In this document: piece by piece, positions 1 through 24,000 of the stretch
How the letters are laid out: each line of letters opens with the position of its first letter
Position numbering within the stretch: the stretch's first letter is position 1
The notes under the pieces: model-generated
What the model was told of the DNA's origin: nothing
Seen by the model: the letters and a program-made list of their open reading frames with translations, nothing else
Database searches by the model: none
Translations under genes and position numbers: made by a program
Origin: Spirochaetia bacterium
GTDB taxonomy: Bacteria; Spirochaetota; Spirochaetia; CADAEX01
Direction of reading: 5' to 3'
DNA length: 24,000 nucleotides
Assembly: GCA_017649605.1 (NCBI GenBank)
Contig: JAGCGL010000062.1
Span: forward strand, 1 to 24,000

Positions 1-363
1 ATCTCGCGGGCCAACCTGCGGCTTCAGACCGAGGACCGGCTCCGGGGATGCATAAACTCTCTGCGCCAGGTGCTGCTCCTTTCCGAGAGCAACCCCAAGT
101 ACATAGCCAACGGCGTGCGCCATACCCACGGCCTCTACAACGCTATCTTCCGTTCCATCCTGCGGCTTGTAGGCGAAGAGAAGATTGCATACACCTATGT
201 GGAGAACCTGAAGGCCGCATCCGAATATATCGACTTCAACCCTCAGCCTTTCAAGGATATCTGCCGCATTGCCAAGGATACCCCTATCGAAAGTGTGGTG
301 GTGGACCTGATTCTTGCACTGGTGAATATCGTGGACTTTGTGGATAAGCTGAATATAAAATGA
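1..363 (+). CDS. hypothetical protein, C-terminal fragment (5' end outside window)
   Basis: Frame +1 is open from base 1 to the TGA at 361-363. The track ORF 70..363 is only its GTG-initiated tail. The stop overlaps the next gene's ATG (ATGA at 360-363), which implies co-transcription. I recognised no family motif by eye. Confidence 0.5.
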   Translation: MSRANLRLQTEDRLRGCINSLRQVLLLSESNPKYIANGVRHTHGLYNAIFRSILRLVGEEKIAYTYVENLKAASEYIDFNPQPFKDICRIAKDTPIESVVVDLILALVNIVDFVDKLNIK

Positions 364-1133
364 GAAAACTTTTCCTCCTTCTTTTAATCCTTGTCGCCTC
401 CATCGCTCTTGCAGATGATGTTCCAGGCTACTCAGGCTATGTGAACGACTATGCCGGAGTCATCTCTGACAAAAACAAGACAGCAATGGAAGAGGTGGCC
501 AAAGATCTGGACGACAAAACCGGGGCTCAGATTGCAGTGCTTACTGTCCGCTCTATGGCTCCCTACACTTCTATAGATGAGTTTGGAATGGCTGTGGCCG
601 AGAAATGGAAGGTGGGCGAAAAGGGGAAAGATAATGGAATTATCATTATCCTGGCAATGGAGGAACGAAGAATAAAAATCGAGGTAGGCTACGGACTTGA
701 AGGCCTCCTTAACGATGCCAGGGTAGGCAGAATCATAGACAAATACATTATTCCCTACTTTAACGGAGCAGAATATGGAAACGGCCTGCGCCACGGACTC
801 TTTAAGATCGCAGATATAATCGGCACCGAGATGAATGTGGAGCTGGACAGCAGGACCAAAGAGGATCATACAGCGGCAGAGACCTTGTCTATGGTGGTCT
901 TCTTTATAATTTTTATATCTATTTTTGTACTTATGATACGCCGGATGAACAACGCCAAGCGGACCGGCCGAAGATACTATGGAAGCTCTTTCGGAGCAAT
1001 GTACCCTGGCTATGGCAATGGACGGGGCAGCTTCGGAGGATTCTCTTCCAGAGGATGCGGTGGTTTCGGCGGTGGCTTTGGAGGCTTCGGCGGAGGCGGA
1101 TTCGGGGGCGGTGGCGCTTCCAGAGGTTTTTGA
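360..1133 (+). CDS. TPM-domain (TLP18.3/Psb32/MOLO-1, YgcG-like) membrane protein
   Basis: The N-terminus is a signal/anchor (MRKLFLLLLILVASIALA). TPM hallmarks are 'YVNDYAGVIS', 'TGAQIAVLTV' and 'DNGIIIILAMEERRIKIEVGYGLEG'. There is one TM helix (MVVFFIIFISIFVLMI) and a Gly/Phe-repeat tail (GGFGGGFGGFGGGGFGGGG). This is the classic YgcG architecture, and it sits next to LemA, which is a common pairing. Confidence 0.85.
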   Translation: MRKLFLLLLILVASIALADDVPGYSGYVNDYAGVISDKNKTAMEEVAKDLDDKTGAQIAVLTVRSMAPYTSIDEFGMAVAEKWKVGEKGKDNGIIIILAMEERRIKIEVGYGLEGLLNDARVGRIIDKYIIPYFNGAEYGNGLRHGLFKIADIIGTEMNVELDSRTKEDHTAAETLSMVVFFIIFISIFVLMIRRMNNAKRTGRRYYGSSFGAMYPGYGNGRGSFGGFSSRGCGGFGGGFGGFGGGGFGGGGASRGF

Positions 1134-1146
1134 TTAAGGAGTTGAC

Positions 1147-1713
1147 ATGAAAAACAAAGGATTGATGACAGTTTTAATTATAGTGGCAGTTATAGCCATC
1201 ATCTTCGGATGGTATATAAGCACCCGGAACAAACTGGTGACACTGGACGAGCAGACAAGCTCCACCTGGGCCGAGATCGACAACCAGCTCCAGCGGCGCA
1301 GCGACCTGATCCCCAACCTGGTCAACACAGTAAAGGGCTATGCAAAGCACGAGAGCGATGTCTTCAACAACGTGGCAGAGGCACGGTCAAAGCTGGCCGG
1401 AGCAACTACTGTAGAAGAGAAGGCCGACGGCTACAACCAGATGCAGAGCGCGCTTGGCAGACTCCTTGCAATTGCAGAAAATTATCCGGAGCTCAAGAGC
1501 AACACCAACTTCCTGGCACTCCAGGATGAACTGGCCGGTACCGAGAACCGCATCTCTGTAGCCCGCAAACGGTATAACGACTCGGTGCGGACATTCAACA
1601 CCCAGATCAAGATGTTCCCCGCTTCTATCGTAGCCGGAAACATGGGCTTTGAGAAAAAGTCCTACTTTGAGATTGCAGATTCTGCACGGACTGCACCGCA
1701 GGTACAGTTCTAA
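1147..1713 (+). CDS. lemA: LemA family membrane protein
   Basis: An N-terminal TM helix (LMTVLIIVAVIAIIFGWYI) is followed by LemA-type helices: 'RNKLVTLDEQTSSTWAEIDNQLQRRSDLIPNLVNTVKGYAKHE' and 'AENYPELKSNTNFLALQDELAGTENRISVARKRYNDSVRTFNTQIKMFP'. SD AAGGAG lies at 1136-1141. Confidence 0.9.
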   Translation: MKNKGLMTVLIIVAVIAIIFGWYISTRNKLVTLDEQTSSTWAEIDNQLQRRSDLIPNLVNTVKGYAKHESDVFNNVAEARSKLAGATTVEEKADGYNQMQSALGRLLAIAENYPELKSNTNFLALQDELAGTENRISVARKRYNDSVRTFNTQIKMFPASIVAGNMGFEKKSYFEIADSARTAPQVQF

Positions 1714-2714
1714 GCCTTAATACTCCAGGAAACAGTTTTTCCTGCACAGAGGGGCACTATTCCGTCTGTCACAGCCGGGATGGTGCTCTCTTTTTTTATC
1801 AGCACCAGCTTCTCTTTTGCAGGCTTAAGACCATAGAACTTAGGACCGAATACTGATATGAAATTCTCAAGTTTTTTCAGCTGACCCTGCTGCTCAAAGA
1901 GCTCTGCCATAAGGGGCACTGCATAGGGGGAAGAGTAGATGCCACCCGCCGCCGCTCCAGACTCCTTCTTTGTCTTAAGGTGAGGTGCACTGTCGGAGCC
2001 GAAGAAGAACTTGCTGCTACCAGAGAATGCAGCCTGCTGAAGCGCATCCCTATCCTTGGGCCCTTTCACCACCGGCTTGCAGAAGGTGTGCGGATTCATG
2101 TTAGCCCCGATAACATCATCCAGGGTAAGGAGCAGATGGTGTGCAGTTATGGTGCCGGCTACTCTGTCAGGCAGAGATGCAACAAACTCTATGGAACGGC
2201 GGTCCGAAATATGCTCGAACACCATGCGTAAATCAGGGTATGCCTTGCAGATAGCGGCAAACTCACGGTGGTATTTGTATTCACGGTCAAGGACGAAAGC
2301 ATCGGGTTTCTCGCAGTGGATGGAGAGCACTAAGCCTAAGTCGCTCATGGCTCCCAGCGCCTCTTTTATCTGATGCCAGGAGGTCACTCCGTCCTCTGAA
2401 TTTGTGGTTGCCCCTGCAGGATAAAGCTTGCCTAAAAGGGCGCCGGCTTTTGCCATAGCCTTGACAGCAGAGGCGCTCATCCCAGGGTAGAGCTTGAAGC
2501 TCATAACAGGCTTGAAACCGGGGGCAAGGGAAAAAATCTCGTCACGGTAAGCGGCAAGACGTTCCGGCGTGTTTATCGGAGGCAGGGTGTTAGGCATAAC
2601 CACGGCCTGGGCAAACCACGCTGCAGCATCCCGGACTGTTGTCTTTAGCATAGCTCCCTGCCGCAGGTGCAGGTGCATGTCAGAAGGCTTACGGATAGCA
2701 ATCATTTTTTCCAT
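1710..2714 (-). CDS. pyrC: dihydroorotase (E. coli-type, class II)
   Basis: The 334-aa product is collinear with E. coli PyrC: 'IRKPSDMHLHLRQG' (HxH metal site), 'VVMPNTLPP', 'KLYPAGATTNSEDGVTS', 'VFEHI', 'CKPVVK', 'FFGSDSAPH', 'FYGL', 'VSWSIK'. Its stop codon (1710-1712) overlaps the lemA stop (1711-1713) by 2 nt. Confidence 0.95.
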   Translation of the reverse strand: MEKMIAIRKPSDMHLHLRQGAMLKTTVRDAAAWFAQAVVMPNTLPPINTPERLAAYRDEIFSLAPGFKPVMSFKLYPGMSASAVKAMAKAGALLGKLYPAGATTNSEDGVTSWHQIKEALGAMSDLGLVLSIHCEKPDAFVLDREYKYHREFAAICKAYPDLRMVFEHISDRRSIEFVASLPDRVAGTITAHHLLLTLDDVIGANMNPHTFCKPVVKGPKDRDALQQAAFSGSSKFFFGSDSAPHLKTKKESGAAAGGIYSSPYAVPLMAELFEQQGQLKKLENFISVFGPKFYGLKPAKEKLVLIKKESTIPAVTDGIVPLCAGKTVSWSIKA

Positions 2715-2773
2715 AATTCTTTTCCCTTTTCTTTAATATAAGTTTAAAGTATAATATTTGCAAGGAGCGGATA
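2715..2773. promoter_or_regulatory. divergent promoter region between pyrC and the 2774-13832 operon
   Basis: This 59-nt AT-rich spacer lies between divergent start codons. It contains TATAAT at 2750-2755, TAATAT at 2734-2739, and SD AAGGAG at 2762-2767 six nt before ATG 2774. The exact -35/-10 pairing and the TSS cannot be resolved by eye. Confidence 0.4.
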
Positions 2774-3748
2774 ATGGCCAATAAAACAGTTCTTGTTGTT
2801 CTTCCTGTGGAGGAGCGGCACAAAAAGCTTTTGGAATCGGCATACCCTGATGGAAAGTTCATCTACTGTCAGGAGAATTATCAGGAATATCTGAAGGAGG
2901 CCCAGATTCTGATCGGGAACATTCCTCCCGAGGAGATACAGCTGGGGAAAAAGCTTGAGTTCATCCAGACCAACAACGCTGGTGTGGAGCAGTACACTGT
3001 CCCCGGCGTGATCCCAGAGAACATCAAGTTCTGCTGCGCATCGGGCTGCTATGGCCTTGCAATCTCAGAATATATGATCGGCTGCGTCCTCTCCCTGATC
3101 AAGCATCTTAATGTGTACCGGGTGAATCAGCTGAACCACCAGTGGCTGGATGCAGGCCATGTGACCTCTATCTACGGAAGCAGGACTCTTGTAATTGGAC
3201 TTGGCGATATCGGCAGCGAGTTCGGGCAGAAGATGCATCTTCTGGGTAGCAAAGTGACAGGAATCCGCCGCCATACCGACGAGAAGCCCGACTGGCTCGA
3301 TGCAATCTATCCACTTGAGAAATTGGACGACATAATCGGCGATTTCGACATAGTCGCCCTCTCCATCCCCAACACAAAGGCAACTGCCCACCTTATGGAT
3401 CTGAACCGGCTTAAGAAGATGAAAAAGAGCGCAATCCTGATCAATGTGGGCCGGGGAAATGCAGTGGTGACAGCTGACCTGTGCAAAGCCCTGAACGAAG
3501 GGATAATCGCAGGTGCTGCTGTTGATGTGACAGACCCTGAGCCGCTGCCGCCGGAGAATCCGCTGTGGGATGCACCTAACATGATCATCACTCCGCATAC
3601 TTCGGGGCAGTACCATCTGCCTGAGACCCTGGAGCGGATAATCCGCCTTTCTGCCGAGAACCTTAAGGCATACACCACAGGTCAGCCGCTCAAGAGCATC
3701 GTTGATTTCAAGACTGGCTACAGATCTTTCGCAGAAAGGAAAAACTGA
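2774..3748 (+). CDS. D-isomer-specific 2-hydroxyacid dehydrogenase (NAD-dependent)
   Basis: NAD-binding site 'VIGLGDIGSEFGQK' (GxGxxG), 'ILINVGRGNAVVTADLCKAL', 'AAVDVTDPEPLP' and catalytic-His region 'ITPHTSG'. The substrate cannot be assigned from sequence. Confidence 0.85.
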   Translation: MANKTVLVVLPVEERHKKLLESAYPDGKFIYCQENYQEYLKEAQILIGNIPPEEIQLGKKLEFIQTNNAGVEQYTVPGVIPENIKFCCASGCYGLAISEYMIGCVLSLIKHLNVYRVNQLNHQWLDAGHVTSIYGSRTLVIGLGDIGSEFGQKMHLLGSKVTGIRRHTDEKPDWLDAIYPLEKLDDIIGDFDIVALSIPNTKATAHLMDLNRLKKMKKSAILINVGRGNAVVTADLCKALNEGIIAGAAVDVTDPEPLPPENPLWDAPNMIITPHTSGQYHLPETLERIIRLSAENLKAYTTGQPLKSIVDFKTGYRSFAERKN

Positions 3749-3750
3749 AG

Positions 3751-4899
3751 ATGAGCGCAAACCGAGTGGCTAATTCCGAGACAACTATCTTTACTGTGGT
3801 GAACACCCTTGCGGCCCAGTACAATGCAGTGGGCCTAAGCCAGGGGGCGCCTGACTTCGATACCCCACGCTGGGTGCTGGACATTATAAAAGAGGCCTTC
3901 GATGCAGGACGGAACCAGTATGCACCCATGTCAGGAGTCCCTGAGTTCAGGCAGGCAATAAGCGACATATACCGCACAAAGTATGGCCTTTCCTTCGATC
4001 CGGCCACACAGATCACAGTTACCAGCGGCGCCACCGAGGCTATATTTGACAGCGTATTAGCCCTGTGCGACCCGGGGGATGAGCTAATAGCATTCGAGCC
4101 TTTCTTCGATTCCTATGCCGGAAGCGCAAAGATGGCAGGATGCACCATGAAGGCTGTGACACTGCACCTGCCCGACTTCTCCTTTGACAGGAAGGAGCTG
4201 GAGGCAGCTATCACCCCCAGGACCAAGGCTATAATCATAAACAACCCGAACAATCCGACCGGAAAAGTCTATACAATGGAAGAGCTGACAGTTCTTTCCG
4301 AAGTGGCAAACAAGTACAATCTGACCATCATCAGTGACGAGGTATACGAGAACCTGGTGTTCGACGGACTTAAACATATTCCTACTGCAACAGTGCCAGG
4401 GTTGGCAGAGAGGACTATAACTATAAACTCCACAGCCAAGACATTCTCCGCCACAGGTTGGAAGATAGGCTATATCTGCACCACACCTGCGTTGACAGCT
4501 GCAGTTCAGGCAGTGCATCAGTGGGTGACATTCGCTGTCAACCACCCGATTCAGCTGGCATTCTCCAAGATTCTGCCAATCTCTGCCGAATATTCAAAGG
4601 AATTCTGTGCAGAGATGGAGAAACGGCGGGATTATTTACTTGCAAGGGCCAGCGAATGGGGCTTTGATCCGGTAAAGCCGGAGGGCTCATACTTCTTCAT
4701 GGCAACCTTCGACCGCCTTTCAAAGAAAAGCGACATGGATTTCATGGAGGAGCTTATAAAGACAAAACAGGTGGCACTGATTCCAGCATCACCTTTCTAC
4801 CTGAGCGCTGTTGATGAAGGACACAGGCTCCTGCGGTTCAATTTTGTAAAATCTATGGCAGCTTTGGAACAGGCTGACAAAAATATGAGGTCTCTATGA
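3751..4899 (+). CDS. class I aminotransferase, YbdL / kynurenine-aminotransferase-like
   Basis: Collinear with E. coli YbdL: 'TIFT', 'LSQGAPDFDTP', 'NQYAPMSGV', 'ITVTSGATEA', 'NNPNNPTGKVY', 'ISDEVYE', and the PLP-lysine motif 'NSTAKTFSATGWKIGY'. The ATG lies 2 nt after the upstream stop. Confidence 0.9.
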   Translation: MSANRVANSETTIFTVVNTLAAQYNAVGLSQGAPDFDTPRWVLDIIKEAFDAGRNQYAPMSGVPEFRQAISDIYRTKYGLSFDPATQITVTSGATEAIFDSVLALCDPGDELIAFEPFFDSYAGSAKMAGCTMKAVTLHLPDFSFDRKELEAAITPRTKAIIINNPNNPTGKVYTMEELTVLSEVANKYNLTIISDEVYENLVFDGLKHIPTATVPGLAERTITINSTAKTFSATGWKIGYICTTPALTAAVQAVHQWVTFAVNHPIQLAFSKILPISAEYSKEFCAEMEKRRDYLLARASEWGFDPVKPEGSYFFMATFDRLSKKSDMDFMEELIKTKQVALIPASPFYLSAVDEGHRLLRFNFVKSMAALEQADKNMRSL

Positions 4900-5414
4900 G
4901 CACACTGTTTATAAATGCCTGTATAAGGCCAGAATCCAGAACTCTTAAACTGGCAAAGGAACTCCTTTCCAAGCTGGAGAAGGAGACCGGAACACCTGCA
5001 GAAATTCTTAACCTGGAAGATGCAGACTTAAAGCCACTCAGCAACTCTGATATCGCCAGACGGGACAGAGCTTTGGCAGCCGGGGACTTCAGTGATCCTT
5101 TCTTTAAGTATGCAAAACAGTTTGCAGAAGCAGATATCATAGTTATAGCTGCCCCCTACTGGGACCTTTCCTTCCCTGCTCTGGTAAAGCTTTACTTCGA
5201 GGCTACATCAGTATGCGGCATCACATTCCGCTACACACCGGAGGGCTATCCTCAGGGGCTTTGCAAGGCAAAGAAGTTCTACTACGTGACTACTTCCGGC
5301 GGATTCATAGGAGACCTTGACTTCGGCTTCCAGTATGCAAAAGCCTTGACTACTAAACTTTATGGTATTCCAGATGTTGAGTGCATCAGAAAAGAGGGGC
5401 TGGATATTAAATGA
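4896..5414 (+). CDS. flavodoxin-like-fold FMN-dependent NAD(P)H oxidoreductase (AzoR/AcpD family)
   Basis: The 172-aa product is collinear with AzoR/AcpD: 'ADIIVIAAPYWDLSFPALVKLYFEATSVCGITFRYTPEG' and 'KKFYYVTTSGG'. ATGA overlaps occur at both ends (4896-4899 and 5411-5414). Confidence 0.8.
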   Translation: MSTLFINACIRPESRTLKLAKELLSKLEKETGTPAEILNLEDADLKPLSNSDIARRDRALAAGDFSDPFFKYAKQFAEADIIVIAAPYWDLSFPALVKLYFEATSVCGITFRYTPEGYPQGLCKAKKFYYVTTSGGFIGDLDFGFQYAKALTTKLYGIPDVECIRKEGLDIK

Positions 5415-6553
5415 CTTTTGATTTTAAAGTCAAAACACCTTGCTACATCATCGACACCGATATTCTTGCCGAGAATTTCAGGAATATAAAGAAAAAGGCC
5501 GATGGCGCCGGGCTTTCTCTTCTGATGGCGATGAAAGGGTTTCCCCTTCCAAAGGCATTTCCGTTTATCAAGCCTTTTGTGGATGGCATCTCCGCATCAG
5601 GGCTTTTTGAGGCAAAGCTTGGAAGCGACATGGGAAAGGAAGTGCATATCCACACCCCTGCTTACAAAGCAGAAGATGCTGAAGAAATCGCCTCTATCTG
5701 TTCCCACATTGTCCTGAATTCTCCACAGCAGGCCTCCATTTTCAGCCAGGCAGGCTCTAGGAAGAATCAATTTGCCCTGCGTCTTAATCCCCAGGTCAAT
5801 GCAGTAAAAGAGGCGGTCTACAATCCATGCGGCTCTTATTCACGCTTCGGGCTTACAAAGAACGCACTTGCAGAGGTAAAGCTTGACATCATGAATCGTA
5901 TCTCAGGCTTCCATATCCATGCCCTCTGCGGCAATTCTTCCCAGGATTTCAACAATCTGATCTCTGCGGTCATAGAAAAGTTTGCAGACTATTTACCATC
6001 TGTCTCTTGGATAAACTTAGGGGGCGGGCAGGCCTTTACAGAAGATGATTTTGACTTTGCCGATTTTCAGGAGAACCTGGATATTCTGCATACAAAATAT
6101 CATTTAAAGACCTATATTGAACCCTGTGAATATCTGGTAATGGAATCAGGTTTCCTGGCCGTTACAGTTCTGGATATTGTGCACAACGAAAAAGATATTG
6201 CAATTCTTGATACATCTCTTTCCTGCCATGCCCTTGATGTCCTTAAAAATTATTACCAGCTTCCTGTAGTCTTCCCAGAAGAGTGCAGCGGCAGAACGGA
6301 GCAGAAAACCTACAGCTACCTGCTTGCCGGAAACAGCTGCCTTGCAGGGGATGTATTCGGCGAATACACCTTTTCTGCCCCGCTGAAGCCTGGCGACAGA
6401 ATCATCTTCGGCGACATGGGCTCCTATTCCTTTGCACAGCAAAATTATTTTAATGGAATCAACTTCCCCGACATTGCTTTTTACAGTAGAATGTCTGGGA
6501 TAAAGCCCGTTAAAAGCTACACTTATGCAGAATACGAGAACATCTATGACTGA
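5411..6553 (+). CDS. nspC: carboxynorspermidine/carboxyspermidine decarboxylase-like PLP enzyme
   Basis: The 380-aa product is collinear with Vibrio-type NspC: 'TPCYIID', PLP-Lys region 'LLMAMKGF', 'DGISASGLFEAKLG', 'RLNPQVN', 'YSRFG', 'INLGGG', 'YIEPCEY', 'AGNSCLAGDVFG', 'YFNG'. Confidence 0.8.
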   Translation: MTFDFKVKTPCYIIDTDILAENFRNIKKKADGAGLSLLMAMKGFPLPKAFPFIKPFVDGISASGLFEAKLGSDMGKEVHIHTPAYKAEDAEEIASICSHIVLNSPQQASIFSQAGSRKNQFALRLNPQVNAVKEAVYNPCGSYSRFGLTKNALAEVKLDIMNRISGFHIHALCGNSSQDFNNLISAVIEKFADYLPSVSWINLGGGQAFTEDDFDFADFQENLDILHTKYHLKTYIEPCEYLVMESGFLAVTVLDIVHNEKDIAILDTSLSCHALDVLKNYYQLPVVFPEECSGRTEQKTYSYLLAGNSCLAGDVFGEYTFSAPLKPGDRIIFGDMGSYSFAQQNYFNGINFPDIAFYSRMSGIKPVKSYTYAEYENIYD

Positions 6554-7346
6554 GAAAGAAATAATTGAGAAAATGGTCGATGAATTTGTATGCGACCTTG
6601 GCTGCCCCTGCAACTGCTGTCTGGAATCGGCTGGCGGAATTATGCTTGACGGGGAATATGAAAAATATAAGAAATATGATGGAAAAAAACTTGTTGATGG
6701 CACTGTTTTCAACCTAAAGGAAATGGTTGAAGAAACAGAGGACGGGCTCCGGTTCAAGCAGGACAAAAATGGTGTCTGCATTCTTGTTAAGGACGGCAGG
6801 TGTCTTTTTCAATCAACTTTCGGCAGGAACGTACTCCATTATGAATGCCGGGAATATCCTAGGTGGACAATGCATTATAAAAGTCATGTGGAAAAAATGC
6901 TGTCTCCGGTATGTCCACATGTCACAGAGCTTTTCCTTAAGGACAATCTCTATTTCTGGGATTACATGACACAGGTGATTGAACCTGATCCAGATAATCT
7001 GTTTGAGGAAAGAAGACAGATTATTATGGTTTTGCGGGATGAAAACACAGCCCTGTCAGATGCCCTGGCCCTTCTTTGTTCCAGATACGGAATTGACCAC
7101 ACTTGTTCAGCCGGCATCTCCCTTTCCAAGGAAATCGAGGATATTTTGCGTCATCAGCTTGCCTGCACATTCTTCTGCGAGCTGCTCCAGAAGGGATATG
7201 ACAGAGAATATTTTGAATATACTGTTCCTTACTGTCTGAGCTCTGGTATTAAAATATATGATTATCTATGTGACATCGAGAATCTTAACCGCAACAATAT
7301 TGCGGTTCATTTTAACAAGGCCTGCTATAATGCCATACGGAAATGA
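6546..7346 (+). CDS. cysteine-cluster protein, YkgJ/CxxCxxCC (FliB-like) family
   Basis: There is an N-terminal Cys knot 'CDLGCPCNCC', then 'NGVCILVKDGRCLFQ' and 'HYECREYPR'. This mirrors the family pattern CxxCxxCC ... G-C-x-FL..dG-C-x-IY..RP..CR.FP. I prefer the start at ATG 6546 (8-nt overlap, ATGACTGA, with the nspC stop). An upstream ATG at 6525 is the alternative. Confidence 0.6.
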   Translation: MTEKEIIEKMVDEFVCDLGCPCNCCLESAGGIMLDGEYEKYKKYDGKKLVDGTVFNLKEMVEETEDGLRFKQDKNGVCILVKDGRCLFQSTFGRNVLHYECREYPRWTMHYKSHVEKMLSPVCPHVTELFLKDNLYFWDYMTQVIEPDPDNLFEERRQIIMVLRDENTALSDALALLCSRYGIDHTCSAGISLSKEIEDILRHQLACTFFCELLQKGYDREYFEYTVPYCLSSGIKIYDYLCDIENLNRNNIAVHFNKACYNAIRK

Positions 7347-7358
7347 TATGGGGAATCT

Positions 7359-7991
7359 ATGCTGACATTCAGAGCCGCCAGAAAAGAAGAACAGAAAGAA
7401 ATCTGCGAACTTTTTACAGATGCCTACATGGACTATGATTTTTTCATACCTCTCGAGAATAACCTTGACTGGCGGTGGAAATTTATCTATGAAGTTCATA
7501 TGCTCTCCATAAAGACAAACATAAAAAGAAGGCAGCTTTTTGTCGGGGAAGACGATGGACAGATTATTATGGGGTTTATATTTCAGGATCCTGAGAAAAA
7601 ACAACCTGGATTTCTTGATTACCTCTTTGCCGGTGCTGTACCTGCAATAATTAGGTCTGGGTTAAGCAAAATACTTTTATGGAACTCTATGGATGAACAG
7701 AGCGAAAAACCAATAAAACTTCTTATGAAAAATGAACCACATATATACTATCTTCAGGATCTTGCCGTCAGAAAGGATTCCCAGAAAAAGGGATACGGAA
7801 GCCGTGTCTTTAAGGACTTTCTGATTCCTTATATAAAAAATAAGGGCGGCGGCACCCTTGCCCTGATCACAAACTCCAAAAAAAATTACAATTTTTACTG
7901 CAGGCGAGGTTTTACCTGCTTTGAATCCAGCCAGTTTATGTGCAGAAACACTGCAATTGATAACTGGTGCTTTAGAATGGAAATCGTCTGA
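7359..7991 (+). CDS. GNAT-family N-acetyltransferase
   Basis: Motif A 'YYLQDLAVRKDSQKKGYGSRVFKDFL' (Q/RxxGxG/A acetyl-CoA loop) and motif B-like 'LITNSKKNYNFYCRRGF'. An SD-like GGGGA lies at 7350-7354. The acceptor is unknown. Confidence 0.75.
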   Translation: MLTFRAARKEEQKEICELFTDAYMDYDFFIPLENNLDWRWKFIYEVHMLSIKTNIKRRQLFVGEDDGQIIMGFIFQDPEKKQPGFLDYLFAGAVPAIIRSGLSKILLWNSMDEQSEKPIKLLMKNEPHIYYLQDLAVRKDSQKKGYGSRVFKDFLIPYIKNKGGGTLALITNSKKNYNFYCRRGFTCFESSQFMCRNTAIDNWCFRMEIV

Positions 7992-8030
7992 CTTATTGCT
8001 TTAACAGTAATATTAATATATATATAATAT

Positions 8031-9170
8031 ATGACTGACTATGAAATTGAGATGGAGCTGGACAGGGCAGTGCAAGATTGCCAGAAGCAAGGGTATCCTT
8101 CTGTAAATCTTTCTACCTGGAATTCAGGCTCTGAATATAAAGAACAGCTTAAAAACATCCTCAAACTTGACAACGGAATTGATATTTTTGACTATCAATA
8201 TTACTTCCAGGAGGATGCCAGGAAGAAATTGGCCTATAAACTGGGTTTCTCTGCCGAAGATTGCAAAAAAGAATTCTTTCATGCTCTTACACAAAGCACC
8301 CTTTCTATCGCGACTATTGCAGTTCTTCTTTCAAGAATGGAAACAAAGCTTGGGATAATCTCTCCCTACTATTTTTCTGTTCCAGACTGCTGTGATGACT
8401 TAAAGCTGCCATACACGATTTTTGCCGATTTTATGGAAGATATAAATGAATCTTTTGACGTAGATTTACTCCTGAAATCCGACTGTACTGCCTTTTGGTT
8501 CACTTCTCCGCTCAACTCCTGCAGCATCTATTTCGGCCAGCGGGTAACAGAAAGTATTCAAAAACTGCTGGATGCCGGGAAGCTGGTAATTTTAGACGAA
8601 TCCCTGTGCATAAACGGCAGGGAACTTTCCCGTACATTCGGCATACAGGAAAATCTTATTTATATCTACAGCCCCCATAAAGCACTTGGTATCCAGGGCA
8701 TAAAGTTCTCGGTCCTGGTAGCACACAAAAAATTCTATGATGATATTGACAGCCTGGGCGACAGTTATGGTGGCTCACTCAACTACTCATGCCAGCAGGG
8801 GTATTTTCATTTTATCTCGCCTAATTTTGATGAATGTATGACTGTGTACAACAAGTTCTGGCAGAAAAATCTTTCTGCTGCCAGACAGGTTCTGGCTTCT
8901 TACAGTTTTGCCTCTCTGTCAGCGGAGACTTATGGCCATTACGCTATGATTTTCATCGACAGCACACTTGATGACAGATGCTTTGTCGACGCCATGAAGC
9001 AGCTGATGAGGGAAAAAGGCTATTTTGTCTATCCCGGCGTTATGCAATGCTTTGACCCAAAACATCACTTCTGTTTCCGAATAAATCTGCTTTTAAACCG
9101 GACTGATCTAGAGCATGGGCTTAAAGCTGTCCTGGATTTTTTCAAAGATAACATAGGAGCAGACAGATGA
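8031..9170 (+). CDS. divergent fold-type I PLP-dependent enzyme (aminotransferase class I/II-like)
   Basis: 'IYIYSPHKALGIQGIKFSVLV' resembles the S-x-x-K PLP-lysine strand followed by G-x-(R/K)-x-(G/S). 'LVILDESLC' is an Asp strand. 'WFTSPLNSCSIYF' sits where NPxNPTG normally is. The C-terminus has 'FCFRINL'. This is a family-level call only. No SD precedes the ATG; the upstream 39 nt are almost pure A/T. Confidence 0.55.
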   Translation: MTDYEIEMELDRAVQDCQKQGYPSVNLSTWNSGSEYKEQLKNILKLDNGIDIFDYQYYFQEDARKKLAYKLGFSAEDCKKEFFHALTQSTLSIATIAVLLSRMETKLGIISPYYFSVPDCCDDLKLPYTIFADFMEDINESFDVDLLLKSDCTAFWFTSPLNSCSIYFGQRVTESIQKLLDAGKLVILDESLCINGRELSRTFGIQENLIYIYSPHKALGIQGIKFSVLVAHKKFYDDIDSLGDSYGGSLNYSCQQGYFHFISPNFDECMTVYNKFWQKNLSAARQVLASYSFASLSAETYGHYAMIFIDSTLDDRCFVDAMKQLMREKGYFVYPGVMQCFDPKHHFCFRINLLLNRTDLEHGLKAVLDFFKDNIGADR

Positions 9171-12118
9171 TTCCATTTCTACAACGATTATCAGAAGTTT
9201 CAGTAAAATATCCAAGCCGTCCGGCAGCCGTTGACCGTGATGGCGAGCGCTCAACAACCTATTCCCAGCTAAATGATTATTCAAGCCGGGTCGCTTCCTA
9301 CTTGCGGGCACTGGGCTTAAAAAAAGAAGACCTGATTGCCATAAAACTGGAAAAGTCCATGGAATATGTGGCGGTGCAACTGGGCGTGATGAAATGCGGC
9401 TGTGCCTTTGTACCGATTTCCGATGCAATGGGCCAGGAGCGTATAGAGCATGTGCTTGCCGACTCTGGCGCCAAATTTGTTTTTGATGCTGCACACTGGG
9501 ATAAGGCCATGGACTGCCACCCCCTGCCGGAAGCAGACTGGGCAGAAAGCGATGAGCACGACCTTGCGTTTATTATCTATACATCGGGAAGCACAGGGAT
9601 GCCCAAAGGCGTTGTGGAAGAATACGGAGCTTACCGCTTTATGGCAAAGGGCACTGCCGAGGAAGTGCTGGAGCCTTATACCATGCAGGATGACGCAATC
9701 CGCTTTGCAAATGTGGCACCGGTAACATTCTCTGCATTTACCATTATCAATGTGTGCATGGTCTGCGAAGCTTGGACTAACTATATGGTCTCGGGCGAGG
9801 TTGTCAGAAATCCGCTGCTTTATATGCAGTTCCTTAAAGAACACAGAATAGATGCAATGTTCCTGACTGCATCGCTGGTAAAGCCCCTTTCTGACAACGA
9901 GAGCCTTTCGCCAAAAGTTATATATCTTTCTTCCGAGCGGGTAAGCGATGTATACAGCTCAAGATTTGCAGTTTTGAACATCTACTGCAACTCGGAGCTT
10001 ATGTCCACCGCCTGCAATTTTGTTATCGATAAACCCTACTCAAACACGCCCATCGGTGCACACTGTTCCTATACAGACATGGTGCTTCTTGATAACGACT
10101 CCGTTTCTGAGAAAGAAGGGGAAATCTGCCTCCATCTTCCATTTTTCCGCGGCTACCTTAACCAGAAAGAAGAGAATGAGAAAGCTTTTGTTGTAATCGA
10201 TGGAAAAAAATTCTTCCGCACCAGAGACTTTGCCCGCCGGGGAGAAGACGGACTTCTGTATGTCCTGGGCCGGGCAGACGACATGGTTAAAATAAACGGA
10301 AACCGTGTAGAGCCGGCCGAAGTGGAGACAGCCCTTAAAAAAGTGCTGGAAACTAAGGTTGTGGCAGTAAAGGCATTTGAGAACAATGGCAAGTATTATC
10401 TCTGCGCCTATTATCAGAAAGAAGATACTGTTCCCGTAGAAGAAATCCGTGCTTCCCTAAAAACACTGCTTCCTGACTATATGATTCCATCCTATTATGT
10501 CCGCTTTGAGAAAATGCCCCTCAACACAAACGGGAAAATTGACAAAAAATCACTGGCACCACCAGCTTTTGAAGAGAATCATGCCGAATATGTGCCGCCG
10601 GAAACCGAGACACAGAAAATCCTCTGCTCTGCGGCCGAGGGGATTCTGGGAGATCTTTACAATGTGGGGAAAATAGGAATTGATGATGACCTGATACTGC
10701 TGGGCGGTGACAGTATATGCGCCATGAATCTGATAGCAGAATGCAAGACCCTTCCGTTGTCCGTTCCGCTGATTATTGGGAAGCGTACTGTGCGTGCCAT
10801 TGCAGAGGCGGTAGAGGCTCTAAAGGCCCAGAATTCCCATCCCGGACAGAAGATACATCTTACAAAAGCACCACTTAATGACATACAGCTGATTATGCTC
10901 CAGGACGATATCGCCTTCCCTGTAACAACAATGTTCAATCTGACGTATATAATCACTCTGCAGGACAATGTGGATTTAGGCCAGTTCGCCAAAGCTGTAA
11001 GAAAAGCTGTCTCTGCTCATCCTGCTCTTTTAAGCGTCATAGAGAAAGAGGGCAACATATACTATCTGCGTTACGAGCCCAGCTTTGACAAGGAAACTCC
11101 TGTGGAGACTATGAGCAATGACGAGCTAGCCGAGACCTTAAAACACTTTATAAGGCCCTTCCTGCTTGATGGAAGCCCCCTTTTCCGCACCCGGATTATC
11201 AGAACACCGGGGCAGAACGTTTTCCTTTTTGATGCATATCATGTCATTGCCGACGGAAATTCCATGGAAATTCTTATGGACGATATTGCCCGCAGTCTTC
11301 GTGGCGATTCCATTGGTAAAGACAAAATATTCCAGGAATTGCAGAAAGAGGCAGACTTTAAGAGCACCGGAACCTATTCCCAGGACAATGCATATTTCAA
11401 GGACCGATACGACAAGGACGGCTGGCATACACGACCACAGCCCGACTATGACACAGATAAGAATATCCTTGACACCATTACAGGCGATTTCCAGTTCTCC
11501 AAAGAGCGTGTTGCCGACCTATGCCGGAACTATGGGCTGGGGAAAAATGAATTCTATGCTGCGGCGGCTGCCCTTGCCATATCTATGTATAACAAGGTCC
11601 AGAATGTAATGCTGTCCTGGGTATGGAACGGCCGGGAAGCAGCCGCGGAACAGCGTTCTGTCGGGGTCTTCTACAAGGACTATCCTATTGCCTTTACTAT
11701 TGGAGATAAGACCAAGCTGAAGGATCTGCTTATGCAGGCAAAGGAGCAGGCGCTGGAGGGCATTGCCCATGGAAGCCTTTCCTATTTCGACAGACCAGGT
11801 CTTTACCAGGGGCATGATGTGTTCTGTCTTCTGTATCAGGGCGATATGTACAACTGCGACAAATACACCAGTTTTATGAAAAAGGCTGCCGAGTCCTTGG
11901 AGACAGATGAGTTCCCATGCGCCTGCGGCAATTCGCCGGAGCTTGAGATACTTGACAGCAGAACGGAATTCGGTTTTATCCTTGATTATAACGCAGCAGA
12001 GTACAAGAGTGAAAGCATGGAAAAGTTCCTGGGTCTCTTCACCAATTCCTGTGAAATGCTTTTAAAAGTAGAGGAAAATCCTGATATTGCAGTCGGAGAT
12101 ATAAAAAACTATGAGTAG
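9167..12118 (+). CDS. single-module non-ribosomal peptide synthetase, A-T-C
   Basis: 983 aa. A domain: A3 'YTSGSTGMPKG' (nt 9578-9610), A5-like 'NIYCNSE', A6 'GEICLHLPFFRGY', A7/A8 'FRTRDFARRGEDGLLYVLGRADDMVKINGNRVEPAEVE', A10 'NGKIDKKSL'. T domain: 'LLGGDSICAMNL' (Ser516, nt 10712-10714). C domain: C1 'APLNDIQLIML', C3 'AYHVIADGNSM' (His692, nt 11240-11242). There is no TE or R domain. SD AGGAG lies at 9155-9159, and an ATGA overlap links it to the upstream gene. Confidence 0.9.
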   Translation: MIPFLQRLSEVSVKYPSRPAAVDRDGERSTTYSQLNDYSSRVASYLRALGLKKEDLIAIKLEKSMEYVAVQLGVMKCGCAFVPISDAMGQERIEHVLADSGAKFVFDAAHWDKAMDCHPLPEADWAESDEHDLAFIIYTSGSTGMPKGVVEEYGAYRFMAKGTAEEVLEPYTMQDDAIRFANVAPVTFSAFTIINVCMVCEAWTNYMVSGEVVRNPLLYMQFLKEHRIDAMFLTASLVKPLSDNESLSPKVIYLSSERVSDVYSSRFAVLNIYCNSELMSTACNFVIDKPYSNTPIGAHCSYTDMVLLDNDSVSEKEGEICLHLPFFRGYLNQKEENEKAFVVIDGKKFFRTRDFARRGEDGLLYVLGRADDMVKINGNRVEPAEVETALKKVLETKVVAVKAFENNGKYYLCAYYQKEDTVPVEEIRASLKTLLPDYMIPSYYVRFEKMPLNTNGKIDKKSLAPPAFEENHAEYVPPETETQKILCSAAEGILGDLYNVGKIGIDDDLILLGGDSICAMNLIAECKTLPLSVPLIIGKRTVRAIAEAVEALKAQNSHPGQKIHLTKAPLNDIQLIMLQDDIAFPVTTMFNLTYIITLQDNVDLGQFAKAVRKAVSAHPALLSVIEKEGNIYYLRYEPSFDKETPVETMSNDELAETLKHFIRPFLLDGSPLFRTRIIRTPGQNVFLFDAYHVIADGNSMEILMDDIARSLRGDSIGKDKIFQELQKEADFKSTGTYSQDNAYFKDRYDKDGWHTRPQPDYDTDKNILDTITGDFQFSKERVADLCRNYGLGKNEFYAAAAALAISMYNKVQNVMLSWVWNGREAAAEQRSVGVFYKDYPIAFTIGDKTKLKDLLMQAKEQALEGIAHGSLSYFDRPGLYQGHDVFCLLYQGDMYNCDKYTSFMKKAAESLETDEFPCACGNSPELEILDSRTEFGFILDYNAAEYKSESMEKFLGLFTNSCEMLLKVEENPDIAVGDIKNYE

Positions 12119-13832
12119 TCAGTCAACATTCTTAAAAAGAAAATTTTTCTCGTTGCTGATACCTGGAACAATAAGCATGGTTGTAGTAACGCTGCTCCTG
12201 CTTTCGGATTCTGTGATTGCCGGCCTTATGCTGGGCCAAGATGCAGTTGCAGCCATAAGCCTTGTTACCCCGGCTTATAGCTTGGCTGCTTTTTTTGCCG
12301 GTATGATCGCAAGCGGCGTTCCCATTCTCTACTCAAAAGCTATGGGAGAGTTCAACAAAAAAGCAGCAGACCGCTATTTTGCGCTGGGATTTACATCAGC
12401 TATTGCCATAGGAATCATCCTGACCCTCGCCGCTTCTGTATTCGGAGACACCTACCTGCGTTCCTATAAAGCTTCCGAAGCAGTATTCAATCAAGCACAC
12501 GACTACTTTTTCTGGTATAAGCTAACCATTCTGCTCAGCGCGCTGAACATGCTTATCTCCGAGATGATACTGACCGACGGCGACGAGGCCCTGAGCCTTG
12601 TCTCAAGTTTAGTGCAGGTTGTGGGAAACATTGTACTTTCTGTTATCCTTGCCCACTTCTTCGGCATATCGGGAATTGCTTTCGCCTCTTTTGCAGGAAC
12701 TGCTGCTGCTCTTATTATTGCATCTGTCCATTTCCTCAGAAAGGCCAACTCCCTCAAAATAGGTTTTTTCTTTTCTTTCAAAGAGCTTCTTCCTGTAGTA
12801 AAATACAGCATAATCGATGCAGGCTCCTATCTTTTTCTTGCCTGCTTTACTGTTGGAATAGAGCATTTTATCATAGTAACCTATGGCCAAGAGATGCTGA
12901 TCCTGGCCTCTGTATTCCTGCTTGTAAAAGAGTTCCAGATGGTGTTTGACGGCATTGGAGAAGCTGTTACCCCGATTATGAATATTTATGTAGGAGAAGA
13001 ATCCTGTCCGGCAATCCGGAAATGCTACCGGCTTGCAAAAAAGGCAGCAATCATCGAAGGGTTTATTGTAACACTGGTTATATTAGCATTCTCGCCCTTC
13101 ATTGTAAAAATATATGGCATCGCAGACCCGGATATTGTAGGATTTGCCGACAAAGGGGCAAAAATTATTGCCCTGGGGCTTGTTCATATAAGTCTTTTGT
13201 ATTTGCTTACATCATACTACATTATAATCGACCGGATTCTGCTGGGCTTTGTCATCAGCGGCCTTCGGGATATGATTGTGGCTCTGCCTCTGTGTATGCT
13301 GTTTGGAAAGCTTTTCGGCATATACGGAATGTTTGCAGGCGGTGCCCTGGCTCCTATTGCAGCCTATTATCTTTCACTTCTTTTCGTGCGCATAAAATAC
13401 GGCAGAGAAAATACACCTCTTCTCCTTGCAGATCGGGAAAAATCTTTAAAAGCTGCTTTCTACGAGTTTACCATCACCCCAGAAGCAACTATCGCAGTTC
13501 AGAAGAACATAGGAGACTTCCTGCGGGCAAATAATGTGGACAGAAAGCTGATTGCAAAAACAGAGCTGCTTATCGAGGAGCTCTATATGCTGGTGTACGA
13601 GCGGAACAATAAAAAGCCTACAGTCTGTGCAGAATGTACAGCCCTTATCAGGGACGACGGCATTCAGATCATCGAAAAAGACGATGGCCTTTTGTTCAAC
13701 CTGACAGATGAGGATTCTCTGCCAAGCTCGCTGGGAGCTTTCGTGGTTGCAAGCTATATGGAAAAAATGCATGGAAACAAGATGTACCTTACCACAATGA
13801 GCTACAACCGCAATACTTTCAAGGTAAAATAA
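12111..13832 (+). CDS. MATE-family transporter fused to a C-terminal SpoIIAB/RsbW-like (GHKL, HATPase_c_2-like) domain
   Basis: 573 aa. Residues ~10-440 are polytopic, with a MATE-type N-terminus ('LLIPGTISMVVVTLLLLSDSVIAGLMLGQDAVAAISLVTP...GVPILYSKAMG'). Residues ~447-573 (nt ~13449-13829) are soluble and collinear by eye with anti-sigma kinases: 'ELLIEELYMLVYE', 'IQIIEKDDGLLFN', 'SLGAFVVASYMEKM'. The gene overlaps the NRPS stop by 8 nt. Confidence 0.8.
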   Translation: MSSQSTFLKRKFFSLLIPGTISMVVVTLLLLSDSVIAGLMLGQDAVAAISLVTPAYSLAAFFAGMIASGVPILYSKAMGEFNKKAADRYFALGFTSAIAIGIILTLAASVFGDTYLRSYKASEAVFNQAHDYFFWYKLTILLSALNMLISEMILTDGDEALSLVSSLVQVVGNIVLSVILAHFFGISGIAFASFAGTAAALIIASVHFLRKANSLKIGFFFSFKELLPVVKYSIIDAGSYLFLACFTVGIEHFIIVTYGQEMLILASVFLLVKEFQMVFDGIGEAVTPIMNIYVGEESCPAIRKCYRLAKKAAIIEGFIVTLVILAFSPFIVKIYGIADPDIVGFADKGAKIIALGLVHISLLYLLTSYYIIIDRILLGFVISGLRDMIVALPLCMLFGKLFGIYGMFAGGALAPIAAYYLSLLFVRIKYGRENTPLLLADREKSLKAAFYEFTITPEATIAVQKNIGDFLRANNVDRKLIAKTELLIEELYMLVYERNNKKPTVCAECTALIRDDGIQIIEKDDGLLFNLTDEDSLPSSLGAFVVASYMEKMHGNKMYLTTMSYNRNTFKVK

Positions 13833-13839
13833 TTTTTAC

Positions 13840-14706
13840 TTAATACACATCAAAGCTGCCCAGGTAGCGGAACTCAAAGCCACTTTTTCCAGTCAGCTTC
13901 TGATAGCTTTTATAAGAGCCGGCACATTCAATAAGGTAATAGTATTCGCCAAGCTCTGTCTTTCTTGGTCTGTCATGGATTGCGACCAGAGTCATTTTCT
14001 TCTTTTTCATCTCTGACATCAGCGACGGGAGATTGTCTGCTTTGCCAGTAGCTATGAAGGCAAGCCTCTGTGCTGGTTCTTCTGCTGGTGTATTAAGGGA
14101 AAGCACATAAAAGCGGGTCTTGTTCTTATTGCTGCTCTGGATACCGGGGGCAAGAATCTCAAGCCCGTACACATCAGCACAGGCTGCAGAGGAAATAGCC
14201 GCATAAGCTGGATCCTTCTTTTCTGAGACCAGCCGAGCCCCTTCTGCAGTGCTTGATACCTCGGTCACTTTTGCACCAGGAATGTTCTTTGTTAGCCATT
14301 CCCTCCCCTGGATGATGCCCTGCTTATGGGAGAAAACTTCTTTAATGTCACTAAGCTTTGTACCGGGAAGAGCCAGGAGGTTCTGGCTTATCAGGAGCTC
14401 AACCTCGCCGCAGACAGAGACCTCCTTGTTAGATATCAGAACATCGACATAATCAAGGACAGCGCCGCCTATTGTATTCTCCTGGGGAATCACCGCATAA
14501 TCGCATCTCCCCTCAACCAGAGCCTGAACTGCCTTGCTTACACTTTCAAATGGAATGAATGTTCCCTGCTTATCGAAGAAAACCTGGCTGGCTTCCTGGG
14601 AATAGGTGCCCTGCGGACCAAGATAACTTACCACCGGCTCTGCCTGGGCAGAGACAAATAAAGCCAGGCAGAGAACCAGCAGTATTAAAAGCTTTTTACT
14701 TCTCAT
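13840..14706 (-). CDS. pheA: prephenate dehydratase (PDT + ACT domains) with N-terminal signal peptide
   Basis: Signal peptide MRSKKLLILLVLCLALFVSAQA|EP. PDT domain: 'VSYLGPQGTYSQEA', 'DYAVIPQENTIGGAV', 'VFSHKQGIIQGREWL', 'AAISSAACADVYGLEIL', 'NKTRFYVLS'. ACT domain: 'LVAIHDRPRKTELGEYYYLIEC...FRYLGSF'. The start overlaps the upstream gene's stop by 11 nt. Confidence 0.85.
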   Translation of the reverse strand: MRSKKLLILLVLCLALFVSAQAEPVVSYLGPQGTYSQEASQVFFDKQGTFIPFESVSKAVQALVEGRCDYAVIPQENTIGGAVLDYVDVLISNKEVSVCGEVELLISQNLLALPGTKLSDIKEVFSHKQGIIQGREWLTKNIPGAKVTEVSSTAEGARLVSEKKDPAYAAISSAACADVYGLEILAPGIQSSNKNKTRFYVLSLNTPAEEPAQRLAFIATGKADNLPSLMSEMKKKKMTLVAIHDRPRKTELGEYYYLIECAGSYKSYQKLTGKSGFEFRYLGSFDVY

Positions 14707-17700
14707 CCTCGTAATCGATCAGCTCTGCCACACCTGGATTCTCTTTGTACCGTATGACATTGAGCATGAAGATGTTCAGCTTGTTGATGATGTTCGGCGG
14801 CAGCTGGTTGCCGTCAATCTCAATGGAGATAGCCGGATACTTGTTCTGCCGTGCATAAGGCATGTACAAGCCCTCGATGACACGTCCGATAAGGCATGCG
14901 AACGGCGAGATGTTGACAACACCAGAGTAGCCTTCTTCCATAGCTGTAGCTGCCGCACCGCTTGAGATAGAGATCTCGGAGTTAAGCTCGTAGCTTACAA
15001 ACTTGAGTGTGTTGGCCATAATCTTCTTCATGTCGTGCGGCGACTTAGGAATAAGACCGCATGGCTCCAGGGCCTCCCTTATCTTGGACTCGGTGCTCTC
15101 TTTCCATGCCTCTGCAAGCTTGAGGATCAGGAGCTTCTTGGTGTTCTCGCTGAATATCTTCTTATACCACGGGAATACGGTCCGCTCCCTCTTGAGGAAG
15201 TACTCCTGCACAAAGTCGGTGTAGTGGATCCATTCGCCAATGCCTGAGACCTTGGCTATGATACCCTTGTCAGCACAGGATCTGATAATCTCGTCCACTG
15301 CATAGTCGTCACGGCGGACATAGATCTCGCCCACAACCAGCACCTTCGGACACTTCTCTGGGTCTTTCTTCAGAGGAATTTTCTTTACACGTTCAGCAAA
15401 CACCTTGAGGGCAGGAACAATGTTCTTCCACCCTTTCTTGGCCTCTTCTAGCACATACTTCACACCATCGTTGACCTCGCTCATGGCATAGGCTCTGTCA
15501 ACAGCGCAGGTGCGCAGTGTTGTCTGGATATCCTTCAGGTAGTCGGCGGCGCAGAGTGCCCACCACATAATCTTGGAGAACCCTGCCCCGAGCTCTGAAT
15601 AGGAGTGGTCTGCGCTCAGCGTGAAGACAACCACATTCTCAAGCCGCAGGTCGCGGAACAGGTTCTGGTAGAAGACAAAGTACTGTCCTGTACGGCATGG
15701 TCCTGTTGTGATCGGGACAAAGATCATGTATGTTGTGCTCTTGTCGTACTTGTCAGATGCAAAGTACTCAAGCATCGAGCCTAAAAGCAGCAGTGATGGA
15801 ACACACTCCTTTCCTGATGCATGGTTCCGGGCAAAGCGCAGTGTGCGCGGTGTCGGAATAGGGACAGCCTCGGCATTGAAGCCCAGGGACTGCGCTGTGG
15901 CAGCCATGGATCTTGCAGAGATATCGCCCATGTTGGAGAGGAGAATCTTAACCTTCTTGTTGCCGCGGATCGCAATATCCTCCCCTGTGTGCTCGTTATG
16001 GAGATGTGGCTCGCTCTTTCCGTCGTTCACGAACCGGAGGCCGTTGTCATAGCGCTCCTCGTCCTTTCCACTGTACTTAAGCCGGTAGCCTTCGATAATA
16101 TCCAGGAATGCCTCCACACGGGTATCCACACCTGCGTCTGCAGAGTGGGAATCGAGCTCCAGCACCAGGAATGGCTTGGTCCCCATTATCCACTTAAGGT
16201 AGTGAAGCATGAATGAGTCCGGTGCGCAGGAGAAGTTGCTGACCCATGTGACAAAGATATTCGGGTTATCCTTCATATTGAAGGCTGTGTGCATATCCTT
16301 CTGGCCATAGTACCAGTACATGTTAGGGAATATCTTCTTGTCGCCTATCGGCAGGATATCGAACGGAATAACTGTGTTGCCACGGGATGTGAACTTCCGT
16401 GGAATACCGATGTTGGCCTCTTTCGCAAATGCGTTGTATGGCCGTCCAAGAAGCGCGATCACTGGCTGTGCCTGAGTCTTTGCATATTCAAGGGCTTCCT
16501 CGCCCAGCTTGAAGGCAGCCTCTTGGTATTCGTTCTGCTTCTTAAGAGCCACATTGAAGGCCTCTTTAGCCTCGGCCTCGGTGAATCCCAGCTTCTCGCC
16601 CAGCTGGATAAAGAACTCTACAGCCTTGTCCAGACCGGTTCTGAAGCTCACTACTGGAGAGAGAATCTTCTCCTCCGGAATCTCAGGGAAAGCCTTCTTG
16701 ATGTAATATGGCAGGCTCTGTGTTATAGGACAGAAGTTTGCGTGAATATCGCTCTCATGGCTCGGCATGTCGCGGTAATGAGGCAGCAGGATGTAATCTG
16801 TCTTTTTGTCCAGGATATCCTGCACTGCTCCGTGGGCAATCTCTGCAGGGAAGCAGTAGGTGGACTCAACCCTTGCGACGCCGGAGTGCGGCACATTTTC
16901 GGAAAGGACTGTCTTAATACCCAGCTGGTGGAAGTACCAAGCGTAGAAGGGGTAGAGCGTATAAACAGAGAAGGCCTTCGGAATGCCCACAGTGTAATCC
17001 CGCTTCTTAACAAAGCTGGCCTCGTCCGGAGCAAATGTCTTGAACATAAGGTCGTTACGCTCATCCACAAAGTTGCGGATCTTGGACTCGTCGAACAGCT
17101 TCTTCTTGCGTGAGTTGGTGTACTTTGAGCACCGACCGCCGAACATATACTTGTTGCCGTTCACCTTGAGGATGCGGATAGGACACTGGTTCTCGCAGGA
17201 TTTGCACTTGAACTCGCTCTCGTAGATGATCTCTGTCTCGAGAATCTTGTCGATGTCGAAGGTGGCCTTGGAGATGAGCCCCTCCTTGAACTTCTGCTTT
17301 GCCAAAAGACCTACGCCGAAGCATCCCATGAGCTCAGGATCTGGCGGAACCAGAATCTCCTTGCCCAGAAGGAGTGCGAATGCCAGAGGGATAGCCTTGT
17401 TCTTGGCCACGCCGCCCTGGAGGAATATCTTGTTGCCCACAGTCCTGTTTCCGACAACTCTGTTCAGGTAGTTGGAGACAATGGATGTGACAATTCCTGT
17501 AGTTATATCAGCCCGGGTCGCACCCTGCTGGATAGCTTTTCTGATATCTGAGTTGATGAATGCAGAGCAGTGCTCGCCGAACTTGAGAGGGTTCTCTGCC
17601 TCAAGGGCAATGTCACCGATCTCCCAGGCGTGTGCAATGTTCAGGTCGCCGGATGCCGATTCCTCGAGGAAGGAGCCTGTACCTGCAGAGCAGGCCTCAT

Positions 17701-18973
17701 TCATGGCATAGTCGATAGGCACCTTGTTCTTAAGGAGCACATACTTCGCATCCTGACCGCCTATCTCGAATATGGTGTCCACATCGTTGGAGAAATAGGT
17801 GGTTCCCTCAGTGTGAGCGATAATCTCGTTGTAGACAGCAGGTGTCTCCAGGAACACTCCCAGAATCTCGCGGGAAGAGCCTGTGGTGGAAGCCAATGTT
17901 ATGCTGATCTTGCCGTCGCCGATATCGGCCTGCACCTGCTTCTTGATCTCCTGGAGGCACAGCTTGAGAGCCTTCACAGGGTCGCCATGGGTACGGCCGT
18001 AGTAGGATGCTGTGATCTCGTCTGTCTCTATGTCGATAAGGCATGCTTTAGTTGTTGTGGAACCGCCGTCCACGCCCAAGATGTACTCTCTGCCGGCAAC
18101 TGTCTTACCATGCTTTGCAGGGAAGTATGTCACCTTTGAAAGCTGAGTCTTAAGGCTCTCAAGGTGGGTGAAGCTTACCTTGTTCTTGGTTATAAGCTTG
18201 TCCGGCTCAGGCATTGTGCTGCCGTCTTTCTCTGCCAGATATGCGGCACCCAGGGCCTCAAAATAGGAAGCTTCCTCCGGGATGATGAACTCGATATCAG
18301 GAGCCTTCTCCTTGATGAAGCGGATGATATGGCGATTTCTGGTGATTCCTCCCACCAAGATGACCTTGCCCTTGCTGATTCTCGCCTTCTTCAGGAAGTC
18401 GATGACCTTCACAGCCATCACGTTGCTTAGGGAGAGGACGATATCTTCTTTTGTGGCCTCGCCTTTGTTGAGCCGGTGGGTGCAGTCGCTCTTCATGAAT
18501 ACAGAACAGCGGGTCGAAAGCTCAAGAATCTTTGCAGTGTCTGGAACGCTGTTCACATCCTCGAGCTTCATGTCCATACGGGCCAGCTGCTGCTTGAAGA
18601 ACTCTCCAGTTCCTGAGGCACACTTACTTCCCGAGAAGTTGTTTATGATTCTTCCCTCATCATTGAGGGTATAGACTACAAGATCCTCGCCGCCCAGGGA
18701 GACAATAGCATCTGCCTTAAGCTTAAGCTCCTTCAGGGCCTCCTCGATACACAGAGGCTCCACAGTCTTGTTCACAGAGAAGAGAAAACGTCCTTCTGTT
18801 CCAGTTGCCAGTGCTCTTGCCCCTTTTTCAATGGGGTGAGCTGATAATATTTTTTCTGCCGCATCGTGGAAATTGCCTTCGTGGGGAATGCTTTCAGCCC
18901 ACAAAAGCTTACCGTCTGCAACGCAAGCTATCTTCAAGCTGGAAGAACCGATGTTGATTCCAACGCTTTGCAT
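14696..18973 (-). CDS. fused 2x BcrAD/BadFG-type ATPase 'activase' + Cys4 linker + DUF2229/2-hydroxyacyl-CoA-dehydratase-like domains (1425 aa)
   Basis: Activase 1 (aa 1-255): 'GINIGSSSLK', 'LGGEDLV', 'GSKCASGTGEFF', 'RCSVFMKSD', 'VGGITRN'. Activase 2 (aa ~297-560): 'GVDGGSTTTKA', 'EIGGQDAKY', 'NEACSAGTGSFLEE', 'HCSAFINSD', 'QGGVAKN'. Cys motif 'CKSCENQCP...GGRCSKY' (~nt 17130-17212). The DUF2229/HgdB-like half has 'VGIPKAFSVYTLYPFYAWYFHQLGIKTVLS', 'YCFPAEIAHG' and 'ALLGRPYNAF'. SD AAGGAG precedes the ATG at 18973. Confidence 0.85.
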   Translation of the reverse strand: MQSVGINIGSSSLKIACVADGKLLWAESIPHEGNFHDAAEKILSAHPIEKGARALATGTEGRFLFSVNKTVEPLCIEEALKELKLKADAIVSLGGEDLVVYTLNDEGRIINNFSGSKCASGTGEFFKQQLARMDMKLEDVNSVPDTAKILELSTRCSVFMKSDCTHRLNKGEATKEDIVLSLSNVMAVKVIDFLKKARISKGKVILVGGITRNRHIIRFIKEKAPDIEFIIPEEASYFEALGAAYLAEKDGSTMPEPDKLITKNKVSFTHLESLKTQLSKVTYFPAKHGKTVAGREYILGVDGGSTTTKACLIDIETDEITASYYGRTHGDPVKALKLCLQEIKKQVQADIGDGKISITLASTTGSSREILGVFLETPAVYNEIIAHTEGTTYFSNDVDTIFEIGGQDAKYVLLKNKVPIDYAMNEACSAGTGSFLEESASGDLNIAHAWEIGDIALEAENPLKFGEHCSAFINSDIRKAIQQGATRADITTGIVTSIVSNYLNRVVGNRTVGNKIFLQGGVAKNKAIPLAFALLLGKEILVPPDPELMGCFGVGLLAKQKFKEGLISKATFDIDKILETEIIYESEFKCKSCENQCPIRILKVNGNKYMFGGRCSKYTNSRKKKLFDESKIRNFVDERNDLMFKTFAPDEASFVKKRDYTVGIPKAFSVYTLYPFYAWYFHQLGIKTVLSENVPHSGVARVESTYCFPAEIAHGAVQDILDKKTDYILLPHYRDMPSHESDIHANFCPITQSLPYYIKKAFPEIPEEKILSPVVSFRTGLDKAVEFFIQLGEKLGFTEAEAKEAFNVALKKQNEYQEAAFKLGEEALEYAKTQAQPVIALLGRPYNAFAKEANIGIPRKFTSRGNTVIPFDILPIGDKKIFPNMYWYYGQKDMHTAFNMKDNPNIFVTWVSNFSCAPDSFMLHYLKWIMGTKPFLVLELDSHSADAGVDTRVEAFLDIIEGYRLKYSGKDEERYDNGLRFVNDGKSEPHLHNEHTGEDIAIRGNKKVKILLSNMGDISARSMAATAQSLGFNAEAVPIPTPRTLRFARNHASGKECVPSLLLLGSMLEYFASDKYDKSTTYMIFVPITTGPCRTGQYFVFYQNLFRDLRLENVVVFTLSADHSYSELGAGFSKIMWWALCAADYLKDIQTTLRTCAVDRAYAMSEVNDGVKYVLEEAKKGWKNIVPALKVFAERVKKIPLKKDPEKCPKVLVVGEIYVRRDDYAVDEIIRSCADKGIIAKVSGIGEWIHYTDFVQEYFLKRERTVFPWYKKIFSENTKKLLILKLAEAWKESTESKIREALEPCGLIPKSPHDMKKIMANTLKFVSYELNSEISISSGAAATAMEEGYSGVVNISPFACLIGRVIEGLYMPYARQNKYPAISIEIDGNQLPPNIINKLNIFMLNVIRYKENPGVAELIDYEDEK

Positions 18974-19046
18974 TGAGAACTCCTTATATAGGTATTAGCC
19001 TATCTATAATAGTGTACTCTTATTATTATTTTTAAACAAGATATAT

Positions 19047-20564
19047 TTATCTGCGGTAGAGAGCCTTGGTTGCAAACTCGGCATCGCTTGTGGAGTGGAA
19101 ACCGAGCTTCCTCAGGCCGTCTGCATCGCCCGGAGATGGCACATGGGTCATGTGGATCTCGCACCCTTCCAGATCCTTAAGCTTCTTAAGGGCAGTTGCA
19201 GCAGTCGGATTTATGGCGGCAGCCAGAGCGAATGCTATAAGAGTCTCCTCAAGGTTCAGGCTGACAGAGGCGCTTTTAAGGACATCCTCCTTGAAGTCTG
19301 CCAAGGACTTGAGGATAGTGCTTGGAAGAAGCTCAACCTCGTCAGATATTCCTGCCAGCCTCTTGGCAGCCGAGAGGACAACGCTGGATGCGGCGTGGAG
19401 AAGCGGAGAGTTGTGGCCTGTCACAATAGTACCGTCCGGCAGCTCGATTGCGGCGCCGCTGTAGATACCCCGGTTTCCCTTGTTTTTCTCCTTGGCAATC
19501 TGGGCAGCCTCCCGGGCCGGAACTACGGTGCTCCTGTCCTCCTGCTTAAGCCCCATATCCTTCATGATAAGCTCTACCCGCTGCAGAGTTTCGGTGCTGC
19601 AGAGGCCAAGGGCCTGCTCACATGCATAGCGGAAATACCGGCGTATCACCTCCTGCTCGCCAGCCTTGCGCACCACCTGGTCATCTATGATGGCGTTTCC
19701 GGCCTGGTTTACACCCATATCGGTCGGAGATTTGTAGATAGAGGGAGCATTGGTGATCTTCTCGATAATCCGCTGGACAATCGGGAATGCCTCGATATCG
19801 CGGTTGTAGTTGACAGTCTTAACATCATAGGCCTCAAGATGGAAGTGGTCTATCATGTTCACATCCTTGAGCTCTGCGGTGGCAGCCTCGTATGCTCTGT
19901 TCACTGGGTGATTCAGCGGGAGGTTCCAGATAGGGAAGGTCTCGAACTTAGCATAGGCTGCTTTTACTCCCCTCTTATGCTCGTGATACATCTGCGAAAG
20001 GCAGGTTGCCAGCTTTCCGCTTCCCGGGCCGGGGCCTGTCACTACAACGACAGGTTTTTCAGTCTCAATATATGGATTTGCTCCGTAGCCCTGCTCGCTT
20101 ACAATCAGATCCACATCGGTGGGGTACCCTTTGGTGAACTTGTGGGTATAGACCTTCATTCCGCGGTTCTCCATGGTGGTCCGGAATGCATCGGCAGAAG
20201 GCTGTCCGTCGTATCTTGTAATTACAATTGCTTTTACGGAAATGCCCCATGCCCTGAAGTCGTCGATAGTCTTCATCACATCGGAGTCGTAGGTTATGCC
20301 GAAGTCGGCCCGCACCTTCTTCTTCTCGATGTCGGGAGCAGAGATGCACATGATCACATCCACGGAGTCCTTCATCTTTGCAAGGAGGTGCATCTTCACA
20401 TTGGGGTCAAAACCAGGCAGAACCCGGGCGGCATGGAGGTCGAAAAGAATTTTGCCGCCGAATTCCAAATAGAGCTTGTCGCTGTTGCAATCCTTTATCC
20501 TGTCAAGAATTGTCTCGCTCTGAAGCTTAAGATATAGGTCGTTGTCAAAGCCTTTTTTGAACAT
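19047..20564 (-). CDS. UPF0371 / DUF1846 family protein
   Basis: The 505-aa product is collinear with UPF0371 proteins: 'GFDNDLYLKLQSETILDRI', 'KLYLEFGGKILFDLHAARVLPGFDPNVK', and a P-loop-like 'VVTGPGPGSGKLATCLSQMYHE'. SD GGGAGGG precedes the ATG. Confidence 0.8.
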   Translation of the reverse strand: MFKKGFDNDLYLKLQSETILDRIKDCNSDKLYLEFGGKILFDLHAARVLPGFDPNVKMHLLAKMKDSVDVIMCISAPDIEKKKVRADFGITYDSDVMKTIDDFRAWGISVKAIVITRYDGQPSADAFRTTMENRGMKVYTHKFTKGYPTDVDLIVSEQGYGANPYIETEKPVVVVTGPGPGSGKLATCLSQMYHEHKRGVKAAYAKFETFPIWNLPLNHPVNRAYEAATAELKDVNMIDHFHLEAYDVKTVNYNRDIEAFPIVQRIIEKITNAPSIYKSPTDMGVNQAGNAIIDDQVVRKAGEQEVIRRYFRYACEQALGLCSTETLQRVELIMKDMGLKQEDRSTVVPAREAAQIAKEKNKGNRGIYSGAAIELPDGTIVTGHNSPLLHAASSVVLSAAKRLAGISDEVELLPSTILKSLADFKEDVLKSASVSLNLEETLIAFALAAAINPTAATALKKLKDLEGCEIHMTHVPSPGDADGLRKLGFHSTSDAEFATKALYRR

Positions 20565-20589
20565 AGTTCCCCCGTCCCTCCCAAAGATA

Positions 20590-20619
20590 ATTATAGAAAC
20601 AAGGAGGCTTTTTTTTCAA
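20590..20619 (-). promoter_or_regulatory. candidate sigma70-type promoter for the DUF1846 / activase-fusion / PDT operon
   Basis: On the minus strand, TTGAAA (complement of 20614-19) is followed by an 18-nt spacer and then TATAAT (complement of 20590-95), about 25 nt upstream of the DUF1846 ATG. It overlaps the tatD stop codon. Pattern match only. Confidence 0.35.
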
Positions 20620-21305
20620 GGGGAAAATAGTGTTTTAAGATTATTTTCAAGATAACTTTTTACTGTTTCGGGAGTTATATTTTTTATCCCTGCGGCAAAG
20701 TTATACAGTTCCTCCAAAGTCTCCACATAACCGGCCGACGGAACCTCTGTAAAATCGGTCTCAAGGAATATGCGTTCCAGAGGGAGCTGACGGAGTACCT
20801 CGGCCTGTTTTTCTATCCGCTGGACCGATGGTGAGAAGGAGAACCATGTGTTGCGCTTTAATAGCGTTTTTGCGGTTTCCATGGAACCGGAGTAGGAGTG
20901 CATTAAAAGGGGCAGGTCGTCCGGAACTTCTGAGAGGATTTCCATGAAAGGGCCCCATGCGTGGAGACAGTGGACAGCAACCGGCACCTTATACTGCTGG
21001 GCCAACCAGAGATGGAAAGCGAAAAAGCCCTTCTGATCCTCAAAATCGGGGTTTTTGTCTGTCTTGTCCAGTCCTGTCTCCCCTATGCCGAACTTAAGGC
21101 CGGCACCCTTCTTCTGTTTGATAAACTGTCCCAAAGCCATAAGTTCAATTTTTGAACAACTTTTTGCATGCCATGGGTGGATGCCGTAGAAAGGGAAGAT
21201 ATCAGGGCTGTCCGGAATGTGATCCCAGTCGTCGGCTGTCACAGAATTCCACAGGGCAGTAACCCCGGGGGCAGGCTGACAGTGGCAGTGGGCATCAATC
21301 AGCAT
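20616..21305 (-). CDS. TatD-family metal-dependent hydrolase/DNase
   Basis: 'MLIDAHCHC' (HxH), 'FYGIHPW', 'GIGETGLD', 'QKGFFAFHLWLAQQYKVPVAVHC', 'LMHSYSGS', 'IFLETDF'. At 229 aa it is slightly short for the family. Confidence 0.85.
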   Translation of the reverse strand: MLIDAHCHCQPAPGVTALWNSVTADDWDHIPDSPDIFPFYGIHPWHAKSCSKIELMALGQFIKQKKGAGLKFGIGETGLDKTDKNPDFEDQKGFFAFHLWLAQQYKVPVAVHCLHAWGPFMEILSEVPDDLPLLMHSYSGSMETAKTLLKRNTWFSFSPSVQRIEKQAEVLRQLPLERIFLETDFTEVPSAGYVETLEELYNFAAGIKNITPETVKSYLENNLKTLFSP

Positions 21306-21307
21306 AT

Positions 21308-21317
21308 ATTATTTCTT
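21308..21317. repeat. left copy of the 10-nt direct repeat ATTATTTCTT flanking the AT-rich island
   Basis: It matches 22638-22647 exactly, read directly from the sequence. In AT-rich DNA a 10-mer match can occur by chance. Confidence 0.3.
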
Positions 21318-21322
21318 TATTT

Positions 21323-22195
21323 CTAATTTTTATTATATCCCAAAGACAAAGAACATAGTTTTCTTTTCCATAATTTTTCTCTATCTATTGCTTCATTTTC
21401 TGATATTTTCAAAGGCAATAATTCGAGAATTATCCAATGAAAATATTTCATGGCATATAATGGATCTTTATCAATTTCTTTTTTTAGAAGCACATCATCC
21501 CCGTGTCCTGATTCTGCATAATCTTTCCAGCGTCCCCAAATACCTTCTTTATTGTAGGTGGATCCGATATATTGCTTCCCATTATTTGTATCCTGAATCA
21601 AATAAATGCAATTACAACAATCAAGACGTCTTTTCCAATCCGCTATTTCTTTATCAAAAATTGTTTTTAATTGTCGATATGTAAGCAAAACATCATTATA
21701 GCTTATAAAAAGAGGAATATCGTTTTCTATTAGACCTCTGTCAATTCTTATCACGGCCTTTTCATTTTCATACCACTGATGCCACGAAATAGCATTTTTA
21801 CCCCAATCGACAACAACTCGCTCTTTTAATATTTCAAAACCAGGTACTTCTTCAAAATCAAATATATGATGATCTTCAAATTTACCAACTACACCATTAT
21901 TTTTATAAACTCCAATAAACCTTGAATCTGTACCATCTTCTCCAATAAATGCAACAATATATTCAACATTTATAAAATTAGCTGATCGTTGTTCATTCTG
22001 ATATTTCAAAAATCTTTCATATTCATTTCGATATAAATTATATAGTGAACCTGTATATGGTTCACCCTGTATCTTCCGCTCATCCATGGGTCTTGAATCT
22101 TTATGACGGACTAGTTTTATCTTCTTAGCATTATCAAATTCTAAGTTTCGTCCTTTAAGAAGCTGCTGAATTGTTGCAATTATTTCAGTATTCAT
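21323..22195 (-). CDS. GIY-YIG nuclease-domain protein with uncharacterised ~195-aa N-terminal domain
   Basis: C-terminal residues 196-290 (nt 21326-21610) carry 'CIY'(196-198)-x10-'YIG'(209-211), Arg222 ('GRW'), His231 ('SGHG'), Glu in 'AIDREKLWKRKL', and a terminal 'GYNKN'. The N-terminal domain ('KLVRHKD', 'EYIVAFIGEDGTDSRFIGVYK', 'VVDWGKNAISWHQW') has no family I can name. SD GGAGG precedes the ATG at 22195. Confidence 0.75.
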   Translation of the reverse strand: MNTEIIATIQQLLKGRNLEFDNAKKIKLVRHKDSRPMDERKIQGEPYTGSLYNLYRNEYERFLKYQNEQRSANFINVEYIVAFIGEDGTDSRFIGVYKNNGVVGKFEDHHIFDFEEVPGFEILKERVVVDWGKNAISWHQWYENEKAVIRIDRGLIENDIPLFISYNDVLLTYRQLKTIFDKEIADWKRRLDCCNCIYLIQDTNNGKQYIGSTYNKEGIWGRWKDYAESGHGDDVLLKKEIDKDPLYAMKYFHWIILELLPLKISENEAIDREKLWKRKLCSLSLGYNKN

Positions 22196-22259
22196 TTATT
22201 TCCTCCAAGGTTTATAATTCCGCCGCTTGTTTTAATGACATGGTAGCATATTTTTATTC

Positions 22260-22277
22260 ATAATGTGTCCACATTAT
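22260..22277. repeat. perfect 8-2-8 palindrome ATAATGTG-tc-CACATTAT
   Basis: Read directly. It abuts the stop codon of the small ORF and lies 65-82 nt upstream of the GIY-YIG start. The 2-nt spacer argues against a full hairpin and for a dimeric protein-binding site. Its function is unproven. Confidence 0.5.
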
Positions 22278-22588
22278 CAGTCTATATCCTCAACACTTTC
22301 TTCCAAAGGTTCTTTGCGTGCCTCAAGGAGTGATTCTCTCATCCTTGGTATTGAACAGAGGTACAGGGTTTCCTGCTCCGAATTCCAATCTCCACTTTTT
22401 TTCAATAACTCTGGTTGGATCCGCCCATCTGCCATAAAATCAGGAGTAAACATAGAAAGGCCTTTTTCGAATTCTGACCAATCAACGAGTTTATTTTCTT
22501 TAATCTGCTGAATTCCAATCTTTAAATCTTTGGACAAGCGTTTATCAGCAAGTATTTCTAATGTTTCTTCATAATCTTTATAATCCAT
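22277..22588 (-). CDS. small acidic protein (103 aa) built from antitoxin-like C-terminal motifs
   Basis: I prefer ATG 22588 ('MDYKDYEE...', preceded by GGAAG). The track's 22618 start is a TTG. The Phd/YefM-type motif occurs twice: 'YEETLEILADKRLSKDLKIGIQQIKENKLVDW' and 'EQETLYLCSIPRMRESLLEARKE'. There is also a VapB/VagC-like 'TPDFMADGRIQPE'. No N-terminal DNA-binding fold is evident. Confidence 0.45.
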   Translation of the reverse strand: MDYKDYEETLEILADKRLSKDLKIGIQQIKENKLVDWSEFEKGLSMFTPDFMADGRIQPELLKKSGDWNSEQETLYLCSIPRMRESLLEARKEPLEESVEDID

Positions 22589-22630
22589 GTTAACTTCCCA
22601 TTTATTAGTATATATCAATTATTTTAAGTG

Positions 22631-22639
22631 TGCTATAAT
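22631..22639 (+). promoter_or_regulatory. candidate extended -10 promoter (TGnTATAAT) for murD
   Basis: 'TGCTATAAT' at 22631-22639, GGAGG SD at 22648-22652, ATG at 22660. There is no good -35, which extended -10 promoters tolerate. Pattern match only. Confidence 0.35.
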
Positions 22640-22647
22640 TATTTCTT
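22638..22647. repeat. right copy of the 10-nt direct repeat ATTATTTCTT flanking the AT-rich island
   Basis: It matches 21308-21317 exactly and overlaps the putative murD -10/leader. Confidence 0.3.
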
Positions 22648-22659
22648 GGAGGGGGACAG

Positions 22660-24000
22660 ATGGAAGACTACAGGAACAAGAAAATCACCATCATGGGGCT
22701 GGGGCTCAATGGCGGTGGGATGGCTGCGGCCAAGTTCTTCGCATCGAAAGGGGCTCTGGTGACTGTCACCGACCTGCGTTCAGAGCAGATTCTCAAGCCT
22801 TCCATGGACATGCTCTCCGGCTACGATATCCGGTATGTGCTTGAGAAGCACGATTTCGCCGATTTTGAGAACGCCGACATAGTAATCAAGAACCCTGCTG
22901 TTCCACTCACTTCCCCCTACCTGGCAAAAGCAAAAAGGATCGAGACCGACATCTCCATATTCCTCTCGGAATTCAAGGGAGATGTGATTGCTGTCACCGG
23001 AAGCAAGGGGAAATCCACCACTGTCTCTGCCATCTACCACGGGATGAAAAAGCTTAATGAGGACACCTTCCTCGGGGGCAATATCACTATCTCGCCGCTC
23101 TCTTTTCTGGAAGAGCTTACTGACAAGTCGCTGGTGATCCTGGAACTCTCATCCTGGCAGCTGGCTGATATCCGGGGCAAGGGGCTTCTTAAGCCGGTAG
23201 TATCGGTTATCACAAATATAATGCATGAGCATCAGAACCGGTACAATTCGGTGCAGGAATATGCTGATGACAAGAAGGTGATCTACCAGAGCCAGACAAA
23301 GGAGCAGTACACGCTCTGCAATTATGACGATGAATATGGGAAACAGTTCTTCGACGAGACCCCGGCCCACCCGATCTGGTTCTCTGGCGCCGATATGGGA
23401 AAAGATGAGCAAGTATGGCTCGATGGAAGAAAAGGCTTTATAAAACTGAGCGGGAAAACCGAGCAGATACTGCCTGAGAAGCTCCTTATTCCCGGGGAAC
23501 ACAATAGGAAGAATATGCTGATCGCAGCTGCTACAATGTATCTCTATGGCTTCAAGGGCACTGATATAATGAACGCTCTGGCCGACTTCAAGGGAATTCC
23601 CCACCGGCTTGAGTTTATCCGCGAATATAACGGCAGGAAGTTCTACAACGACACCACAGCCACTATACCACAGGCCTGCCTTGCCGCAGTGAAGAGCTTT
23701 GATGAGCCGGTTGTCCTTATCGCGGGTGGCACTGACAAGAACCTCCTCTTCGACCTGCTGCCCGAGATTGCAAAGGCAGCCAAGAAGATGTACCTCCTCA
23801 AGGGAAGCGCCACAGACAAGATGATTGCTGAACTGGATGCCCACAGTTGCCCTTACAACGGTCCATACAGCACCCTTGGAGAGGCTTTTGATGCAGCATA
23901 CGCCGGATCTACCGCAGGAGACGTGATTCTTTTCTCTCCAGGAGCCACATCGTTTGAGCTTTTCAAGAACGAGTTTGACCGCGGCAATTCTTTTAAGGAA
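22660..24000 (+). CDS. murD: UDP-N-acetylmuramoyl-L-alanine--D-glutamate ligase, 3'-truncated by window end
   Basis: My own translation of frame +1 from ATG 22660 (447 codons, no stop inside the window, hence absent from the track): 'KITIMGLGLNGGGMAAAKFFASKGALVTVTD', P-loop 'IAVTGSKGKSTT', 'LSSWQL', 'ITNIMHEHQNRY', 'GEHNRKN', 'GIPHRLE', 'NDTTATIP', 'IAGGTDK', 'SPGATSFELFKNEFDRGNSF'. Confidence 0.9.
   Translation, partial: MEDYRNKKITIMGLGLNGGGMAAAKFFASKGALVTVTDLRSEQILKPSMDMLSGYDIRYVLEKHDFADFENADIVIKNPAVPLTSPYLAKAKRIETDISIFLSEFKGDVIAVTGSKGKSTTVSAIYHGMKKLNEDTFLGGNITISPLSFLEELTDKSLVILELSSWQLADIRGKGLLKPVVSVITNIMHEHQNRYNSVQEYADDKKVIYQSQTKEQYTLCNYDDEYGKQFFDETPAHPIWFSGADMGKDEQVWLDGRKGFIKLSGKTEQILPEKLLIPGEHNRKNMLIAAATMYLYGFKGTDIMNALADFKGIPHRLEFIREYNGRKFYNDTTATIPQACLAAVKSFDEPVVLIAGGTDKNLLFDLLPEIAKAAKKMYLLKGSATDKMIAELDAHSCPYNGPYSTLGEAFDAAYAGSTAGDVILFSPGATSFELFKNEFDRGNSFKE

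Follow-up and report, generated by a model that had tools for sequence, protein, structure and literature searches.

The nine genes g1 to g9, located on the plus strand at 2774-13832 of the window (the whole 24,000-nucleotide stretch of rumen spirochaete DNA that was analysed), are read here as a chimera in which an NRPS island, g4-g9, has been inserted behind a resident operon, g1-g3; taken together with the island chemistry set out below, we give this reading about an even chance of being correct. The last resident gene is g3 and the first island gene is g4. In the likeliest scheme, the NRPS is loaded with an acid that is not an alpha-amino acid, its C domain joins this acid to a polyamine-type unit derived from g7 and g4, and the MATE transporter exports the product.

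Organization of the nine-gene block

The ORF read-out reproduced the packed, same-strand arrangement described in the first-pass annotation, with identical coordinates and with junctions from g1 to g9 of +2, -4, -4, -8, +12, +39, -4 and -8. Two of these depend on the start codon chosen. The -8 junction of g5 follows from ATG 6546, selected by the gene callers in identical contigs, and becomes -29 from the first ATG (6525), and that of g9 follows from ATG 12111 and becomes +34 from TTG 12153, the gene callers' choice. In hmm searches of the ORFs, every product except that of g7 matches a Pfam or NCBIfam family (E 1e-7 to 1e-118) of the kind previously named from motifs, so that the gene content holds at the family level; these matches, with the 52 clusters of conserved g7 homologues, argue that the nine ORFs are real genes rather than chance occurrences. 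The absence of internal terminators was likewise confirmed, as no convincing plus-strand terminator was found inside the block: the terminator-like sites on both strands number 10, compared with 11.3 expected from shuffles, and all lie within coding sequence. TATAAT (2750-2755) and AGGAG (2763-2767) are present upstream of g1. One reservation is that the best sigma-70-like match of the region (11 of 12 positions, 8001-8028) is in the +39 gap before g7, ending just 3 nt upstream of the g7 ATG. Searches for Rfam families and tRNAs identified none, the E. coli genome searched with the whole window gave no match, and no direct repeats or att-like sites were found flanking the island, around g4-g9.

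The resident operon

The g1 product (2774-3748) is a D-isomer 2-hydroxyacid dehydrogenase (Pfam 2-Hacid_dh_C, 160 bits), with homologues that are ~52-55% identical widespread in Clostridium, Fusobacterium and Lachnospiraceae. Next to it, g2 (3751-4899) encodes a class-I aminotransferase of the KAT/YbdL/methionine-aminotransferase type (Pfam Aminotran_1_2, 205 bits; NCBIfam PRK07777 395 and PRK09082 378, both under their cut-offs), and g3 (4896-5414) a flavodoxin-like-fold NAD(P)H oxidoreductase (Pfam Flavodoxin_2, 84 bits). The first-pass description of g3 as an AzoR-type flavoreductase is upheld for the fold but not for the AzoR family, as the score against the NCBIfam azoreductase model is 52.5 bits with a cut-off of 188. 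At 172 aa, g3 is also C-terminally shortened relative to its counterparts in loci L013 (187 aa) and L108 (192 aa), with the last 15-23 residues missing at the point where g4 starts. GC3 is 0.63 in g1, which resembles core genes, and 0.58 in g2, versus 0.43-0.52 in g4-g9.

In L108, from a related spirochaete, the same chromosomal slot contains TPM-LemA-pyrC, then g1-g2-g3 and a 1424-aa gene, with no NRPS island. L109 has a similar, island-free arrangement, and g2 is syntenic with g1 at both loci. Within the surveyed loci, g1-g3 never adjoin the NRPS outside this spirochaete clade, and g1-g9 do not behave as a single cluster, since L108 has g1-g3 without the NRPS and every NRPS locus outside the clade is without g1-g3. 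The ATGA overlaps at g3/g4 and g7/g8 nevertheless make it very probable that g1-g3 are co-expressed with the island, and the two are probably co-transcribed from a promoter upstream of g1.

The NRPS and its adenylation domain

The single-module NRPS encoded by g8 (9167-12118) has the domain order A-T-C. Its A domain (about 9200-10561; Pfam AMP-binding, 158 bits) contains the adenylation core motifs IIYTSGSTGMPKG, GRADDMVKINGNRVEPAEVE and NGKIDKK, including A3, A8 and the A10 Lys; A5 (NIYCNSE) and A7 (FRTRD) are atypical, and the TIGR01733 score of 199.7 is below the cut-off of 317. The T domain (10631-10813) has the carrier motif LLGGDSI, with Ser516 at 10712-10714, and scores 19.8 against Pfam PP-binding, barely below the 20.8 cut-off, with the domain called in most relatives. 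The C domain (10862-12085; Pfam Condensation, 104 bits) has the motif YHVIADG, in which the catalytic second His, His692, is at 11240-11242. S516, H692 and G697 are invariant, and D696 nearly invariant, in 17 relatives. The A-T-C architecture first proposed from motifs is thus supported by both the T-domain Ser and the C-domain catalytic His. The PDB C domains nearest to that of g8 are ordinary elongation domains (E ~1e-11 to 1e-13), and we know of no sequence signature for a VibH-type C domain that accepts a free amine.

The A domain had been suspected to lack the Asp that binds the alpha-amino group and, in an alignment anchored on GrsA A3-A5, Asp235 is indeed replaced by Ser (Ser189, 9731-9733), giving the code SAIFYSISTK. 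The GrsA reference fragment reproduces the published code DAWTIAAICK. A GrsA alignment made without the A3 anchor placed A4 at FDAAHW, which was rejected as it lies upstream of A3. None of the aligned relatives in this NRPS family has Asp235. All 12 of 12 g7-bearing loci have the code SAIF[YMA]S[IL]STK, with NRPS identities of 47-100%; the code of L008, which lacks g1-g3, is SAIFMSLSTK, the same as in L013, L016, L095 and L099, which have g1-g3. Loci L007 and L015 have neither g4 nor g7 and have the code VVDFYACPVK, and are nested within the g7-bearing clade with bootstrap support of 100/100. The code of the Ruminococcus-type relatives, VAIFFGIFAK, is hydrophobic. Judged from these alignments, the polar A-domain code and g7 coincide without exception, a co-variation that appears compatible with g7 and g4 feeding either the donor or the acceptor site.

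The decarboxylase and the orphan PLP enzyme

The first island gene, g4 (5411-6553), encodes a PLP-dependent decarboxylase of the carboxy(nor)spermidine decarboxylase (CANSDC) family. It scores 343.8 bits against TIGR01047 (NspC), which places it outside that equivalog (cut-off 409), as are its cluster-linked relatives in L008 (335) and L112 (363), and it matches the solved CANSDC 9eaf over its full length with 286 bits. By sequence it clearly falls within the CANSDC family despite the sub-cut-off score, and the original NspC-like designation is borne out. At eight loci (L008, L013, L016, L018, L019, L095, L096 and L099), g4 adjoins g7 and the NRPS. A g7-like/nspC-like gene pair is present without any NRPS in L112, and L009 has g7 without g4, which indicates that g4 is either dispensable or supplied in trans.

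The orphan fold-type-I PLP enzyme encoded by g7 (8031-9170) has Lys217 within SPHK at 8679-8681 and an invariant Arg350. The Pfam search gave no match and there is a faint NCBIfam match to GntC (E 2e-6). Close homologues form only 52 clusters, all from Spirochaetia, Treponema or Fibrobacter, and a homologue (WP_163438355.1) is present in the cultured species Fibrobacter succinogenes; the wider family has 344 representatives. With the AF2 model (pLDDT 76), Foldseek returned aminotransferases, CobD-like decarboxylases and cyclases alike, at 10-17% identity, with no specific similarity to ACC-synthase-like enzymes. In one wider-family relative, a single protein combines the PLP domain with a homologous C domain and is followed by a MatE gene, and another relative adjoins an nspC-like gene. 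A g7-like protein, P0382, carries a faint PNP_UDP_1 fragment. Both g4 and g7 are restricted to the Spirochaete/Fibrobacter subclade of the cassette. The minor tailoring role originally given to g7 does not fit these data, as no other accessory gene is coupled to the NRPS as tightly as g7. We suggest only tentatively, as a rather unlikely proposition, that g7 founds a PLP family which, with the CANSDC-type decarboxylase, makes a polyamine-like block without carboxynorspermidine dehydrogenase, to be built by the NRPS into a secreted cationic amide or oligomer. One possibility for the g7 route is PLP-dependent transfer of a 3-amino-3-carboxypropyl unit.

Genes g5 and g6

The g5 product (6546-7346) is a Cys-rich protein with an N-terminal CDLGCPCNCC and a weak likeness to the N-terminal half of FliB. 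It matches the flagellin lysine-N-methylase model NF038110 (E 1.3e-15) over only positions 4-185 of 373, with a score of 57.8 bits that is below the cut-off of 85; the Pfam search gave no match, the AF2 single-sequence model, with a pLDDT of 34, is too poor for use, a PDB sequence search was uninformative and GC is 0.42. A homologue is found in L032 in an unrelated gene context. The g6 product (7359-7991) is a GNAT-family N-acyltransferase (Pfam Acetyltransf_7, 31.5 bits, cut-off 27) with only generic GNATs as PDB matches and, at 0.39, the lowest GC in the block. As gene calls, the Cys-cluster protein and the GNAT are sound, but they are not part of a conserved system: g5 and g6 are present in the window species only and missing from all sister loci, as in a species-specific insertion.

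The transporter and the spread of the cassette

The long MATE-family transporter encoded by g9 (12111-13832, with the alternative start TTG 12153) has MatE repeats over two stretches (Pfam MatE, 72.6 bits, cut-off 24.9) and scores 74.9 against NCBIfam TIGR00797, below the cut-off of 147, so the exporter call stands at the level of the MATE family. Its C-terminal 132 aa (about 13434-13829) are a degenerate, RsbW-like HATPase_c_2 domain (E 0.007), and the Ruminococcus-type orthologue matches the same family with E 5e-12.

No fewer than 557 species genomes encode relatives of the NRPS, and most of the 80 that were looked at more closely belong to Spirochaetia, Fibrobacter, Lachnospiraceae and Ruminococcus of the rumen or the herbivore gut. 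In the surveyed loci, the gene most often found beside the NRPS encodes a long MATE (49), followed by STAS (40) and SpoIIE (37), and the Ruminococcus-type relatives have a type-B carboxylesterase downstream. The A-T-C NRPS plus long MATE cassette has been carried between bacteria by horizontal transfer, chiefly in the rumen and the herbivore gut, and the STAS/SpoIIE/RsbW-type partner-switching module that is present with it elsewhere has been lost here. In the literature on rumen NRPS, MATE, Fibrobacter and carboxynorspermidine, no characterised product or description of this NRPS family was found, only general BGC censuses and a note on an M. ruminantium NRPS; no characterised counterpart turned up, in agreement with the earlier view that no characterised cluster has this gene set.

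Proposed biosynthesis and alternative readings

As we envisage it, the A domain, with its polar pocket and no Asp235, would adenylate a carboxylic acid without an alpha-amino group and pass it to the T domain. The C domain, with its catalytic His, would then transfer the acyl group to a free nucleophile in an intermolecular condensation and so release it, rather than hand it on to a further module, a step suggested by the absence of a TE, an R domain or a second module. The nucleophile, or the loaded acid itself, would be a polyamine-type block made by g7 and g4, in which g4 may decarboxylate an N-substituted 2,4-diaminobutyrate-like (3-amino-3-carboxypropyl) intermediate. Off-loading onto a decarboxylase-linked amine is the most plausible release step. 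The C-domain product could be an ester rather than an amide; a carboxylesterase lies downstream in Ruminococcus-type loci. In this species, the FliB-like g5 and the GNAT g6 may further N-modify free amines, and g9 would export the cationic product.

In the first-pass annotation all nine genes were one unit, in which g2 and g1 make a D-2-hydroxy acid via a 2-oxo acid, the A domain loads it and the C domain amidates the amine from g4. The tight or overlapping single-strand packing, with a promoter-like site and RBS upstream of g1, is in keeping with one unit, as is the order of g1-g4, g7 and g8, which is retained in all sampled sister spirochaetes, and Asp235 is missing as it is in 2-oxo- and 2-hydroxy-acid A domains. 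The conservation in sister spirochaetes, however, reflects inherited synteny, as the sister loci have the same flanks, and the wiring of the NRPS to 2-oxo/2-hydroxy-acid enzymes is unsupported, being disfavoured by the stand-alone g1-g3 operon in the same slot of L108, by the absence of g1-g3 from NRPS loci beyond the spirochaete clade, by Fibrobacter and Treponema clusters that lack g1-g3 and have the A-domain code of loci with g1-g3, and by g1 and g2 having a GC3 like that of the core genome and unlike that of the island. In addition, g1 is from a broadly distributed, housekeeping-type family. We regard the nine-gene model as very improbable and the 2-hydroxy-acid wiring as probably an accident of insertion, the cassette having landed behind an unrelated resident three-gene operon; recruitment of g1-g3 into a role in the island is possible. 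A prephenate dehydratase gene (13840-14706, minus strand) was considered as a supplier of phenylpyruvate and rejected as part of the system, as it overlaps, on the opposite strand, the resident gene of 1425 aa and Fibrobacter-type clusters do not contain it.

A different outcome of the island chemistry, to which we assign a low probability, is that g7 and g4 make the loaded acid, a polyamine-like omega-amino acid with no alpha-amino group next to its carboxylate, which the C domain couples to the free amine of a second copy or of a common metabolite; the enzyme would then be a soluble counterpart of synthetases of the epsilon-poly-lysine type, with a dimer or oligomer as its product. The loss of g4 and g7 coincides exactly with a change at 7 of the 9 variable positions of the code, in a clade that is otherwise invariant, the pocket is Ser/Thr-rich as compared with the hydrophobic one in Ruminococcus-type relatives, and the PLP-C fusion fits a monomer that doubles as acceptor, but this chemistry is wholly inferred, no pocket residue is placed to bind an amine in any known way, and the CANSDC-family products described to date are polyamines without a carboxylate. 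It is very improbable that the cassette instead acylates a lipid, a glycan or a teichoic-acid-like polymer of the cell envelope, as Dlt and AlmEFG do, with the MATE/MOP protein as a flippase. The MOP superfamily includes both MATE transporters and flippases, the A domain is generically similar to DltA, and the relative in L012 is embedded in a polysaccharide/nonulosonic-acid locus that also encodes glycosyltransferases, NeuB and a Polysacc_synt protein of the Wzx type; L012, however, already has this Polysacc_synt flippase of its own, most loci are without nearby envelope genes, the cassette hosts are both diderm and monoderm, and g9 matches MatE rather than the MurJ or Wzx models.

Comparison with known systems

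The proposed transfer of a carrier-bound, non-alpha-amino acid to a free polyamine by a C domain resembles vibriobactin assembly by VibE, VibB and VibH with NspC-derived norspermidine, and both have a CANSDC-family decarboxylase on the amine pathway. VibH, however, is a free-standing C domain with VibE and VibB separate, whereas A, T and C are here one polypeptide with a pocket unrelated to aryl-acid codes. The decarboxylase is within the window cluster and is paired with an orphan PLP enzyme rather than with CANSDH. The cluster also has a MATE exporter, its host is an anaerobe and there is no indication of a siderophore role. In rhabdopeptide/xenortide-type systems a terminal C domain off-loads the chain onto a free, decarboxylase-derived amine, but these systems are multi-module or iterative and use the products of aromatic-amino-acid decarboxylases, in contrast to the one module, non-amino-acid donor and CANSDC-family enzyme here. 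Drosophila Ebony, a beta-alanyl-amine synthase, has a single A-T module and then a domain that joins the thioester-bound donor, again not an alpha-amino acid, to free biogenic amines; this C-terminal domain does not belong to the C domains, however, and Ebony is a eukaryotic protein with no dedicated amine pathway or exporter.

For the amine itself, the proposed 3-amino-3-carboxypropyl transfer to an amine followed by PLP-dependent decarboxylation is paralleled in muraymycin biosynthesis, in which a class-I-fold PLP enzyme of the aspartate-aminotransferase superfamily, Mur24, and then a PLP decarboxylase, Mur23, install an aminopropyl group, and in microcin C, in which the SAM-dependent transferase MccD and the decarboxylase domain of MccE provide a parallel aminopropylation route (PMC10491745). 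Unlike Mur24, g7 has no specific ACC-synthase-like similarity, and g4 is from the CANSDC branch. Methanobrevibacter ruminantium M1 has a rumen NRPS locus, mru0066-0071, flanked by an anti-sigma-factor antagonist (STAS), serine phosphatases and a MatE exporter, with an unknown product (PMC2812497). The same accessory set is found beside most members of the NRPS family to which g8 belongs, but mru0068 is described as a C-A-T NRPS of two modules that ends in a release domain (PMC2812497), whereas this family is single A-T-C and the window copy has lost STAS and SpoIIE.

Significance

In rumen genomes, NRPS clusters are among the commonest biosynthetic loci, but a product is known for almost none of them (PMC8241843). 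Tight packing is not enough to delimit a cluster, since ATGA overlaps can bring an inserted island into one run with a resident operon that is unrelated to it. The defined four-gene core of g4, g7, NRPS and MATE, also present in cultured Fibrobacter succinogenes, provides a tractable variant. As the species with the cassette number in the hundreds and include the main degraders of fibre (Fibrobacter, Ruminococcus, Butyrivibrio and Treponema), its product could be a rumen signal or antagonist of ecological importance. If g7 does found a PLP family as suggested, there would be a class of metabolite particular to cellulolytic rumen spirochaetes and Fibrobacter and, elsewhere, a partner-switching module that is fused to the MATE transporter would gate its export.

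Gene organization and encoded products

The first-pass annotation placed nine consecutive ORFs, g1 to g9, on the + strand of the window from 2774 to 13832, and their coordinates and spacings were reproduced exactly, with successive junctions of +2, −4, −4, −8, +12, +39, −4 and −8 nt. Two of these vary with the start codon chosen. The −8 junction of g5 results from initiation at ATG 6546, which gene callers select on identical contigs, and would be −29 from the first ATG, at 6525; the −8 junction of g9 results from initiation at ATG 12111, and becomes +34 with TTG 12153, the gene callers' choice. The sequence 5′ of g1 contains a TATAAT box and a ribosome-binding site (AGGAG), there is no convincing internal terminator within the nine-gene block, the g3/g4 junction lies within 5414/5411, and g1-g3 and g4-g9 are likely co-transcribed in the window organism. 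The best sigma-70-like match of the block, TTAACA-16-TATAAT (11 of 12 positions), is located at 8001-8028 (+) in the AT-rich, 39-nt g6-g7 gap (7991-8031) and ends 3 nt 5′ of the g7 ATG, with no Shine-Dalgarno sequence visible; this could be an internal or leaderless start that arose when g5 and g6 were inserted.

Family searches bore out, at the family level, the gene identities originally assigned from motifs. The g1 product (2774-3748) has a 2-Hacid_dh_C domain (160 bits), g2 (3751-4899) an Aminotran_1_2 domain (205 bits) with KAT, YbdL and methionine-aminotransferase as the nearest models, and g3 (4896-5414) a Flavodoxin_2 domain (84 bits). The g4 product (5411-6553) matches the nspC model TIGR01047 with 343.8 bits, the equivalog cut-off being 409, g5 (6546-7346) has no Pfam match and a weak FliB-like match (57.8 bits; cut-off 85), g6 (7359-7991) encodes a GNAT, and g7 (8031-9170) has no Pfam match. 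The NRPS encoded by g8 (9167-12118) has AMP-binding and Condensation domains and is identical to MBO7516465.1 and MBO7430281.1, proteins from rumen 'Spirochaetia bacterium' MAGs, and g9 (12111-13832) encodes a MatE protein. The window contig recurs across several ruminant gut assemblies.

The adenylation domain specificity code

The g8 protein is a single A-T-C module. Its A domain shows motifs A3, A8 and A10, its T domain has the carrier Ser within GGDSI, and its C domain has kept the catalytic His, in the motif YHVIADG; the protein has no TE domain, R domain or second module. The specificity code was read from an alignment anchored on A3-A5 of GrsA, using a fragment that we take to be the GrsA sequence and that reproduces the published code DAWTIAAICK. 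The code obtained, SAIFYSISTK, has Ser where Asp235 would be, and an Asp is present at this position in none of 89 NRPS relatives. The A domain was thus rightly described as lacking the α-amino-binding Asp, a loss that extends to the whole protein family.

The code SAIF[YMA]S[IL]STK is present in all 12 g7-carrying loci, over a range of 47-100% NRPS identity, accompanied by an atypical A5 motif, N[IL]YCN[ST]E. The variant at L008, a locus without g1-g3, is SAIFMSLSTK. The Ruminococcus-type NRPS has the code VAIFFGIFAK, and the Treponema-type NRPS from loci without g4 and g7 (such as L007) has VVDFYACPVK. In the NJ tree this Treponema NRPS falls inside the g7-bearing clade, where it and the window group are sisters (bootstraps 100/100).

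A resident operon and an inserted island

When each of the nine window proteins was searched for by homology at every collected locus, the window species alone had the full nine-gene set. In sister spirochaetes (NRPS 76-87% identical) the corresponding slot on the chromosome, flanked by pyrC and a 1425-aa BcrAD/DUF2229 gene, contains g1, g2, g3, g4, g7, NRPS, STAS, MATE and SpoIIE genes and neither g5 nor g6. Loci of the Fibrobacter/Treponema branch (47-53% identical) have g4, g7 and the NRPS, or g7 and the NRPS, and lack g1-g3; the MATE and NRPS alone are present in a Treponema relative (68% identity), and in Firmicutes these two occur with or without the regulators. The low-GC pair g5 and g6 is species-specific and falls outside the conserved system; the FliB-like and GNAT products could N-modify amines.

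The block is a mosaic, g1-g3 being a resident operon and g4-g9 an island inserted at its 3′ end, as is decisively shown by a related spirochaete, L108, that carries the former without the latter. At L108 (g1 69% identical) the order is TPM-LemA-pyrC, g1-g2-g3, a 1424-aa gene, DUF1846 and TatD, g3 being directly followed by the convergent 1424-aa gene, and L109 has g1-g2 and no island. GC3 is 0.63 for g1, 0.58 for g2 and 0.52-0.66 for the core flanks, versus 0.43-0.52 for g4-g9, and g3 is shortened at the island junction (172 aa versus 187-192 aa elsewhere). The code of L008 is also that of the sister spirochaetes that do have g1-g3. With g1-g3 resident and the code independent of them, the original proposal of a 2-hydroxy or 2-oxo acid substrate for the A domain, produced in cis by g1 and g2, therefore loses its basis.

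Several neighbouring genes also merit description. A prephenate dehydratase gene at 13840-14706 (−), present in island-bearing spirochaetes and absent from L108 and L109, overlaps by 11 nt the stop of the 1425-aa gene (14696-18973, −), whose product combines DUF2229 with a pair of BcrAD_BadFG ATPase domains and resembles the activase of 2-hydroxyacyl-CoA dehydratases. The latter gene and the DUF1846 gene that follows (19047-20564, −) are kept beside g1-g3 in all related spirochaetes, and may be connected with the 2-hydroxy-acid enzymes of g1-g2. A 290-aa ORF at 21323-22195 (−; GC 0.31, GC3 0.20), with a match to UzuA of the Uzume anti-phage defence (262 bits) and a weak GIY-YIG domain, looks like a small defence islet, as TatD and the MurD-like gene are immediate neighbours in the syntenic L108 interval. 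Cas12a (Cpf1), Cas4 and Cas1 are encoded a few kb 5′ of the TPM-LemA-pyrC-g1 region at L108 (1-5327) and L109 (238-4212), and at L001 and L002, which bear the island, a PLD/SNF2 helicase gene takes this upstream position.

The g7 and g4 enzymes and a possible assembly route

The g7 protein has Lys217 in the PLP-lysine motif SPHK, and its Arg350 is invariant. Its AF2 model (pLDDT 76) matches fold-type-I aminotransferase-like enzymes, including KAT-II homologues, GntC, CobD-like decarboxylases and PdxR, at just 10-17% identity. Close relatives form just 52 clusters, which come without exception from Spirochaetia, Treponema or Fibrobacter, the cultured F. succinogenes among them. When 1.84 billion representatives were searched with a profile, the family grew to 344 members, none of which, to our knowledge, has been characterised. 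One relative, from the interval 87-3016 of a 3-kb contig (L110), is a 790-aa protein in which a g7-like PLP domain is fused to a Condensation domain (motif LHAFYDT) homologous to that of g8 (E 5e-12); a MatE gene is directly 3′, and 5′ there is a promoter-like TTGAGC-N17-TATAAT sequence and no A-T gene. Another family member, at a locus without an NRPS, adjoins an nspC-like decarboxylase 38% identical to g4. Together, the co-occurrence of code and g7, the PLP-C fusion and the nspC-like pair link g7 with both the NRPS and g4. The g4 protein is a full-length member of the CANSDC family, enzymes that decarboxylate N-substituted 2,4-diaminobutyrates, and scores 286 bits to the solved structure 9eaf.

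We suggest that the substrate of the A domain is a carboxylic acid lacking an α-amino group and that, once loaded, it would be released by the terminal C domain onto a free nucleophile. A polyamine-type unit may be supplied by g7 and g4, with g7 acting as an aminotransferase that generates a diamino acid or, as Mur24 provides a precedent (PMC10491745), transferring a 3-amino-3-carboxypropyl group, and g4 then stripping the carboxylate from the g7 product. The MATE would presumably export the final product; transporters of this class typically move organic cations. The main rival is that the g7/g4 product is itself the acid loaded by the A domain, for example a polyamine-like ω-amino acid, possibly self-coupled, and the co-variation of code and g7 fits this scheme just as well as release onto a g7/g4-derived unit.

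Distribution and regulation of the NRPS family

At least 557 genomes encode a g8 relative. The family was scanned using one genome per species, with the neighbouring ORFs clustered and cluster representatives scanned. Of these, 80 were inspected, and most belong to organisms of the rumen or herbivore gut, namely Spirochaetia, Treponema, Fibrobacter, Lachnospiraceae/Butyrivibrio, Ruminococcus and other Clostridia. The NRPS is accompanied by a long MATE (~570 aa) at 49 loci, by a STAS protein at 40 and by a SpoIIE phosphatase at 37. The last 130 aa of the long MATE correspond to an RsbW-like HATPase_c_2 domain, which is recognised at E 5e-12 in the Ruminococcus type and has degenerated in the window MATE (13434-13829, +; E 0.007). 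STAS and SpoIIE genes are the usual companions of a HATPase_c_2-bearing MATE (for example at L013, 13013-17505), and both are gone from the window. Where they accompany this RsbW-like tail, the combination therefore implies that the exporter is under partner-switching control.

A type-B carboxylesterase of ~556 aa, with a C-terminal membrane anchor, is encoded directly 3′ of the NRPS in the 32%-identical Ruminococcus-type branch, at L086 (3624-5330) and at 32 other loci (33 in all), a hint that the product of this branch is ester-linked or prodrug-like.

In 2010, an NRPS neighbourhood with STAS, Ser-phosphatase and MatE genes, and a product not known, was reported in Methanobrevibacter ruminantium (PMC2812497), and rumen BGC censuses count such clusters without characterising them (PMC8241843). 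The export and regulation set of the M. ruminantium locus is similar to that described here, as are, to the release logic of the window NRPS, VibH with norspermidine and the amine-terminated NRPs, and, to the g7/g4 accessory pair, Mur24/Mur23. None of these is a member-level match to the island. The one-module NRPS system described here, which has an orphan PLP enzyme as its partner, is uncharacterised, real and widespread.

Follow-up and report, generated by a model that had tools for sequence, protein, structure and literature searches.

The window analyzed here, a 24,000-nucleotide stretch of a contig from a rumen-dwelling Spirochaetia bacterium, carries a single uninterrupted reading frame on its forward strand that encodes a 983-aa synthetase with an adenylation (A), a thiolation (T) and a terminal condensation (C) domain (Table 1). 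The start codon of the gene follows an AGGAG sequence by 8 nt and shares an ATGA with the stop codon of the preceding gene, which codes for a PLP enzyme and is translationally coupled to the NRPS gene. At the other end, the 3' codons of the A-T-C gene overlap the start of a gene for a MATE exporter. All of these genes belong to an accessory island that is missing from another genome of the same genus (G145), where a flavodoxin-like gene is followed after 12 bp by a convergent gene for a 1425-aa activase/dehydratase. This comparison assigns the genes upstream, for a 2-hydroxyacid dehydrogenase, an aminotransferase and a flavodoxin, to the backbone and not to the island. The FliB-like and GNAT genes, members of amine-modifying families, form an insert of low GC content that the window genome carries and its relatives (G245, L006, L007 and L009) do not. 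The STAS, SpoIIE and HATPase_c_2 genes that relatives possess have been lost from the window's lineage. The absence of PPTase and MbtH genes from the window, as originally reported, was confirmed; the only Sfp-type PPTase gene of the genome is located on the same contig, some 25 kb downstream, and a search of the whole genome found no MbtH gene.

Table 1. Features of the A-T-C locus, with positions in the 24,000-nt window and the evidence for each.
Feature	Position (nt)	Strand	Evidence
Accessory island	about 5343-14694		Absent from same-genus genome G145
NspC-like PLP decarboxylase	5411-6553	+	TIGR01047 score; first island gene
FliB/YkgJ-like Cys-cluster protein (6525-7346) and GNAT acetyltransferase (7359-7991)	6525-7991	+	Low-GC insert
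Fold-type-I PLP enzyme, divergent, 379 aa, Lys in SPHK	8031-9170	+	Searches, loci comparison
A-T-C synthetase gene	9167-12118	+	ORF, Pfam, AF2 model, Foldseek
Adenylation domain, aa 12 to about 465	9200-10561	+	Pfam, LgrA alignment, motifs
Thr187, GrsA Asp235 site	9725-9727	+	HMMER vs LgrA, MAFFT vs EntF, family counts
A5 NIYCNSE	9977-9997	+	LgrA and EntF alignments, family counts, StsA literature
Thiolation domain, LGGDSI with Ser516 at 10712-10714	10631-10813	+	Pfam, family conservation
Terminal condensation domain, aa 566-973, C3 at 11237-11257	10862-12085	+	Pfam, profile, conservation
MATE exporter, 573 aa	12111-13832	+	Pfam/HMM, adjacency across loci

The reading frame is a real and intact single-module synthetase. 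Pfam assigned an AMP-binding domain to aa 12-331 (PF00501, 158 bits), a weak PP-binding domain to aa 489-549 (PF00550, 19.8 bits, slightly under the cut-off of 20.8) and a Condensation domain to aa 566-973 (PF00668, 103.7 bits). It detected no TE, R or second T domain, in agreement with the domain order originally predicted, and no KR domain. The A domain scored 199.7 bits against TIGR01733 (cut-off 317) and has recognizable core motifs, namely A3 (YTSGSTGMPKG, aa 138-148), A7 (FRTRD, with D354), A8 (GRADDMVKINGNRVEPAEVE) and A10 (NGKIDKK, with K457). The AF2 model of the protein has a mean pLDDT of 85.9 and includes a helical bundle at residues 481-555 in the carrier region; its best Foldseek matches were LgrA A-T-C constructs and the DhbF cross-module. 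A set of 118 homologues was collected from Spirochaetia/Treponema, Fibrobacter and Butyrivibrio, spanning three phyla with identities down to 36%. A3, D354, K457, Ser516 and Gly697 are conserved in all 118, Asp696 in 117 and His692 in 115. One distant member (L024, 37% identity) is found in a polysaccharide locus.

The original prediction placed Ser189 (nt 9731-9733), within VTFSAF (aa 186-191), at the position of GrsA Asp235. This register was off by two residues. Alignment with HMMER against LgrA and with MAFFT L-INS-i against E. coli EntF paired FDGS and FDVS, respectively, with V-T-F-S, making Thr187 the equivalent of Asp235 and Ser189 that of the Ser of FDxS. The more important part of the claim, that the site is without Asp, held: the surrounding stretch, RFANVAPVTFSAFTIINVCMVC, has no acidic residue within reach of the site, which is occupied by Thr or Ser in 115 of the 118 family members and by Asp in none. 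The 10-residue code extracted from the alignment is T F F M Y S I S T K (T187, F188, F191, M231, Y253, S255, I272, S280, T281 and K457), and its pocket positions (F, F, M, Y, S, I, S and T) are all uncharged. Thr at position 235 is not known to fit any specificity code. The A5 motif had been read correctly as NIYCNSE (aa 271-277); Cys274-Asn275 stand in for the Gly-Pro of NxYGPTE, and Asn275 pairs with P483 of LgrA. In the same alignment, three other single-module A-T-C proteins from the same database (P0211, P0243 and P0244) served as controls and displayed canonical FSFDVS and YGPTE motifs. Within subfamily A, to which the window protein belongs, Thr187 is kept in 52/53 members and Cys-Asn in 49/53. 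Members of a Fibrobacter subfamily are only 25% identical overall and retain a P-x-T-F-x-x-F signature together with the lack of the A5 Pro. Subfamily B has a Glu or Gln one residue N-terminal of the 235 position. As judged from these alignments, the A domain is without both hallmarks of alpha-amino acid activation, Asp235 and the A5 Pro.

A close parallel is with the alpha-keto-acid A domains of the depsipeptide synthetases for cereulide (StsA/CesA) and valinomycin (Vlm) (PDB 6ULX), which also combine a non-acidic residue at 235 with replacement of the A5 Pro, although they use Ile/Val and Met at these sites where the A-T-C protein has Thr and Cys-Asn. They also function as A-KR-T modules of large iterative synthetases that feed ester-forming C domains, whereas the window protein stands alone and has no KR. 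A KR domain is a usual part of keto-acid modules. In the StsA keto-acid domain, Ile occupies the Asp site and Met the A5 Pro site; restoring the Pro (M415P) abolishes adenylation, LgrA P483M/A acquires keto-acid activity, and replacement of the A5 Pro is the known determinant of alpha-keto-acid selection (PMC11253843). Aryl-acid A domains of the DhbE/EntE type differ in having Asn at 235 in an HNY-type motif and come with a partner aryl carrier and isochorismate genes, and this class was rejected because the A-T-C protein has Thr at 235 and the island holds no EntC/B/A-type genes. The MAFFT alignment of EntE with the A-T-C protein was out of register.

The C3 motif of the terminal C domain, YHVIADG (aa 691-697), retains the catalytic His692 as well as Asp696 and Gly697, and the first His is replaced, just as the original prediction described. 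The fungal enzymes AneB, ThmA and FlvI have the same A-T-C order, their C domain is selective for a small free nucleophile and carries out product release, and their QHxxxD motif likewise has a dispensable residue in place of the first His, with both AneB Q793A and Q793H being active (PMC10720950). On the other hand, these proteins load canonical amino acids and form esters with terpene alcohols, and their sequence kinship with the window protein is that of the domain families alone. A genome search found no other C domain and no PF00975 thioesterase, so release through the terminal C domain, previously put forward as the only route, is the economical reading. No likeness to VibH was seen. A profile built from the C-domain family matched 59 PDB entries, best among them the C domains of BacC, TycC, PvdL and LgrA, and VibH was not among the 59. 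Because this profile lies nearest to ordinary elongation and epimerisation-type domains and not near VibH or starter C domains, the sequence itself gives no sign of amine off-loading.

Precedents for this type of release exist. AneB is a single A-T-C enzyme that releases onto a small nucleophile (PMC10720950), and the C domain of the glidonin termination module off-loads onto a free amine, putrescine (PMC10587159). Vibriobactin synthesis by VibH resembles glidonin termination in that a carrier-bound acyl group is released onto a free di- or polyamine, as we propose here, and in Vibrio an NspC-family decarboxylase is part of the amine-supply logic, just as an NspC-like gene is present in the island. 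VibH is, however, a free-standing C domain that acts on DHB-S-VibB, while the window's C domain is fused behind A-T and has no aryl-acid genes around it. In the bacillamide system, BmdB also releases through a terminal C domain and is clustered with a PLP decarboxylase, BmdA, that could supply the amine, but BmdB is multimodular (A-T-Cy-A-T-C), loads Ala and Cys, and matches the A-T-C protein through the A and T regions only; the bacillamide decarboxylase belongs to another fold family.

Partner genes recur beside the A-T-C gene, with all co-occurrence counts being drawn from related, non-independent genomes. A MATE protein of 550-595 aa adjoins the A-T-C gene in 12/12 contexts read. The window's copy matches the efflux models PF01554 and NF007130 and ends in a conserved domain, about 130 aa long, with weak similarity to HATPase_c_2. 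The coupled PLP enzyme belongs to a narrow family (52 clusters at ≥55% identity) that occurs only beside NRPS forms without the A5 Pro, namely subfamilies A and C; it is absent from Treponema G401 and Butyrivibrio-type genomes and is missing at the Treponema locus L001. Its only PDB sequence matches were aspartate beta-decarboxylases and CobD, and these were weak (E 0.0075). The NspC-like gene, the only one of its kind in the genome and absent from G145, is often present across loci but missing from L004, L040 and L001. Its product aligns with the carboxy(nor)spermidine decarboxylase family (9eaf, E 4e-84) and scores 343.8 bits against TIGR01047, under the equivalog cut-off of 409. No CANSDH partner was found in the genome; the sole saccharopine-dehydrogenase-like gene reaches 20 bits with the CANSDH model, whose cut-off is 800, and G145, which lacks the island, carries it too. 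The sub-cut-off score and the lack of a CANSDH/CASDH partner speak against assignment as a true NspC (carboxy(nor)spermidine decarboxylase).

We propose that the A-T-C protein loads a hydrophobic acid without an alpha-amino group, that its C domain passes the acid to a free amine, and that the product is exported, a scheme to which we give about an even chance of being right. The protein would serve as a stand-alone NRPS module for both initiation and release, with Ser516 of its T domain primed in trans by the single Sfp-type PPTase. The A domain would adenylate and load a carboxylic acid that is probably medium-sized and of the 2-oxo, 2-hydroxy or plain type. With the help of His692, the C domain would then take the acyl group off the in-cis carrier and pass it to a nucleophile in solution. 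This would most likely be a primary amine, so that an amide results, and the cationic or amphipathic product would leave through the co-conserved MATE pump. The coupled PLP enzyme probably readies one of the substrates, for example by converting an amino acid to a 2-oxo acid, and the NspC-like decarboxylase probably makes or completes the amine half. It could do so by removing the carboxylate of an N-omega-substituted diamino acid, whether ahead of acylation or following it. Francisella rhizoferrin synthesis, in which FslA is followed by the N-citrylornithine decarboxylase FslC, offers an example in which a diamino acid is acylated first and decarboxylated afterwards by an enzyme of the Orn/DAP/Arg-decarboxylase fold. 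FslA is a NIS synthetase rather than an NRPS, however, and the decarboxylase of the window matches FslC weakly (26 bits), being far nearer to NspC.

A rather unlikely alternative is that the A domain loads an amino acid in a non-canonical way, either as a beta- or omega-amino acid or through the side-chain carboxylate of Asp/Glu, with the C domain joining it to a diamine in an iso-peptide-type amide and the NspC-like enzyme stripping off the alpha-carboxylate. N4-aminoalkyl-asparagine is nearly isosteric with carboxyspermidine, and such a route would suit an enzyme that matches the NspC family strongly yet is found without the dehydrogenase that makes the usual substrate. The PDB matches of the PLP enzyme, the Glu/Gln next to position 235 in subfamily B, and the SDF-family amino-acid/dicarboxylate carriers adjoining the gene at L001 and L023 point in the same direction. 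These carriers are not found, however, at the subfamily A loci that bear the PLP enzyme, the subfamily A pocket offers nothing charged or strongly polar to hold a distal amino-acid head group, and loss of the A5 Pro is a documented signature of keto-acid rather than beta-amino-acid activation. We hold it improbable that the synthetase works in a two-protein line in which a stand-alone A-T protein of 540 aa (P0122, contig C83), encoded about 4.5 kb upstream of the operon, bears the acceptor or a second donor and the C domain joins two carrier-bound units. This paralogue (32% identity) has the same KINGNRVEPAE A8 motif, with Asn at 235, and it co-varies with the island in the genus, in that G245, G404 and G405 have it and G145 does not; at one further locus (L022), a separate AMP-binding gene and an 89-aa ORF likewise occur. 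Yet P0122 lies beyond backbone and opposite-strand genes, its orthologues are absent from A-T-C-bearing Treponema and Butyrivibrio-type genomes, no second A-T gene was found within 8-10 kb at Fibrobacter-type loci, and a product held on a second carrier would need a release enzyme, of which none was found in the genome.

Similarly low is the probability of a Dlt-like decoration system, in which the acyl group would be moved to a hydroxyl or amine of an envelope glycan or lipid with the MATE/MOP-type protein handling the acceptor. DltA is both a structural and a sequence neighbour of the A domain, L024 lies amid glycosyltransferases, NeuB, a CMP-sugar synthetase-type gene and a Wzx-type flippase, and DUF1329-MMPL-DUF1302 envelope-export genes are near the cassette in L001, L004, L020 and L040, although this MMPL neighbourhood may be mere Fibrobacter synteny. 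Genes for glycans or lipids are, however, absent from the island in the window, the accessory enzymes are PLP enzymes that act on small molecules, and the transporter fits true MATE efflux models. Finally, the off-consensus A5 and C3 motifs, the PP-binding score under the Pfam cut-off and the loss of STAS, SpoIIE and HATPase_c_2 genes from the window's lineage could be taken to mean that the module is decaying and inactive. We consider this very improbable given the intact reading frame, the catalytic residues kept over all three phyla, the conservation of the deviant residues themselves in subfamily A, and the confident AF2 model.

It is possible, if doubtful, that the locus represents a previously unrecognised pathway of rumen and gut anaerobes to a metabolite of the alpha-keto-amide/acyl-diamine type, with export gated by protein phosphorylation. 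Its parts would be the private PLP enzyme, the A-T-C module, an off-pathway NspC-like decarboxylase and the MATE pump, whose extra cytoplasmic domain would pair with STAS and PP2C partner-switch genes. If so, the product could act as a signal or inhibitor of reactive or cationic nature, with a role comparable to that of gut dipeptide aldehydes. Several bacteria of the rumen and gut share the cassette, among them Fibrobacter that can be grown in culture.

The A-T-C synthetase is encoded by an uninterrupted reading frame, and the Pfam scan of its 983-aa product found no domain besides AMP-binding, PP-binding, and Condensation. The ATG, preceded by AGGAG, shares bases with the stop codon of the preceding gene (ATGA), and at the 3' end the final codons run into the MATE reading frame. 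An AlphaFold2 model made with 63 homologues as input had a mean pLDDT of 85.9, and its top structural matches were LgrA constructs spanning A-T-C and cross-module DhbF. The original prediction had located three unusual motifs in this protein (VTFSAF, NIYCNSE in A5, and YHVIADG in C3), and all of them were recovered.

Features of the synthetase, its island, and related loci in the same genome
Feature	Nucleotides	Residues	Details
A-T-C synthetase gene	9167-12118 (+)	983 aa
AMP-binding domain		12-331	Pfam, 158 bits
VTFSAF		186-191
Position of Asp235 (Thr187)	9725-9727	187
A5, NIYCNSE		271-277
PP-binding domain		489-549	Pfam, 19.8 bits, slightly below cut-off
Carrier Ser		516	within LGGDSI
Condensation domain		566-973	Pfam, 104 bits
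C3, YHVIADG		691-697
Accessory island	5343-14694
NspC-like decarboxylase gene	5411-6553
Low-GC insert	~6563-8027 (genes 6525-7991)		FliB/YkgJ-like CxxCxxCC protein and GNAT; between NspC-like and PLP-enzyme genes
Best sigma-70-like site	8001-8028		TTAACA, 16 nt spacer, TATAAT; 11/12 matches
PLP-enzyme gene	8031-9170	379 aa
MATE gene	12111-13832		C-terminal cytoplasmic domain, aa 431-573
Prephenate dehydratase gene	13840-14706 (-)
Aryl-polyene-like cluster (L041)	G000 contig C82:43945-56784
P0122, stand-alone A-T paralogue	G000 contig C83:13736-15343 (L012:1501-3123)	540 aa	neighbouring contig

An HMMER alignment to LgrA places its FDGS opposite VTFS, and a MAFFT L-INS-i alignment including the E. 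coli EntF A domain (sequence from NC_000913.3) places FDVS opposite the same residues. Because both alignments pair FDxS with VTFS, the position of GrsA Asp235, which binds the substrate alpha-amino group, corresponds to Thr187. Ser189, earlier assigned to this position, aligns with the Ser of FDxS. The proposed register was therefore two residues off, but the conclusion that Asp is missing stands, as no acidic residue was found anywhere in RFANVAPVTFSAFTIINVCMVC. A5 reads NIYCNSE where NxYGPTE is expected, with Asn275 opposite LgrA Pro483 (HMMER alignment, numbering as in 9be3). Three unrelated single-module A-T-C proteins taken from the same database as controls (P0211, P0243, and P0244) carried FSFDVS and YGPTE when aligned in a similar way. 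With the known EntF code, DVWHFSLVDK, as the anchor, the code of the window enzyme was extracted as T187 F188 F191 M231 Y253 S255 I272 S280 T281 K457. The ten code positions and the GrsA code were taken from PMC11355689. In the structure of the StsA keto-acid domain, as reviewed in PMC11253843 (section 2.5), the Asp contacting the alpha-amino group is Ile and Met replaces the A5 proline, with M415P abolishing adenylation; the same section describes LgrA P483M and P483A as more active on alpha-ketoisovalerate. Judging from the alignments, neither feature of alpha-amino-acid recognition is present in the window's A domain, and the absence of both points, short of proof, to a substrate that has no alpha-amino group. 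The residues of keto-acid domains such as StsA are different from the Thr and Cys-Asn seen here, and the window's module contains no KR domain. In sequence membership tests, the window protein matched the keto-acid A-domain pattern in part only and fell outside both the alpha-amino-acid and the aryl-acid groups. The A domain combines a conserved Thr at 235 with Cys-Asn at A5, a natural example that could widen the rules by which specificity predictors treat non-amino-acid substrates.

When 5.8 billion protein clusters were searched, A-T-C proteins of ~965-997 aa emerged as one coherent family. In an alignment of 118 members, there is little or no variation in the A3 core (YTSGS-G), the A7 Asp, the A10 Lys, or most of A8, and Ser516 is kept in 118/118. 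The second His of C3 is found in 115, its Asp in 117, and its Gly in all 118 homologues, with His (51), Tyr (49), or Cys (13) at the first position. By this measure of conservation, the A-T-C protein is under selection rather than decaying. The fungal A-T-C enzyme AneB has Gln at the first C3 position and is active as Q793A or Q793H, and its H794A and D798A variants are dead (PMC10720950). Since AneB tolerates changes at this position, YHVIADG is compatible with catalysis by the window's C domain.

The family divides into three subfamilies. Subfamily A, to which the window protein belongs (at least 47% identity; Spirochaetia MAGs, Treponema, and Fibrobacter-type contigs), has V-T-F-x-x-F, Met 278, Ser 301, Ser-Thr 330/331, and Cys-Asn in A5, with the consensus code T F F M (M/A/Y) S L S T K. 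Subfamily B (at most 42% identity; Butyrivibrio sp. AE2015 and other contigs) has (E/Q)-(S/T)-(F/Y), Gly 239, and mostly Gly-Pro or Gly-Ser in A5. The small subfamily C of Fibrobacter (25% identity overall; Fibrobacter sp. UWH4, locus L040) retains P-(F/I)-T-F-x-x-F, and its A5 proline is gone (GYG(T/A)TE). The family is spread over rumen and gut members of Spirochaetia/Treponema, Fibrobacter, and Lachnospiraceae. Fibrobacter sp. UWH4 and Butyrivibrio sp. AE2015 are cultured carriers, and the name F. succinogenes appears solely with the cluster of the partner PLP enzyme. Of 401 sampled Spirochaetota genomes, two carry the NRPS gene: the window's own and one congener. A plasmid collection returned generic NRPS matches only (at most 28% identity), and no characterised member was found in the literature on the family, on Fibrobacter/Treponema NRPSs, or on bacterial A-T-C enzymes.

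The C domain of the A-T-C protein is the only one in the window's genome, in which neither a PF00975 thioesterase nor MbtH was detected. When eleven C domains of the family were combined into a profile and compared with the PDB, the best matches were to BacC (E 8e-43), TycC, PvdL, and LgrA; VibH was not among the 59 matches, and by sequence the window protein falls outside the VibH group. Given this order of matches, the domain resembles a standard elongation-type C domain that happens to be the last of its protein. There is precedent for single-module synthetases whose product is released onto a free nucleophile, and the closest systems by function are amine-off-loading C domains (VibH, glidonin, and bacillamide), the fungal A-T-C releasers AneB and ThmA, and keto-acid A domains (StsA). 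The genome's sole PF01648 PPTase (Sfp-type, 199 aa) lies on the same contig at about 49.2-49.8 kb, inside an aryl-polyene-like cluster that also encodes an O-methyltransferase, two KS, a KR, ApeP-like and ApeI-like dehydratases, MMPL, LolA-like, a lipid-A-type acyltransferase, GT2, and an AMP-ligase. A PPTase-MMPL-NRPS link was rejected because the PPTase belongs to this cluster with its KS, KR, ApeP/ApeI-like, LolA-like, and MMPL genes.

The window's genome (1.79 Mb assembly, 92.7% complete) was compared at the DNA level with two same-genus genomes. In one of them, G145 (99% complete), window segments 13-5342 and 14695-18985 are directly joined, in the order 2-hydroxyacid dehydrogenase, aminotransferase, flavodoxin-like gene, 12 bp, and then a convergent 1425-aa gene. 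Because the flanks are contiguous there, the stretch between them is identified as an accessory island, with the three upstream genes belonging to the backbone; we regard this comparison as decisive. G145 also has no NspC-like gene, PLP enzyme, or stand-alone A-T paralogue. The possibility that the upstream 2-hydroxyacid dehydrogenase, YbdL-like aminotransferase, and flavodoxin-like genes are dedicated acid suppliers was rejected because they occupy the same site in island-free G145; the trio is also missing from all Fibrobacter, Treponema, and Butyrivibrio loci. The sister genome thus undoes an attractive, unsupported link to neighbouring 2-oxo/2-hydroxy-acid genes.

A fuller form of the island is found in the congener G245 and in L006, L007, and L009, with the order NspC-like, PLP enzyme, NRPS, STAS, MATE, SpoIIE-type phosphatase, HATPase_c_2 kinase, 184-aa membrane protein, and prephenate dehydratase. 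The STAS, SpoIIE, and HATPase_c_2 genes are missing in the window and its closest relative L008, and the FliB/GNAT insert (GC about 0.40-0.43) is missing from the four fuller versions. Within the operon region, the top-scoring sigma-70-like site ends 3 nt 5' of the PLP-enzyme ATG, at the right edge of this insert. The prephenate dehydratase gene lies in the stretch missing from G145 and therefore travels with the island in the window's genus; in other phyla it is not near the cassette.

The PLP enzyme is encoded directly 5' of the NRPS gene and translationally coupled to it in all subfamily A and C loci except Treponema L001, and was found in none of the four subfamily B loci nor in genomes G401, G402, and G403. 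Its family is very narrow (52 clusters, all at least 55% identity). The model has fold-type I with the Lys in SPHK, and a structure search gave no specific neighbour, with TM ~0.65-0.7 to many aminotransferases, MppP, GntC, CcbF, and CobD-type decarboxylases. The NspC-like decarboxylase is encoded in the window, L003, L006, L007, L009, L020, and L021, and not in the L001, L004, and L040 loci. Its TIGR01047 score of 343-347 bits falls short of the cut-off (409), and its match to FslC is weak. The window's genome has no carboxynorspermidine synthase (CANSDH), its sole saccharopine-dehydrogenase-like gene, also present in G145, reaching 20 bits against that model. With a score below cut-off and no synthase partner, the enzyme is not in its textbook role here. 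A housekeeping spermidine function was rejected on these grounds, and because the gene is island-specific within the genus and Butyrivibrio-type genomes encode a true NspC (442-448 bits) outside the cassette.

We propose, at about an even chance of being right, that the A-T-C enzyme joins a hydrophobic acid other than an alpha-amino acid to a free amine, with the PLP and NspC-like enzymes as suppliers and the MATE protein as exporter. The A domain would load a hydrophobic acid lacking an alpha-amino group, and the C domain would hand the acyl group to the amine. The PLP enzyme would ready a substrate; if it deaminated an amino acid to a 2-oxo acid, this would agree with its co-occurrence with the missing proline. 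The NspC-like enzyme might remove a carboxyl group from an N-omega-substituted diamino acid, either ahead of the acylation step or following it; in Francisella, the FslA/FslC route is a precedent for acylation followed by decarboxylation. The GNAT and FliB-like products could further modify the amine, and MATE would export the product. Glidonins provide a documented case of a C domain off-loading onto putrescine (PMC10587159). If an acyl- or keto-acyl-amine is indeed exported under partner-switch control, it would be a rumen metabolite of a new class, whose ecological role could be tested, and the cassette can be tested in cultured Fibrobacter and Butyrivibrio strains.

Other readings were judged less probable. 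The A domain may instead bind an amino acid non-canonically, which we consider unlikely. A two-protein line with P0122 is a poorer prospect still: this paralogue shares the KINGNRVEPAE motif with the A-T-C enzyme and has Asn at 235 and NLFTMGE in A5, but its orthologues are confined to island-bearing genomes of the window's genus, so it is no general partner of the family. Decoration of the envelope is given a similarly low probability. That the protein is an inactive relic is barely credible, as its catalytic residues are conserved over 118 homologues. A distant family member (37% identity) lies with its MATE gene in a polysaccharide locus (L024:1-18910), next to genes for WbsX- and STM0557-type glycosyltransferases, NeuB, a Wzx-type flippase, and a CMP-sugar synthetase-type gene, which hints that some family members may act on glycans.

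A MATE protein of 550-595 aa adjoins the A-T-C gene in 12 of the 12 contexts surveyed, which span at least three phyla and include related genomes and metagenomic contigs, so that co-occurrence counts are not independent samples. STAS and SpoIIE genes, with or without HATPase_c_2, occur in L003, L004, L006, L007, L009, L020, L021, L022, and L040. The C-terminal domain of the MATE protein (~130 aa) is kept in every MATE accompanying the family, down to 26% identity, and weakly matches HATPase_c_2 (anti-sigma kinase; E 0.009); in relatives, STAS, a SpoIIE-type PP2C, and a true HATPase_c_2 are encoded beside it. This arrangement suggests an exporter gated by a partner switch. The window's MATE is 89% identical to that of L008, 58% to a Fibrobacter-type MATE, and 56% to that of L006, whereas the L006 NRPS is 77% identical to the window's. 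The exporter gene seems to have been exchanged within the island, which would give it a mosaic origin. In the Treponema and Fibrobacter-type loci L001, L004, L020, and L040, a trio of DUF1329/TP_0789-like, MMPL, and DUF1302 genes lies a few kb from the cassette, which may mean either that they are tied functionally to envelope export or that synteny is shared.

Follow-up and report, generated by a model that had tools for sequence, protein, structure and literature searches.

Introduction

Uzume is reportedly a single-gene anti-phage system, brought forward by Millman and co-workers in 2022 with UzuA as its protein and since catalogued by both PADLOC and DefenseFinder. Published work treats it as a single-gene GIY-YIG system (10.1101/2024.10.26.620412; PMC13223576), and no mechanism has been established for it in the literature examined (PMC12926258). 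PD-T4-3/CMoRE, a single-protein GIY-YIG type IV restriction enzyme that acts directly on phage DNA (PMC12923530), resembles UzuA in that one polypeptide combines a GIY-YIG nuclease with a second domain (target-sensing in CMoRE).

Here we describe a short island between tatD and murD, a divergent pair of core genes, in an uncultured rumen spirochaete, which probably represents a small, horizontally acquired defence cassette in a tatD/murD recombination hotspot of rumen Spirochaetia, with uzuA as its cargo. Its nuclease has in common with Uzume the full-length UzuA profile, the length (~290 aa), the C-terminal GIY-YIG domain and a family that occurs on plasmids and in neighbourhoods rich in defence and toxin-antitoxin (TA) genes. 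The copy studied here, known from sequence, differs from other Uzume systems in its host, in lying behind an antitoxin-derived ORF within a two-gene mini-island, and in belonging to a near-identical block common to several species.

Results

An AT-rich two-gene island between tatD and murD

The window (the whole stretch of DNA analysed, 24,000 nt) contains the following features at the tatD-murD boundary:

20616..21305, minus strand: core flank, gene of a TatD-family hydrolase (Pfam TatD_DNase, E 4.9e-37)
21306..22659, no strand: AT-rich mini-island of ~1.35 kb, occupying the entire tatD-murD intergenic space
21306..21322, minus strand: 17-nt spacer running from the stop of uzuA to the start of tatD, too short for a terminator or promoter
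21323..22195, minus strand: uzuA, 290 aa, single gene of the Uzume anti-phage system (PADLOC UzuA model)
22196..22276, minus strand: 81-nt spacer separating the small ORF from uzuA; a GGAGGA ribosome-binding site precedes the ATG of uzuA by 7 nt
22260..22277, no strand: perfect palindrome ATAATGTG-tc-CACATTAT, abutting the small-ORF stop codon
22277..22588, minus strand: acidic small ORF of 103 aa with an ATG start (113 aa if a possible TTG start at 22618 is used instead)
22660..24000, plus strand: core flank murD (Pfam MurD-like_N, Mur_ligase_M and Mur_ligase_C), the gene extending past the end of the window

The island has a GC content of 32.0%, compared with 48.4% for the remaining window (uzuA 30.7%, small ORF 37.5%, tatD 49.0%, murD 50.9%), and in 200-nt windows GC is 24.5-42% within the island and 47-55% beyond it. 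The low GC noted in the initial annotation therefore stands, both flanks being higher, but its value of 57-58% for the flanks does not (about 49-51%). It had correctly named tatD and murD, as the Pfam matches show, and had correctly listed two ORFs of 103 and 290 aa separated by 81 nt; that both lie on the minus strand had gone unstated.

Profile searches found no recombinase among the two island ORFs, and neither a tRNA nor an Rfam match was found at the island; a role for an integrase, a tRNA or an ncRNA was rejected for these reasons, and the earlier remark that no recombinase is present and that the mobility mechanism is unclear was a fair one. Since a terminator or promoter would not fit into the 17-nt spacer, the island and tatD are probably transcribed together. 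In the 81-nt spacer no promoter-like or terminator-like site was called on the minus strand, and because the counts of the promoter and terminator scan were no better than those of shuffled sequence, we claim no operon signals. The palindrome at 22260..22277, which falls in the near-identical block described below, is possibly an operator.

The nuclease belongs to the UzuA family

By profile match, the 290-aa protein is UzuA of the already-named Uzume system: it matches the PADLOC model PDLC03973 at E 1.4e-78 (residues 7-290 on positions 3-278 of 278) and a second model, PDLC03974, at E 8e-47. The initial annotation had found the pair not placeable in any named defence system, which for the nuclease no longer applies; its view of the island as defence-like was sound. 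The homologues of UzuA number from 642 (protein database) to more than 1,000, and the AF2 model of the window's protein has a mean pLDDT of 87.5. Two domains can be delimited:

21326..21613, minus strand: C-terminal GIY-YIG nuclease domain, residues about 195-290 (Pfam, Foldseek, I-TevI alignment)
21626..22195, minus strand: N-terminal domain, residues 1-190, with a mixed alpha/beta structure; presumably a module for target recognition or sensing

The C-terminus scores 24.3 bits against Pfam GIY-YIG (cut-off 22.6 bits). Its best structural and sequence match is to the I-TevI/Seg endonucleases, with TM 0.64-0.66 (target-normalised) and 30-32% identity to the I-TevI catalytic domain (1mk0/1ln0) in Foldseek, and a profile match at E 3.6e-6. 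Y198, Y209, R222, H231, E273 and N288, which align to I-TevI, are invariant or nearly so in 22 homologues, and the catalytic domain had thus rightly been called complete. The N-terminal domain, modelled alone with AF2, reached a pLDDT of 81.5 and a pTM of 0.79 and has 50 invariant columns among 15 homologues. A fold search of the PDB gave it no significant match (best E 0.05, TM <0.3), so that "sensor" is a label only; weak, non-significant likeness was seen to PD-T4-3/CMoRE, the THYN1 EVE domain and YTH readers. CMoRE may serve as a working analogy for the action of UzuA, although the two differ in domain order (the CMoRE nuclease is N-terminal), in the motif (CIY...YIG in UzuA instead of GIYxY-YIG) and in the absence of a significant match beyond the GIY-YIG core (E 0.15-0.7, TM 0.2-0.28).

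The kinship of the catalytic domain with I-TevI and the Seg-type phage endonucleases is also what would be expected if uzuA were a free-standing GIY-YIG homing endonuclease, cutting an empty or alternative tatD-murD allele and being copied in by repair, as the initial annotation had proposed. Relative to I-TevI and Seg, however, the domain order is reversed, the nuclease domain being C-terminal; profile and structure searches of UzuA detected no NUMOD, HTH, zinc-finger or known DNA-binding fold of the kind used in homing; TIGR01453 (group I intron endonuclease) gives 24.4 bits against a cut-off of 56; and the gene lies neither in an intron nor in a phage genome. The family is nearly missing from phages altogether (3 weak matches among 50,697 phage records, and a single one among 2.9 million viral contigs of IMG/VR), which likewise led us to reject a phage-borne origin of uzuA, and its relatives occur at many unrelated loci, on plasmids and in neighbourhoods rich in defence and TA genes.

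The small ORF is a mosaic of antitoxin tails

The 103-aa product (pI 4.5; 25 D/E vs 15 K/R) can be divided into three segments, each homologous to the C-terminal toxin-binding half of a type II antitoxin (Phd/YefM, or VapB of the AbrB/MazE type):

22457..22588, minus strand: module 1, residues 1-44, corresponding to the C-terminal half of Phd/YefM-type antitoxins of 90 aa that pair with a ParE/RelE-like toxin
22406..22456, minus strand: module 2, residues 45-61, FTPDFMADGRIQP, a VapB-type C-terminal tail
22280..22405, minus strand: module 3, residues 62-103, corresponding to the C-terminal half of YefM-type antitoxins of 80 aa that pair with YoeB

Compared with its source antitoxins (P0010-12; the partner gene of P0010 is ParE_toxin-like), module 1 lacks residues 1-20 and, further in, a run of ~22 residues, and three further proteins (P0143, P0150 and P0176) align with residues 3-44 only. 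Residues 33-61 match the NCBIfam VapB model at E 0.002, and the VapB encoded at the same site in a relative (L025), whose partner is a PIN protein (E 1.8e-15), ends in ...FSDDFMADGRNQPEMQTREGL. Module 3 is 60-61% identical to P0007-9, the partner of P0008 being a YoeB_toxin protein, and Pfam PhdYeFM (PF02604) matches residues 67-93 with 18.0 bits (cut-off 29.8) over model positions 44-70 only. The ORF begins at an internal methionine (Met21) of the 90-aa relatives, without their beta-strand core, and in its YefM-like part the alignment takes in no more than residues ~38-80 of the relatives of 80 aa; no N-terminal dimerisation or DNA-binding domain was found in the alignment (A1). Matches to three long proteins (P0133, P0148 and P0178) were discarded as spurious, caused by FG-GAP-like or TPR repeats.

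Antitoxin module shuffling is a known evolutionary pattern, and by sequence comparison the small ORF is an in-frame mosaic of Phd, VapB and YefM C-terminal toxin-binding halves rather than a canonical antitoxin. In contrast to type II antitoxins it carries three tails in tandem, has no N-terminal domain and is adjacent to no cognate toxin (RelE/ParE, YoeB, Doc or VapC), the gene downstream being uzuA. The antitoxin-type motifs of the initial annotation are thus real, but they stay below every family threshold searched (PADLOC, NCBIfam and Pfam; PADLOC has no model for the ORF).

Cargo turnover at the tatD-murD site

All sequences compared are metagenome assemblies, in which the same arrangements recur across independent projects. 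In five related species (L026, L022, L023, L024 and L027) the tatD-murD site is empty, measuring 48-90 nt, and in one of them the DUF1846 gene is 95.5% identical to that of the window. These empty sites uphold the proposed horizontal acquisition of the island. Other relatives carry vapBC (L025), the small ORF with a gene for a 170-aa alpha/beta-hydrolase-like protein (type D, L013-20), an RM-like pair together with a small ORF of 68 aa and a 263-aa protein matching UzuA at E 1.2e-58 (type E, L069-72; the nuclease gene begins 1 nt past the small-ORF stop), or a 73-aa small ORF with a 199-aa exported protein (L160). Cargo may differ between otherwise close genomes: types B and E have different cargo, yet their DUF1846 genes are 98.7% identical. 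Because the site is empty in close relatives and variously filled in others, it can be regarded as a cargo-exchange hotspot and, given five cases of an empty site and five different kinds of cargo, as a core-gene-flanked defence hotspot. It shares with such hotspots the conserved flanks, the empty and varied states and the defence or TA cargo (Uzume, the RM-like pair, vapBC), and differs from them in being very small (one or two genes per state), in having an antitoxin remnant as its anchor on one side, in place of core genes alone, and in being known from metagenome assemblies.

Relative to the closest empty site (L026), homology stops at 21314 and restarts at 22638, leaving 21315-22637 as foreign DNA; relative to type D (L013) it breaks at 21306 and 22625. 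An exact 10-nt direct repeat lies close to these boundaries, as the initial annotation had noticed:

21308..21317, plus strand: left copy of ATTATTTCTT, overlapping the end of the empty-site homology (21314)
22638..22647, plus strand: right copy of ATTATTTCTT, overlapping a -10-like TATAAT of murD (22634-39) and directly preceding its RBS GGAGGGGG (22648-55)

Its occurrence at both boundaries by chance is nominally unlikely (P about 0.005-0.013 by simulation); a third exact copy is found in the window at 6556-65, and further exact repeats of 10-12 nt are present within the island. The empty site of L026 already contains both ATTAT(T/G)T motifs, with 16 nt between them, and the repeat is therefore no duplication made by insertion. 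The exact 10-mer is restricted to the lineage of the window, the murD side reading ATTATTTTTG, ATTAATTTCT or ATTATTTTTT in other lineages with the same island, and lineages B, C, L159 and L160 have not kept the right copy as a 10-mer. On these comparisons a target-site duplication was rejected, and with it the idea of the repeat as an insertion scar. The recombinase gene and insertion-made direct repeats by which an integrative mobile element is recognised are both missing from the island.

A near-identical block shared between species

One part of the island appears to have been exchanged very recently:

21301..22342, no strand: recently swept block, comprising uzuA with the spacers on both of its sides (17 nt and 81 nt) and the final 66 nt of the small ORF

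Over its 1,042 nt there are 0-2 mismatches (99.8-100% identity) to lineages B (L003), C (L005) and L159, whereas tatD, murD and DUF1846 of these lineages are only 78-87% identical to those of the window, and dS is 0-0.006 for uzuA compared with 0.85-1.04 for DUF1846. Such identity in four lineages with diverged flanks points to very recent transfer between species. On the other side of the block identity falls off gradually across the small ORF, with breakpoints at ~22343 and ~22422, the latter, in module 2, being where homology to both type E (L069) and L160 ends. An assembly chimera was judged unlikely because the arrangements recur in independent assemblies and the decay is gradual, not a k-mer join.

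Homology between the window and L069 runs from tatD through 21343, and types B and E diverge at a breakpoint 18 nt short of where the nuclease gene ends, i.e., in its last six codons; the 17-nt spacer and the last six uzuA codons would together form the downstream recombination anchor. The tatD-side boundary is razor-sharp, the adjoining tatD sequence of lineages B and C being ~50% identical. Simple homologous recombination does not readily explain so sharp an edge, unless a cassette with the downstream anchor of ~37 nt was present in the recipient beforehand.

Homing would explain why several species have identical copies at one site, and it would account for the presence/absence polymorphism at one exact site and for the 99.8-100% identity of the block, and the decay on the small-ORF side resembles a co-conversion tract. 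The tatD side is, however, without any co-conversion, and the same anchors flank cargoes that are not nucleases; together with the domain order, the TIGR01453 score and the near-absence from phages, this makes a homing endonuclease very improbable, and the defence cassette remains the preferred reading of the island.

The small ORF as a probable constant anchor ahead of varied cargo

A word-index search returned 12 homologues of the small ORF and an exhaustive search 55 matches, full length only in its own cluster; its relatives were found at the tatD-murD hotspot, in front of the 170-aa hydrolase gene, the 199-aa exported protein or a UzuA allele of 30% identity. Its frame is open in at least five lineages, dN/dS is 0.20-0.24 (Fisher p 5e-4 and 3e-5; a four- to five-fold synonymous excess), short forms of 66-73 aa exist (68-73 aa in type E and L160), and in types D and E its stop codon either overlaps the next gene's start or lies directly against it, an arrangement typical of translational coupling.

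The pair had been read as a two-component nuclease toxin with its neutraliser, in which the acidic small protein would restrain UzuA until infection frees the nuclease (a TA-like or abortive-infection module). The position upstream of the nuclease gene, as in antitoxins, fits such a module, as do the antitoxin-derived sequence, the acidity, the occurrence of the ORF ahead of both the 290-aa and the 263-aa UzuA allele in the genus, the 1-nt distance in type E and the purifying selection. Another UzuA clade, moreover, has an unrelated acidic ORF (94-100 aa, pI 4.2) 38-44 nt upstream of uzuA. By analogy only, an acidic loop inhibits the active site of CMoRE, and its removal yields a toxic enzyme (PMC12923530). 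Against this, the same ORF precedes unrelated cargoes and is truncated in type E and L160, its modules come from proteins that bind ParE/RelE, VapC and YoeB toxins and not GIY-YIG nucleases, and nearly all UzuA genes (more than 1,000 homologues elsewhere) are without it. Uzume is, in addition, catalogued as a single-gene system. Across the family the upstream neighbour varies by clade or is missing, and plasmid copies are solitary, which supports the autonomy of UzuA. The few homologues and the neighbourhood survey led us to reject the ORF as a general partner of UzuA, and taken together these comparisons make a neutraliser-nuclease pair unlikely; the small ORF does not look like a dedicated antitoxin of UzuA.

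The ORF might instead be a pure fossil, a decaying pseudogene with no function as a protein, so that only uzuA would matter. The loss of the N-terminal domain, the internal deletions relative to the source antitoxins, the truncated forms and the sub-threshold scores would all be in keeping with decay, but the frame kept open in several lineages, the low dN/dS and the coupling-like overlap in types D and E argue against it, and we consider a mere fossil improbable. Being still under purifying selection, the small protein probably keeps some function, which is most likely not the neutralisation of UzuA. It is conceivable, if quite doubtful, that it works as a "poly-antitoxin", its three toxin-binding tails acting in trans as a broad neutraliser of, or decoy for, toxins encoded elsewhere. 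Restricted to the hotspot, placed ahead of unrelated cargoes and devoid of a DNA-binding domain, the small ORF looks rather like a constant upstream anchor.

Discussion

The defence cassette with uzuA as cargo, which we regard as the probable explanation of the island, would work as follows. UzuA would act alone: its conserved N-terminal domain of ~190 aa would recognise a feature of invading DNA or a cue of infection, whereupon the I-TevI-like GIY-YIG domain would cut DNA, in parallel to PD-T4-3/CMoRE. The mosaic ORF would be a record of successive toxin-antitoxin cassettes that once occupied the site and would now provide a constant upstream homology anchor, probably as a leader or promoter region, with cargo being swapped behind it. 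Exchange would proceed by homologous recombination between the conserved anchors, with no need for a recombinase, one crossover falling within the small ORF and the other in the last nuclease codons, the 17-nt spacer or the tatD start.

A nuclease that had seemed unplaceable can now be assigned to a named defence system, and the site at which it resides is a tiny hotspot without a mobile element, whose crossovers can be located to the nucleotide. The protein at its head, with three antitoxin tails and still under selection, is unusual. If it were indeed a poly-antitoxin, its place at the head of a cassette-exchange site would be functional and not historical, and it might shield the cell from incoming addiction modules or couple the TA state to expression of the downstream defence cargo. 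Current ideas are not overturned by the locus, since defence genes that occur with TA modules and turn over at hotspots are the expected pattern. A single uzuA allele has spread almost unchanged through at least four lineages of rumen spirochaetes, which implies either strong recent selection or very efficient exchange.

The site between tatD and murD

The island occupies the whole gap between the divergently transcribed tatD and murD, as the positions and strands of these flanks indicate:

20616-21305, minus strand: TatD-family gene, flank of the island
21323-22195, minus strand: uzuA, 290 aa, 81 nt downstream of the small ORF
22277-22588, minus strand: small ORF, 103 aa, pI 4.5
22660 onward, plus strand: murD, flank of the island

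By composition count, the GC content is 32.0% in 21306-22659 (30.7% in uzuA, 37.5% in the small ORF) against 49.0% in tatD, 50.9% in the murD part and a window mean of 48%; the sharp drop described in the initial annotation is real, although the flanks lie at 49.0-50.9% and not at 57-58%. The uzuA gene is AT-rich in all hosts examined (31-39% GC), so its composition, besides pointing to foreign origin, is characteristic of the family. The uzuA stop and the tatD start are only 17 nt apart (21306-21322), with no terminator-like site there; with the island present, tatD, and probably also the DUF1846 gene, would depend on transcription running through the island. Elsewhere in the window, GC is also lower (38-47%) at 5411-13832, possibly a small gene cluster for secondary metabolism or cell-surface modification (an NRPS-like gene of 983 aa with AMP-binding and Condensation domains, MatE efflux, GNAT acetyltransferase, PLP-dependent decarboxylase, and two ORFs without a Pfam match).

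The site was surveyed in rumen and gut Spirochaetia by a MurD search, with one genome per species, and by a look-up of contigs encoding the exact proteins. It was empty in five species (spacers of 48-90 nt); in the closest empty site (L026), the DUF1846 gene, a neighboring core gene used as a marker of host relatedness, is 95.5% identical to that of the window. Other relatives carry vapB with a PIN-domain vapC (L025), a small-ORF homologue with a 170-aa alpha/beta-hydrolase-like gene (L013-20), a 73-aa small ORF with a 199-aa signal-peptide protein (L160), or, in type E (L069-72), a 315-aa unknown and a methyltransferase-specificity fusion, both upstream of a 68-aa small ORF and a 263-aa protein, the latter also UzuA (E 1.2e-58; 30% identity to UzuA of the window). 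The small ORF with the 290-aa UzuA was found in the lineage of the window and at least three others. The site states are interleaved among genomes in the DUF1846 tree, and type B (290-aa UzuA) and type E (RM and 263-aa protein) belong to one species, as their DUF1846 genes are 98.7% identical. On these comparisons the site is a hotspot and the island a true insertion; the horizontal acquisition proposed initially is supported by the empty sites in the five species.

Two of these arrangements have further features. In type E (L069-L072 and one related record), the pair upstream of the shortened small ORF and the 263-aa UzuA, i.e., the 315-aa protein without family match and the fused N6-methyltransferase/specificity protein (652-671 aa), may be an unclassified RM-like pair. 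In the hydrolase lineage, a 61-aa ORF overlaps the start of the small-ORF homologue (L013 2895-3080; also L017 and L019); no family match was found for it, and its C-terminus (...SERDIRKGKYRSASEVFSDLRRKL) is loosely like an antitoxin tail.

The 10-nt repeat that the initial annotation placed at the boundaries is exact at both ends (ATTATTTCTT, 21308-17 and 22638-47; simulated P ~0.005-0.013 for an exact 10-mer common to both 45-nt boundary zones), but its reading as an insertion scar fails. Both motifs are already found in the closest empty site, at a distance of 16 nt (ATTATTTT ... ATTATGTCT), and homology of the window to that site stops at 21314 and picks up at 22638; the right-hand copy differs in other lineages carrying the same island, and several further exact 10-12-nt repeats occur within the island. 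It is therefore not a target-site duplication, and reflects at most AT-rich promoter-region sequence or microhomology.

Identity of the nuclease

The 290-aa protein matches the PADLOC model for UzuA along its entire length (E 1.4e-78) and passes the Pfam GIY-YIG cut-off (24.3 bits vs 22.6). In the AlphaFold model (22 homologues as input; mean pLDDT 87.5), the last 95 residues can be superposed on the catalytic domain of I-TevI (target-normalized TM 0.64-0.66, 30-32% identity), and the aligned catalytic positions (Y198, Y209, R222, H231, E273 and N288) show little or no variation across the UzuA family. The N-terminal 190 residues, modelled alone, give a confident fold (pTM 0.79) with no significant match in a PDB structure search. 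The nuclease can thus be assigned by homology to UzuA, and hence to the already-known system Uzume, whereas the pair had initially been considered unplaceable in any named defence system; the tatD|murD finding is real, with a horizontally acquired defence gene as cargo. Uzume is reportedly among the systems of Millman et al. 2022, with UzuA as its sole gene. Catalogues list it as a one-gene system containing a GIY-YIG domain (10.1101/2024.10.26.620412; also PMC13223576, PMC12926258), and its mechanism is given as unknown in the sources cited for it (e.g., PMC12926258). We infer that UzuA would attack directly as a nuclease, with the N-terminal domain as a guide.

UzuA was also seen in other contexts. 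A clade 71-72% identical to that of the window (L059-L066) lies between cstA/DUF8052 and aspS in a separate small defence/TA island, with an acidic 94-100-aa ORF immediately upstream, a PvuRts1I-like SRA type IV restriction gene, and Phd-ParE or DUF4258-MqsA pairs. In gut metagenome loci (L090-L156; UzuA 53-59% identical, a large clade including Bacteroidales MAG copies), a conserved acidic 240-364-aa protein, with only a weak YopX match in Pfam (E 8e-4), lies 9-27 nt ahead of uzuA; the two genes may represent a recurring arrangement, although many loci are redundant. A copy 80% identical to that of the window (L081 192-1028) follows a microbial PARG/macro-domain protein (PF10021, E 5e-23) at a distance of 100 nt, in a different context.

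Recent transfer between species

The block 21301-22342 (17-nt spacer, uzuA, 81-nt spacer and the final 66 nt of the small ORF) shows 0-2 differences in 1,042 positions to lineages B, C and L159, which are only 78-87% identical to the window in tatD, murD and DUF1846; synonymous divergence is 0-0.006 in uzuA vs 0.85-1.04 in DUF1846. The block has therefore moved between species very recently. Assembly chimeras were judged unlikely, because the same arrangements recur in independent assemblies (NCBI MAGs, JGI, ENA, Logan) and the loss of identity along the small ORF is gradual. The block includes a perfect palindrome (ATAATGTG-tc-CACATTAT, 22260-22277) in the spacer before uzuA, adjoining the small ORF stop codon, which could be an operator.

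As initially noted, no recombinase is present; tRNAs and structured RNAs are likewise missing from the island and its immediate surroundings. Towards murD, similarity to other lineages falls in steps within the small ORF, with breakpoints at about 22343 and 22422. Towards tatD, homology breaks within the last six nuclease codons and the 17-nt spacer, a segment common even to both divergent UzuA alleles. DNA uptake followed by cassette replacement, via homologous recombination between the small ORF and downstream anchors, probably produced this pattern; its weak point is that the downstream anchor is very short and, in lineages B and C, adjoins a strongly diverged tatD 5' end. The most divergent flank portion is the tatD 5' end (21250-21305, first 18 codons; ~50% nucleotide identity over 55 nt to lineages B and C, with a 3-nt indel), and two N-terminal TatD variants occur among relatives (HCHCQPAPG and HTHI(V/L/I)PD).

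A free-standing GIY-YIG homing endonuclease, the second option raised initially, would also fit the resemblance of the catalytic core to I-TevI, the presence/absence polymorphism at a single site and the identical copies in different species. However, the domain order is reversed with no recognizable homing-type DNA-binding module, the intron-endonuclease model scores below threshold, co-conversion is absent on the tatD side, and non-nuclease cargo lies between the same anchors; moreover, UzuA relatives occupy many unrelated chromosomal and plasmid loci and are almost absent from phage genomes.

Origin of the small ORF

Relatives of the small ORF are few (12 only in an index of 5.8 billion proteins; 55 matches when 1.84 billion representatives were searched exhaustively, at full length in its own cluster only). 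Residues 1-44 align with the C-terminal half of 90-aa Phd/YefM-type antitoxins (partner ParE/RelE-like), its start corresponding to their internal Met21 with loss of their beta-strand core; residues 45-61 (FTPDFMADGRIQP) match the C-terminal tail of AbrB/MazE-type VapB, a tail also present in the VapB at the same site in L025; and residues 62-103 match the C-terminal half of 80-aa YefM-type antitoxins (partner YoeB). All three parts are toxin-binding portions, and in the alignment to antitoxins no DNA-binding domain is left. The antitoxin-type motifs reported initially are borne out by these segments, although the ORF falls below the Pfam and NCBIfam thresholds. Nevertheless, at least five lineages have kept the frame open, with an excess of synonymous changes (dN/dS 0.20-0.24, p = 5e-4 and 3e-5).

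The initial reading as nuclease toxin plus neutralizer, with the small ORF as an antitoxin-like partner of UzuA, keeps some weight: it lies upstream of both UzuA alleles in the genus of the window, an unrelated acidic 94-100-aa ORF lies directly upstream of uzuA in another clade, and acidic elements can inhibit GIY-YIG defence nucleases (PMC12923530). Against a cognate antitoxin, the small ORF is confined to the tatD|murD hotspot, where it heads four unrelated cargoes, and uzuA genes elsewhere lack it (their neighbors differ or are missing by clade, and plasmid copies are solitary). For these reasons we read it as an antitoxin-derived relic of former TA occupants that now forms the fixed upstream boundary of the site where cargo is exchanged. 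What the analysis adds is the anatomy of the hotspot, the recent sweep of one allele across species and the odd ORF of three antitoxin tails.
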